NCBI GenBank assembly: GCA_040954595.2
Contig: CM082594.2
Location: forward strand, 1,630,247-1,694,246
Source of the DNA: Balanoglossus misakiensis
Taxonomy: Eukaryota; Animalia; Hemichordata
Direction: 5' to 3'
DNA length: 64,000 nt
Below, piece after piece: positions 1 to 64,000 of the stretch. Position 1 is the first letter of the stretch, and each line of letters opens with the position of its first letter. The translations under genes and the position numbers were made by a program. The notes beneath the pieces are model-generated. The model saw nothing but the letters and a program-made list of their open reading frames with translations. It was not told the origin of the DNA and did not search any database.

Positions 1-325
1 GTGTGAAAGATTTGCCATCCAACGTGCATGTAAGGCTGTGCATGAATGTACATTGTACTGCACTGTAAACTTGGACATTGCATTACCGCAAGGATTTAAT
101 TTCATTCCACCAACAAATCAGGGCCATGGGCAGATATTCACCCATTTAGGCCGAAACCATCACTTTTAGCTTTCAACAGTTAACATGACTTTAGTTGGGG
201 TCTTAATCGGCACTGGGGCTGAAATCAGCTGCTTTACCTGCCGATCTTATCCCTTAGAAGCCATGGTTTGTTTGTCAAGGCATGCGCGGGGACGTATTCG
301 GCATGGGGCCGAATTCGGCACAACA
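1..325. mobile_element. Partial tandem copy of a ~412-bp TGT..ACA MITE (left part outside the window)
   Basis: 1-325 repeats at 438-762 (period 437 bp) and ends in the same TIR ...GGGGCCGAATTCGGCACAACA. Confidence 0.75.
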
Positions 326-350
326 ATTGTTGTGCCGAATTCGGCCCCGT

Positions 351-762
351 TGTTGTGCCGAATTCGGCCCCGTGCCGATTACGTCCCGCGCATGCTCGGG
401 TCATCAGTAACATGTGTCTGAAATATTGCATTTTCTTGTGTGAAAGATTTGCCATCCAACGTGCATGTAAGGCTGTGCATGAATGTACATTGTACTGCAC
501 TGTAAACTTGGACATTGCATTACCGCAAGGATTTAATTTCATTCCACCAACAAATCAGGGCCATGGGCAGATATTCACCCATTTAGGCCGAAACCATCAC
601 TTTTAGCTTTCAACAGTTAACATGACTTTAGTTGGGGTCTTAATCGGCACTGGGGCTGAAATCAGCTGCTTTACCTGCCGATCTTATCCCTTAGAAGCCA
701 TGGTTTGTTTGTCAAGGCATGCGCGGGGACGTATTCGGCATGGGGCCGAATTCGGCACAACA
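351..762. mobile_element. Non-autonomous TIR element (MITE) with TGT..ACA termini, possibly Ginger-like
   Basis: ~45-bp imperfect TIRs TGTTGTGCCGAATTCGGCCCCGTGCCGATTACGTCCCGCGCATGC / GCATGCGCGGGGACGTATTCGGCATGGGGCCGAATTCGGCACAACA. It interrupts the GPCR frame just after TM3. Superfamily inferred from the termini only. Confidence 0.75.
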
Positions 763-895
763 CCATGACGCTCATCCAACAGAATGCCGCCAGCCAAATG
801 TAGTGCGATACAATAGCAGCTGTTTTGCACAGCCAAGCAAACGTTGTCCAGTCCAAGACCGTGATAAACAAAAGCTGCGCGATCAAAAGAGCTAC
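763..895 (-). pseudogene. GPCR exon 2 distal fragment (TM2-TM3)
   Basis: Translates VALLIAQLLFITVLDWTTFAWLCKTAAIVSHYIWLAAFCWMSVM, a typical secretin-family TM3 (C...HY.WLA.F.WM). It is in frame with ...NLAV once the element and one TAC TSD are removed. Confidence 0.85.
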
Positions 896-3434
896 TAGTG
901 GAGCGGCCAAACCCTAGTTTTCATAGCGATTGTGCATTTTGTGATAAAAGCACCAAACTTGGCTCAGATGTGTGTTAATGTGTACTAAACAAATTCAGAT
1001 AGCGAGCCACTAAATATCTGTTGATGAGTTTCCATGGCAACCAATTTTTCAAAATGGCCACCAATACAGATAATTTCACCCACCAAATAACATCTGTAAA
1101 CACCAAAATAAATTTACATTACTATATTTGATACAAGGAACTGTGGAAAGAATGATTTGCAAAGATATTATGGTTACTAAACTACTTAAAGGGGTAAGTA
1201 AGTTATCAAAACACAATTTAAAGGCACACCTTTTAATCCCTTTGTTCTCGGATTAATAGGTGCTCCTCTAGAAGTCAAACCATATACTGACTATGGTCAA
1301 ACATTAGGCTAATTGCGATATTTAACTTGCAGTACGTAAATTACACATATGAATCACAACAGTTTACCACCTTAGCTAATGATAATCATATAAACAGATC
1401 ACCGATATATTTGAATTGCACACGGATGTGGGCTTGGCTTACTCGTGACTGGTAAAATTTCCTTATCAACTTGATAGGAGAGTCCACTGCCCGAAATAGA
1501 CGTTAATCCAAACTGAGTCCGCGGTCGTCGCGTTTATTGGTCGACAGACATACACATAGGGCCTCAAACGCAATGCAATCTAAATTGACCCCGGGTAACG
1601 AACCATGAGAAAATGTCGGCTTTGTTTCGACCACAATCGCGACCGCAGCGTTGACAAAAAAATTTCGGGGCGTTGATGTTTGTCAAAATGCCATAGGAAA
1701 TTAAAGAAACTTATGTCGAATTGCTGAAACGTTAATAATCGACCATATGTCTTGATACTTTAGATCATGTAGCAGTTCGACTCCAGCAAGTTTGGTGACT
1801 GTTAACAGAGTTGACCAAAAGATAAATGGTGTCTATGATTCCAAACTCATAAGAATTACACCGGAGGACACAACATTATTTTATTTGTCGAGAATAGTGT
1901 TCATCATGCCATAAATATTGTCAAAAATGTGTACAAGCAGTTGGCCTTTAGATTGGTAAATGGAAAAACAGGTCTTATTGCAATTTACTGGGATTAGGTG
2001 GCCCAATGCTCCCAACAAGTCACTTGGAATGTACTACCATTCTAATATCTCAATGTGTAAAGATCTGACTTTGCAAGAGATATTACGGAAAACTTGATTT
2101 TCATTTAATAGCATGAAGTAAGCGAAATCTTACTCTTTACAGAAAAGCTGTGATCCTGAAGATTTTTGGTGTTTTGAAGCCTATTTTTACTTTATCATTT
2201 TATTCTTAGATTTTGGGGGTTCAAAAATACACAAAATAACATGTCAAAATAGAACTACTGACTATCATCAAGGTGTGATTAAAATTATCGATAACATGAG
2301 CAATACAAAGCACTTCAAGCGACTTCATCAAAACGCTTTCCGAAGGACAAGTATTGGATGAAAAGTTTGAAACAGATTTTGATTTTGATTCCTAACATCT
2401 CTATATGTACATGCAACCTAGACATAGTTAGTTTCTATAGTAACTTTAACAAACCAATCAACTGTCATGATACTGGCTTTCTGCCACCATTTTATGGGGA
2501 AGTGATTCTTTATTTGCATGAATCATTTGATGAAGTTAAATAGAAAAGCTAGATTCTGCACTGATTCAAACTGGTCAGATTAATTTATAAGGTTGAGAAA
2601 CAACATGCCGTTTTTTCCCTGGGTTGACTAAATTTGGAATTTTGTTCATCAAAGATATTTTTATGGGGAAAATAACGAATCAACTGAGCTTTACTTGTTA
2701 AACTTTTATCACAAAATGCCCAAATGTTATGAAAATGTTGTTTATGCCAGGCCACTATTATAAAATATCTATGGTTATACAGTGACTGAATCTCGATCCT
2801 GTATTTACCCCTATAACTAGTTTAGTGATGATAAATATTTTGAAAATTACTCTTTGAGCAGTTTTTTGTTTAAAATATTGTAATGTGAATTTATTTTGGT
2901 GTTTTATAATTGTTAATTTGTGGGTCAGATTATCTGTATTGGCGGCCATTTGGAAAAAATAAAAAAAATGGTTGCCATGGAAACTCATCAACAGATATTG
3001 TGGCTCGCTATCTGAATTTGTTTAGTACACATTAACGCACATCTGAGCCAAGTTTGGTGCTTTTATCGCAAAATCCACAATCGATCTGTTATGCCGCTCC
3101 ACTGTAGACATTAAACCGTGTTTTATCCTTTATTCTGTATTTATAACTATTTCGGTGACCACAATACTTTGCAAATCACCCTTTCTATAGTTTCTGGTTT
3201 CAAATATCATAATCTGAAATTACCTTGGTGTTCTTTAGTCGTTATTTTGTTTGAAAGATTAATGTAGTGGCGGCCATTTTGAAAAATGGTTGCCATGGCT
3301 ACCCGTTAACAGATATTAAGTGGCTCGCTATCTAAATTTGCTTAGTACACAGTAACACACATCTGAGCCAAGTTTGGTGCTTTTATCACAAAATGCACAA
3401 TCGATATGAAAATTGGGGTTTGGCCGCTCCACTA
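896..3434. mobile_element. Non-autonomous DNA transposon, Academ-like (TAG..CTA termini, 3-bp TSD)
   Basis: 19-bp terminal TIR TAGTGGAGCGGCCAAACCC, extended by ~300-bp imperfect inverted arms; TAC duplicated at 893-895 and 3435-3437; no long internal ORF. Confidence 0.85.
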
Positions 3435-5044
3435 TACGGCCAAATTTAGTATAATCTTTCCTGGACGAGTTCTCATCTGTTTGAAAACAGAGATCGTGAT
3501 GGCAGTGATCGAAAGACAGACTATGGACAGAATACAACCAACAAGAGTTAACAGCTGTTTCAGTTTTGTTTTTGACTTCTGGTTCCAAAACGTAGTCATT
3601 CTTTTCTTGGACTGACACACGAAGGCTTGGGAACGGTCTTTCGATAGAACAAACTTTCCCTATGGATAAACCGATGATTCAACTGAAAGAACGTCGTCGC
3701 TTACACGGAAGGTGCCTTCAGAAAATCTCAAAATCACTCCTGTACAACTCGTTATAAAATCATCAACGTTTCTGTTCGGAGATTTGCACATTGTGACCAT
3801 TAGTTGTATATCTGGTGAGGCTGGACTTTTATGCGTGTAATGACTTGTTTTAGACACAAATAATTGGGAGCTGTAATTCCATGTTACGTTTGCCATTAGG
3901 TTTTCATTTACAGTCACGTTGGTGTACTCAAATTTGTGACTCTCAAATGTGACTTGTTCGATTCTGTTACCACAGACGGGGTTCAACATTTCAAAAGTGA
4001 CCGACCTGACGACAAAGCCCGCCATCAGCAATTCTGAGCCGACTTGAGACCAGGTTGCCGCACAGGCTGCTGGGAGAAAATCACCGGTGAAATTGGACTC
4101 CACGCGAACAAGAACGGACAAAGTGACAAGTAAATCACCAAAATCCTCCGCTCTGTCACAATGGTAATGCGAGTTGGAAATGTTATGTGTGTAAATAACG
4201 GACAGATTTCGTATCAGTGACGTCACGGTTTCTTCGAGGTTGATGAAATCGCACCCGTCCACTTCCACCGATGGCAAAGAAACGCGGAAAGTTAACAAAA
4301 TGGCGGGATGTCTCCCGTGAGCTGACGCTACAAAGAAGTCATTCAGCTCCGGCCGTTCTGATAAAGGATTCATTTTCAATTTCGTTATGTCAAAATTGTC
4401 GTAATCAAAGACGTGTCTCAAAATAAATTTTCCTTGTAACATATCCAAGATTCGGCCATGTTCGCAGCTCCATTGCTCTTGAATTCTAATGATATCCATA
4501 GTATGCAGTCGATGTTCTCCCTGTGCGTTGAAGTCAAACAATATATCAAAGGCGGGAAATCGGGGATAGACTATCAACTCAAGCGGCGGTAAACCGCATG
4601 TTACATAAGAAGGATTGATTGCAACGTCATTGCATATTGCACAATGAATGTTCTTGTAATACATAAATCCCCTAGCTCTCCCGCTTAATACTACGAATAC
4701 CCCAACTACTGCTGAATAACGGTGACACAGCTCAACAATCGTGTCGTTGGGGAAATCAGCAGGGCAGGTGTCAATGGGCCTGAAACATTCAGTTACACCA
4801 TGCCGGAGATCGCCCTCGATAAACTGCCTCATTGAACAAAGTTCTGATGACATCAAGAAGGAGACGATAGAGGAAATATTAGTCGACAAAATTTCCATTG
4901 GCATATCTCTCGGGCATTCCCACTCTAACGACGAAAAGTGCAGGCTCGATTCATTCACACCATTACAAATAGCGCAGTTGATATTTTGGTACACCATTTC
5001 ACCGACAGAGTCAATCACTGGAGTAATATCAAAAACGGACGCAT
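3435..5044 (-). pseudogene. GPCR exon 2 proximal part (Cys-rich ectodomain, TM1, start of TM2) with premature stop
   Basis: The 452-aa ORF has two Y.N..CA.CN repeats. After TAG at 3660-3662 the same frame continues GKFVLSK...LTLVGCILSIVCLSITAITISVFKQMRTRPGKIILNLAV. Confidence 0.85.
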
Positions 5045-5104
5045 CTGTAATGAAAACGTACAGAAGCTTATTTGGGCCAATTTCTAAAAAATAAAATAAA
5101 AATA

Positions 5105-5167
5105 AAAATCTCGTAATTACGAGTTTTTAATCACGTAATTATGAGAATCTCGTAATTACGAGATTTT
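5105..5167. repeat. Cluster of three short palindromes (CTCGTAATTACGAG-type)
   Basis: Palindromes at 5110-5123 and 5146-5165, with a degenerate copy between them; intronic. Confidence 0.6.
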
Positions 5168-6743
5168 GTGGGGAATGATTTCTCAAGATACGGCCGCAGG
5201 TTTATTGCGTTAAACACACGCGCGTCACTTGAATAACAGCGCGTCACCCGTTTTTTTTCCTGTTTTGTGGTGGCGACCACGACAAACTCGAACTGCTTCA
5301 GCTAGATATAAATCACTGGACACCGTCGTTGGAGCGCGTGATCAGTGACTGCATGAACAGTATACATGTGACAATATTGATAAAACTATAAAACTGACCC
5401 TCCTTCCACCCTTGACGGGGAAAAATTAAAATAAAAATTCGCGTCGCAGCACAATTTTTTAAAGAAAGGCCGGCCCAGAAACAATTCTGTATTTTGGTCG
5501 TACGTCGTTGGCAAGGCCCCTGAGTCGAACCCCCCCCCCCCGCAAAAAAAAAAAAAAAAAAAAAAACTAGTGTTACAAAACCCTTGTGTTTCAATTTTGC
5601 AACAACCTATAGTTCCTCGGCTTATTTCTCCCCACAGTATGGGCGATGTATTGCCGAAGTCGGGGGCGCCAGGCAAAATTTATCCGGACAATCTTTGAAG
5701 CTCTCCCGTTCTTATTCAAATAATTTTATTGGGGAGATTCAGGAAGTTCCATCACAGATTCAAATATAGACAATTAATTTTGTTCAATAACATGGCTAAT
5801 CATGGCAGAAATTGAAACACACAGAAAAAAGAAATGCATAAATTTGGTATTAGTGCATTGTTGTTATTACGCCCGCCCGCCGTCCTTCGGACGTTCACCT
5901 CCTTCGGACGCTTCTGCGGGGAATCAGCCACGTCCGAAGGTTGACGGCGTAACTTATCTCCATCTCCTTCTCCACCCAACATATTCATAAAGTCCGAGAG
6001 AGGTACCCGGCAGATCGTAAACCTTTCGTAGACAGAGACTTGCAACAAGTTTTCCGAGTAACACAAAGTTCTGGTTTATTACTGGTCACACGTAAGAATT
6101 ACACGACTCGATCCATGCTCGTTGACTCCCATCACGGATCTCCCGTTATAAACGTGTGATCCCAAATTTCACCACACCTTATTAATACGTTAGTCAAGTA
6201 TTAAGTCATAAAAGGAACACGTCATCTTAATATTTCTTAAACATGAACTTAGCGCGTGATATCTCTATCTCCTTCTGACATGTATCAATTACACAATCTT
6301 GTTTACTCTGGGTCAAGTACCTATGTCAATACTGGACTAAAACCATACAAGTGAATGACTTCTTACTTAATCATAAACAAGATCTATGATCGTTAAAACT
6401 CAATCGTGACAGCATATGTGTAACTTTAAAAATCCAATGTCATCATAAACGGGCTTCATCTGTACATTTTTCCTGTTCCTGTTTGCAATGACAAACGCAA
6501 CAGGTACCTTCGAATTTTGACTTATGCATGGTGTCAGTATTTCAGCGCGGTGAGGGCAACCTCACGATTTGCATCCTACACGAGGGATGGTAGTCTAGCA
6601 TCCAGCCGTATTTCTCCACTTTGCTGAGCGGGCAAAACACGGCTAGAAACTAGACTAGAGGGATGGCGATCGTCTGGCTGCTTTCCGAAGTAGACCGAAA
6701 AGGTCAAACTGACAAAGAGTGACACAAGTAAGATTGGTCTTAC

Positions 6744-7563
6744 CACTGGCGGTTTCACACCGCTGACGGACATTCTCGTGTGGCCAGTCTCTGGGACATG
6801 TGTGCGTCGCCATGACGTCATGCCTCCCACCAGTAGCGGGCATACAATATTCTGGCAGCCATATTTCATCCGGGTCAGGCACCTGTCTGCTGTCACCAAA
6901 GCATCTGTCTATGTAATCGTGACAGTCTTCCCGCACTAAGCATTCAGGCTCACAGCTACACATTGTATTTTCATAGTCTCTCAGCTTCACGGTGGCGATG
7001 CCGTTGCAAACAAGGCCGCTCGGCGTGAGGCACGAGTCCATACGAAATCCCGTGCTTGGATAACGGCACTGCAATGACTGTGCATCTATGTTGTAATACA
7101 CAGGAGGTGGAGTTGGCGCGGCTGTGCGGCGTGACGTCACTGGCGGGCGGGAACCTGTTACTGTTGACGGTGAGAAGGGACCCGACGTTGTCGTTACGGT
7201 GTTCGTTTCTTGAGACTTTGGTTGAGCGGTTGTTGCCAAAGGTCTCACGTTGTCGAAAGAGGAGTCTTCAATCGTTGTCGACTGTAATGTTGGATGGATC
7301 GTCGCTAGATTTGAGGTTAGGCTGGGCCGGGATGTAGTGCTTCGTGGAGATATTGGCACGGTCTTCGTCTTGCTGGGGGTCTGTGGAGAGAGTTTTGTCA
7401 AAGGCGCGCTGCTCGTAAAATCCTGCCGTTTCCTGCTGGTCGTCATTACAGTGGATCTTGAGGACGTCGTTTCATAGCCCGTACCAGTTGCACGCGTCCA
7501 TACCATCAACTGATCTCCGTTGATGATTAAAACCAAGCAGCAATAACACCAAACTGCCTTCAT
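6744..7563 (-). pseudogene. GPCR exon 1: signal peptide, Ser/Thr/Pro-rich mucin stalk, somatomedin-B-like domain
   Basis: MKAVWCYCCLVLIING; T/S/P-rich tract; CSCEPECLVREDCHDYIDRC (one Cys of the usual DCC missing); donor G|GTAAGA at 6744/6743. Confidence 0.8.
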
Positions 7564-9065
7564 AATGAATACGTCATTAAATCTGGAATAACACCCAGAA
7601 AGATTGATTTAAAAAAAAATAAGACAAAATTGATTTGATGATTTCTGAAGTAAAATTTGTCAGCCACATCACACCCCCGTCCAAAATCACACCACACCCG
7701 TAACGAATAAACAACCCGGTGTCCGTAATCGGCCACGCTATACATTAGAAGAGGCGTAAAATATATCAACGGAAGTAGCCAAAACTATGTGCAAACATAA
7801 ACATATCATAACACCAACTTAAACATTTTACTATTATGTTTGACTCTGTTCAGTTTCAGTTCTTACAGTTACAGTCACATTTGGTATTTTGTAACACAAC
7901 TTCAGCGGTAAATAACGAGACGCCGTGCACATCGCCGGGCGCGACAATTCCATGCTGAGAAACGTCGTCGAATTTTCCAGCTTTGATTTGACACGTACGT
8001 AAATGCATTTTAGTGTGCATACATTTGCGTGCCAAGCAAAGTCCGCATGCAGTGTTGAACATATACTTACCACAATTGAGAACAAGTCTCTCGGACAGTC
8101 AGTTGCCTGATATACCTGAGTTAGTGGCTTGTTGATTGCTCCCACAAAATCTTCCCTCAAAATATTCGTAAGCTTTGGTGACAGATTCGATGTATATATA
8201 TGTTGGTATATGATTAAAATGATTGGTCTCCAAGATTGTGTTTTACGTATGCGCTTCCTAAGATATCGAACCAATAGAAATCACTGTCACCAACCATCGG
8301 CTAGCCAATAGAAATCGTTGTCACCAACTTTATAGTTACATCAATTCGTACAGCGCATGCGTAAAACTTTTGTTGACGGAAAATCAACAGGTAAAATGTC
8401 ACTTCTGCCGGTTATTCATTTTGGCGATTTTTTCATTCTCGATTCTACAAGTCGGTTGGAAGTTGTGTGTTGTTGAACATTAATTCACTTTACATGTATA
8501 TCCACATGTGCGTTAGCATAAACGGTGACTTGTATAATATAATTATATAATTAATGAAAAAAGGGCAGCGAGAGAGAGACTTTGTCCCTTTAATCCTACA
8601 TGCATTACAGGGATACCTCCAACTCTATAGTCGACACCATTTTCAATGTGTTGTCTCAATGTTTTGTCTCAGCATTCTCAAAACTTAATGTTATAGATAT
8701 ATGAAAGTTTACATTTATTGAATGTTTATGGTCAGTAATACAATCACAATAATCATCAAATGAAGCAACATGCCATCTTCATGAAATCACCAGTGTGTGC
8801 ATGTGTACATCGGTAGCGTTTGGATAACTTGTCCTGGAACATGGAGTAGTGGCGAGTTTGCATACGAAGATCATCTAGAACTGCATGTTAATGCCAATAA
8901 GCTAGGTGCCCTGTTTCTACAGAAACCAGACTCGCCGGTTTCGACGCAGTAAAGTTAAGTCAGTGAGTGTGCACGTGTACAACAAATTAGAGCCGGGATG
9001 TATTTGGAGGTTAATACAGACGAGTGATGAAGAGCAAAAGTGATTTTCTCCGCTGACGTGTTTAA

Positions 9066-9355
9066 GGGCCTGGTCAGAACTAACAGGGGGGGGGGGCAAG
9101 TCCCCTGACCTGGGACGTTAGATAAACCAGTAAATGATTGAAAGGTGTTGATGAATGAAGGGGGTGGGTGGAAAAAAAATGAATTATGAAGGGTTCTCAA
9201 AACATTTTCGGTGTCATCCTTGCACAAAAATTAGTGATCCTCCCCCTGACTCATGCCCAAAATGCAGCGGCCCTCCCCCAAACTGTTGCATGAAAAATGG
9301 TGACCCTCCCCCCAATCGCACCAGCCCCCCCCCCCTGTTAATTCTGACCAGGTCC
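9066..9355. mobile_element. PIF/Harbinger-type MITE
   Basis: TIR GGGCCTGGTCAGAACTAACAGGGG / CCCCTGTTAATTCTGACCAGGTCC, flanked by TAA TSD (9063-9065, 9356-9358). Confidence 0.8.
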
Positions 9356-10979
9356 TAATAATCACGTGAAGTAAAATTTACCGAGAGCGCGCATTGAAAC
9401 GGCTTAGGGCTGAGAGATAAAAAATAATTTGTTTCGAAGGTGCACACGATTCAGACCCGAGGGTACTGGTCCATCTCTGGAAGAGATGTAATCACCATTT
9501 GTGAGAGTAATCAACCAAATGGGACAGTTCTTCTCCCAGCCTTGAATTTCCGAAAATCTCAACGGCTTTCTTCATTTTAAATGGAGGGTGTGGCCGGTTT
9601 CAAAGCGCGACTGCTTTGAACTGGCTGCTGGTGGATCATCGTGGTGTTCCTGGAGGGAATTCTCGAGACTTGAATATACCTTCGAGTTTCCTGTATACGC
9701 AGATATTCATGCAAATTAGGGTTCATTTTCCTGTGGGGGAAAATGCACCGGCTGTCTAAGTAGCGTCATTTAAGCGATTACGGTGGCGAGAGGAGACTTT
9801 AATAGACATGGTGAGGCATCGATATTGTGACGTTTCATCGTGACGGCGTATACACCGCCCCGGGTGAACTGTCAGTTAATACAACTATCACAGTGTTGGC
9901 ATATGAAACCTGTGCGGGTTAAAAATACGAAAAGTTCAACATTTAGTATGTATAGAAACTGTACTGCTACTAAAGTCAACCATAGTTTTAAATGGAACAT
10001 TTCTTTTTTTCGTTGAAAAGAACAACGGAAGTCTGTTTCCGCCACACACGAAAATCACCCATTAATTTCAAGTATTTTTGGCTTTGCCATCTTTGCACTA
10101 TCGCCTTGCAATGATTTTATCTACATCAGCGATGTAGTTTTTCTACCTGAAAATCGAAGAAAACTACATATTTCGGGGGCATCTGTTGGTACAAAAAGTT
10201 TGTTCATAATTTTCATGCATTAGGCCAGAGAGAATAAAAATCTTGTTCATCGGATTTTTGGACCAAGTTCCAGGAGCGGCGAGCGAATATTTTTTTAGGC
10301 TGAAGGTAAATGCGGTTCTCTGGCATATTTGCATAGATGCAGACAGGGCGAGATAATTGTTTCCCTTTTTACCGGAAATATCTCAGACAAAAACACTGAT
10401 ACATGTACTTGTAACTGAATTCAATACTATATTTCCCAACAATAACATAGGCCATTACATTTACAGTTGGTGTTAATTTGCACAACATATTCTGGCCACC
10501 AGCGCCAGTACTAAGAATTTGGAACGCGGAAGTATAATATTTGCCTAGATCCAATTTTTTTTTTCCAAATCAGCCAAAGTAGAAGCGGCGATTCCAATGA
10601 ACAATTTATTTTTTCTTCCTGTCCTTACCTGTGTTTTTCTTTTTTTTTATCTTCCTATTAACCTTTGCGTGCTTAAATAAAGACACGCGATTTCAGTATT
10701 TTCGATATTGGAAGGGTATACCCACCAAGATAGCCCAACGACTCCGATATATAGAGTCGGAAAAGATCACATCACAGCAGAAAAGCAGAGGAAGGTCGCC
10801 CGTGGTGGTCATTCATACATACATTTTGTGTAGTAATTACTTATCTCAAGGTAACTCCCGTACTCCCCTTAGGACATAAGCTCTTCTTGTCGAACACGTG
10901 ATCCTGAAGTCATTGACCAATAGCACAGTGACTAAGCACGTGATTCTGAAGTCATTGACCAACAATATCACAATGACTA

Positions 10980-11058
10980 CTCTCTCTCTCTCTCTCTCCC
11001 CCCCTCTCTCTCTCTCCCTCCCTCCCTCCCTCCCTCCCTCACCCCACTCTCTCTCTCT
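10980..11058. repeat. Polypyrimidine (CT)n/(CCCT)n microsatellite
   Basis: Read directly from the sequence. Confidence 0.9.
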
Positions 11059-11172
11059 GATGCAGGCGAGAGGGTCATTTAAGACATGTACAAAAGACTA
11101 TTAATGTCATGAAATCCGCGCTTCTATTACCGTCAACTGAATCCCACCACAAGACAAGTACTTGATTGAAAC

Positions 11173-11356
11173 ATGTATGTATGTATGTATGTATGTATGT
11201 ATGTATGTAGGTATGTATGTATGTATGTATGTATGTATGTATGTATGTATGTATGTATGTATGTATGTATGTATGTATGTATGTATGTATGTATGTATGT
11301 ATGTATGTATGTATGTATGTATGTATGTATGTATGTATGTATGTATGTATGTATGT
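11173..11356. repeat. (ATGT)46 microsatellite with one AGGT interruption
   Basis: Read directly; it explains the YVCM/YIHT pseudo-ORFs. Confidence 0.97.
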
Positions 11357-12172
11357 CTTGAAATTGAAGAAAGTACTCAGATTTTAGCATGGTTCTCACT
11401 CACATGAATGCTGTCATCTGTGTTGACAGGTAGACCACAATATTGCGTGGTGGCTTGCTGGGAATAAACGTTGTCTCCTCTGAACAGTTGCCACAGATAA
11501 ACAGGCCCACAGCAGATGAGTTGATTTCAGGAGGTGGCACTCCCCTTTTGAATGCTGGCATCTGTGTTGACAACGCAGATCCACTTCTCTGGCATATGTG
11601 TCAGCATCATGTTGCAGACAAGTTGTGTACTGTTTTTCTGGGTGAAGAAATGAAATTGACATCATTGGTAAATCTAAAACGGACTGGTTACTCCACTGAA
11701 ATTCAGCCTAAGTCTGTGTGATACGCAACTCAGACCAACTCAGCTCAGCTCACATGGCGCGTTGAATTAATCATTCGTTTGCCAGACGGCCTTATTTGAC
11801 CCCCCTGTTTACATGGCCTGTGAGGGCGTACTTTACGCGTTAATTTCTGGCAAGGCCTTCCAACCCTCAGTGGTGATCTCTTCACAGCTGTATTATGCCA
11901 GCTGTTTTAAAAGAACAGTGTCTTCTAAAATAAATCTAGATTGTTCCTTATGAATAAAATCTCAACGAGACAAAACTCATTCAAAAGGGTTGTCTATAGG
12001 CTACTTTCAAATTGGACATTTCGTTAATACAGTCAGAAACAGTGTTAATTTTAAAATGTTTGGGCCGGCTGCATTGTCAATAACACCGAGATTACCCATG
12101 CGCCGCAAATTATTGATGAAAGCGTTTCAACTGCAGGGTCACACAATACATATCAAATGAGAAGATGATTAC

Positions 12173-12562
12173 TCACCTTAGGCACCTGGGTTCGTGTTGA
12201 CACTCCCCTTTTGGGGAGCGAAAGCACGTCTTTCGTGAAATGTTTTGGGGTCGCATTTCCTGGACAATTTGCTCTGGGCGGATGCATAGCTTTTCGTTGC
12301 AAAGATGAGAACACTCCAACTGTCTGCCCACCAATTGCACCCCGTTAATTAGGAGTGCAATGTGCTGGACATAGGCGGTTAGAGTGTTCTCATCTTTGAA
12401 CGTAATTGAGCCATAGCCGTTACGACAAGCTGCACCCGTCCAGAGCACACAGTCGCCGGAAACGCGACTCCTTCTGGCGAGGATGCCGCTCAAACGCTCC
12501 TTGGCGTTAGCTGAGATGCCGTTGAGCTTGGCCGAAGTATAGAGCAAGTTGACTTCTGCCAA
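12173..12562 (-). CDS. His-Cys box / His-Me finger endonuclease-like protein (I-PpoI family; zinc-binding loop of homing endonuclease), possibly degenerate
   Basis: Motifs CVLWTG...NGYG and SHLCNEKLCIRPEQIVQEMRPQNISRKTC...CQHEPRCLR match the I-PpoI pattern SHLC....C..P.H....E...N..R..C......C.H...C. The start is TTG (mutated ATG or acceptor GGCAG|), and one Zn-ligand His is Gln. Confidence 0.8.
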   Translation of the reverse strand: MAEVNLLYTSAKLNGISANAKERLSGILARRSRVSGDCVLWTGAACRNGYGSITFKDENTLTAYVQHIALLINGVQLVGRQLECSHLCNEKLCIRPEQIVQEMRPQNISRKTCFRSPKGECQHEPRCLR

Positions 12563-13344
12563 GCAAGATCAAATGACAGTGTTTACGCAAGATGCCGTAA
12601 ATCAGCGAAAAGGTGCGGCGAATGATGTGGGAGAGCGTCATATAATTGGCTATGTACTAGTCAAATTTGGGCTGACAAGATGCTGCCCACCAGGAGCTCG
12701 CGGCAAACGTCTAAAGCCTCTTTTAATGTGATCAATTTACACCCGTGACATAATTAATAGGTTTGGGTTTTCAGAAGTGTCTCTGCGTCAAAATGCCAAG
12801 CAAATAACATGTAAATTCATCATCGTTGGAAAACGAATATAACAGTCATATCTTTTAGACCATCCTCTGTTTATTAGCCCCCTATTGCAATTAATTACCG
12901 TCCCTATCTTATATTGGAGGGAACGGGTTTGTCTTGGCATGTTATGCAAAACACTTGAAAGATGAATTTTTTTAAAAAAAAATGACGTTTATGACATACA
13001 GATGTAACCGACCCCATAAGGTCCCAATGATATATATTTACATCATACACCAAATTGGACTTAAAAACCAAAAATTGAAAGCCGCTGGAGTTTCTGCGAC
13101 TATGAACTCAACGTAAGCTGGACACTACTCACTCCGAGCCCGACCTGGTAATTTGTATGTTGTCCATCGAGCGCCTATAGCTTAGACCTATACAGGAGAG
13201 AACGGTTTATGAAGTTATGTTCAACAAATATATATGATCATGGAATTAGAGAATTTGGAGAAAAAAAATATAATTAAAAATGGACGTTTACGACGACAAA
13301 AAGGAAGACTGTTTAATGCAAAAGTTAAGAAAAAGGAAAAATTC

Positions 13345-13464
13345 AAGGCTACGGCACGTGGTATTCCCAGGCGGTCACCCATCCAAGTACTAACCACGCC
13401 CAACGCACCTTAACTTCGGTGATCGGACGAGAACCGGTGTATTCGACGTGGTATGGCCGTAGGC
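13345..13464 (-). rRNA. 5S rRNA (variants C57G, G117C)
   Basis: 120-nt GCCTACGGCCATACCACG...CCGTAGCCTT with internal control region and T5 terminator. Confidence 0.92.
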
Positions 13465-14403
13465 AAACACTGCTTGAATTTCTACAATTATTAAGCAAAC
13501 GGAAGCTTCACTAACACATAGGCGTACACACAGAGCACGCGGCACGATAATTGTGTGCGTGGCCAGCTGATTGACCATATAATTTATATGGGAGAGAGCG
13601 GTTTTGTCTTGTTATATCCTACAAAAAGTGACCATATTAAAGTGGAGAAATAATGACCTGATAATTTGTGTGGCCGATCGACCGTCCCTATCTAAGGCCT
13701 ATATTGGTATGTTATGCAAGACACACTATTCGAAATAACGCCTGTCCGACAGTCCGAGACTGGTTGTTTTTCCATCAGACTGATAGTAAAAAAGTTACCA
13801 GTCCGGCGGACAGGTTGAATTTAGCGTGGAGTTGACTTGTTTGCGGTATCATAGACGTACGTGACCCCATCGTGACCCTGGCTGTCCGGGATAGCACCAC
13901 CAACGACATCTTTTAGACCATCCTCTGTTTATTAGCCCCCTATTGCAATTAATTACCGTCCCTATCTTATATTGGAGGGAACGGGTTTGTTTTGGCATGT
14001 TATGCAAAACACTTGAAAGATGAATTTTAAAAAAAAAAAATGGCGTTTATGACATACAGATGTAACCGACCCCATAAGGTCCCAATGATATATATTTACA
14101 TCATACACCAAATTGGACTTAAAAACCAAAAATTGAAAGCCGCTGGAGTTTCTGCGACTATGAACTCAACGTAAGCTGGACACTACTCACTCCGAGCCCG
14201 ACCTGGTAATTTGTATGTTGTCCATCGAGCGCCTATAGCTTAGACCTATACAGGAGAGAACGGTTTATGAAGTTATGTTCAACAAAAATATATGATCATG
14301 GAATTAGAGAATTTGGACGAAAAAAAATATAATTAAAAATGGACGTTTACGACGACAAAAAGGAAGACTGTTTAATGCAAAAGTTAAGAAAAAGGAAAAA
14401 TTC

Positions 14404-14523
14404 AAGCCTACGGCACGTGGTATTCCCAGGCGGTCACCCATCCAAGTACTAACCACGCCCAACGCAGCTTAACTTCGGTGATCGGACGAGAACCGGTGTA
14501 TTCGACGTGGTATGGCCGTAGGC
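14404..14523 (-). rRNA. 5S rRNA (array reference sequence)
   Basis: Full 120-nt metazoan 5S with box A and box C. Confidence 0.95.
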
Positions 14524-15463
14524 AAACACTGCTTGAATTTCTACAATTATTAAGCAAACGGAAGCTTCACTAACACATAGGCGTACACACAGAGCACGCG
14601 GCACGATAATTGTGTGCGTGGCCAGCTGATTGACCATATAATTTATATGGGAGAGAGCGGTTTTGTCTTGTTATATCCTACAAAAAGTGACCATATTAAA
14701 GTGGAGAAATAATGACCTGATAATTTGTGTGGCCGATCGACCGTCCCTATCTAAGGCCTATATTGGTATGTTATGCAAGACACACTATTCGAAATAACGC
14801 CTGTCCGACAGTCCGAGACTGGTTGTTTTTCCATCAGACTGATAGTAAAAAAGTTACCAGTCCGGCGGACAGGTTGAATTTAGCGTGGAGTTGACTTGTT
14901 TGCGGTATCATAGACGTACGTGACCCCATCGTGACCCTGGCTGTCCGGGATAGCACCACCAACGACATCTTTTAGACCATCCTCTGTTTATTAGCCCCCT
15001 ATTGCAATTAATTACCGTCCCTATCTTATATTGGAGGGAACGGGTTTGTTTTGGCATGTTATGCAAAACACTTGAAAGATGAATTTTAAAAAAAAAAAAA
15101 TGGCGTTTATGACATACAGATGTAACCGACCCCATAAGGTCCCAATGATATATATTTACATCATACACCAAATTGGACTTAAAAACCAAAAATTGAAAGC
15201 CGCTGGAGTTTCTGCGACTATGAACTCAACGTAAGCTGGACACTACTCACTCCGAGCCCGACCTGGTAATTTGTATGTTGTCCATCGAGCGCCTATAGCT
15301 TAGACCTATACAGGAGAGAACGGTTTATGAAGTTATGTTCAACAAAAATATATGATCATGGAATTAGAGAATTTGGACGAAAAAAAATATAATTAAAAAT
15401 GGACGTTTACGACGACAAAAAGGAAGACTGTTTAATGCAAAAGTTAAGAAAAAGGAAAAATTC

Positions 15464-15583
15464 AAGCCTACGGCACGTGGTATTCCCAGGCGGTCACCCA
15501 TCCAAGTACTAACCACGCCCAACGCAGCTTAACTTCGGTGATCGGACGAGAACCGGTGTATTCGACGTGGTATGGCCGTAGGC
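15464..15583 (-). rRNA. 5S rRNA (array reference sequence)
   Basis: Full 120-nt copy. Confidence 0.95.
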
Positions 15584-16523
15584 AAACACTGCTTGAATTT
15601 CTACAATTATTAAGCAAACGGAAGCTTCACTAACACATAGGCGTACACACAGAGCACGCGGCACGATAATTGTGTGCGTGGCCAGCTGATTGAACATATA
15701 ATTTTTATGGGAGAGAGCGGTTTTGTCTTGTTATATCCTACAAAAAGTGACCATATTAAAGTGGAGAAATAATGACCTGATAATTTGTGTGGCCGATCGA
15801 CCGTCCCTATCTAAGGCCTATATTGGTATGTTATGCAAGACACACTATTCGAAATAACGCCTGTCCGACAGTCCGAGACTGGTTGTTTTTCCATCAGACT
15901 GATAGTAAAAAAGTTACCAGTCCGGCGGACAGGTTGAATTTAGCGTGGAGTTGACTTGTTTGCGGTATCATAGACGTACGTGACCCCATCGTGACCCTGG
16001 CTGTCCGGGATAGCACCACCAACGACATCTTTTAGACCACCCTCTGTTTATTAGCCCCCTATTGCAATTAATTACCGTCCCTATCTTATATTGGAGGGAA
16101 CGGGTTTGTTTTGGCATGTTATGCAAAACACTTGAAAGATGAATTTTTAAAAAAAAAAAATGGCGTTTATGACATACAGATGTAACCGACCCCATAAGGT
16201 CCCAATGATATATATTTACATCATACACCAAATTGGACTTAAAAACCAAAAATTGAAAGCCGCTGGAGTTTCTGCGACTATGAACTCAACGTAAGCTGGA
16301 CACTACTCACTCCGAGCCCGACCTGGTAATTTGTATGTTGTCCATCGAGCGCCTATAGCTTAGACCTATACAGGAGAGAACGGTTTATGAAGTTATGTTC
16401 AACAAAAATATATGATCATGGAATTAGAGAATTTGGACGAAAAAAAATATAATTAAAAATGGACGTTTACGACGACAAAAAGGAAGACTGTTTAATGCAA
16501 AAGTTAAGAAAAAGGAAAAATTC

Positions 16524-16643
16524 AAGCCTACGGCACGTGGTATTCCCAGGCGGTCACCCATCCAAGTACTAACCACGCCCAACGCAGCTTAACTTCGGTG
16601 ATCGGACGAGAACCGGTGTATTCGACGTGGTATGGCCGTAGGC
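16524..16643 (-). rRNA. 5S rRNA (array reference sequence)
   Basis: Full 120-nt copy. Confidence 0.95.
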
Positions 16644-17581
16644 AAACACTGCTTGAATTTCTACAATTATTAAGCAAACGGAAGCTTCACTAACACATAG
16701 GCGTACACACAGAGCACGCGGCACGATAATTGTGTGCGTGGCCAGCTGATTGACCATATAATTTATATGGGAGAGAGCGGTTTTGTCTTGTTATATCCTA
16801 CAAAAAGTGACCATATTAAAGTGGAGAAATAATGACCTGATAATTTGTGTGGCCGATCGACCGTCCCTATCTAAGGCCTATATTGGTATGTTATGCAAGA
16901 CACACTATTCGAAATAACGCCTGTCCGACAGTCCGAGACTGGTTGTTTTTCCATCAGACTGATAGTAAAAAAGTTACCAGTCCGGTGGACAGGTTGAATT
17001 TAGCGTGGAGTTGACTTGTTTGCGGTATCATAGACGTACGTGACCCCATCGTGACCCTGGCTGTCCGGGATAGCACCACCAACGACATCTTTTAGACCAT
17101 CCTCTGTTTATTAGCCCCCTATTGCAATTAATTACCGTCCCTATCTTATATTGGAGGGAACGGGTTTGTCTTGGCATGTTATGCAAAACACTTGAAAGAT
17201 GAATTTTTTTTTAAAAAAATGACGTTTATGACATACAGATGTAACCGACCCCATAAGGTCCCAATGATATATATTTACATCATACACCAAATTGGACTTA
17301 AAAACCAAAAATTGAAAGCCGCTGGAGTTTCTGCGACTATGAACTCAACGTAAGCTGGACACTACTCACTCCGAGCCCGACCTGGTAATTTGTATGTTGT
17401 CCATCGAGCGCCTATAGCTTAGACCTATACAGTAGAGAACGGTTTATGAAGTTATGTTCAACAAAAATATATGATCATGGAATTAGAGAATTTGGAGAAA
17501 AAAAATATAATTAAAAATGGACGTTTACGACGACAAAAAGGAAGACTGTTTAATGCAAAAGTTAAGAAAAAGGAAAAATTC

Positions 17582-17701
17582 AAGCCTACGGCACGTGGTA
17601 TTCCCAGGCGGTCACCCATCCAAGTACTAACCACGCCCAACGCAGCTTAACTTCAGTGATCGGACGAGAACCGGTGTATTCGACGTGGTATGGCCGTAGG
17701 C
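17582..17701 (-). rRNA. 5S rRNA (C47T)
   Basis: Full 120-nt copy. Confidence 0.93.
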
Positions 17702-18646
17702 CAACACTGCTTGAATTTCTACAATTATTAAGCAAACGGACGCTTCACTAAGACATAGGCGTACACACAGAGCACGCGGCACGATAATTGTGTGCGTGAC
17801 CAGCTGATTGACCGACCCGATCTTATAATTTATATGGGAGAGAGCGGTTTTGTCTTGTTATATCCTACAAAAAGTGACCATATTAAAGTGGAGAAATAAT
17901 GACCTGATAATTTGTGTGGCCGATCGACCGTCCCTATCTAAGGCCTATATTGGTATGTTATGCAAGACACACTATTCGAAATAACGCCTGTCCGACAGTC
18001 CGAGACTGGTTGTTTTTCCATCAGACTGATAGTAAAAAAGTTACCAGTCCGGCGGACAGGTTGAATTTAGCGTGGAGTTGACTTGTTTGCGGTATCATAG
18101 ACGTACGTGACCCCATCGTGACCCTGGCTGTCCGGGATAGCACCACCAACGATATCTTTTAGACCATCCTCTGTTTATTAGCCCCCTATTGCAATTAATT
18201 ACCGTCCCTATCTTATATTGGAGGGAACGGGTTTGTCTTGGCATGTTATGCAAAACACTTGAAAGATGATTTTTTTAAAAAAAAAATGACGTTTATGACA
18301 TACAGATGTAACCGACCCCATAAGGTCCCAATGATATATATTTACATCATACACCAAATTGGACTTAAAAACCAAAAATTGAAAGCCGCTGGAGTTTCTG
18401 CGACTATGAACTCACGTAAGCTGGACACTACTCACTCCGAGCCCGACCTGGTAATTTGTATGTTGTCCATCGAGCGCCTATAGCTTAGACCTATACAGGA
18501 GAGAACGGTTTATGAAGTTATGTTCAACAAAAATATATGATCATGGAATTAAAGAATTTGGAGAAAAAAATATAATTAAAAATGGACGTTTACGACGACA
18601 AAAAGGAAGACTGTTTAATGCAAAAGTTAAGAAAAAGGAAAAATTC

Positions 18647-18766
18647 AAGCCTACGGCACGTGGTGTTCCCAGGCGGTCACCCATGCAAGTACTAACCACG
18701 CCCAACGCAGCTTAACTTCGGTGATCGGACGAGAACCGGTGTATTCGACGTGGTATGGCCGTAGGC
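18647..18766 (-). rRNA. 5S rRNA (G82C, T102C)
   Basis: Full 120-nt copy. Confidence 0.92.
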
Positions 18767-19034
18767 AAACACTGCTTGAATTTCTACAATTATTAAGCAA
18801 ACGGAAGCTTCACTAACACATAGGCGTACACACAGAGCACGCGGCACGATAATTGTGTGCGTGGCCAGCTGATTGACCGACCCTATCTTATAATTTATAT
18901 GGGAGAGAGCGGTTTTGACTTGTTATATCCTACAAAAAGTGACCATATTAAAGTGGAGAAATAATGACCTGATAATTTGTGTGGCCGATCGACCGTCCCT
19001 ATGTAAGGCCTATATTGGTATGTTATGCAAGACA

Positions 19035-19376
19035 CAACTTCCGCCGCCGTTAAAAAAATATTTGTGCTTGTCGAAAAAAAAGTTTCACTGTTCCCTAAAA
19101 AGTTACAAAGTAGCACTTGAAAAAAATAATAGCGCCCCCATGAAAAAGTTTGTCAGTAGCAATAGAAAGAGCGCCCCCATAAGTTGTGTAACTAGAAATT
19201 ATATTAAAATATATTTACATCTGTAAAATACAATTTTCACCCGCGAAAAGTAATGTTACTTAAAAAAAGTAATACAAAATTAACTATTTCTTTCTGAAAA
19301 TAAAAAAATTCTATGTAGTATAGATAATATTTTATCTCAAGTGTTAGAAGTTTATTTGGGAAAAAAATCTTAAAAT
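19035..19376 (-). repeat. 342-bp non-rDNA filler at the first inversion junction; inverted copy of 58969-59310
   Basis: Reverse complement matches 58969-59310 with about 5 differences by eye; 1-2-bp microhomologies at both ends. Confidence 0.93.
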
Positions 19377-19677
19377 CGGACTGTCGGACAGGCGTTATTT
19401 GGAATAGTGTGTCTTGCATAACATACCAATATAGGCCTTAGATAGGGACGGTCGATCGGCCACACAAATTATCAGGTCATTATTTCTCCACTTTAATATG
19501 GTCACTTTTTGTAGGATATAACAAGACAAAACCGCTCTCTCCCATATAAATTATAAGATAGGGTCGGTCAATCAGCTGGCCACGCACACAATTATCGTGC
19601 CGCGTGCTCTGTGTGTACGCCTATGTGTTAGTGAAGCTTCCGTTTGCTTAATAATCGTAGAAATTCAAGCAGTGTTT

Positions 19678-19797
19678 GCCTACGGCCATACCACGTCGAA
19701 TACACCGGTTCTCGTCCGATCACCGAAGTTAAGCTGCGTTGGACGTGGTTAGTACTTGGATGGGTGACCGCCTGGGAATACCACGTGCCGTAGCCTT
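19678..19797 (+). rRNA. 5S rRNA (G66A, G117C)
   Basis: Full 120-nt copy. Confidence 0.92.
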
Positions 19798-20990
19798 GAA
19801 TTTTTCCTTTTTCTTAACTTTTGCATTAAACAGTCTTCCTTTTTGTCGTCGTAAACGTCCATTTTTAATTATTTTTTTTTCTCCAAATTCTTTAATTCCA
19901 TGATCATATATTTTTGTTGAACATAACTTCATAAACCGTTCTCTCCTGTATAGGTCTAAGCTATAGGCGCTCGATGGACAACATACAAATTACCAGGTCG
20001 GGCTCGGAGTGAGTAGTGTCCAGCTTACGTTGAGTTCATTGTCGCAGAAATTCAAGCAGTCTTCATTACATTGTTTTTAAACTTTCCTATTAGGCCTAAA
20101 TAGTCTATTTATTATTTGTCGTCATATACATCAACTTCTTTCTTTCTTTAAATTCATGATTTCTATAACTACCTCAATTCCATGATCATTCAAGTTTTTT
20201 TTTTTTGCAGAACATAGCAAAACAAAACCGTTCGCTCTCGTGCTGTTTGCGTGTGTTAGTACTAGGCTAAAGCTTCGTTTGGGTAAATAGTCGCAGAAAC
20301 TCCAGCGGCTTTCAATTTTTGGTTTTTAAGTCCAATTTGGTGTATGATGTTAATATACCATTGGGACCCTATGGGGTCGGTTACATCTGTATGTCATAAA
20401 CGTCATTTTTTTTTTTTTAAAATCATCTTTCAAGTGTTTTGCATAACATGCCAAGACAAACCAGTTCCCTCCAATATAAGATAGGGACGGTAATTAATTG
20501 CAATAGGGGCCTAATAAACAAAGGATGGTCTAAAAGATATCGTTGGTGGTGCTATCCCGGACAGCCAGGGTCACGATGGGGTCACGTACGTCTATGATAC
20601 CGCAAACAAGTCAACTCCACGCTAAAGTCAACCTGTCCGCCGGACTGGTAACTTTTTTACTATCAGTCTGATGGAAAAACAACCAGTCTCGGACTGTCGG
20701 ACAGGCGTTATTTGGAATAGTGTGTCTTGCATAACATACCAATATAGGCCTTAGATAGGGACGGTCGATCGGCCACACAAATTATCAGGTCATTATTTCT
20801 CCACTTTAATATGGTCACTTTTTGTAGGATATAACAAGACAAAACCGCCCTCTCCCATATAAATTATAAGATAGGGCCGGTCAATCAGCTGGCCACGCAC
20901 ACAATTATCGTGCCGCGTGCTCTGTGTGTACGCCTATGTGTTAGTGAAGCTTCCGTTTGCTTAATAATTGTAAAAATTCAAGCAGTGTTT

Positions 20991-21110
20991 GCCTACGGCC
21001 ATACCACGTCGAATACACCGGTTCTCGTCCGATCACCGAAGTTAAGCTGCGTTGGGCGTGCTTAGTACTTGGATGGGTGACCGCCTGGGAATACCACGTG
21101 CCGTAGGCTT
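20991..21110 (+). rRNA. 5S rRNA (G71C)
   Basis: Full 120-nt copy. Confidence 0.93.
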
Positions 21111-22302
21111 GAATTTTTCCTTTTTCTTAACTTTTGCATTAAACAGTCTTCCTTTTTGTCGTCGTAAACGTCCATTTTTAATTATTTTTTTTCTCCAAAT
21201 TCTTTAATTCCATGATCATATATGTTTGTTGAACATAAATTCATAAACCGTTCTCTCCTGTATAGGTCTAAGCTATAGGCGCTCGATGGACAACATACAA
21301 ATTACCAGGTCGGGCTCGGAGTGAGTAGTGTCCAGCTTACGTTGAGTTCATTGTCGCAGAAATTCAAGCAGTCTTTATTACAATGTTTTTAAACTTTCCT
21401 ATTAGGCCTAATTAGTCTATTTATTATTTGTCGTCATATACATCAACTTCTTTCTTTCTTTAAATTCATGATTTCTATAACTACCTCAATTCCACGATCA
21501 TTCAAGTTTTTTTTTTTTGCAGAACATAGCAAAACAAAACCGTTCGCACTCGTGCTGTTTGCGTGTGTTAGTACTAGGCTAAAGCTTCGTTTGGGTAAAT
21601 AGTCGCAGAAACTCCCGCGGCTTTCAATTTTTGGTTTTTAAGTCCAATTTGGTGTATGATGTTAATATACCATTGGGACCTTATGGGGTCGGTTAAATCT
21701 GTATGTCATAAACGTCATTTAAAAAAAAAAAAATTCATCTTTCAAGTGTTTTGCATAACATGCCAAGACAAACCCGTTCCCTCCAATATAAGATAGGGAC
21801 GGTAATTAATTGCAATAGGGGCCTAATAAACAGAGGATGGTCTAAAAGATATCGTTGGTGGTGCTATCCCGGACAGCCAGGGTCACGATGGGGTCACGTA
21901 CATCTATGATACCGCAAACAAGTCAACTCCACGCTAAATTCAACCTGTCCGCCGGACTGGTAACTTTTTTACTATCAGTCTGATGGAAAAACAACCAGTC
22001 TCGGACTGTCGGACAGGCGTTATTTCGAATAGTGTGTCTTGCATAACATACCAATATAGGCCTTAGATAGGGACGGTCGATCGGCCACACAAATTATCAG
22101 GTCATTATTTCTCCACTTTAATATGGTCACTTTTTGTAGGATATAATAAGACAAAACCGCTCTCTCCCATATAAATTATAAGATCGGGTCGGTCAATCAG
22201 CTGGCCACGCACACAATTATCGTGCCGCGTGCTCTGTGTGTACGCCTATGTGTTAGTGAAGCTTCCGTTTGCTTAATAATCGTAGAAATTCAAGCAGTGT
22301 TT

Positions 22303-22422
22303 GCCTACGGCCATACCACGTCGAATACACCGGTTCTCGTCCGATCACCGAAGTTAAGCTGCGTTGGGCGTGCTTAGTACTTGGATGGGTGACCGCCTGG
22401 GAATACCACGTGCCGTAGGCTT
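22303..22422 (+). rRNA. 5S rRNA (G71C)
   Basis: Full 120-nt copy. Confidence 0.93.
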
Positions 22423-23614
22423 GAATTTTTCCTTTTTCTTAACTTTTGCATTAAACAGTCTTCCTTTTTGTCGTCGTAAACGTCCATTTTTAATTATTTT
22501 TTTTCTCCAAATTCTTTAATTCCATGATCATATATGTTTGTTGAACATAAATTCATAAACCGTTCTCTCCTGTATAGGTCTAAGCTATAGGCGCTCGATG
22601 GACAACATACAAATTACCAGGTCGGGCTCGGAGTGAGTAGTGTCCAGCTTACGTTGAGTTCATTGTCGCAGAAATTCAAGCAGTCTTCATTACATTGTTT
22701 TTAAACTTTCCTATTAGGCCTAAATAGTCTATTTATTAATTGTCGTCATATACATCAACTTCTTTCTTTCTTTAAATTCATGATTTCTATAACTACCTCA
22801 ATTCCACGATCATTCAAGTTTGTTTTTTTTTGCAGAACATAGCAAAACAAAACCGTTCGCTCTCGTGCTGTTTGCGTGTGTTAGTACTAGGCTAAAGCTT
22901 CGTTTGGGTAAATAGTCGCAGAAACTCCCGCGGCTTTCAATTTTTGGTTTTTTAGTCCAATTTGGTGTATGATGTTAATATACCATCGGGACCTTATGGG
23001 GTCGGTTAAATCTGTATGTCATAAACGTCATTTAAAAAAAAAAAATTCATCTTTCAAGTGTTTTGCATAACATGCCAAGACAAACCCGTTCCCTCCAATA
23101 TAAGATAGGGACGGTAATTAATTGCAATAGGGGCCTAATAAACAGAGGATGGTCTAAAAGATATCGTTGGTGGTGCTATCCCGGACAGCCAGGGTCACGA
23201 TGGGGTCACGTACATCTATGATACCGCAAACAAGTCAACTCCACGCTAAATTCAACCTGTCCGCCGGACTGGTAACTTTTTTACTATCAGTCTGATGGAA
23301 AAACAACCAGTCTCGGACTGTCGGACAGGCGTTATTTCGAATAGTGTGTCTTGCATAACATACCAATATAGGCCTTAGATAGGGACGGTCGATCGGCCAC
23401 ACAAATTATCAGGTCATTATTTCTCCACTTTAATATGGTCACTTTTTGTAGGATATAACAAGACAAAACCGCTCTCTCCCATATAAATTATAAGATAGGG
23501 CCGGTCAATCAGCTGGCCACGCACACAATTATCGTGCCGCGTGCTCTGTGTGTACGCCTATGTGTTAGTGAAGCTTCCGTTCGCTTAATAATTGTAGAAA
23601 TTCAAGCAGTGTTT

Positions 23615-23734
23615 GCCTACGGCCATACCACGTCGAATACACCGGTTCTCGTCCGATCACCGAAGTTAAGCTGCGTTGGGCGTAGTTAGTACTTGGATGG
23701 GTGACCGCCTGGGAATACCACGTGCCGTAGGCTT
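23615..23734 (+). rRNA. 5S rRNA (G70A)
   Basis: Full 120-nt copy. Confidence 0.93.
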
Positions 23735-24923
23735 GAATTTTTCCTTTTTCTTAACTTTTGCATTAAACAGTCTTCCTTTTTGTCGTCGTAAACGTCCATT
23801 TTTAATTTTTTTTTTCTCCAAATTCTTTAATTCCATGATCATATATTTTTGTTGAACATAACTTCATAAACCGTTCTCTCCTATATAGGTCTAAGCTATA
23901 GGCGCTCGATGGACAACATACAAATTACCAGGTCGGGCTCGGAGTGAGTAGTGTCCAGCTTACGTTGAGTTCATTGTCGCAGAAATTCAAGCAGTCTTTA
24001 TTACATTGTTTTTAAACTTTCCTATTAGGCCTAAATAGTCTATTTATTATTTGTCGTCATATACATCAACTTCTTTCTTTCTTTAAATTCATGATTTCTA
24101 TAACTACCTCAATTCCACGATCATTCAAGTTTGTTTTTTTTGCAGAACATAGCAAAACAAAACCGTTCGCTCTCGTGCTGTTTGCGTGTGTTAGTACTAG
24201 GCTAAAGCTTCGTTTGGGTAAATAGTCGCAGAAACTCCCGCGGCTTTCAATTTTTGGTTTTTAAGTCCAATTTGGTGTATGATGTTAATATACCATAGGG
24301 ACCTTATGGGGTCGGTTAAATCTGTATGTCATAAACGTCATTTTAAAAAAAAAATTAATCTTTCAAGTGTTTTGCATAACATGCCAAGACAAACCCGTTC
24401 CCTCCAATATAAGATAGGGACGGTAATTAATTGCAATAGGGGCCTAATAAACAGAGGATGGTCTAAAAGATATCGTTGGTGGTGCTATCCCGGACAGCCA
24501 GGGTCACGATGGGGTCACGTACGTCTATGATACCGCAAACAAGTCAACTCCACGCTAAATTCAACCTGTCCGCCGGACTGGTAACTTTTTTACTATCAGT
24601 CTGATGGAAAAACAACCAGTCTCGGACTGTCGGACAGGCGTTATTTCGAATAGTGTGTCTTGCATAACATACCAATATAGGCCTTAGATAGGGACGGTCG
24701 ATCGGCCACACAAATTATCAGGTCATTATTTCTCCACTTTAATATGGTCACTTTTTGTAGGATATAACAAGACAAAACCGCTCTCTCCCATATAAATTAT
24801 AAGATAGGGCCGGTCAATCAGCTGGCCACGCACACAATTATCGTGCCGCGTGCTCTGTGTGTACGCCTATGTGTTAGTGAAGCTTCCGTTCGCTTAATAA
24901 TTGTAGAAATTCAAGCAGTGTTT

Positions 24924-25043
24924 GCCTACGGCCATACCACGTCGAATACACCGGTTCTCGTCCGATCACCGAAGTTAAGCTGCGTTGGGCGTAGTTAGTA
25001 CTTGGATGGGTGACCGCCTGGGAATACCACGTGCCGTAGGCTT
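24924..25043 (+). rRNA. 5S rRNA (G70A)
   Basis: Full 120-nt copy. Confidence 0.93.
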
Positions 25044-26232
25044 GAATTTTTCCTTTTTCTTAACTTTTGCATTAAACAGTCTTCCTTTTTGTCGTCGTAA
25101 ACGTCCATTTTTAATTTTTTTTTTCTCCAAATTCTTTAATTCCATGATCATATATTTTTGTTGAACATAACTTCATAAACCGTTCTCTCCTATATAGGTC
25201 TAAGCTATAGGCGCTCGATGGACAACATACAAATTACCAGGTCGGGCTCGGAGTGAGTAGTGTCCAGCTTACGTTGAGTTCATTGTCGCAGAAATTCAAG
25301 CAGTCTTTATTACATTGTTTTTAAACTTTCCTATTAGGCCTAAATAGTCTATTTATTATTTGTCGTCATATACATCAACTTCTTTCTTTCTTTAAATTCA
25401 TGATTTCTATAACTACCTCAATTCCACGATCATTCAAGTTTGTTTTTTTTGCAGAACATAGCAAAACAAAACCGTTCGCTCTCGTGCTGTTTGCGTGTGT
25501 TAGTACTAGGCTAAAGCTTCGTTTGGGTAAATAGTCGCAGAAACTCCCGCGGCTTTCAATTTTTGGTTTTTAAGTCCAATTTGGTGTATGATGTTAATAT
25601 ACCATAGGGACCTTATGGGGTCGGTTAAATCTGTATGTCATAAACGTCATTTTAAAAAAAAAATTAATCTTTCAAGTGTTTTGCATAACATGCCAAGACA
25701 AACCCGTTCCCTCCAATATAAGATAGGGACGGTAATTAATTGCAATAGGGGCCTAATAAACAGAGGATGGTCTAAAAGATATCGTTGGTGGTGCTATCCC
25801 GGACAGCCAGGGTCACGATGGGGTCACGTACGTCTATGATACCGCAAACAAGTCAACTCCACGCTAAATTCAACCTGTCCGCCGGACTGGTAACTTTTTT
25901 ACTATCAGTCTGATGGAAAAACAACCAGTCTCGGACTGTCGGACAGGCGTTATTTCGAATAGTGTGTCTTGCATAACATACCAATATAGGCCTTAGATAG
26001 GGACGGTCGATCGGCCACACAAATTATCAGGTCATTATTTCTCCACTTTAATATGGTCACTTTTTGTAGGATATAACAAGACAAAACCGCTCTCTCCCAT
26101 ATAAATTATAAGATAGGGTCGGTCAATCAGCTGGCCACGCACACAATTATCGTGCCGCGTGCTCTGTGTGTACGCCTATGTGTTAGTGAAGCTTCCTTTT
26201 GCTTAATAATCGTAGAAATTCAAGCAGTGTTT

Positions 26233-26352
26233 GCCTACGGCCATACCACGTCGAATACACCGGTTCTCGTCCGATCACCGAAGTTAAGCTGCGTTGGGCG
26301 TGCTTAGTACTTGGATGGGTGACCGCCTGGGAATACCACGTGCCGTAGGCTT
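26233..26352 (+). rRNA. 5S rRNA (G71C)
   Basis: Full 120-nt copy. Confidence 0.93.
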
Positions 26353-27546
26353 GAATTTTTCCTTTTTCTTAACTTTTGCATTAAACAGTCTTCCTTTTTG
26401 TCGTCGTAAACGTCCATTATTAATTATTTTTTTTCTCCAAATTCTTTAATTCCATGATCATATATGTTTGTTGAACATAAATTCATAAACCGTTCTCTCC
26501 TGTATAGGTCTAAGCTATAGGCGCTCGATGGACAACATACAAATTACCAGGTCGGGCTCGGAGTGAGTAGTGTCCATCTTACGTTGAGTTCATTGTCGCA
26601 GAAATTCAAGCAGTCTTCATTACATTGTTTTTAAACTTTCCTATTAGGCCTAAATAGTCTATTTATTATTTGTCGTCATATACATCAACTTCTTTCTTTC
26701 TTTAAATTCATGATTTCTATAACTACCTCAATTCCACGATCATTCAAGTTTGTTTTTTTTGCAGAACATAGCAAAACAAAACCGTTCGCTCTCGTGCTGT
26801 TTGCGTGTGTTAGTACTAGGCTAAAGCTTCGTTTGGGTAAATAGTCGCAGAAACTCCAGCGGCTTTCAATTTTTGGTTTTTAAGTCCAATTTGGTGTATG
26901 ATGTTAATATACCATAGGGACCTTATGGGGTCGGTTAAATCTGTATGTCATAAACGTCATTTAAAAAAAAAATCATCTTTCAAGTGTTTTGCATAACATG
27001 CCAAGACAAACCCGTTCCCTCCAATATAAGATAGGGACGGTAATTAATTGCAATAGGGGCCTAATAAACAGAGGATGGTCTAAAAGATATCGTTGGTGGT
27101 GCTATCCCGGACAGCCAGGGTCACGATGGGGTCACGTACGTCTATGATACCGCAAACAAGTCAACTCCACGCTAAATTCAACCTGTCCGCCGGACTGGTA
27201 ACTTTTTTTTAGTATCAGTCTGATGGAAAAACAACCAGTCTCGGACTGTCGGACAGGCGTTATATCGAATAGTGTGTCTTGCATAACATACCAATATAGG
27301 CCTTAGATAGGGACGGTCGATCGGCCACACAAATTATCAGGTCATTAATTATTTCTCCACTTTAATATGGTCACTTTTTGTAGGATATAACAAGACAAAA
27401 CCGCTCTCTCCCATATAAATTATAAGATAGGGTCGGTCAATCATCTGGCCACGCACACAATTATCGTGCCGCGTGCTCTGTGTGTACGCCTATGTGTTAG
27501 TGAAGCTTCCGTTTGCTTAATAATTGTAGAAATTCAAGCAGTGTTT

Positions 27547-27666
27547 GCCTACGGCCATACCACGTCGAATACACCGGTTCTCGTCCGATCACCGAAGTTA
27601 AGCTGCGTTGGGCGTGCTTAGTACTTGGATGGGTGACCGCCTGGGAATACCACGTGCCGTAGGCTT
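27547..27666 (+). rRNA. 5S rRNA (G71C)
   Basis: Full 120-nt copy. Confidence 0.93.
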
Positions 27667-28853
27667 GAATTTTTCCTTTTTCTTAACTTTTGCATTAAAC
27701 AGTCTTCCTTTTTGTCGTCGTAAACGTCCATTTTTAATTATTTTTTTTCTCCAAATTCTTTAATTCCATGATCATATATGTTTGTTGAACATAAATTTAT
27801 AAACCGTTCTCTCCTGTATAGGTCTAAGCTATAGGCGCTCGATGGACAACATACAAATTACCAGGTCGGGCTCGGAGTGAGTAGTGTCCATCTTACGTTG
27901 AGTTCATTGTCGCAGAAATTCAAGCAGTCTTCATTACATTGTTTTTAAACTTTCCTATTAGGCCTAAATAGTCTATTTATTATTTGTCGTCATATACATC
28001 AACTTCTTTCTTTCTTTAAATTCATGATTTCTATAACTACCTCAATTCCACGATCATTCAAGTTTGTTTTTTTTTGCAGAACATAGCAAAACAAAACCGT
28101 TCGCTCTCGTGCTGTTTGCGTGTGTTAGTACTAGGCTAAAGCTTCGTTTGGGTAAATAGTCGCAGAAACTCCCGCGGCTTTCAATTTTTGGTTTTTAAGT
28201 CCAATTTGGTGTATGATGTTAATATACCATTGGGACCTTATGGGGTCGATTAAATCTGTATGTCATAAACGTCATTTAAAAAAAATCATCTTTCAAGTGT
28301 TTTGCATAACATGCCAAGACAAACCCGTTCCCTCCAATATAAGATAGGGACGGTAATTAATTGCAATAGGGGCCTAATAAACAGAGGATGGTCTAAAAGA
28401 TATCGTTGGTGGTGCTATCCCGGACAGCCAGGGTCACGATGGGGTCACGTACGTCTATGATACCGCAAACAAGTCAACTCCACGCTAAATTCAACCTGTC
28501 CGCCGGACTGGTAACTTTTTTACTATCAGTCTGATGGAAAAACAACCAGTCTCGGACTGTCGGACAGGCGTTATTTCGAATAGTGTGTCTTGCATAACAT
28601 ACCAATATAGGCCTTAGATAGGGACGGTCGATCGGCCACACAAATTATCAGGTCATTATTTCTCCACTTTAATATGGTCACTTTTTGTAGGATATAACAA
28701 GACAAAACCGCTCTCTCCCATATAAATTATAAGATAGGGTCGGTCAATCAGCTGGCCACGCACACAATTATCGTGCCGCGTGCTCTGTGTGTACGCCTAT
28801 GTGTTAGTGAAGCTTCCGTTTGCTTAATAATCGTAGAAATTCAAGCAGTGTTT

Positions 28854-28973
28854 GCCTACGGCCATACCACGTCGAATACACCGGTTCTCGTCCGATCACC
28901 GAAGTTAAGCTGCGTTGGGCGTGCTTAATACTTGAATGGGTGACCGCCTGGGAATACCACGTGCCGTAGGCTT
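28854..28973 (+). rRNA. 5S rRNA variant (G71C/G75A/G82A)
   Basis: Full length with loop E and box C substitutions. Confidence 0.88.
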
Positions 28974-30130
28974 GAATTTTTCCTTTTTCTTAACTTTTGC
29001 ATTAAACAGTCTTCCTTTTTGTCGTCGTAAACGTCCATTTTTAATTATATATTTTTTTCTCCAAATTCTTTAATTCCATGGTCTTATATTTTTGTTGAAC
29101 ATAACTTCATAAACCGTTCTCTCCTGTATAGGTCTAAGCTATAGGCGCTCGATGGACAACATACAAATTACCAGGTCGGGCTCGGAGTGAGTAGTGTCCA
29201 GCTTACGTTGAGTTCATTGTCGCAGAAATTCAAGCAGTCTTCGTTACATTGTTTTTAATTTTTCCTATTAGGCCTAAATAGTCTATTTATTGTTTATCGT
29301 CATATACATCAACTTCTTTCATGATTTCTATAACTACCTCAATTCCACGATCATTCAAGTTTTTTTTTTTTTGCAGAACATAGCAAAACAAAACCGTTCG
29401 CTCTCGTGCTGTTTGCGTGTGTTAGTACTAGGCTAAAGCTTCGTTTGGGTAAATAGTCGCAGAAACTCCAGCGGCTTTCAATTTTTGGTTTTTAAGTCCA
29501 ATTTGGTGTATGATGTTAATATACCATAGGGACCTTATGGGGTCGGTTAAATCTGTATGTCATAAACGTCATTTAAAAAAAAAAAATCATCTTTCAAGTG
29601 TTTTGCATAACATGCCAAGACAAACCCGTTCCCTCCAATATAAGATAGGGACGGTAATTAATTGCAATAGGGGCCTAATAAACAGAGGATGGTCTAAAAG
29701 ATATCGTTGGTGGTGCTATCCCGGACAGCCAGGGTCACGATGGGGTCACGTACGTCTATGATACCGCAAACAAGTCAACTCCACGCTAAATTCAACCTGT
29801 CCGCCGGACTGGTAACTTTTTTTTAGTATCAGTCTGATGGAAAAACAACCAGTCTCGGACTGTCGGACAGGCGTTATATCGAATAGTGTGTCTTGCATAA
29901 CATACCAATATAGGCCTTAGATAGGGACGGTCGATCGGCCACACAAATTATCAGGTCATTAATTATTTCTCCACTTTAATATGGTCACTTTTTGTAGGAT
30001 ATAACAAGACAAAACCGCTCTCTCCCATATAAATTATAAGATAGGGTCGGTCAATCATCTGGCCACGCACACAATTATCGTGCCGCGTGCTCTGTGTGTA
30101 CGCCTATGTGTTAGTGAAGCTTCCGTTTGC

Positions 30131-30140
30131 TTAATAATTG
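30131..30140 (+). promoter_or_regulatory. TATA-like element at -30..-21 of 5S (shown for one unit; present in all full units)
   Basis: TTAATAATTG at a fixed distance upstream of +1, as in many Pol III type-1 5S genes. Confidence 0.5.
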
Positions 30141-30160
30141 TAGAAATTCAAGCAGTGTTT

Positions 30161-30280
30161 GCCTACGGCCATACCACGTCGAATACACCGGTTCTCGTCC
30201 GATCACCGAAGTTAAGCTGCGTTGGGCGTGCTTAGTACTTGGATGGGTGACCGCCTGGGAATACCACGTGCCGTAGGCTT
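30161..30280 (+). rRNA. 5S rRNA (G71C)
   Basis: Full 120-nt copy. Confidence 0.93.
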
Positions 30281-30283
30281 GAA

Positions 30284-30295
30284 TTTTTCCTTTTT
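30284..30295 (+). terminator. Pol III terminator T5-CC-T5 (shown for one unit)
   Basis: GGCTT-GAA-TTTTT-CC-TTTTT follows the genes. Confidence 0.75.
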
Positions 30296-31468
30296 CTTAA
30301 CTTTTGCATTAAACAGTCTTCCTTTTTGTCGTCGTAAACGTCCATTTTTAATTATTTTTTTTCTCCAAATTCTTTAATTCCATGATCATATATGTTTGTT
30401 GAACATAAATTTATAAACCGTTCTCTCCTGTATAGGTCTAAGCTATAGGCGCTCGATGGACAACAAACAAATTACCAGGTCGGGCTCGGAGTGAGTAGTG
30501 TCCATCTTACGTTGAGTTCATTGTCGCAGAAATTCAAGCAGTCTTCATTACATTGTTTTTAAACTTTCCTATTAGGCCTAAATAGTCTATTTATTATTTG
30601 TCGTCATATACATCAACTTCTTTCTTTCTTTAAATTCATGATTTCTATAACTACCTCAATTCCACGATCATTCAAGTTTGTTTTTTTTTGCAGAACATAG
30701 CAAAACAAAACCGTTCGCTCTCGTGCTGTTTGCGTGTGTTAGTACTAGGCTAAAGCTTCGTTTGGGTAAATAGTCGCAGAAACTCCCGCGGCTTTCAATT
30801 TTTGGTTTTTAAGTCCAATTTGGTGTATGATGTTAATATACCATTGGGACCTTATGGGGTCGATTAAATCTGTATGTCATAAACGTCATTTAAAAAAAAA
30901 TCATCTTTCAAGTGTTTTGCATAACATGCCAAGACAAACCCGTTCCCTCCAATATAAGATAGGGACGGTAATTAATTGCAATAGGGGCCTAATAAACAGA
31001 GGATGGTCTAAAAGATATCGTTGGTGGTGCTATCCCGGACAGCCAGGGTCACGATGGGGTCACGTACGTCTATGATACCGCAAACAAGTCAACTCCACGC
31101 TAAATTCAACCTGTCCGCCGGACTGGTAACTTTTTTACTATCAGTCTGATGGAAAAACAACCAGTCTCGGACTGTCGGACAGGCGTTATTTCGAATAGTG
31201 TGTCTTGCATAACATACCAATATAGGCCTTAGATAGGGACGGTCGATCGGCCACACAAATTATCAGGTCATTATTTCTCCACTTTAATATGGTCACTTTT
31301 TGTAGGATATAACAAGACAAAACCGCTCTCTCCCATATAAATTATAAGATAGGGTCGGTCAATCAGCTGGCCACGCACACAATTATCGTGCCGCGTGCTC
31401 TGTGTGTACGCCTATGTGTTAGTGAAGCTTCCGTTTGCTTAATAATCGTAGAAATTCAAGCAGTGTTT

Positions 31469-31588
31469 GCCTACGGCCATACCACGTCGAATACACCGGT
31501 TCTCGTCCGATCACCGAAGTTAAGCTGCGTTGGGCGTGCTTAATACTTGAATGGGTGACCGCCTGGGAATACCACGTGCCGTAGGCTT
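31469..31588 (+). rRNA. 5S rRNA variant (G71C/G75A/G82A)
   Basis: Full length. Confidence 0.88.
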
Positions 31589-32768
31589 GAATTTTTCCTT
31601 TTTCTTAACTTTTGCATTAAACAGTCTTCCTTTTTGTCGTCGTAAACGTCCATTTTTAATTATATATTTTTTTCTCCAAATTCTTTAATTCCATGGTCTT
31701 ATATTTTTGTTGAACATAACTTCATAAACCGTTCTCTCCTGTATAGGTCTAAGCTATAGGCGCTCGATGGACAACATACAAATTACCAGGTCGGGCTCGG
31801 AGTGAGTAGTGTCCAGCTTACGTTGAGTTCATTGTCGCAGAAATTCAAGCAGTCTTCGTTACATTGTTTTTAATTTTTCCTATTAGGCCTAAATAGTCTA
31901 TTTATTGTTTATCGTCATATACATCAACTTCTTTCATGATTTCTATAACTACCTCAATTCCACGATCATTCAAGTTTTTTTTTTTTGCAGAACATAGCAA
32001 AACAAAACCGTTCGCTCTCGTGCTGTTTGCGTGTGTTAGTACTAGGCTAAAGCTTCGTTTGGGTAAATAGTCGCAGAAACTCCAGCGGCTTTCAATTTTT
32101 GGTTTTTAAGTCCAATTTGGTGTATGATGTTAATATACCATTGGGACCTTATGGGGTCGGTTAAATCTGTATGTCATAAACGTTATTTTAAAAAAAAAAT
32201 TCATCTTTCAAGTGTTTTGCATAACATGCCAAGACAAACCCGTTCCCTCCAATATAAGATAGGGACGGTAATTAATTGCAATAGGGGCCTAATAAACAGA
32301 GGATTGTCTAAAAGATATCGTTGGTGGTGCTATCCCGGACAGCCAGGGTCACGATAGGGTCACGTACGTCTATGATACCGCAAACAAGTCAACTCCACGC
32401 TAAATTCAACCTGTCCGCCGGACTGGTAACTTTTTTACTATCAGTCTGATGGAAAAACAACCAGTCTCGGACTGTCGGACAGGCGTTATTTCGAATAGTG
32501 TGTCTTGCATAACATACCAATATAGGCCTTAGATAGGGACGGTCGATCGGCCACACAAATTATCAGGTCATTATTTCTCCACTTTAATATGGTCACTTTT
32601 TGTAGGATATAACAAGACAAAACCGCTCTCTACCATATAAATTATAAGATAGGGTCGGTCAATCAGCTGGCCACGCACACAATTATCGTGCCGCGTGCTC
32701 TGTGTGTACGCCTATGTGTTAGTGAAGCTTCCGTTTGCTTAATAATCGTAGAAATTCAAGCAGTGTTT

Positions 32769-32888
32769 GCCTACGGCCATACCACGTCGAATACACCGGT
32801 TCTCGTCCGATCACCGAAGTTAAGATGCGTTGGGCGTGGTTAGTACCTGGATGGGTGACCGCCTGGGAATACCACGTGCCGTAGGCTT
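32769..32888 (+). rRNA. 5S rRNA (C57A, T79C)
   Basis: Full length. Confidence 0.9.
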
Positions 32889-34076
32889 GAATTTTTCCTT
32901 TTTCTTAACTTTTGCATTAAACAGTCTTCCTTTTTGTCGTCGTAAACGTCCATTTTTAATTATATTTTTTTTCTCCAAATTCTTTAATTCCATGATCATA
33001 TATTTTTGTTGAACATAACTTCATAAACCGTTCTCTCCTGTATAACTCTAAGCTATAGGCGCTCGATGGACAACATACAAATTACCAGGTCGGGCTCGGA
33101 GTGAGTAGTGTCCAGCTTACGTGAGTTCATAGTCGCAGAAATTCAAGCAGTCTTCATTACATTGTTTTTAAACTTTCCTATTAGGCCTAAATAGTCTATT
33201 TATTATTTGTCGTCATATACATCAACTTCTTTCTTTCTTTAAATTCATGATTTCTATAACTACCTCAATTCCACGATCATTCAAGTTTGTTTTTTTTTGC
33301 AGAACATAGCAAAACAAAACCGTTCGCTCTCGTGCTGTTTGCGTGTGTTAGTACTAGGCTAAAGCTTCGTTTGGGTAAATAGTCGCAGAAACTCCCGCGG
33401 CTTTCAATTTTTGGTTTTTAAGTCCAATTTGGTGTATGATGTTAATATACCATTGGGACCTTATGGGGTCGATTAAATCTGTATGTCATAAACGTCATTT
33501 AAAAAAAATCATCTTTCAAGTGTTTTGCATAACATGCCAAGACAAACCCGTTCCCTCCAATATAAGATAGGGACGGTAATTAATTGCAATAGGGGCCTAA
33601 TAAACAGAGGATGGTCTAAAAGATATCGTTGGTGGTGCTATCCCGGACAGCCAGGGTCACGATGGGGTCACGTACGTCTATGATACCGCAAACAAGTCAA
33701 CTCCACGCTAAATTCAACCTGTCCGCCGGACTGGTAACTTTTTTACTATCAGTCTGATGGAAAAACAACCAGTCTCGGACTGTCGGACAGGCGTTATTTC
33801 GAATAGTGTGTCTTGCATAACATACCAATATAGGCCTTAGATAGGGACGGTCGATCGGCCACACAAATTATCAGGTCATTATTTCTCCACTTTAATATGG
33901 TCACTTTTTGTAGGATATAACAAGACAAAACCGCTCTCTCCCATATAAATTATAAGATAGGGTCGGTCAATCAGCTGGCCACGCACACAATTATCGTGCC
34001 GCGTGCTCTGTGTGTACGCCTATGTGTTAGTGAAGCTTCCGTTTGCTTAATAATCGTAGAAATTCAAGCAGTGTTT

Positions 34077-34196
34077 GCCTACGGCCATACCACGTCGAAT
34101 ACACCGGTTCTCGTCCGATCACCGAAGTTAAGCTGCGTTGGGCGTGCTTAATACTTGAATGGGTGACCGCCTGGGAATACCACGTGCCGTAGGCTT
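34077..34196 (+). rRNA. 5S rRNA variant (G71C/G75A/G82A)
   Basis: Full length. Confidence 0.88.
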
Positions 34197-35383
34197 GAAT
34201 TTTTCCTTTTTCTTAACTTTTGCATTAAACAGTCTTCCTTTTTGTCGTCGTAAACGTCCATTTTTAATTATATATTTTTTTCTCCAAATTCTTTAATTCC
34301 ATGGTCTTATATTTTTGTTGAACATAACTTCATAAACCGTTCTCTCCTGTATAGGTCTAAGCTATAGGCGCTCGATGGACAACATACAAATTACCAGGTC
34401 GGGCTCGGAGTGAGTAGTGTCCAGCTTACGTTGAGTTCATTGTCGCAGAAATTCAAGCAGTCTTCGTTACATTGTTTTTAATTTTTCCTATTAGGCCTAA
34501 ATAGTCTATTTATTGTTTATCGTCATATACATCAACTTCTTTCATGATTTCTATAACTACCTCAATTCCACGATCATTCAAGTTTTTTTTTTTTTGCAGA
34601 ACATAGCAAAACAAAACCGTTCGCTCTCGTGCTGTTTGCGTGTGTTAGTACTAGGCTAAAGCTTCGTTTGGGTAAATAGTCGCAGAAACTCCAGCGGCTT
34701 TCAATTTTTGGTTTTTAAGTCCAATTTGGTGTATGATGTTAATATACCATAGGGACCTTATGGGGTCGGTTAAATCTGTATGTCATAAACGTCATTTAAA
34801 AAAAAAAAATCATCTTTCAAGTGTTTTGCATAACATGCCAAGACAAACCCGTTCCCTCCAATATAAGATAGGGACGGTAATTAATTGCAATAGGGGCCTA
34901 ATAAACAGAGGATGGTCTAAAAGATATCGTTGGTGGTGCTATCCCGGACAGCCAGGGTCACGATGGGGTCACGTACGTCTATGATACCGCAAACAAGTCA
35001 ACTCCACGCTAAATTCAACCTGTCCGCCGGACTGGTAACTTTTTTTTAGTATCAGTCTGATGGAAAAACAACCAGTCTCGGACTGTCGGACAGGCGTTAT
35101 ATCGAATAGTGTGTCTTGCATAACATACCAATATAGGCCTTAGATAGGGACGGTCGATCGGCCACACAAATTATCAGGTCATTAATTATTTCTCCACTTT
35201 AATATGGTCACTTTTTGTAGGATATAACAAGACAAAACCGCTCTCTCCCATATAAATTATAAGATAGGGTCGGTCAATCATCTGGCCACGCACACAATTA
35301 TCGTGCCGCGTGCTCTGTGTGTACGCCTATGTGTTAGTGAAGCTTCCGTTTGCTTAATAATTGTAGAAATTCAAGCAGTGTTT

Positions 35384-35503
35384 GCCTACGGCCATACCAC
35401 GTCGAATACACCGGTTCTCGTCCGATCACCGAAGTTAAGCTGCGTTGGGCGTGCTTAGTACTTGGATGGGTGACCGCCTGGGAATACCACGTGCCGTAGG
35501 CTT
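35384..35503 (+). rRNA. 5S rRNA (G71C)
   Basis: Full length. Confidence 0.93.
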
Positions 35504-36691
35504 GAATTTTTCCTTTTTCTTAACTTTTGCATTAAACAGTCTTCCTTTTTGTCGTCGTAAACGTCCATTTTTAATTATTTTTTTTCTCCAAATTCTTTAA
35601 TTCCATGATCATATATGTTTGTTGAACATAAATTTATAAACCGTTCTCTCCTGTATAGGTCTAAGCTATAGGCGCTCGATGGACAACAAACAAATTACCA
35701 GGTCGGGCTCGGAGTGAGTAGTGTCCATCTTACGTTGAGTTCATTGTCGCAGAAATTCAAGCAGTCTTCATTACATTGTTTTTAAACTTTCCTATTAGGC
35801 CTAAATAGTCTATTTATTATTTGTCGTCATATACATCAACTTCTTTCTTTCTTTAAATTCATGATTTCTATAACTACCTCAATTCCACGATCATTCAAGT
35901 TTTTTTTTTTTTGCAGAACATAGCAAAACAAAACCGTTCGCTCTCGTGCTGTTTGCGTGTGTTAGTACTAGGCTAAAGCTTCGTTTGGGTAAATAGTCGC
36001 AGAAACTCCCGCGGCTTTCAATTTTTGGTTTTTAAGTCCAATTTGGTGTATGATGTTAATATACCATTGGGACCTTATGGGGTCGATTAAATCTGTATGT
36101 CATAAACGTCATTTAAAAAAAAATCATCTTTCAAGTGTTTTGCATAACATGCCAAGACAAACCCGTTCCCTCCAATATAAGATAGGGACGGTAATTAATT
36201 GCAATAGGGGCCTAATAAACAGAGGATGGTCTAAAAGATATCGTTGGTGGTGCTATCCCGGACAGCCAGGGTCACGATGGGGTCACGTACGTCTATGATA
36301 CCGCAAACAAGTCAACTCCACGCTAAATTCAACCTGTCCGCCGGACTGGTAACTTTTTTACTATCAGTCTGATGGAAAAACAACCAGTCTCGGACTGTCG
36401 GACAGGCGTTATTTCGAATAGTGTGTCTTGCATAACATACCAATATAGGCCTTAGATAGGGACGGTCGATCGGCCACACAAATTATCAGGTCATTATTTC
36501 TCCACTTTAATATGGTCACTTTTTGTAGGATATAACAAGACAAAACCGCTCTCTCCCATATAAATTATAAGATAGGGTCGGTCAATCAGCTGGCCACGCA
36601 CACAATTATCGTGCCGCGTGCTCTGTGTGTACGCCTATGTGTTAGTGAAGCTTCCGTTTGCTTAATAATCGTAGAAATTCAAGCAGTGTTT

Positions 36692-36811
36692 GCCTACGGC
36701 CATACCACGTCGAATACACCGGTTCTCGTCCGATCACCGAAGTTAAGCTGCGTTGGGCGTGCTTAATACTTGAATGGGTGACCGCCTGGGAATACCACGT
36801 GCCGTAGGCTT
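36692..36811 (+). rRNA. 5S rRNA variant (G71C/G75A/G82A)
   Basis: Full length. Confidence 0.88.
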
Positions 36812-37991
36812 GAATTTTTCCTTTTTCTTAACTTTTGCATTAAACAGTCTTCCTTTTTGTCGTCGTAAACGTCCATTTTTAATTATATATTTTTTTCTCC
36901 AAATTCTTTAATTCCATGGTCTTATATTTTTGTTGAACATAACTTCATAAACCGTTCTCTCCTGTATAGGTCTAAGCTATAGGCGCTCGATGGACAACAT
37001 ACAAATTACCAGGTCGGGCTCGGAGTGAGTAGTGTCCAGCTTACGTTGAGTTCATTGTCGCAGAAATTCAAGCAGTCTTCGTTACATTGTTTTTAATTTT
37101 TCCTATTAGGCCTAAATAGTCTATTTATTGTTTATCGTCATATACATCAACTTCTTTCATGATTTCTATAACTACCTCAATTCCACGATCATTCAAGTTT
37201 TTTTTTTTTGCAGAACATAGCAAAACAAAACCGTTCGCTCTCGTGCTGTTTGCGTGTGTTAGTACTAGGCTAAAGCTTCGTTTGGGTAAATAGTCGCAGA
37301 AACTCCAGCGGCTTTCAATTTTTGGTTTTTAAGTCCAATTTGGTGTATGATGTTAATATACCATTGGGACCTTATGGGGTCGGTTAAATCTGTATGTCAT
37401 AAACGTTATTTTAAAAAAAAAATTCATCTTTCAAGTGTTTTGCATAACATGCCAAGACAAACCCGTTCCCTCCAATATAAGATAGGGACGGTAATTAATT
37501 GCAATAGGGGCCTAATAAACAGAGGATTGTCTAAAAGATATCGTTGGTGGTGCTATCCCGGACAGCCAGGGTCACGATAGGGTCACGTACGTCTATGATA
37601 CCGCAAACAAGTCAACTCCACGCTAAATTCAACCTGTCCGCCGGACTGGTAACTTTTTTACTATCAGTCTGATGGAAAAACAACCAGTCTCGGACTGTCG
37701 GACAGGCGTTATTTCGAATAGTGTGTCTTGCATAACATACCAATATAGGCCTTAGATAGGGACGGTCGATCGGCCACACAAATTATCAGGTCATTATTTC
37801 TCCACTTTAATATGGTCACTTTTTGTAGGATATAACAAGACAAAACCGCTCTCTACCATATAAATTATAAGATAGGGTCGGTCAATCAGCTGGCCACGCA
37901 CACAATTATCGTGCCGCGTGCTCTGTGTGTACGCCTATGTGTTAGTGAAGCTTCCGTTTGCTTAATAATCGTAGAAATTCAAGCAGTGTTT

Positions 37992-38111
37992 GCCTACGGC
38001 CATACCACGTCGAATACACCGGTTCTCGTCCGATCACCGAAGTTAAGATGCGTTGGGCGTGGTTAGTACCTGGATGGGTGACCGCCTGGGAATACCACGT
38101 GCCGTAGGCTT
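37992..38111 (+). rRNA. 5S rRNA (C57A, T79C)
   Basis: Full length. Confidence 0.9.
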
Positions 38112-39304
38112 GAATTTTTCCTTTTTCTTAACTTTTGCATTAAACAGTCTTCCTTTTTGTCGTCGTAAACGTCCATTTTTAATTATATTTTTTTTCACCA
38201 AATTCTTTAATTCCATGGTCATATATTTTTGTTGAACATAACTTCATAAACCGTTCTCTCCTGTATAGGTCTAAGCTATAGGCGCTCGATGGACAACATA
38301 CAAATTACCAGGTCGGGCTCGGAGTGAGTAGTGTCCAGGTTACGTTGAGTTCATTGTCGCAGAAATTCAAGCAGTCTTCATTACATTGTTTTTAAACTTT
38401 CCTATTAGGCCTAAATAGTCTATTTATTATTTGTCGTCATATACATCAACTTCTTTCTTTCTTTAAATTCATGATTTCTATAACTACCTCAATTCCACGA
38501 TCATTTAAGTTTGTTTTTTTTGCAGAACATAGCAAAACAAAACCGTTCGCTCTCGTGCTGTTTGCGTGTGTTAGTACTAGGCTAAAGCTTCGTTTGGGTA
38601 AATAGTCGCAGAAACTCCAGCGGCTTTCAATTTTTGGTTTTTAAGTCCAATTTGGTGTATGATGTTAATATACCATTGGGACCTTATGGGGTCGGTTACA
38701 TCTGGATGTCATAAACGTCATTTTTTAAAAAAAAATTCATCTTTCAAGTGTTTTGCATAACATGCCAAGACAAACCCGTTCCCTCCAATATAAGATAGGG
38801 ACGGTAATTAATTGCAATAGGGGCCTAATAAACAGAGGATGGTCTAAAAGATATCGTTGGTGGTGCTATCCCGGACAGCCAGGGTCACGATGGGGTCACG
38901 TACGTCTATGATACCGCAAACAAGTCAACTCCACGCTAAATTCAACCTGTCCGCCGGACTGGTAACTTTTTTACTATCAGTCTGATGGAAAAACAACCAG
39001 TCTCGGACTGTCGGACAGGCGTTATTTCGAATAGTGTGTCTTGCATAACATACCAATATAGGCCTTAGATAGGGACGGTCGATCGGCCACACAAATTATC
39101 AGGTCATTATTTCTCCACTTTAATATGGTCACTTTTTGTAGGATATAACAAGACAAAACCGCTCTCTCCCATATAAATTATAAGATAGGGTCGGTCAATC
39201 AGCTGGCCACGCACACAATTATCGTGCCGCGTGCTCTGTGTGTACGCCTATGTGTTAGTGAAGCTTCCGTTTGCTTAATAATCGTAGAAATTCAAGCAGT
39301 GTTT

Positions 39305-39424
39305 GCCTACGGCCATACCACGTCGAATACACCGGTTCTCGTCCGATCACCGAAGTTAAGCTGCGTTGGGCGTGCTTAATACTTGAATGGGTGACCGCCT
39401 GGGAATACCACGTGCCGTAGGCTT
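39305..39424 (+). rRNA. 5S rRNA variant (G71C/G75A/G82A)
   Basis: Full length. Confidence 0.88.
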
Positions 39425-40619
39425 GAATTTTTCCTTTTTCTTAACTTTTGCATTAAACAGTCTTCCTTTTTGTCGTCGTAAACGTCCATTTTTAATTATA
39501 TATTTTTTTCTCCAAATTCTTTAATTCCATGGTCTTATATTTTTGTTGAACATAACTTCATAAACCGTTCTCTCCTGTATAGGTCTAAGCTATAGGCGCT
39601 CGATGGACAACATACAAATTACCAGGTCGGGCTCGGAGTGAGTAGTGTCCAGCTTACGTTGAGTTCATTGTCGCAGAAATTCAAGCAGTCTTTATTACAT
39701 TGTTTTTAAACTTTCCTATTAGGCCTAAATAGTCTATTTATTATTTGTCGTCATATACATCAACTTCTTTCTTTCTTTAAATTCATGATTTCTATAACTT
39801 CCTCAATTCCACGATCATTCCAGTTTTTTTTTTTTTGCAGAACATAGCAAAACAAAACCGTTCGCTCTCGTGCTGTTTGCGTGTGTTAGTACTAGGCTAA
39901 AGCTTCGTTTGGGTAAATAGTCGCAGAAACTCCAGCGGCTTTCAATTTTTGGTTTTTAAGTCCAATTTATTGTATGATGTTAATATACCATTGGGACCTT
40001 ATGGGGTCGGTTACATCTGGATGTCATAAACGTCATTTTTTAAAAAAAAATTCATCTTTCAAGTGTTTTGCATAACATGCCAAGACAAACCCGTTCCCTC
40101 CAATATAAGATAGGGACGGTAATTAATTGCAATAGGGGCCTAATAAACAGAGGATGGTCTAAAAGATATCGTTGGTGGTGCTATCCCGGACAGCCAGGGT
40201 CACGATGGGGTCACGTACGTCTATGATACCGCAAACAAGTCAACTCCACGCTAAATTCAACCTGTCCGCCGGACTGGTAACTTTTTTACTATCAGTCTGA
40301 TGGAAAAACAACCAGTCTCGGACTGTCGGACAGGCGTTATTTCGAATAGTGTGTCTTGCATAACATACCAATATAGGCCTTAGATAGGGACGGTCGATCG
40401 GCCACACAAATTATCAGGTCATTATTTCTCCACTTTAATATGGTCACTTTTTGTAGGATATAACAAGACAAAACCGCTCTATCCCATATAAATTATAAGA
40501 TAGGGTCGGTCAATCAGCTGGCCACGCACACAATTATCGTGCCGCGTGCTCTGTGTGTACGCCTATGTGTTAGTGAAGCTTCCGTTTGCTTAATAATCGT
40601 AGAAATTCAAGCAGTGTTT

Positions 40620-40739
40620 TCCTACGGCCATACCACGTCGAATACACCGGTTCTCGTCCGATCACCGAAGTTAAGCTGCGTTGGGCGTGCTTAATACTTG
40701 AATGGGTGACCGCCTGGGAATACCACGTGCCGTAGGCTT
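40620..40739 (+). rRNA. 5S rRNA variant (G1T, G71C/G75A/G82A)
   Basis: Full length; the +1 purine is lost. Confidence 0.85.
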
Positions 40740-41745
40740 GAATTTTTCCTGTTTCTTAACTTTTGCATTAAACAGTCTTCCTTTTTGTCGTAGTAAACGT
40801 CCATTTTTAATTATTTTTTTTCTCCAAATTCTTTAATTCCATGATCATATATTTTTGTTGAACATAACTTCATAAACCGTTCTCTCCTGTATATGTCTAA
40901 GCTATAGGCGCTAGATGGACAACATACAAATTACCAGGTCGGGCTCGGAGTGAGTAGTGTCCAGCTTACGTTGAGTTCATTGTCGCAGAAATTCAAGCAG
41001 TCTTTATTACATTGTTTTTAAACTTTCCTATTAGGCCTAAATAGTCTATTTATTATTTGTCGTCATATACATCAACTTCTTTCTTTCTTTAAATTCATGA
41101 TTTCTATAACTACCTCAATTCCACGATCATTCAAGTTTTCTTTTGCAGAACATAGCAAAACAAAACCGTTCGCTCTCGTGCTGTTTGCGTGTGTTAGTAC
41201 TAGGCTAAAGCTTCGTTTGGGTAAATAGTCGCAGAAACTCCAGCGGCTTTCAATTTTTGGTTTTTAAGTCCAATTTGGTGTATGATGTTAATATACCATT
41301 GGGACCTTATGGTGTCGGTTACATCTGTATGTCATAAACGTCATTTAAAAAAAAAATTAATCTTTCAAGTGTTTTGCATAACATGCCAAGACAAACCCGT
41401 TCCCTCCAATATAAGATAGGGACGGTAATTAATTGCAATAGGGGCCTAATAAACAGAGGATGGTCTAAAAGATATCGTTGGTGGTGCTATCCCGGACAGC
41501 CAGGGTCACGATGGGGTCACGTACGTCTATGATACCGCAAACAAGTCAACTCCACGCTAAATTCAACCTGTCCGCCGGACTGGTAACTTTTTTTACTATC
41601 AGTCTGATGGAAAAACAACCAGTCTCGGACTGTCGGACAGGCGTTATTTCGAATAGTGTGTCTTGCATAACATACCAATATAGGCCTTAGATAGGGACGG
41701 TCGATCGGCCACACAAATTATCAGGTCATTATTTCTCCACTTTAA

Positions 41746-42248
41746 AGGCACGTAAGCTGTAAATTTTGGGATAATTTTCATAATTTTTGTTTCAAACTGC
41801 ACTACCATTAGTCCATGCAGATGAAGGCAGTGAACTATACACAAGCATTATAAACCCTAAATATGAGTGCATATGCAAGTTTTAACCAGTTAAATAATAA
41901 AGCTTTGCCGCAAGCGATTATTGCCGCCACCGTGGGAAAATGCAAGAAACAATGAAAATGTTGCATTTCCGGTTATGAAACTTCATAAACAAAACATGAT
42001 CTCATCCACTTGAGCTCATGGAAGTAAATGTACACCACTGAGACATCAGATTTTCATTTTTCATTGCAATATTGCACTTTTTTAAAAATTGCAGGAATTT
42101 TCATTTTTCTTTAATTTTGGCCATTTTGTCATAAATAAGTGCTGAGCTTGATATATTATCATGAAATATCATTTAATAGACATAATTAAAAGCATATATG
42201 AGATTATTTAAAACTTTAATTTTTTATCCAGTTGCAGCTTACGTGCCT
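41746..42248. mobile_element. Kolobok-type non-autonomous element (503 bp) inserted in a 5S spacer
   Basis: Perfect 14-bp TIR AGGCACGTAAGCTG; TTAA TSD (41742-41745, 42249-42252); the other units show the empty site CACTTTAATATGG. Confidence 0.92.
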
Positions 42249-42433
42249 TTAATATGGTCACTTTTTGTAGGATATAACAAGACAAAACCGCTCTCTCCCA
42301 TATAAATCATAAGATAAGGTCGGTCAATCAGCTGGCCACGCACACAATTATCGTGCCGCGTGCTCTGTGTGTACGCCTATGTGTTAGTGAAGCTTCCGTT
42401 TGCTTAATAATTGTAGAAATTCAAGCAGTGTTT

Positions 42434-42552
42434 GCCTACGGCCATACCTCGTCAAATACACCGGTTCTCGTCCGATCACCGAAGTTAAGCTGCGTTGGGC
42501 GTGGTTAGTACTTGGATGGGTGACCGCCTGGGAATACCACGGCCATAGGCTT
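42434..42552 (+). rRNA. 5S rRNA degenerate copy (A16T, G21A, 1-nt deletion, G113A)
   Basis: 119 nt. Confidence 0.82.
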
Positions 42553-43741
42553 GAATTTTTCCTTTTTCTTAACTTTTGCATTAAACAGTCTTCCTTTTTG
42601 CCGTCGTAAACGTCCATTTTTAATTATTGTTTTTTCTCCAAATTCTTTAATTCCATGATCATATATTTTTGTTGAACATAACTTCATAAACCGTTCTCTC
42701 CTGTATAGGTCTAAGCTATAGGCGCTCGATGGACAACATACAAATTACCAGGTAGGGCTCGGAGTGAGTAGTGTCCAGCTTACGTTGAGTTCATTGTCGC
42801 AGAAATTCAAGCAGTCTTCGTTACATTGTTTTTAATTTTTCCTATTAGGCCTAAATAGTCTATTTATTATTTGTCGTCATATACATCAACTTCTTTCTTT
42901 CTTTAAATTCATGATTTCTATAACTACCTCAATTCCACGATCATTCGAGTTTTTTTTTGCAGAACATAGCAAAACAAAACCGTTCGCTCTCGTGCTGTTT
43001 GCGTGTGTTAGTACTAGGCTAAAGCTTCGTTTGGGTAAATAGTCGCAGAAACTCCAGCGGCTTTCAATTTTTGGTTTTTAAGTCCAATTTGGTGTATGAT
43101 GTTAATATACCATTGGGACCTTATGGGGTCGGTTACCACTGTATGTCATAAACGTCATTTAAAAAAAAAAAATTCATCTTTCAAGTGTTTTGCATAACAT
43201 GCCAAGACAAACCCGTTCCCTCCAATATAAGATAGGGACGGTAATTAATTGCAATAGGGGCCTAATAAACAGAGGATGGTCTAAAAGATATCGTTGGTGG
43301 TGCTATCCCGGACAGCCAGGGTCACGATGGGGTCACGTACGTCTATGATACAGCAAACAAGTCAACTCCACGCTAAATTCAACCTGTCCGCCGGACTGGT
43401 AACTTTTTTACTATCAGTCTGATGGAAAAACAACCAGTCTCGGACTGTCGGACAGGCGTTATATCGAATAGTGTGTCTTGCATAACATACCAATATAGGC
43501 CTTAGATAGGGACGGTCGATCGGCCACACAAATTATCAGGTCATTATTTCTCCACTTTAATATGGTCACTTTTTGTAGGATATAACAAGACAAAACCGCT
43601 CTCTCCCATATAAATTATAAGATAGGGTCGGTCAATCAGCTGGCCACGCACACAATTATCGTGCCGCGTGCTCTGTGTGTACGCCTATGTGCTAGTGAAG
43701 CTTCCGTTTGCTTAATAATCGTAGAAATTCAAGCAGTGTTT

Positions 43742-43861
43742 GCCTACGGCCATACCACGTCGAATACACCGGTTCTCGTCCGATCACCGAAGTTAAGCTG
43801 CGTTGGGCGTGGTTAGTACTTGGACGGGTGACCGCCTGGGAATACCATGTGCCGTAGGCTT
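43742..43861 (+). rRNA. 5S rRNA (T84C, C107T)
   Basis: Full length. Confidence 0.9.
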
Positions 43862-44967
43862 GAATTTTTCCTTTTTCTTAACTTTTGCATTAAACAGTCT
43901 TCCTTTTTGTCGTCGTAAACGTCCATTTTTAATTATTGTTTTTTCTCCAAATTCTTTAATTCCATGATCATATATTTTTGTTGAACATAACTTCATAAAC
44001 CGTTCTCTCCTGTATAGGTCTAAGCTATAGGCGCTCGATGGACAACATACAAATTACCAGGTCGGCCTCGGAGTGAGTAGTGTCCAGCTTACGTTGAGTT
44101 CATTGTCGCAGAAATTCAAGCAGTCTTCATTACATTGTTTTTAAACTTTCCTATTAGGCCTAAATAGTCTATTTATTATTTGTCGTCATATACATCAACT
44201 TCTTTCTTTCTTTAAATTCATGATTTCTATAACTACCTCAATTCCACGATCATTCAAGTTTTTTGCAGAACATAGCAAGACAAAACCGTTCGCTCTCGTG
44301 CTGTTTGCGTGTGTTAGTACTAGGCTAAAGCTTCGTTTGGGTAAATAGTCGCAGAAACTCCAGCGGCTTTCAATTTTTGGTTTTTAAGTCCAATTTGGTG
44401 TATGATGTTAATATACCATTGGGACCTTATGTGGTCGGTTAAATCTGTATGTCATAAACGTCATTTAAAAAAAAAAAATTCATCTTTCAAGTGTTTTGCA
44501 TAACATGCCAAGACAAACCCGTTCCCTCCAATATAAGATAGGGGCGGTAATTAATTGCAATAGGGGCCTAATAAACAGAGGATGGTCTAAAAGATATCGT
44601 TGGTGGTGCTATCCCGGACAGCCAGGGTCACGATGGGGTCACGTACGTCTATGATACCGCAAACAAGTCAACTCCACGCTAAATTCAACCTGTCCGCCGG
44701 ACTGGTAACTTTTTTTACTATCAGTCTGATGGAAAAACAACCAGTCTCGGACTGTTGGACAGGCGTTATTTCGAATAGTGTGTCTTGCATAACATACCAA
44801 TATAGGCCTTAGATAGGGACGGTCGATCGGCCACACAAATTATCAGGTCATTATTTCTCCACTTTAATATGGTCACTTTTTGTAGGATATAACAAGACAA
44901 AACCGCTCTCTCCCATATAAATTATAAGATAGGGTCGGTCAATCAGCTGGCCACGCACACAATTATC

Positions 44968-45017
44968 GTTAGTACTTGGATGGGTGACCGCCTGGGAATA
45001 CCACGTGCCGTAGGCTT
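44968..45017 (+). pseudogene. 5'-truncated 5S (nt 71-120 only)
   Basis: A 151-bp deletion fuses spacer AATTATCGT to TAGTACTTGG. Confidence 0.92.
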
Positions 45018-45524
45018 GAATTTTTCCTTTTTCTTAACTTTTGCATTAAACAGTCTTCCTTTTTGTCGTCGTAAACGTCCATTTTTAATTATATTTTTTT
45101 TCTCCAAATTCTTTAATTCCATGATCATATATTTTTGTTGAACATAACTTCATAAACCGTTCTCTCCTGTATAGGTCTAAGCTATAGGCGCTCGATGGAC
45201 AACATACAAATTACCAGGTCGGGCTCGGAGTAAGTAGTGTCCAGCTTACGTTGAGTTCATTGTCGCAGAAATTCAAGCAGTCTTCAACTCAACGTAAGAT
45301 GGACACTACTCACTCCGAGCTGGACCTGGTAATTTGTATGTTGTCCATCGAGCGCCTATAGCTTAGACCTATACAGGAGAGAACGGTTTATGAAGTTATG
45401 TTCAACAAAAATATATGATCATGGAATTAAAGAATTTGGACAAAAAAAAATAATTAAAAATGGACGTTTACGACGACAAAAAGGAAGACTGTTTAATGCA
45501 AAAGTTAAGAAAAAGGAAAAATTC

Positions 45525-45574
45525 AAGCCTACGGCACGTGGTATTCCCAGGCGGTCACCCATCCAAGTACTAAC
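45525..45574 (-). pseudogene. 5'-truncated 5S (nt 71-120 only)
   Basis: Same deletion junction (CAAGTACTAACGATAATT). Confidence 0.92.
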
Positions 45575-46671
45575 GATAATTGTGTGCGTGGCCAGCTGAT
45601 TGACCATATAATTTATATGGGAGAGAGCGGTTTTGTCTTGTTATATCCTACAAAAAGTGACCATATTAAAGTGGAGAAATAATGACCTGATAATTTGTGT
45701 GGCCGATCGACCGTCCCTATCTAAGGCCTATATTGGTATGTTATGCAAGACACACTATTCGAAATAACGCCAGTCCGACAGTCCGAGACTGGTTGTTTTT
45801 CCATCAGACTGATAGTAAAAAAGTTACCAGTCCGGCGGACAGGTTGAATTTAGCGTGGAGTTGACTTGTTTGCGGTATCATAGACGTACGTGACCCCATC
45901 GTGACCCTGGCTGTCCGGGATAGCACCACCAACGATATCTTTTAGACCATCCTCTGTTTATTAGGCCCCTATTGCAATTAATTACCGTCCCTATCTTATA
46001 TTGGAGGGAACGGGTTTGTCTTGGCATGTTATGCAAAACACTTGAAAGATGAATTTTTTTTTTAAATGACGTTTATGACATACAGATGTAACCGACACCA
46101 TAAGGTCCCAATGGTATATTAACATCATACACCAAATTGGACTTAAAAACCAAAAATTGAAAGCCGCTGGAGTTTCTGCGACTATTTACCCAAACGAAGC
46201 TTTAGCCTAGTACTAACACACGCAAACAGCACGAGAGCGAACGGTTTTGTCTTGCTATGTTCTGCAAAAAAAAACTTGAATGATCGTGGAGTTGAGGTAG
46301 TTATAGAAATCATGAATTTAAAGAAAGAAAGAAGTTGATGTATATGACGACAAATAATAAATAGACTATTTAGGCCTAATAGGAAAGTTTAAAAAAAATG
46401 TAATGAAGACTGCTTGAATTTCTGCGACAATGAACTCAACGTAAGCTGGACACTACTCACTCCGAGCCCGACCTGGTAATTTGTATGTTGTCCATCGAGC
46501 GCCTATAGCTTAGACCTATACAGGAGAGAACGGTTTATGAAGTTATGTTCAACAAAAATATATGATCATGGAATTAAAGAATTTGGAGAAAAAACAATAA
46601 TTAAAAATGGACGTTTACGACGACAAAAAGGAAGACTGTTTAATGCAAAAGTTAAGAAAAAGGAAAAATTC

Positions 46672-46791
46672 AAGCCTACGGCACATGGTATTCCCAGGCG
46701 GTCACCCATCCACGTACTAACCACGCCCAACGCAGCTTAACTTCGGTGATCGGACGAGAACCGGTGTATTCGACGTGGTATGGCCGTAGGC
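46672..46791 (-). rRNA. 5S rRNA (T79G, C107T)
   Basis: Full length. Confidence 0.9.
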
Positions 46792-47979
46792 AAACACTGC
46801 TTGAATTTCTACGATTATTAAGCAAACGGAAGCTTCACTAACACATAGGCGTACACACAGAGCACGCGGCACGATAATTGTGTGCGTGGCCAGCTGATTG
46901 ACCGACCCTATCTTATAATTTATATGGGAGAGAGCGGTTTTGTCTTGTTATATCCTACAAAAAGTGACCATATTAAAGTGGAGAAATAATGACCTGATAA
47001 TTTGTGTGGCCGATCGACCGTCCCTATCTAAGGCCTATATTGGTATGTTATGCAAGACACACTATTCGATATAACGCCTGTCCGACAGTCCGAGACTGGT
47101 TGTTTTTCCATCAGACTGATAGTAAAAAAAGTTACCAGTCCGGCGGACAGGTTGAATTTAGCGTGGAGTTGACTTGTTTGCGGTATCATAGACGTACGTG
47201 ACCCCATCGTGACCCTGGCTGTCCGGGATAGCACCACCAACGATATCTTTTAGACCATCCTCTGTTTATTAGGCCCCTATTGCAATTAATTACCGTCCCT
47301 ATCTTATATTGGAGGGAACGGGTTTGTCTTGGCATGTTATGCAAAACACTTGAAAGATGAATTTTTTTTTTAAATGACGTTTATGACATACAGATGTAAC
47401 CGACCCCATAAGGTCCCAATGGTATATTAACATCATACACCAAATTGGACTTAAAAACCAAAAATTGAAAGCCGCTGGAGTTTCTGCGACTATTTACCCA
47501 AACGAAGCTTTAGCCTAGTACTAACACACGCAAACAGCACGAGAGCGAACGGTTTTGTTTTGCTATATTCTGCAAAAAAAAACTCGAATGATCGTGGAAT
47601 TGAGGTAGTTATAGAAATCATGAATTTAAAGAAAGAAAGAAGTTGATGTATATGACGACAAATAATAAATAGACTATTTAGGCCTAATAGGAAAGTTTAA
47701 AAACAATGTAATGAAGACTGCTTGAATTTCTGCGACAATGAACTCAACGTAAGCTGGACACTACTCACTCCGAGCCCGACCTGGTAATTTGTATGTTGTC
47801 CATCGAGCGCCTATAGCTTAGACCTATAGAGGAGAGAACGGTTTATGAAGTTATGTTCAACAAAAATATATGATCATGGAATTAAAGAATTTAGAGAAAA
47901 AGCAATAATTAAAAATGGACGTTTACGACGACCAAAAGGAAGACTGTTTAATGCAAAAGTTAAGAAAAAGGAAAAATTC

Positions 47980-48029
47980 AAGCCTACGGCACGTGGTATT
48001 CCCAGGCGGTCACCCATCCAAGTACTAAC
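47980..48029 (-). pseudogene. 5'-truncated 5S (nt 71-120 only)
   Basis: Same deletion junction. Confidence 0.92.
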
Positions 48030-49136
48030 GATAATTGTGTGCGTGGCCAGCTGATTGACCGACCCTATCTTATAATAATATGGGAGAGAGCGGTTTTGTC
48101 TTGTTATATCCTACAAAAAGTGACCATATTAAAGTGGAGAAATAATGACCTGATAATTTGTGTGGCCGATCGACCGTCCCTATCTAAGGCCTATATTGGT
48201 ATGTTATGCAAGACACACTATTCGAAATTACGCCTGTCCGACAGTCCGAGACTGGTTGTTTTTCCTTCAGACTGATAGTAAAAAAAGTTACCAGTCCGGC
48301 GGACAGGTTGAATTTAGCGTGGAGTTCACTTGTTTGCGGTATCATAGACATACGTGACCCCATCGTGACCCTGGCTGTCCGGGATAGCACCACCAACGAT
48401 ATCTTTTAGACCATCCTCTGTTTATTAGGCCCCTATTGCAATTAATTACCGTCCCTATCTTATATTGGAGGGAACGGGTTTGTCTTGGCATGTTATGCAA
48501 AACACTTGAAAGATGAATTTTTTTTTTAAAATGACGTTTATGACATACAGATGTAACCGACCCCATAAGGTCCCAATGGTATATTAACATCATACACCAA
48601 ATTGGACTTAAAAACCAAAAATTGAAAGCCGCTGGAGTTTCTGCGACTATTTACCCAAACGAAGCTTTAGCCTAGTACTAACACACGCAAACAGCACGAG
48701 AGCGAACGGTTTTGTTTTGCTATGTTCTGCAAAAAAAAACTTGAATGATCGTGGAATTGAGGTAGTTATAGAAATCATGAATTTAAAGAAAGAAAGAAGT
48801 TGATGTATATGACGACAAATAATAAATAGACTATTTAGGCCTAATAGGAAAGTTTAAAAACAATGTAATGAAGACTGCTTGAATTTCTGCGACAATGAAC
48901 TCAACGTAAGCTGGACACTACTCACTCCGAGCCCGACCTGGTAATTTGTATGTTGTCCATCGAGCGCCTATAGCTTAGACCTATACAGGAGAGAACGGTT
49001 TATGAAGTTATGTTCAACAAAAATATATGATCATGGAATTAAAGAATTTGGAGAAAAAACAATAATTAAAAATGGACGTTTACGACGACAAAAAGGAAGA
49101 CTGTTTAATGCAAAAGTTAAGAAAAAGGAAAAATTC

Positions 49137-49256
49137 AAGCCTACGGCACGTGGTATTCCCAGGCGGTCACCCATCCAAGTACTAACCACGCCCAACGCAG
49201 CTTAACTTCGGTGATCGGACGAGAACCGGTGTATTCGACGTGGTATGGCCGTAGGC
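49137..49256 (-). rRNA. 5S rRNA (array reference sequence)
   Basis: Full length. Confidence 0.95.
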
Positions 49257-50444
49257 AAACACTGCTTGAATTTCTACGATTATTAAGCAAACGGAAGCTT
49301 CACTAACACATGGGCGTACACACAGAGCACGCGGCACGATAATTGTGTGCGTGGCCAGCTGATTGACCGACCCTATCTTATAATTTATATGGGAGAGAGC
49401 GGTTTTGTCTTGTTATATCCTACAAAAAGTGACCATATTAAAGTGGAGAAATAATGACCTGATAATTTGTGTGGCCGATCGACCGTCCCTATCTAAGGCC
49501 TATATTGGTATGTTATGCAAGACACACTATTCGATATAACGCCTGTCCGACAGTCCGAGACTGGTTGTTTTTCCATCAGACTGATAGTAAAAAAAGTTAC
49601 CAGTCCGGCGGACAGGTTGAATTTAGCGTGGAGTTGACTTGTTTGCGGTATCATAGACGTACGTGACCCCATCGTGACCCTGGCTGTCCGGGATAGCACC
49701 ACCGACGATATCTTTTAGACCATCCTCTGTTTATTAGGCCCCTATTGCAATTAATTACCGTCCCTATCTTATATTGGAGGGAACGGTTTGTCTTGGCATG
49801 TTATGCAAAACACTTGAAAGATGAATTTTTTTTTTTTAAAATGACGTTTATGACATACAGATGTAACCGACCCCATAAGGTCCCAATGGTATATTAACAT
49901 CATACACCAAATTGGACTTAAAAACCAAAAATTGAAAGCCGCTGGAGTTTCTGCGACTATTTACCCAAACGAAGCTTTAGCCTAGTACTAACACACGCAA
50001 ACAGCACGAGAGCGAACGGTTTTGTTTTGCTATGTTCTGCAAAAAAAAAACTCGAATGATCGTGGAATTGAGGTAGTTATAGAAATCATGAATTTAAAGA
50101 AAGAAAGAAGTTGATGTATATGACGACAAATAATAAATAGACTATTTAGGCCTAATAGGAAATTAAAAACAATGTAATGAAGACTGCTTGAATTTCTGCG
50201 ACAATGAACTCAACGTAAGCTGGACACTACTCACTCCGAGCTCGACCTGGTAATTTGTATGTTGTCCATCGAGCGCCTATAGCTTAGACCTATACAGGAG
50301 AGAACGGTTTATGAATTTATGTTCAACAAACATATATGATCATGGAATTAAAGAATTTGGAGAAAAAAAATAATTAAAAATGGACGTTTACGACGACAAA
50401 AAGGAAGACTGTTTAATGCAAAAGTTAAGAAAAAGGAAAAATTC

Positions 50445-50564
50445 AAGCCTACGGCACGTGGTATTCCCAGGCGGTCACCCATCCAAGTACTAAGCACGCC
50501 CAACGCAGCTTAACTTCGGTGATCGGACGAGAACCGGTGTATTCGACGTGGTATGGCCGTAGGC
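50445..50564 (-). rRNA. 5S rRNA (G71C)
   Basis: Full length. Confidence 0.93.
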
Positions 50565-51755
50565 AAACACTGCTTGAATTTCTACAATTATTAAGCAAAC
50601 GGAAGCTTCACTAACACATAGGCGTACACACAGAGCACGCGGCACGATAATTGTGTGCGTGGCCAGCTGATTGACCGGCCCTATCTTATAATTTATATGG
50701 GAGAGAGCGGTTTTGTCTTGTTATATCCTACAAAAAGTGACCATATTAAAGTGGAGAAATAATGACCTGATAATTTGTGTGGCCGATCGACCGTCCCTAT
50801 CTAAGGCCTATATTGGTATGTTATGCAAGACACACTATTCGAAATAACGCCTGTCCGACAGTCCGAGACTGGTTGTTTTTCCATCAGACTGATAGTAAAA
50901 AAGTTACCAGTCCGGCGGACAGGTTGAATTTAGCGTGGAGTTGACTTGTTTGCGGTATCATAGATGTACGTGACCCCATCGTGACCCTGGCTGTCCGGGA
51001 TAGCACCACCAACGATATCTTTTAGACCATCCTCTGTTTATTAGGCCCCTATTGCAATTAATTACCGTCCCTATCTTATATTGGAGGGAACGGGTTTGTC
51101 TTGGCATGTTATGCAAAACACTTGAAAGATGAATTTTTTTTTTTTAAATGACGTTTATGACATACAGATTTAATCGACCCCATAAGGTCCCAATGGTATA
51201 TTAACATCATACACCAAATTGGACTTAAAAACCAAAAATTGAAAGCCGCGGGAGTTTCTGCGACTGTTTACCCAAACGAAGCTTTAGCCTAGTACTAACA
51301 CACGCAAACAGCACGAGAGCGAACGGTTTTGTTTTGCTATGTTCTGCAAAAAAAACAAACTTGAATGATCGTGGAATTGAGGTAGTTATAGAAATCATGA
51401 ATTTAAAGAAAGAAAGAAGTTGATGTATATGACGACAAATAATAAATAGACTATTTAGGCCTAATAGGAAAGTTTAAAAACAATGTAATGAAGACTGCTT
51501 GAATTTCTGCGACAATGAACTCAACGTAAGCTGGACACTACTCACTCCGAGCCCGACCTGGTAATTTGTATGTTGTCCATCGAGCGCCTATAGCTTAGAC
51601 CTATACAGGAGAGAACGGTTTATGAATTTATGTTCAACAAACATATATGATCATGGAATTAAAGAATTTGGAGAAAAAAAATAATTAAAAATGGACGTTT
51701 ACGACGACAAAAAGGAAGACTGTTTAATGCAAAAGTTAAGAAAAAGGAAAAATTC

Positions 51756-51875
51756 AAGCCTACGGCACGTGGTATTCCCAGGCGGTCACCCATCCAAGTA
51801 CTAAGCACTCCCCACGCAGCTTAACTTCGGTGATCGGACGAGAACCGGTGTATTCGACGTGGTATGGCCGTAGGC
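51756..51875 (-). rRNA. 5S rRNA (T63G, C67A, G71C)
   Basis: Full length. Confidence 0.88.
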
Positions 51876-52820
51876 AAACACTGCTTGAATTTCTACGATT
51901 ATTAAGCAAACGGAAGCTTCACTACCACATAGGCGTACACACAGAGCACGCGGCACGATAATTGTGTGCGTGGCCAGCTGATTGACCGACCCGATCTTAT
52001 AATTTATATGGGAGAGAGCGGTTTTGTCCTGTTATATCCTACAAAAAGTGACCATATTAAAGTGGAGAAATAATGACCTGATAATTTGTGTGGCCGATCG
52101 ACCGTCCCTATCTAAGGCCTATATTGGTATGTTATGCAAGACACACTATTCGAAATAACGCCTGTCCGACAGTCCGAGACTGGTTGTTTTTCCATCAGAC
52201 TGATAGTAAAAAGTTACCAGTCCGGCGGAGAGGTTGAATTTAGCGTGGAGTTGACTTGTTTGCGGTATCATAGACGTACGTGACCCCATCGTGACCCTGG
52301 CTGTCCGAGATAGCACCACCAACGATATCTTTTAGACCATCCTCTGTTTATTAGGCCCCTATTGCAATTAATTACCGTCCCTATCTTATATTGGAGGGAA
52401 CGGGTTTGTCTTGGCATGTTATGCAAAACACTTGAAAGATGAATTTTTTTTTTAAAAAATGACGTTTATGACATACAGATGTAACCGACCCCATAAGGTC
52501 CCAATGATATATATTTACATCATACACCAAATTGGACTTAAAAACCAAAAATTGAAAGCCGCTGGAGTTTCTGCGACTATGAACTCAACGTAAGCTGGAC
52601 ACTACTCACTCCGAGCCCGACCTGGTAATTTGTATGTTGTCCATCGAGCGCCTATAGCTTAGACCTATATAGGAGAGAACGGTTTATGAAGTTATGTTCA
52701 ACAAAAATATATAACCATGGAATTAAAGAATTTGGAGAAAAAACAATAATTAAAAATGGACGTTTACGGCGACAAAAAGGAAGACTGTTTAATGCAAAAG
52801 TTAAGAAAAAGGAAAAATTC

Positions 52821-52939
52821 AAGCCTACGGCACGTGGTATTCCCAGGCGGTCACCCATCCAAGTACTAAGCACGCCCAACCAGCTTAACTTTGGTGATCG
52901 GACGAGAACCGGTGTATTCGACGTGGTATGGCCGTAGGC
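52821..52939 (-). rRNA. 5S rRNA degenerate copy (G48A, C60 deleted, G71C)
   Basis: 119 nt. Confidence 0.85.
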
Positions 52940-54131
52940 AAACACTGCTTGAATTTCTACGATTATTAAGCAAACGGAAGCTTCACTACCACATAGGCGT
53001 ACACACAGAGCACGCGGCACGATAATTGTGTGCGTGGCCAGCTGATTGACCGACCCTATCTTATAATTTATATGGGAGAGAGCGGTTTTGTCTTGTTATA
53101 TCCTACAAAAAGTGACCATATTAAAGTGGAGAAATAATGACCTGATAATTTGTGTGGCCGATCGACCGTCCCTATCTAAGGCCTATATTGGTATGTTATG
53201 CAAGACACACTATTCGAAATAACGCCTGTCCGACAGTCCGAGACTGGTTGTTTTTCCATCAGACTGATAGTAAAAAAGTTACCAGTCCGGCGGAGAGGTT
53301 GAATTTAGCGTGGAGTTGACTTGTTTGCGGTATCATAGACGTACGTGACCCCATCGTGACCCTGGCTGTCCGAGATAGCACCACCAACGATATCTTTTAG
53401 ACCATCCTCTGTTTATTAGGCCCCTATTGCAATTAATTACCGTCCCTATCTTATATTGGAGGGAACGGGTTTGTCTTGGCCTATTATGCAAAACACTTGA
53501 AAGATGAATTTTAAAAAAAAAAAATGACGTTTATGACATACAGATTTAACCGACCCCATAAGGTCCCGATGGTATATTAACATCATACACCAAATTGGAC
53601 TTAAAAACCAAAAATTGAAAGCCGCTGGAGTTTCTGCGACTATTTACCCAAACGAAGCTTTAGCCTAGTACTAACACACGCAAACAGCACGAGAGCGAAC
53701 GGTTTTGTTTTGCTATGTTCTGCAAAAAAAACAAACTTGAATGATCGTGGAATTGAGGTAGTTATAGAAATCATGAATTTAAAGAAAGAAAGAAGTTGAT
53801 GTATATGACGACAAATAATAAATAGACTATTTAGGCCTAATAGGAAAGTTTAAAAACAATGTAATGAAGACTGCTTGAATTTCTGCGACAATGAACTCAA
53901 CGTAAGCTGGACACTACTCACTCCGAGCCCGACCTGGTAATTTGTATGTTGTCCATCGAGCGCCTATAGCTTAGACCTATACAGGAGAGAACGGTTTATG
54001 AAGTTATGTTCAACAAAAATATATGATCATGGAATTAAAGAATTTGGAGAAAAAAAATAATTAAAAATGGACGTTTACGACGACAAAAAGGAAGACTGTT
54101 TAATGCAAAAGTTAAGAAAAAGGAAAAATTC

Positions 54132-54250
54132 AAGCCTACGGCACGTGGTATTCCCAGGCGGTCACCCATCCAAGTACTAAGCACGCCCAACCAGCTTAAC
54201 TTCGGTGATCGGACGAGAACCGGTGTATTCGACGTGGTATGGCCGTAGGC
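54132..54250 (-). rRNA. 5S rRNA degenerate copy (C60 deleted, G71C)
   Basis: 119 nt. Confidence 0.85.
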
Positions 54251-55438
54251 AAACACTGCTTGAATTTCTACGATTATTAAGCAAAAGGAAGCTTCACTAA
54301 CACATAGGCGTACACACAGAGCACGCGGCACGATAATTGTGTGCGTGGCCAGCTGATTGACCGACCCTATCTTATAATTTATATGGGAGAGAGCGGTTTT
54401 GTCTTGTTATATCCTACAAAAAGTGACCATATTAAAGTGGAGAAATAATGACCTGATAATTTGTGTGGCCGATCGACCGTCCCTATCTAAGGCCTATATT
54501 GGTATGTTATGCAAGACACACTATTCGAAATAACGCCTGTCCGACAGTCCGAGACTGGTTGTTTTTCCATCAGACTGATAGTAAAAAAGTTACCAGTCCG
54601 GCGGACAGGTTGAATTTAGCGTGGAGTTGACTTGTTTGCGGTATCATAGACGTACGTGACCCCATCGTGACCCTGGCTGTCCGAGATAGCACCACCAACG
54701 ATATCTTTTAGACCATCCTCTGTTTATTAGGCCCCTATTGCAATTAATTACCGTCCCTATCTTATATTGGAGGGAACGGGTTTGTCTTGGCATGTTATGC
54801 AAAACACTTGAAAGATGAATTTTTTTAAAAAAAATGACGTTTATGACATACAGATGTAACCGACCCCATAAGGTCCCAATGGTATATTAACATCATACAC
54901 CAAATTGGACTTAAAAACCAAAAATTGAAAACCGCTGGAGTTTCTGCGACTATTTACCCAAACGAAGCTTTAGCCTAGTACTAACACCCGCAAACAGCAC
55001 GAGAGCGAACGGTTTTGTTTTGCTATGTTCTGCAAAAAAAATTGAATGATCGTGGAATTGAGGTAGTTATAGAAATCATGAATTTAAAGAAAGAAAGAAG
55101 TTGATGTATATGACGACAATTAATAAATATACTATTTAGGCCTAATAGGAAAGTTTAAAAACAATGTAATGAAGACTGCCTGAATTTCTGCGACAATGAA
55201 CTCAACGTAAGATGGACACTACTCACTCCGAGCCCGACCTGGTAATTTGTATGTTGTCCATCGAGCGCCTATAGCTTAGACCTATACAGGAGAGAACGGT
55301 TTATGAAGTTATGTTCAACAAAAATATATGATCATGGAATTAAAGAATTTGGACAAAAAAAAAATAATTAAAAATGGACGTTTACGACGACAAAAAGGAA
55401 GACTGTTTAATGCAAAAGTTAAGAAAAAGGAAAAATTC

Positions 55439-55488
55439 AAGCCTACGGCACGTGGTATTCCCAGGCGGTCACCCATCCAAGTACTAAC
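55439..55488 (-). pseudogene. 5'-truncated 5S (nt 71-120 only)
   Basis: Same deletion junction. Confidence 0.92.
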
Positions 55489-56591
55489 GATAATTGTGTG
55501 CGTGGCCAGCTGATTGACCGACCCTATCTTATAATTTATATGGGAGAGAGCGGTTTTGTCTTGTTATATCCTACAAAAAGTGACCATATTAAAGTGGAGA
55601 AATAATGACCTGATAATTTGTGTGGCCGATCGACCGTCCCTATCTAAGGCCTATATTGGTATGTTATGCAAGACACACTATTCGAAATAACGCCTGTCCA
55701 ACAGTCCGAGACTGGTTGTTTTTCCATCAGACTGATAGTAAAAAAGTTACCAGTCCGGCGGACAGGTTGAATTTAGCGTGGAGTTGACTTGTTTGCGGTA
55801 TCATAGACGTACGTGACCCCATCGTGACCCTGGCTGTCCGGGATAGCACCACCAACGATATCTTTTAGACCATCCTCTGTTTATTAGGCCCCTATTGCAA
55901 TTGATTACCGTCCCTATCTTATATTGGAGGGAACGGGTTTGTCTTGGCATGTTATGCAGAACACTTGAAAGATGAATTTTTAAAAAAAAAATGACGTTTA
56001 TGACATACAGATGTAACCGACCCCATAAGGTCCCAATGGTATATTAACATCATACACCAAATTGGACTTAAAAACCAAAAATTGAAAGCCGCTGGAGTTT
56101 CTGCGACTATTTACCCAAACGAAGCTTTAGCCTAGTACTAACACCCGCAAACAGCACGAGAGCGAACGGTTTTGTTTTGCTATGTTCTGCAAAAAAAATT
56201 GAATGATCGTGGAATTGAGGTAGTTATAGAAATCATGAATTTAAAGAAAGAAAGAAGTTGATGTATATGACGACAATTAATAAATATACTATTTAGGCCT
56301 AATAGGAAATTAAAAACAATGTAATGAAGACTGCTTGAATTTCTGCGACAATGAACTCAACGTTAGATGGACACTACTCACTCCGAGCCCGACCGGGTAA
56401 TTTGTATGTTGTCCATCGAGCGCCTATAGCTTAGACCTATACAGGAGAGAACGGTTTATGAAGTTATGTTCAACAAAAATATATGATCATGGAATTAAAG
56501 AATTTGGACAAAAAAAATAATTAAAAATGGACGTTTACGACGACAAAAAGGAAGACTGTTTAATGCAAAAGTTAAGAAAAAGGAAAAATTC

Positions 56592-56711
56592 AAGCCTACG
56601 GCACGTGGTATTCCCAGGCGGTCACCCATCCAAGGACTAACCACGCCCAACGCAGCTTAACTTCGGTGATCGGAAGAGAACCGGTGTATTCGACGTGGTA
56701 TGGCCGTAGGC
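56592..56711 (-). rRNA. 5S rRNA (G37T, A77C)
   Basis: Full length; last gene of the array. Confidence 0.9.
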
Positions 56712-57714
56712 AAACACTGCTTGAATTTCTACGATTATTAAGCAAACGGAAGCTTCACTAACACAAAGGCGTACACACAGAGCACGCGGCACGATAATTG
56801 TGTGCGTGGCCAGCTGATTGACCGACCCTATCTTATAATTTATATGGGAGAGAGCGGTTTTGTCATGTTATATCCTACAAAAAGTGACCATATTAAAGTG
56901 GAGAAATAATGACCTGATAATTTGTGTGGCCGATCGACCGTCCCTATCTAAGGCCTATATTGGTATGTTATGCAAGACACAATATTCGAAATAGCGCCTG
57001 TCCGACAGTCCGAGACTGGTTGTTTTTCCATCAGACTGATAGTAAAAAAGTTACCAGTCCGGCGGACAGGTTGACTTTAGCGTGGAGTTGACTTGTTTGC
57101 GGTATCATAGACGTACGTGACCCCATCGTGACCCTGGCTGTCCGGGATAGCACCACCAACGATATCTTTTAGACCATCCTCTGTTTCTTAGGCCCCTATT
57201 GCAATTAATTACCGTCCCTATCTTATATTGGAGGGAACGGGTTTGTCTTGGCATGTTATGCAAAACACTTGAAAGATGAATTTTTTTTAAAAAAAATGAC
57301 GTTTATGACATACAGATGTAACCGACCCCATAAGGTCCCAATGGTATATTAACATCATACACCAAATTGGACTTAAAAACCAAAAATTGAAAGCCGCTGG
57401 AGTTTCTGCGACTATTTACCCATACGAAGCTTTAGTAGAATACACGAGTTTTATCTTGGAAAAACAGTAAAAACTTCAAAAAATAATATGCCCACTGAAG
57501 TTCTGCTTTCGATCAGAAATTCCTTTCCATTCCGTTCAAAATCCGTGTGGTGATAAAAGCAAAACGTGGAACATTTTTTGGATTTGGAGAAACTATTTTT
57601 TATTTCGTGTGGCTATTCCGTTCCGTTCCGTAAGCCTCACAAGAATAGAGAGGTTCGGCTACACGTTATACGCGAACGTTATACGTGAACGCGCAACGTC
57701 AACGTCAATAATCT

Positions 57715-57830
57715 TTACGGCCCTGATACGGGTTTTGCGGCCCGAGGTCGTACGGCGGAAGCGCCCGACGGCAGGGAGGGCGCGAATCGCCATACGACCG
57801 AGGGCCGCAAAACCCGTATCAGGGCTGTAA
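57715..57830. repeat. 116-bp GC-rich inverted repeat (long hairpin), probably part of a non-autonomous element
   Basis: Arms TTACGGCCCTGATACGGGTTTTGCGGCCC-GA-GGTCGTA / TACGACC-GA-GGGCCGCAAAACCCGTATCAGGGCTGTAA, with inner stem GCGCCC/GGGCGC. Confidence 0.85.
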
Positions 57831-58613
57831 GGGTTTTATCATATGCCTTATTGAACCACAATCTACAAGAAATTAATAAAAATACACATTCTGTAATTTT
57901 TGGAATGTAGAAATTACGTATTTATCTGCCGTTTTGAAATGATCAATCGCTTAGCATAGAGCCGTATTCCTCCAGCTCTTGCGGATTGATATGCATGACG
58001 TCATTTGTTTACATTTTATACAGACGCGCTCGAGCTCACCCAGCCGATCGCGAGCGAGATATCAATTTTTTCCTCGCGACGATCGACGGCGACAGTCACA
58101 CATTAGTCAGATCAAAATTCAAATCATCAATATTACTAAGATATCATATTTGATTTTCCTAATAAAGCTCTACAACATGCAGGTATTACGGGAGAGGATG
58201 GGATCGGAAGCCATACACAGCCAACACTCAAGTCACTGACATCAGACAAATCGTTGTGACTATCGACACGACGACCGTGTCGATAGGTGCATTAAAGCAC
58301 CTTATCGACACGATCACGATGACCTTGCGATTAAATACAAAATTTACACTAATGTCGCCCGTTTGCTTCAGCAAATGTTCTCAAATGTACGGCTTTCGTG
58401 TTGAAATCAATTTTCCTCGTGTGACAAAAAAAGTGTGTCGTTCCCCGGCCCCTACAGTCACTACGTGTTAACGCCATGAAATCCAATCACCTTTTTATAA
58501 TAAACAACCAATGAAATAGTGTTCCCAATATTTACGTGTTGAACTCAAACTGTAAAAAAATCCAATCAGAGAACATTAAAAAAATAAATCGCACGCGTAG
58601 CTTAAAACATGTT

Positions 58614-58642
58614 CAACAACAACAACAACAACAACAACAACA
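58614..58642. repeat. (CAA)n microsatellite
   Basis: Read directly from the sequence. Confidence 0.9.
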
Positions 58643-58968
58643 GCATTTGTTTGATTTATGTAGCTTATTTTCTTCATTTTGAAGAATAAATTCATGGTGG
58701 CGTACGGGGTTTACGGTGGCTCTCTCATGTCAGGCCTAAAATATTATTTTGAAAGTTAAACTTTCAAAATTATAGACAATATCTTCTCCCAAAAGTAAAC
58801 TTAAGTTTTGGTGAAGGCAACTATAATTTTGACGCACACAATTTCAATTTCAGTGGAGTAAACTTTTTAATTTTGACAGTAAAACTTTAAATTTACTTTA
58901 CACAACTCTTATTTTAGAGAGCAAAAGTTTAATTTCCGAAAGCCAATTTTATTTTTTCCGAGAGTAAA

Positions 58969-59310
58969 ATTTTAAGATTTTTTTCCAAAATAAACTTCTA
59001 ACACTTGAGATAAAATATTATCTATACTACATAGAATTTTTTTATTTTCAGAAAGAAATAGTTAATTTTGTAAAACTTTTTTTAAGTAACATTACTTTTC
59101 GCGGGTGAAAATTGTATTTTACAGATGTAAATATATTTTTATATAATTTCTAGTTACACAACTTATGGGGGCGCTCTTTCTATTGCTACTGACAAACTTT
59201 TTCATGGGGGCGCTATTATTTTATTCAAGTGCTACTTTGTAACTTTTTAGGGAACAGTGAAACTTTTTTTTCGACAAGCACAAATATTTTTTTAACGGCG
59301 GCGGAAGTTG
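58969..59310 (+). repeat. AT-rich segment duplicated in inverted orientation at 19035-19376; lies just upstream of the TDP-43-N/HECT gene
   Basis: Direct sequence match. Confidence 0.93.
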
Positions 59311-59362
59311 AAGTATCCCACCATGCCATACCACAGCAACGTTTTTCTCCTAAACCTCTGCC

Positions 59363-59674
59363 ATGGCCGAAGAGTACATCGTCGTTACGGACAAGCAGAG
59401 CGGCCAAACCGTCGAGTTGCCGCTCGAACGAGACGAAACTTTATTGTTAAGCACTGTTCAGTGCCAATTTTCCGGAGCCTGTGGTGTAAGGTACCGAACT
59501 GTCAATGTCATCGATGGATGCCTCACAATTCGTGGCCTCAGATGTGTGAATGGTGTCATTTATCCACCAAATAATGGGCCCGGGTACATGGTAATCAACT
59601 TGAGGTTGTATATGCCAATTCTCCTGCATCTAGTGGTAAAGGGGGTGATGCCAGTGCCGGTAAAGTTACTCCCG
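59363..59674 (+). CDS. Exon 1: TDP-43 N-terminal-domain-like module
   Basis: MAEEYIVVTDKQSGQTVELPLERDETLLLSTVQCQFSGACGVRYR...IRGLRCVNGVIYPP compares with TDP-43 [44 protein letters not shown]...MRGVRLVEGILHAP (recalled). It continues as GNQLEVVY in a shifted frame. Confidence 0.78.
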
Positions 59675-59878
59675 GTAAGTTGCCTGTTCTACCGTCTACG
59701 TGTGTTTCTTTATTTTGTAATCTGAGAGATTTACAAAACCTGGATTATTCACGAATCGCTTCAGCTGATGCGGATCTAGCCTAGCCCCGCATGACCGTCC
59801 GAGACGTGTAACGCCAGAAACACAGAGCGTGTACGAAGTGATATGCAGATCAGGTCAATTTAATAGTGCACGTCTTTA

Positions 59879-60299
59879 GGGACATTTCTTCAGCCGGGGT
59901 GGATTCTATTTTGTTGATATCAAAATGTGGCTAACCCCACCCCCCCCTCATTGAACATTTAAAAGTTGGTGACACCTCCCATACCAACTTTCAAAAACTT
60001 AGGGAATGAATAACAGTGACAATTTGCATTTATGCATTAATTTAAATAATTAAAATATAACATGAATAAACAAAATATGCAAGTCATTACAATAATTGGC
60101 AGACATAGTAATCAAGAGAAGTGAAGGGGGTGGGATGGTTGTCCCCTTCCACGTTAGAAAATCTTGTAGTATACAGAGCTTGAAACTGAATTTTTGTGTA
60201 CTCAAAAGCAATTTTAGTCCCTCATTCAGCATTTCCAAATCAAGGTGACCCCCTATAATCCACTGCCCCCCCCCCCGACTGAAGAAACTGACCAGTCCC
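59879..60299. mobile_element. PIF/Harbinger-type MITE in intron
   Basis: GGGAC..TTTCTTCAGCCGGGG / CCCCGACTGAAGAAACTGACCAGTCCC with TTA TSD (59876-59878, 60300-60302). Confidence 0.7.
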
Positions 60300-60515
60300 T
60301 TAGCCCCTGTATGATACCATTATTTTTAGGGACAGGGGGGGCATGAGTGTGGGTGTGCTTCGAAACGATTTGATTCAATTAGATATTTGCTTTTTAACTG
60401 CAAGCCAATAAAGCAATAAACAGTATTGATCACAGCATAGGCTTTTGGCTGCTTCTCCAAATTGTCTTACGTGTTGAAACATTTGTGTCTGTTTTTCATA
60501 CACGATTTATCAATC

Positions 60516-60646
60516 TGATTAAAATCAGATGTAGGGAACGGCGACGTCTTTTAATTATACGCGGTGCCTAGTGTGAGGCGACAGCATAAGAATATCGTAC
60601 CACGTAAGTAAAGGACGTCGCTGTTCCCTACATCTGATTTTAATCA
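60516..60646. mobile_element. 131-bp hairpin MITE in intron
   Basis: 33-bp inverted repeat TGATTAAAATCAGATGTAGGGAAC(G/A)GCGACGTC with one mismatch. Confidence 0.75.
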
Positions 60647-60774
60647 CTGAGTGATATGCTGAAGCTTTCTGACTTACTGTACTTTTTTCTATCTACTTAT
60701 ATATGGAACCTATTCTTTAAACCTCAGTTTATCTCTGGTTATAACAATTTTATGTTATTATCCATATTTTTCAG

Positions 60775-62704
60775 TTTCAACATATGCAGAAAAGATGTTT
60801 GGTCGAGTAAAGTCATTCAGTGCATTCAAAGAGGAAAAGAATTCATATCGTAAATTCACACCAAAAGGGAGCAGAAGGAAAGGAGTAGGAAAGACAAGCC
60901 ATGAAGATGATGTCCAGATCTCAATAGGTGTCATGTATTTCGATGAGAAGCTGCAACAGCTGAAGCCACACTGGGGAAAACGCCTCCAATCCAGGCCAAA
61001 ACTAATGCAACTTATGCAACAATATTAGAGACAGGACTTCAAAAATGGAAGTCTTTGAAGAAGAATTTCATTGATGAACAACAAAACTATATACTTGTGT
61101 ATGAAGATGGATCGCAAGCACTTTTCATCCCAGGATCAGAGAAGAAAGAATTTTTCATGTTATCTCGATACAAAGATGAACTTGGAGTTGACTACAAGAG
61201 AATAAAGCTGTTCCTCTGTTCCGAACGTGACTTTGATACATCCATGGGATATGACACTCTGTCAAACCCTGAAGAAAGTGATGGTGGTGAGGTTTCTGAG
61301 AATCATGGCTGTTCAAATGCAAGAGAGCACAATAAAGAGAGACAAAAAAGAAAAGTCACAAATGAAGAAGTGCATGATGTTGGAGATGACAAAACTCGTG
61401 AGAAGCATCCATGTGTAATGACCACACCCAAGGCCACTACATCAGTGGTCAATGAAGATCCGACAGAAATCAAGAAAAGTAGGTTGGAGATTGATGATGT
61501 GTATGCCACTTTATTTTCTGATGAAAATGAAACTGTGTACATATCAGATTCTGGTGATGATATCCAACAAGTACCTCCCGATGCAACCACCACAGTACCA
61601 CTTGCAGAGATTTTGGCCAACCTTGCCGAGCAGATTGATCACAGCAAGACATCACAGTTCAATATTTCCAGAAATCATCTTTTTGATGGTGTCAAGAGAG
61701 GCCTAAAATGCAAGTCATTCCATCCAAAAAATAAGATTTCTGTGAAATTCACAGATGATGATGGCTCATCAGAAGGAGCTGTGGATGCAGGGGGCCCTAT
61801 GAGGGAGCTCTTGACATTAACCATGAACTATATAACCAATAGTGAGCTCTTTGATGGTGAACACAACCAGAAATACTTATCATGTGTTAGTAGATGCGCT
61901 GATGAAAATGAGTATTGCATGGCAGGTCAGCTAATTGCCATGTCTCCTGTCCATGGAGGTCCTGCTCCCCACTGCTTTGCAGACCATTTCTACCAAGCTA
62001 TTGTACATGGATGTGACTCAATCAAGCCTACTATTGATGATCTCCCTCAGAACAACCCAGTAAAAGCTGACCTCACTGCATTGCAAAATGCGCCCATTGA
62101 TGAAGCCAACCAAGTGCTGACTGATAACTTAGAAAGTATCACTGAGATTGCTGGTACATGGAGACTGATACGTACTGAAATTGACAAGTCAGCAGTCATT
62201 GGGTCCACAGTGAAATGGTACATGTATGGCAGAAATAGAGAAGCCTTTGATCAGTTTACTGATGGGTTGTCTTCACTTGGTGTACTTGAGGCTATGCGGC
62301 AGTACCTAACAAGCTTCCAGCCTGTCTTCTGTGAGCCTGCTCCACTAACTACTGATATGTTTTTATCTGATGTTACACGGAGTGAGGAAGGATCCAATAT
62401 GTTCAACGCTGAAAGTCTTCTCCTGTCATACTGGGCAGATTTCTTGCAAGATGTCCAAGATCAAGAAATAGACAATGTGACACTGGCCGAGATAATGATG
62501 TTTACCATTGGGTGTACAGAGCTTGTCGAAGGACTAACTCCAAGAATTATGTTCCTTCATGGAAGTGAAGCTCAATCTAAATTCCCCAAAGCCAACACTT
62601 GTGCTGGTGCGCTCCACCTTCCAATATTACACAAAACATATGATGCATTTAAACATGCTATGGCTTTTGCCATAACCAATTCCAAGGGTTTTGGTTATGG
62701 ATAA
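60775..62704 (+). CDS. Exon 2: G2E3-like HECT-domain E3 ubiquitin ligase (ORF 61055-62704 plus frameshifted upstream part)
   Basis: HECT hallmarks KISVKFTDDDGSSEGAVDAGGPMRE, GQLIAMSPVHGGPAP, MMFTIG, catalytic FPKANTCAGALHLP and C-terminal GFG. Upstream GKRL/PIQAK needs a 1-nt correction near 60986. Confidence 0.88.
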
Positions 62705-63058
62705 GTCTGTTACAGACAGTGTACTGGAAAATATGTTCAGAATAGACAGGTTTCCAGACTGACAAAACAGGGTTCAGTTTAGACAGGTTTTACTGTTCTA
62801 TTTTTACAGAATTGTGTACCCCGTTTTTCCCTCAAGAGTTGACATTCCTTTTTTTAAAGTTTGAAGTTACTGTTATACTGGTAATGTGTGGTGATATGGC
62901 CACTGGAGAGCTATTTTTTATTGGATTTGTTATATCTGGAACTCAAACGCCTCAGAAGTGATTTCATACAAATTGCTTGTGTTATACATATACACATGGA
63001 TTGTTTTTGTTAAATTTTATGACTACAGTTACAAATTGTGGGGACTATGTCATTAACA

Positions 63059-63213
63059 ATGCGCCCCTTTCATAAGTCTGGTACCATCACGCAGCCATCA
63101 TGTATTTGAACTCAAAGCGAGGCCAATGGGGAAAAGTTGACCAATCACTTCGAGGTTCAAATTCATAATTGCTGCATGAGGGCCTGGGCACTAGACTTAT
63201 GAAAAGGGTGTAT
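63059..63213. mobile_element. Degenerate palindromic MITE
   Basis: Imperfect inverted ends CCCCTTTCATAAGTCTGGTACC / GGCACTAGACTTATGAAAAGGG plus inner TTTGAAC/GTTCAAA arms. Confidence 0.6.
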
Positions 63214-64000
63214 GGAATTTACTTTTCTTATACTTTTCCTGCGTAATTACTTGAAATCATCACAAGTGCCACAGTGGCTATTGGCTCTAGTCTTTAACCT
63301 TTAAAACTGTTTACCATTGTTACTGTATTTTTAGAGCATGCAACTGTTTGTAGATTTTGTAGTGATGTTACTATCATGCCTGACTTAAATGCTAATACAT
63401 GTAGTTCTATACACAGTGCTGTTAACAAATGTGGCCAATTTTAATGAGGTTTATTTGTTTGATCAGGAATCTTGACTGCACTTAACTATACCCAGCCCTA
63501 GCTGGGTTCAACAATTTCTCCCACAATCAGAGGACCTCCATTCATAGCTGGACTCACTGCTGGAGGCCAAGCCAGAGTGGTAGCGAACAATCATTCGGAG
63601 TTGAGGGTCTGTAATCACAATAATAGTCAGACATTTTTCACATCGGACAGTGTCTGGACAATTGTGTGTGATGTGAACATTCATAACAACTTACTGTTCA
63701 GTGGGGGTATCAATGTTTTGCCATTGACAGAGAAAGATGACACAAAAAAGAACAGTATAAACTATACCAGTACATGTATTGATAATCAGACTGAAACAAC
63801 ACTGTGTACTTTTTATATTGTATGTCATGAAGAGTATTATAGAATGAGGAGGATCACTAGAGGCAATAACATTTTACAGTGTATTAGATAGTGAACAGTC
63901 TACTAGTTTGCATGAAAATTGGGCAATGGGAGGCGTTACCAGTGTTTACCTAGGACATTGTGCATGTTTTACAAGAAATGTTTCACTAAAGTTGTATTCA

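What the first reader, a model, noticed from the sequence alone, without database searches (positions are those of the whole stretch)
12173..12848. I-PpoI-like His-Cys box nuclease ORF abutting a rearranged 5S rDNA array
Seen: a 129-codon ORF with the His-Cys box signature (catalytic His in SHLC, metal-binding Asn in PQNISR, intact second Zn site C..C.H...C) starts about 290 bp from the first base of the array. Established: His-Cys box homing endonucleases of group I introns cut nuclear rDNA, and related His-Me finger nucleases are carried by the animal KolobokP transposon lineage. No group I intron or transposase is visible here. Inference: this is either a transposon relic or a free-standing nuclease linked to, and possibly cutting or spreading, the 5S array, whose two inversion junctions look like break-repair products. 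A TTG start and His->Gln (CAA) in the first Zn site suggest this copy is decaying, although the flanking GGCAG| and AG|GTGAGT sites could make it an exon.
Basis: partly seen in the sequence, partly recalled or inferred. Interest (0 to 1): 0.8.

Follow-up and report, generated by a model that had tools for sequence, protein, structure and literature searches.

The report
Broken transposon nuclease with coding hairpin
This is a damaged copy of a homing-type DNA-cutting enzyme gene, likely left by a jumping gene and likely next to the 5S RNA gene array only by accident; its odd feature is a predicted long hairpin inside the coding sequence, over the active-site codons.

Summary
ORF 12173-12568 (-) is a His-Cys box nuclease: Pfam PF05551 above cut-off, and its predicted fold matches I-PpoI best. 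Its closest kin are 119-172-aa animal proteins, including the KolobokP-9_CGi nuclease. Contigs of two DNA runs (one sample) show that 11400-12847 is a repeated sequence. Its majority form has an in-frame ATG (121 aa) and the Zn-site His, so this copy has decayed (8-bp loss at the start, His to Gln). A 5S link is not supported. The majority contig leaves the window exactly at the array edge. 0 of 160 related loci carry 5S, while 6 of 8 animal-type loci carry a facing KolobokP-type transposase. The array's breakpoints fall at 11 different unit positions. It is not a canonical KolobokP either: no facing transposase and no terminal direct repeat is seen. New here: a 114-nt fold-back (z -11.9) read in frame over the DNA-binding hairpin and SHLC codons. 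It is more perfect in the majority form and absent from 53 relatives. Unchecked notes on this genome place a hairpin-bearing nuclease in a Sola-like composite transposon, the likely parent. Verdict: transposon relic, new variant of a known kind, modest interest.

The parts
12173..12568 (-). His-Cys box (I-PpoI-like) nuclease reading frame; this copy has no start ATG and has Gln for the first-Zn-site His
12534..12535 (-). Place where the majority form has 8 more letters, which carry an in-frame ATG (121-aa protein, A at -3, G at +4)
   Evidence: table 4
12269..12271 (-). Codon 100: CAA (Gln) here; His in all laid contigs (7 in X1, 5 in X2) and in 17 of 17 aligned relatives
12292..12405 (-). 114-nt fold-back inside the coding sequence (about aa 55-94: predicted DNA-binding beta-hairpin, helix and SHLC codons)
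11400..12847 (.). Fragment of a repeated element that carries the ORF; left limit lies between 10928 and 11399, right end cut at the array
11173..11356 (.). (ATGT)46 microsatellite at or near the element's left limit
12848..57435 (.). 5S rDNA array, 32 genes, units of 1.06 and 1.31 kb, two inversions
19037..19375 (.). First inversion junction, filled by an inverted copy (97%) of 58957-59310 from the array's right flank
45284..45286 (.). Second inversion junction, a fold-back from unit position 385(+) to 358(-)
41746..42248 (.). 503-bp insertion in a 5S spacer: TTAA on both sides, AG...CT ends, about 17-bp terminal inverted repeat (Kolobok-type non-autonomous element)
   Evidence: Kolobok hallmarks from PMC9587614

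Best explanation
The ORF is a decayed copy of a homing-type nuclease gene within a fragment of a repeated element, likely a DNA transposon, and it likely abuts the 5S array only because a rearrangement cut the element at 12847. Shown: the protein family; the repeated nature of 11400-12847; the intact start codon and Zn-site His in the majority form and their loss here; the fold-back in the coding sequence. Inferred: intact copies elsewhere make a 121-aa two-zinc beta-beta-alpha-metal nuclease that serves the element's own spread, for example by cutting its terminal repeats to provoke unequal crossover (the untested KolobokP model, PMC9587614). The hairpin likely arose by polymerase template switching, with conserved codons copied into tolerant positions, and may lower expression. 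The array's inversions likely come from replication or recombination template switches, later spread by unequal crossover, with no site-specific cut. Parent element, given this reading: the Sola-like composite transposon of unchecked notes on this genome about 55%, a transposase-less KolobokP derivative about 30%, other about 15%.
For: Repeat: in run X2, long contigs over 11473-12847 have word depth 715-831 against 186-283 for near-identical contigs over 6412-10927. In X1, the majority contigs listed have 4200-7400 against 156-1700. Laid contigs differ from the window at 17 listed places in the 396-nt ORF, while flank contigs mostly differ at 0-4 places per 218-687 nt, so the window holds a minority form. 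Polarity: the majority letters give His100, Thr105 and Leu107, matching the ESRL/ESRM motif of the nearest relatives P0017 and P0045. No 5S tie: X2 contig 14 (252 nt, depth 831) matches to 12847 and then has 87 letters that do not fit 12848-13300. 0 of 160 fetched loci have a 5S match (best 24 nt, E 0.096). 6 of 8 animal-type loci (L001, L004-L007 clearly; L026 as a remnant; not L002, L003) have a facing transposase frame. P0157 equals the KolobokP-9_CGi nuclease over the 86 residues printed in Data S4 (compared by eye) and is 37% identical to the ORF over 110 aa. Breakpoints lie at unit positions 72, 358, 379, 385, 589, 593, 862, 1011, 1043, 1131 and 1233, and one inversion holds DNA copied from 40 kb away.
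Against: Word depth is not copy number, and X1/X2 are one sample that may be the window's own source. No transposase, terminal repeat or target duplication was found for this element in the window, so 'transposon' rests on repetition and on relatives. A segmental duplication would also raise depth. The 87 letters of contig 14 were not seen, and only 452 bp of the 5S unit was in the laid stretch; that they are not 5S is inferred from the contig's depth. Loci of relatives are short (1.2-3.8 kb) and from other species. Sequence look-ups found no look-alike among earlier findings, so the link to the Sola-like element is unverified. The tree does not place the ORF with support. No RNA data.
Confidence: 0.76

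Rival explanations
1. Intact copies encode a 5S-targeting nuclease. A cut in the spacer drew this copy to the array edge and caused the inversions.
For: The ORF starts about 310 bp from the array. I-PpoI-type enzymes come from rDNA introns (PMC9587614). The majority form looks intact, so it could act in trans. Resection could scatter breakpoints away from a cut site.
Against: The majority contig leaves at 12847. There are 11 different breakpoint positions, and the unit's two 14-bp near-palindromes (positions 416 and 763) are at none of them. No I-PpoI-like site within 4 mismatches lies in the array (site recalled from memory). 0 of 160 related loci carry 5S. The array also took up an unrelated Kolobok-type insertion.
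Confidence: 0.07
2. A small host gene family (domesticated nuclease, or a 5' exon of a longer spliced gene) multiplied by segmental duplication, not a transposon.
For: Depth in X2 is only 3-4 times the flank. No element ends or transposase are seen. A consensus donor overlaps the stop codon. 8 of 17 listed differences are synonymous against 23-26% expected (P 0.03-0.05).
Against: Relatives end at the same residue. No longer form scored among 4896 candidates (weak evidence). The raised depth covers under 2 kb with a sharp left limit. The synonymous count uses a partial list, and three of the synonymous changes lie in the hairpin stem.
Confidence: 0.11
3. The adjacency is an assembly artefact at the edge of a long tandem array, joining two repeats that are not neighbours.
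For: None of the 19 listed contigs bridges 12847/12848, and contigs ending there read as the ordinary 5S unit. Both sides are repeats.
Against: Contigs drop rare forms and only 19 of 716 pieces are listed. The array shows finely graded unit variants and a young insertion with clean ends, which points to a read-level assembly.
Confidence: 0.06

Closest known systems
KolobokP His-Me finger nuclease (Kojima and Bao 2022, PMC9587614)
   Same: Small stand-alone His-Cys box ORF in an animal repeat; same S-H, E and N core and two Zn sites; same short C-terminus; 37% identical to the KolobokP-9_CGi protein.
   Different: No facing Kolobok transposase within 800 bp of the stop (6-244 bp between frames in five related loci) or anywhere outside the array; no 450/660-bp terminal direct repeat with inverted ends; a coding hairpin that seven related loci lack.
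I-PpoI and other His-Cys box homing endonucleases of nuclear rDNA group I introns
   Same: Fold (Z 9.0-9.5, 112 residues aligned), catalytic His and Asn, two Zn sites.
   Different: No intron (Rfam). The alignment ends at I-PpoI residue 140 of 162-163, so the C-terminal tail (dimerisation role recalled) is missing. It does not interrupt an rRNA gene; the join is in the spacer, about 450 bp upstream of a 5S gene.
Dada transposons that target small-RNA gene arrays
   Same: A mobile element beside a multicopy small RNA gene.
   Different: Dada inserts within the repeated genes, and no homing-type nuclease is reported in it (PMC13565253 passage). Here no transposase is seen and no element interrupts the 5S genes in a fixed place.
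Template-switch inverted repeats in yeast coding sequences (Abraham and Hazkani-Covo 2021, PMC8604942, abstract and outline only)
   Same: Arm homogenisation inside reading frames that changes several neighbouring amino acids.
   Different: Those events change up to five residues; here about 45 base pairs span about 38 codons, including the active site.

Membership tests
His-Cys box nuclease (PF05551, I-PpoI group) | Profile match above curated cut-off | tested here: met
   36.2 bits against 27
His-Cys box nuclease (PF05551, I-PpoI group) | Catalytic His and Asn plus eight Zn ligands | tested here: met
   Met by the majority form; the window copy has Gln for one His, 7 of 8 ligands
His-Cys box nuclease (PF05551, I-PpoI group) | I-PpoI-like fold | tested here: met
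   Model pLDDT 91; VIA-align Z 9.5, rmsd 3.7, 112 aligned; Foldseek alone gave no hit under E 0.001
His-Cys box nuclease (PF05551, I-PpoI group) | Homodimer that cleaves a long semi-palindromic site | not testable with these tools
   Needs biochemistry; no complex prediction was run
Group I intron homing endonuclease | Lies in a group I intron within an rRNA gene | tested here: not met
   Rfam at gathering threshold finds only 5S genes in the window; the ORF lies outside the array
KolobokP (autonomous) | Facing DDD/E transposase on the opposite strand just downstream | tested here: not met
   tblastn with five locus transposases and a profile of six frames find nothing in 1-12900 or 57400-64000 (best profile E 0.83)
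KolobokP | Long terminal direct repeats of about 450 or 660 bp with short inverted ends | tested here: inconclusive
   None found in 8300-12900 or 57436-63400, but the copy is cut at the array, so ends may be lost
KolobokP | Nuclease nests among KolobokP nucleases in a tree | tested here: inconclusive
   Quick tree, long branch, no starred set holds it; nearest rows are P0017 and P0045, whose context is unknown
Sola-like composite element of earlier notes on this genome | Nuclease coding sequence forms a long hairpin | tested here: met
   z -11.9; the feature itself comes from unchecked notes
Sola-like composite element of earlier notes on this genome | Split transposase, SET gene, arrays of a 177-bp end module | tested here: inconclusive
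5S-targeting mobile element or nuclease | Copies recur at one position of the 5S unit | tested here: not met
   One copy at the edge; majority contig not joined to the unit; no common breakpoint; a genome-wide count was not possible

The most novel reading that the evidence does not exclude
An animal transposon outside the Kolobok superfamily carries an active His-Cys box nuclease whose gene doubles as a hairpin RNA. Selection has folded the DNA-binding and active-site codons into a 45-bp stem, which feeds Dicer or ADAR or slows translation and so throttles a self-cutting enzyme from inside its own reading frame.
Probability: 0.25. Interest if true: 0.7.

Novelty: new variant of a known kind. 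Interest (0 to 1): 0.4.

Why it matters
As a 5S-cutting system it would have been a first for animals, but the evidence points away from that. What remains is a lead on how homing-type nucleases persist in animal transposons. The family looks intact and repeated, lacks the KolobokP layout, and has a near-perfect hairpin written through its active-site codons. If selected, that would be a compact way to limit a dangerous enzyme, and the 121-aa majority form gives a small substrate for the untested KolobokP cleavage model. If neutral, it is an unusually large case of template switching rewriting a protein surface. This copy itself is a pseudogene, useful mainly as an outgroup showing that start codon, Zn ligand and hairpin decay together.

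Tried and rejected
No whole genome is held, so paralogues could not be counted or mapped. The word-based protein search with the ORF gave 4 candidates, none significant; the search for longer fused forms gave none of 4896 (weak). Locus scans with P0015, the ORF and alignment A4 found nothing. The 80 viral loci are partial, weak matches (best E 1e-11), used only in the 5S test. No RNA holder was listed, which says nothing on expression. The Atlas search with homologue P0017 returned HNH_3 and PF05551 clusters, mostly viral, with no useful context. The tree was the quick method, unresolved, with only 22 of 27 short non-pattern hits included. Frames downstream of the stop (11357-12170) gave no Pfam hit and no convincing exon; splicing from the donor to the acceptor at 11638 would add only about 9 residues (read by hand). 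A link between the nuclease and the right-flank TDP-43_N/HECT genes was considered: no shared sequence or matching ends were found, and no reads were laid there. Literature searches with no paper: His-Cys box + homing endonuclease + 5S rRNA; Sola + DNA transposon + SET domain + homing endonuclease; IS3EU + HECT + transposon; a six-term hairpin/I-PpoI search. 'KolobokP' gave 2 papers. Repbase and most subscription papers are not covered, and most of the KolobokP supplements were not read, so non-autonomous KolobokP families that keep the nuclease may exist there. In one search the L005 row folded a second nuclease copy in that locus, not the first.

Full report
OBSERVATION. The frame 12173-12568 (-) is open for 131 codons, 129 from the TTG at 12562, which is 286 bp from the array edge at 12848. 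It matches Pfam PF05551 at 36.2 bits (cut-off 27). I-PpoI is the best solved sequence (E 0.009). An AlphaFold model built on an 18-row alignment (pLDDT 91) aligns best to I-PpoI (Z 9.5, rmsd 3.7, 112 residues), ahead of I-HmuI (6.8) and Smad MH1 (5.9 or less) (a re-alignment of Foldseek's 150 best chains). Foldseek itself gave no hit below E 0.001. Rfam finds 32 5S genes and nothing else.

RELATIVES. A full HMMER scan gave 1501 proteins at E up to 0.001. From the 150 listed I picked by hand 17 single-stretch hits of 119-172 aa that reach the C-terminal Zn site. All 17 have His where the ORF has Gln100, and 15 of 17 end within four residues of the ORF's stop. All match PF05551. Named members are from a lancelet. 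P0157 equals the KolobokP-9_CGi nuclease over the stretch printed in Data S4 of PMC9587614 (by eye) and is 37% identical to the ORF. A metagenome scan with a closer alignment returned 80 loci. Of the eight best, animal-type ones (L001-L007, L026), five have a clear facing transposase frame, related to one another and resembling the KolobokP proteins printed in the supplement (by eye). L026 has a remnant, and L002 and L003 show none in their short flanks. None of the 160 loci fetched (80 metagenome, 80 viral) has a 5S match beyond 24 nt at E 0.096. A quick tree leaves the ORF on a long, unsupported branch nearest P0017 and P0045, which share its N-terminal LN and ESR-type motifs; their context is unknown.

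IT IS A DECAYED COPY OF A REPEAT. Three runs of one sample were listed, two holding the stretch; they may be the window's own source. Their contigs match the left flank closely (mostly 0-4 differences per 218-687 nt) at word depth 186-283 in X2 and 156-1700 in X1. Over 11473-12847, X2's long contigs have depth 715-831 and X1's majority contigs 4200-7400. Depth is no copy number, but the contigs also carry letters different from the window: 17 of the 40 substitutions shown lie in the ORF (16 more are not shown). At 12269 every laid contig (7 in X1, 5 in X2) gives His100. Eight extra letters at 12534-12535 give an in-frame ATG with A at -3 and G at +4 and a 121-aa product; the window's frame has only one ATG, 27 codons from the end. 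So the family looks intact and this copy has lost its start and a Zn ligand. Eight of the 17 differences are synonymous (23-26% expected, P 0.03-0.05), too few to read much into. The raised depth begins between 10928 and 11399, near the (ATGT)46 tract.

THE 5S LINK. X2 contig 14 (252 nt, depth 831) matches 12683-12847, and its last 87 letters fit nothing in 12848-13300. A contig of that depth is unlikely to run 87 letters into a unit whose summed depth is in the tens of thousands (inference), so the majority copies are likely not joined to the spacer here. Mapping the array on one unit gives breakpoints at 11 positions between 72 and 1233. The 593/379 deletion sits on a 36-bp imperfect direct repeat. 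The first inversion is filled with 339 bp copied from the right flank, 40 kb away, and the second is a fold-back with a 27-bp offset. These are marks of template switching and homology-driven deletion (inference), then spread by unequal crossover, since the same deletions recur four and seven times. They do not converge on a site, and the unit's two near-palindromes (416, 763) are at none of them. An unrelated TTAA-flanked Kolobok-type element also sits in one spacer. Action in trans by intact copies is not excluded, and the join itself is not bridged by any listed contig.

NOT A CANONICAL KOLOBOKP. KolobokP has a transposase on the opposite strand facing the nuclease, inside 450- or 660-bp terminal direct repeats (PMC9587614; parts 1-4 of 6 read; supplement list, file 1 part 1, search hits, file 3 part 102). 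In five related loci the two frames end 6-244 bp apart. Here neither tblastn nor a profile finds a transposase trace outside the array, 85 flanking frames give no relevant Pfam hit, and no such terminal repeat is seen. The copy is truncated, so lost ends are possible.

THE HAIRPIN. Positions 12292-12405 fold back on themselves: -65.1 kcal/mol, z -11.9, 0 of 200 shuffles as stable. The longest perfect arm is 17 nt here and 23 nt with the majority letters, against at most 11 in 200 codon shuffles and 7-12 in six related genes. The majority form folds at -78.9 with 45 Watson-Crick pairs, so the hairpin belongs to the family and is decaying in this copy. The same region of seven related loci has z between -1.3 and +0.6. 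A protein-level test (longest stem any coding of the protein allows around the catalytic His codon) gives 28 nt for this ORF and at most 14 for 53 relatives, many of them near-copies. Both arms are read in frame. The outer stem pairs the conserved LECSHLC codons with the variable beta-hairpin, and the inner stem pairs the conserved helix (IALL) with the variable loop. That pattern fits template switching filtered by selection on the protein (inference; mechanism as in PMC8604942, abstract and outline seen). Whether the hairpin is itself selected is open. Non-coding palindromes elsewhere in the window fold as well or better.

EARLIER NOTES. After these tests I consulted the scan's notes. Three unchecked reports on this genome describe 16-25-kb Sola-like composite transposons with a split transposase, a SET gene and a homing-type nuclease, two of them noting a hairpin in its coding sequence. 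Another note calls the animal a likely acorn worm (untested; hemichordates are not among the seven KolobokP phyla). The shared hairpin makes that element the likeliest parent, but sequence look-ups found no look-alike, so this is a lead, not support.

LITERATURE. A 2026 review calls the KolobokP cleavage model unconfirmed and says no homing-type nuclease is reported in the small-RNA-targeting Dada elements (PMC13565253, three passages). The 2017 His-Me classification lists the I-PpoI group for fungi only (PMC5714182, eight passages). Searches for a 5S link, a Sola link or a hairpin gave no paper; 'KolobokP' gave two. I-PpoI's C-terminal dimer tail and its homing site are recalled, not from a call.

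VERDICT. Real nuclease gene, dead copy, likely a transposon fragment, likely an accidental neighbour of the 5S array (0.76). A 5S-cutting role is unlikely (0.07). The in-frame hairpin and the non-KolobokP setting make it a new variant of a known kind; interest 0.4.

Noticed in passing
window 41746-42248: 503-bp insertion in a 5S spacer with TTAA on both sides, AG...CT ends and an about 17-bp terminal inverted repeat: a young Kolobok-type non-autonomous element, single in the window.
   Followed up: partly
window 59354-59722 and 60947-62704 (+): TDP-43 N-terminal domain (E 1e-15) followed by a HECT domain frame (E 2e-11) right of the array; possibly cargo of another transposon. The DNA just upstream (58957-59310) is what fills the first inversion junction.
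   Followed up: partly
window 44969, 45573, 48028, 55487: The same deletion (unit position 1233 to 72) removes the first 71 nt of a 5S gene and recurs four times, on both sides of the second inversion; the 593/379 deletion recurs seven times.
   Followed up: partly
window 671-7608 (-): Long frames (3660-5126, 6655-7608) and a weak 7tm_2 fragment (E 0.064) suggest a secretin/adhesion-type receptor gene; both runs show one extra base at 6693, so the window may carry an indel there.
   Followed up: no
window 11405-11572: 24-nt direct repeat 144 bp apart; contigs skip 72 bp (11430 to 11503) and depth peaks at 11464-11527, hinting at a 72-bp module within the element.
   Followed up: partly
window 280-395, 57715-57830, 60508-60656, 9056-9367: Palindromic or inverted-end repeats; the first three fold as well as or better than the ORF hairpin in a 120-nt scan.
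   Followed up: no
L005 2-310 and about 2607-2731: Two copies of the nuclease gene in one 2.8-kb contig with a transposase frame between them, as expected for a KolobokP multimer.
   Followed up: no
P0144: A 580-aa protein named 'His-Cys box protein' from the nematode Aphelenchoides besseyi matches the full two-zinc pattern; nematodes are not among the phyla listed for KolobokP.
   Followed up: no
window 1-762: Exact 325-bp duplication 437 bp apart at the start of the window.
   Followed up: no
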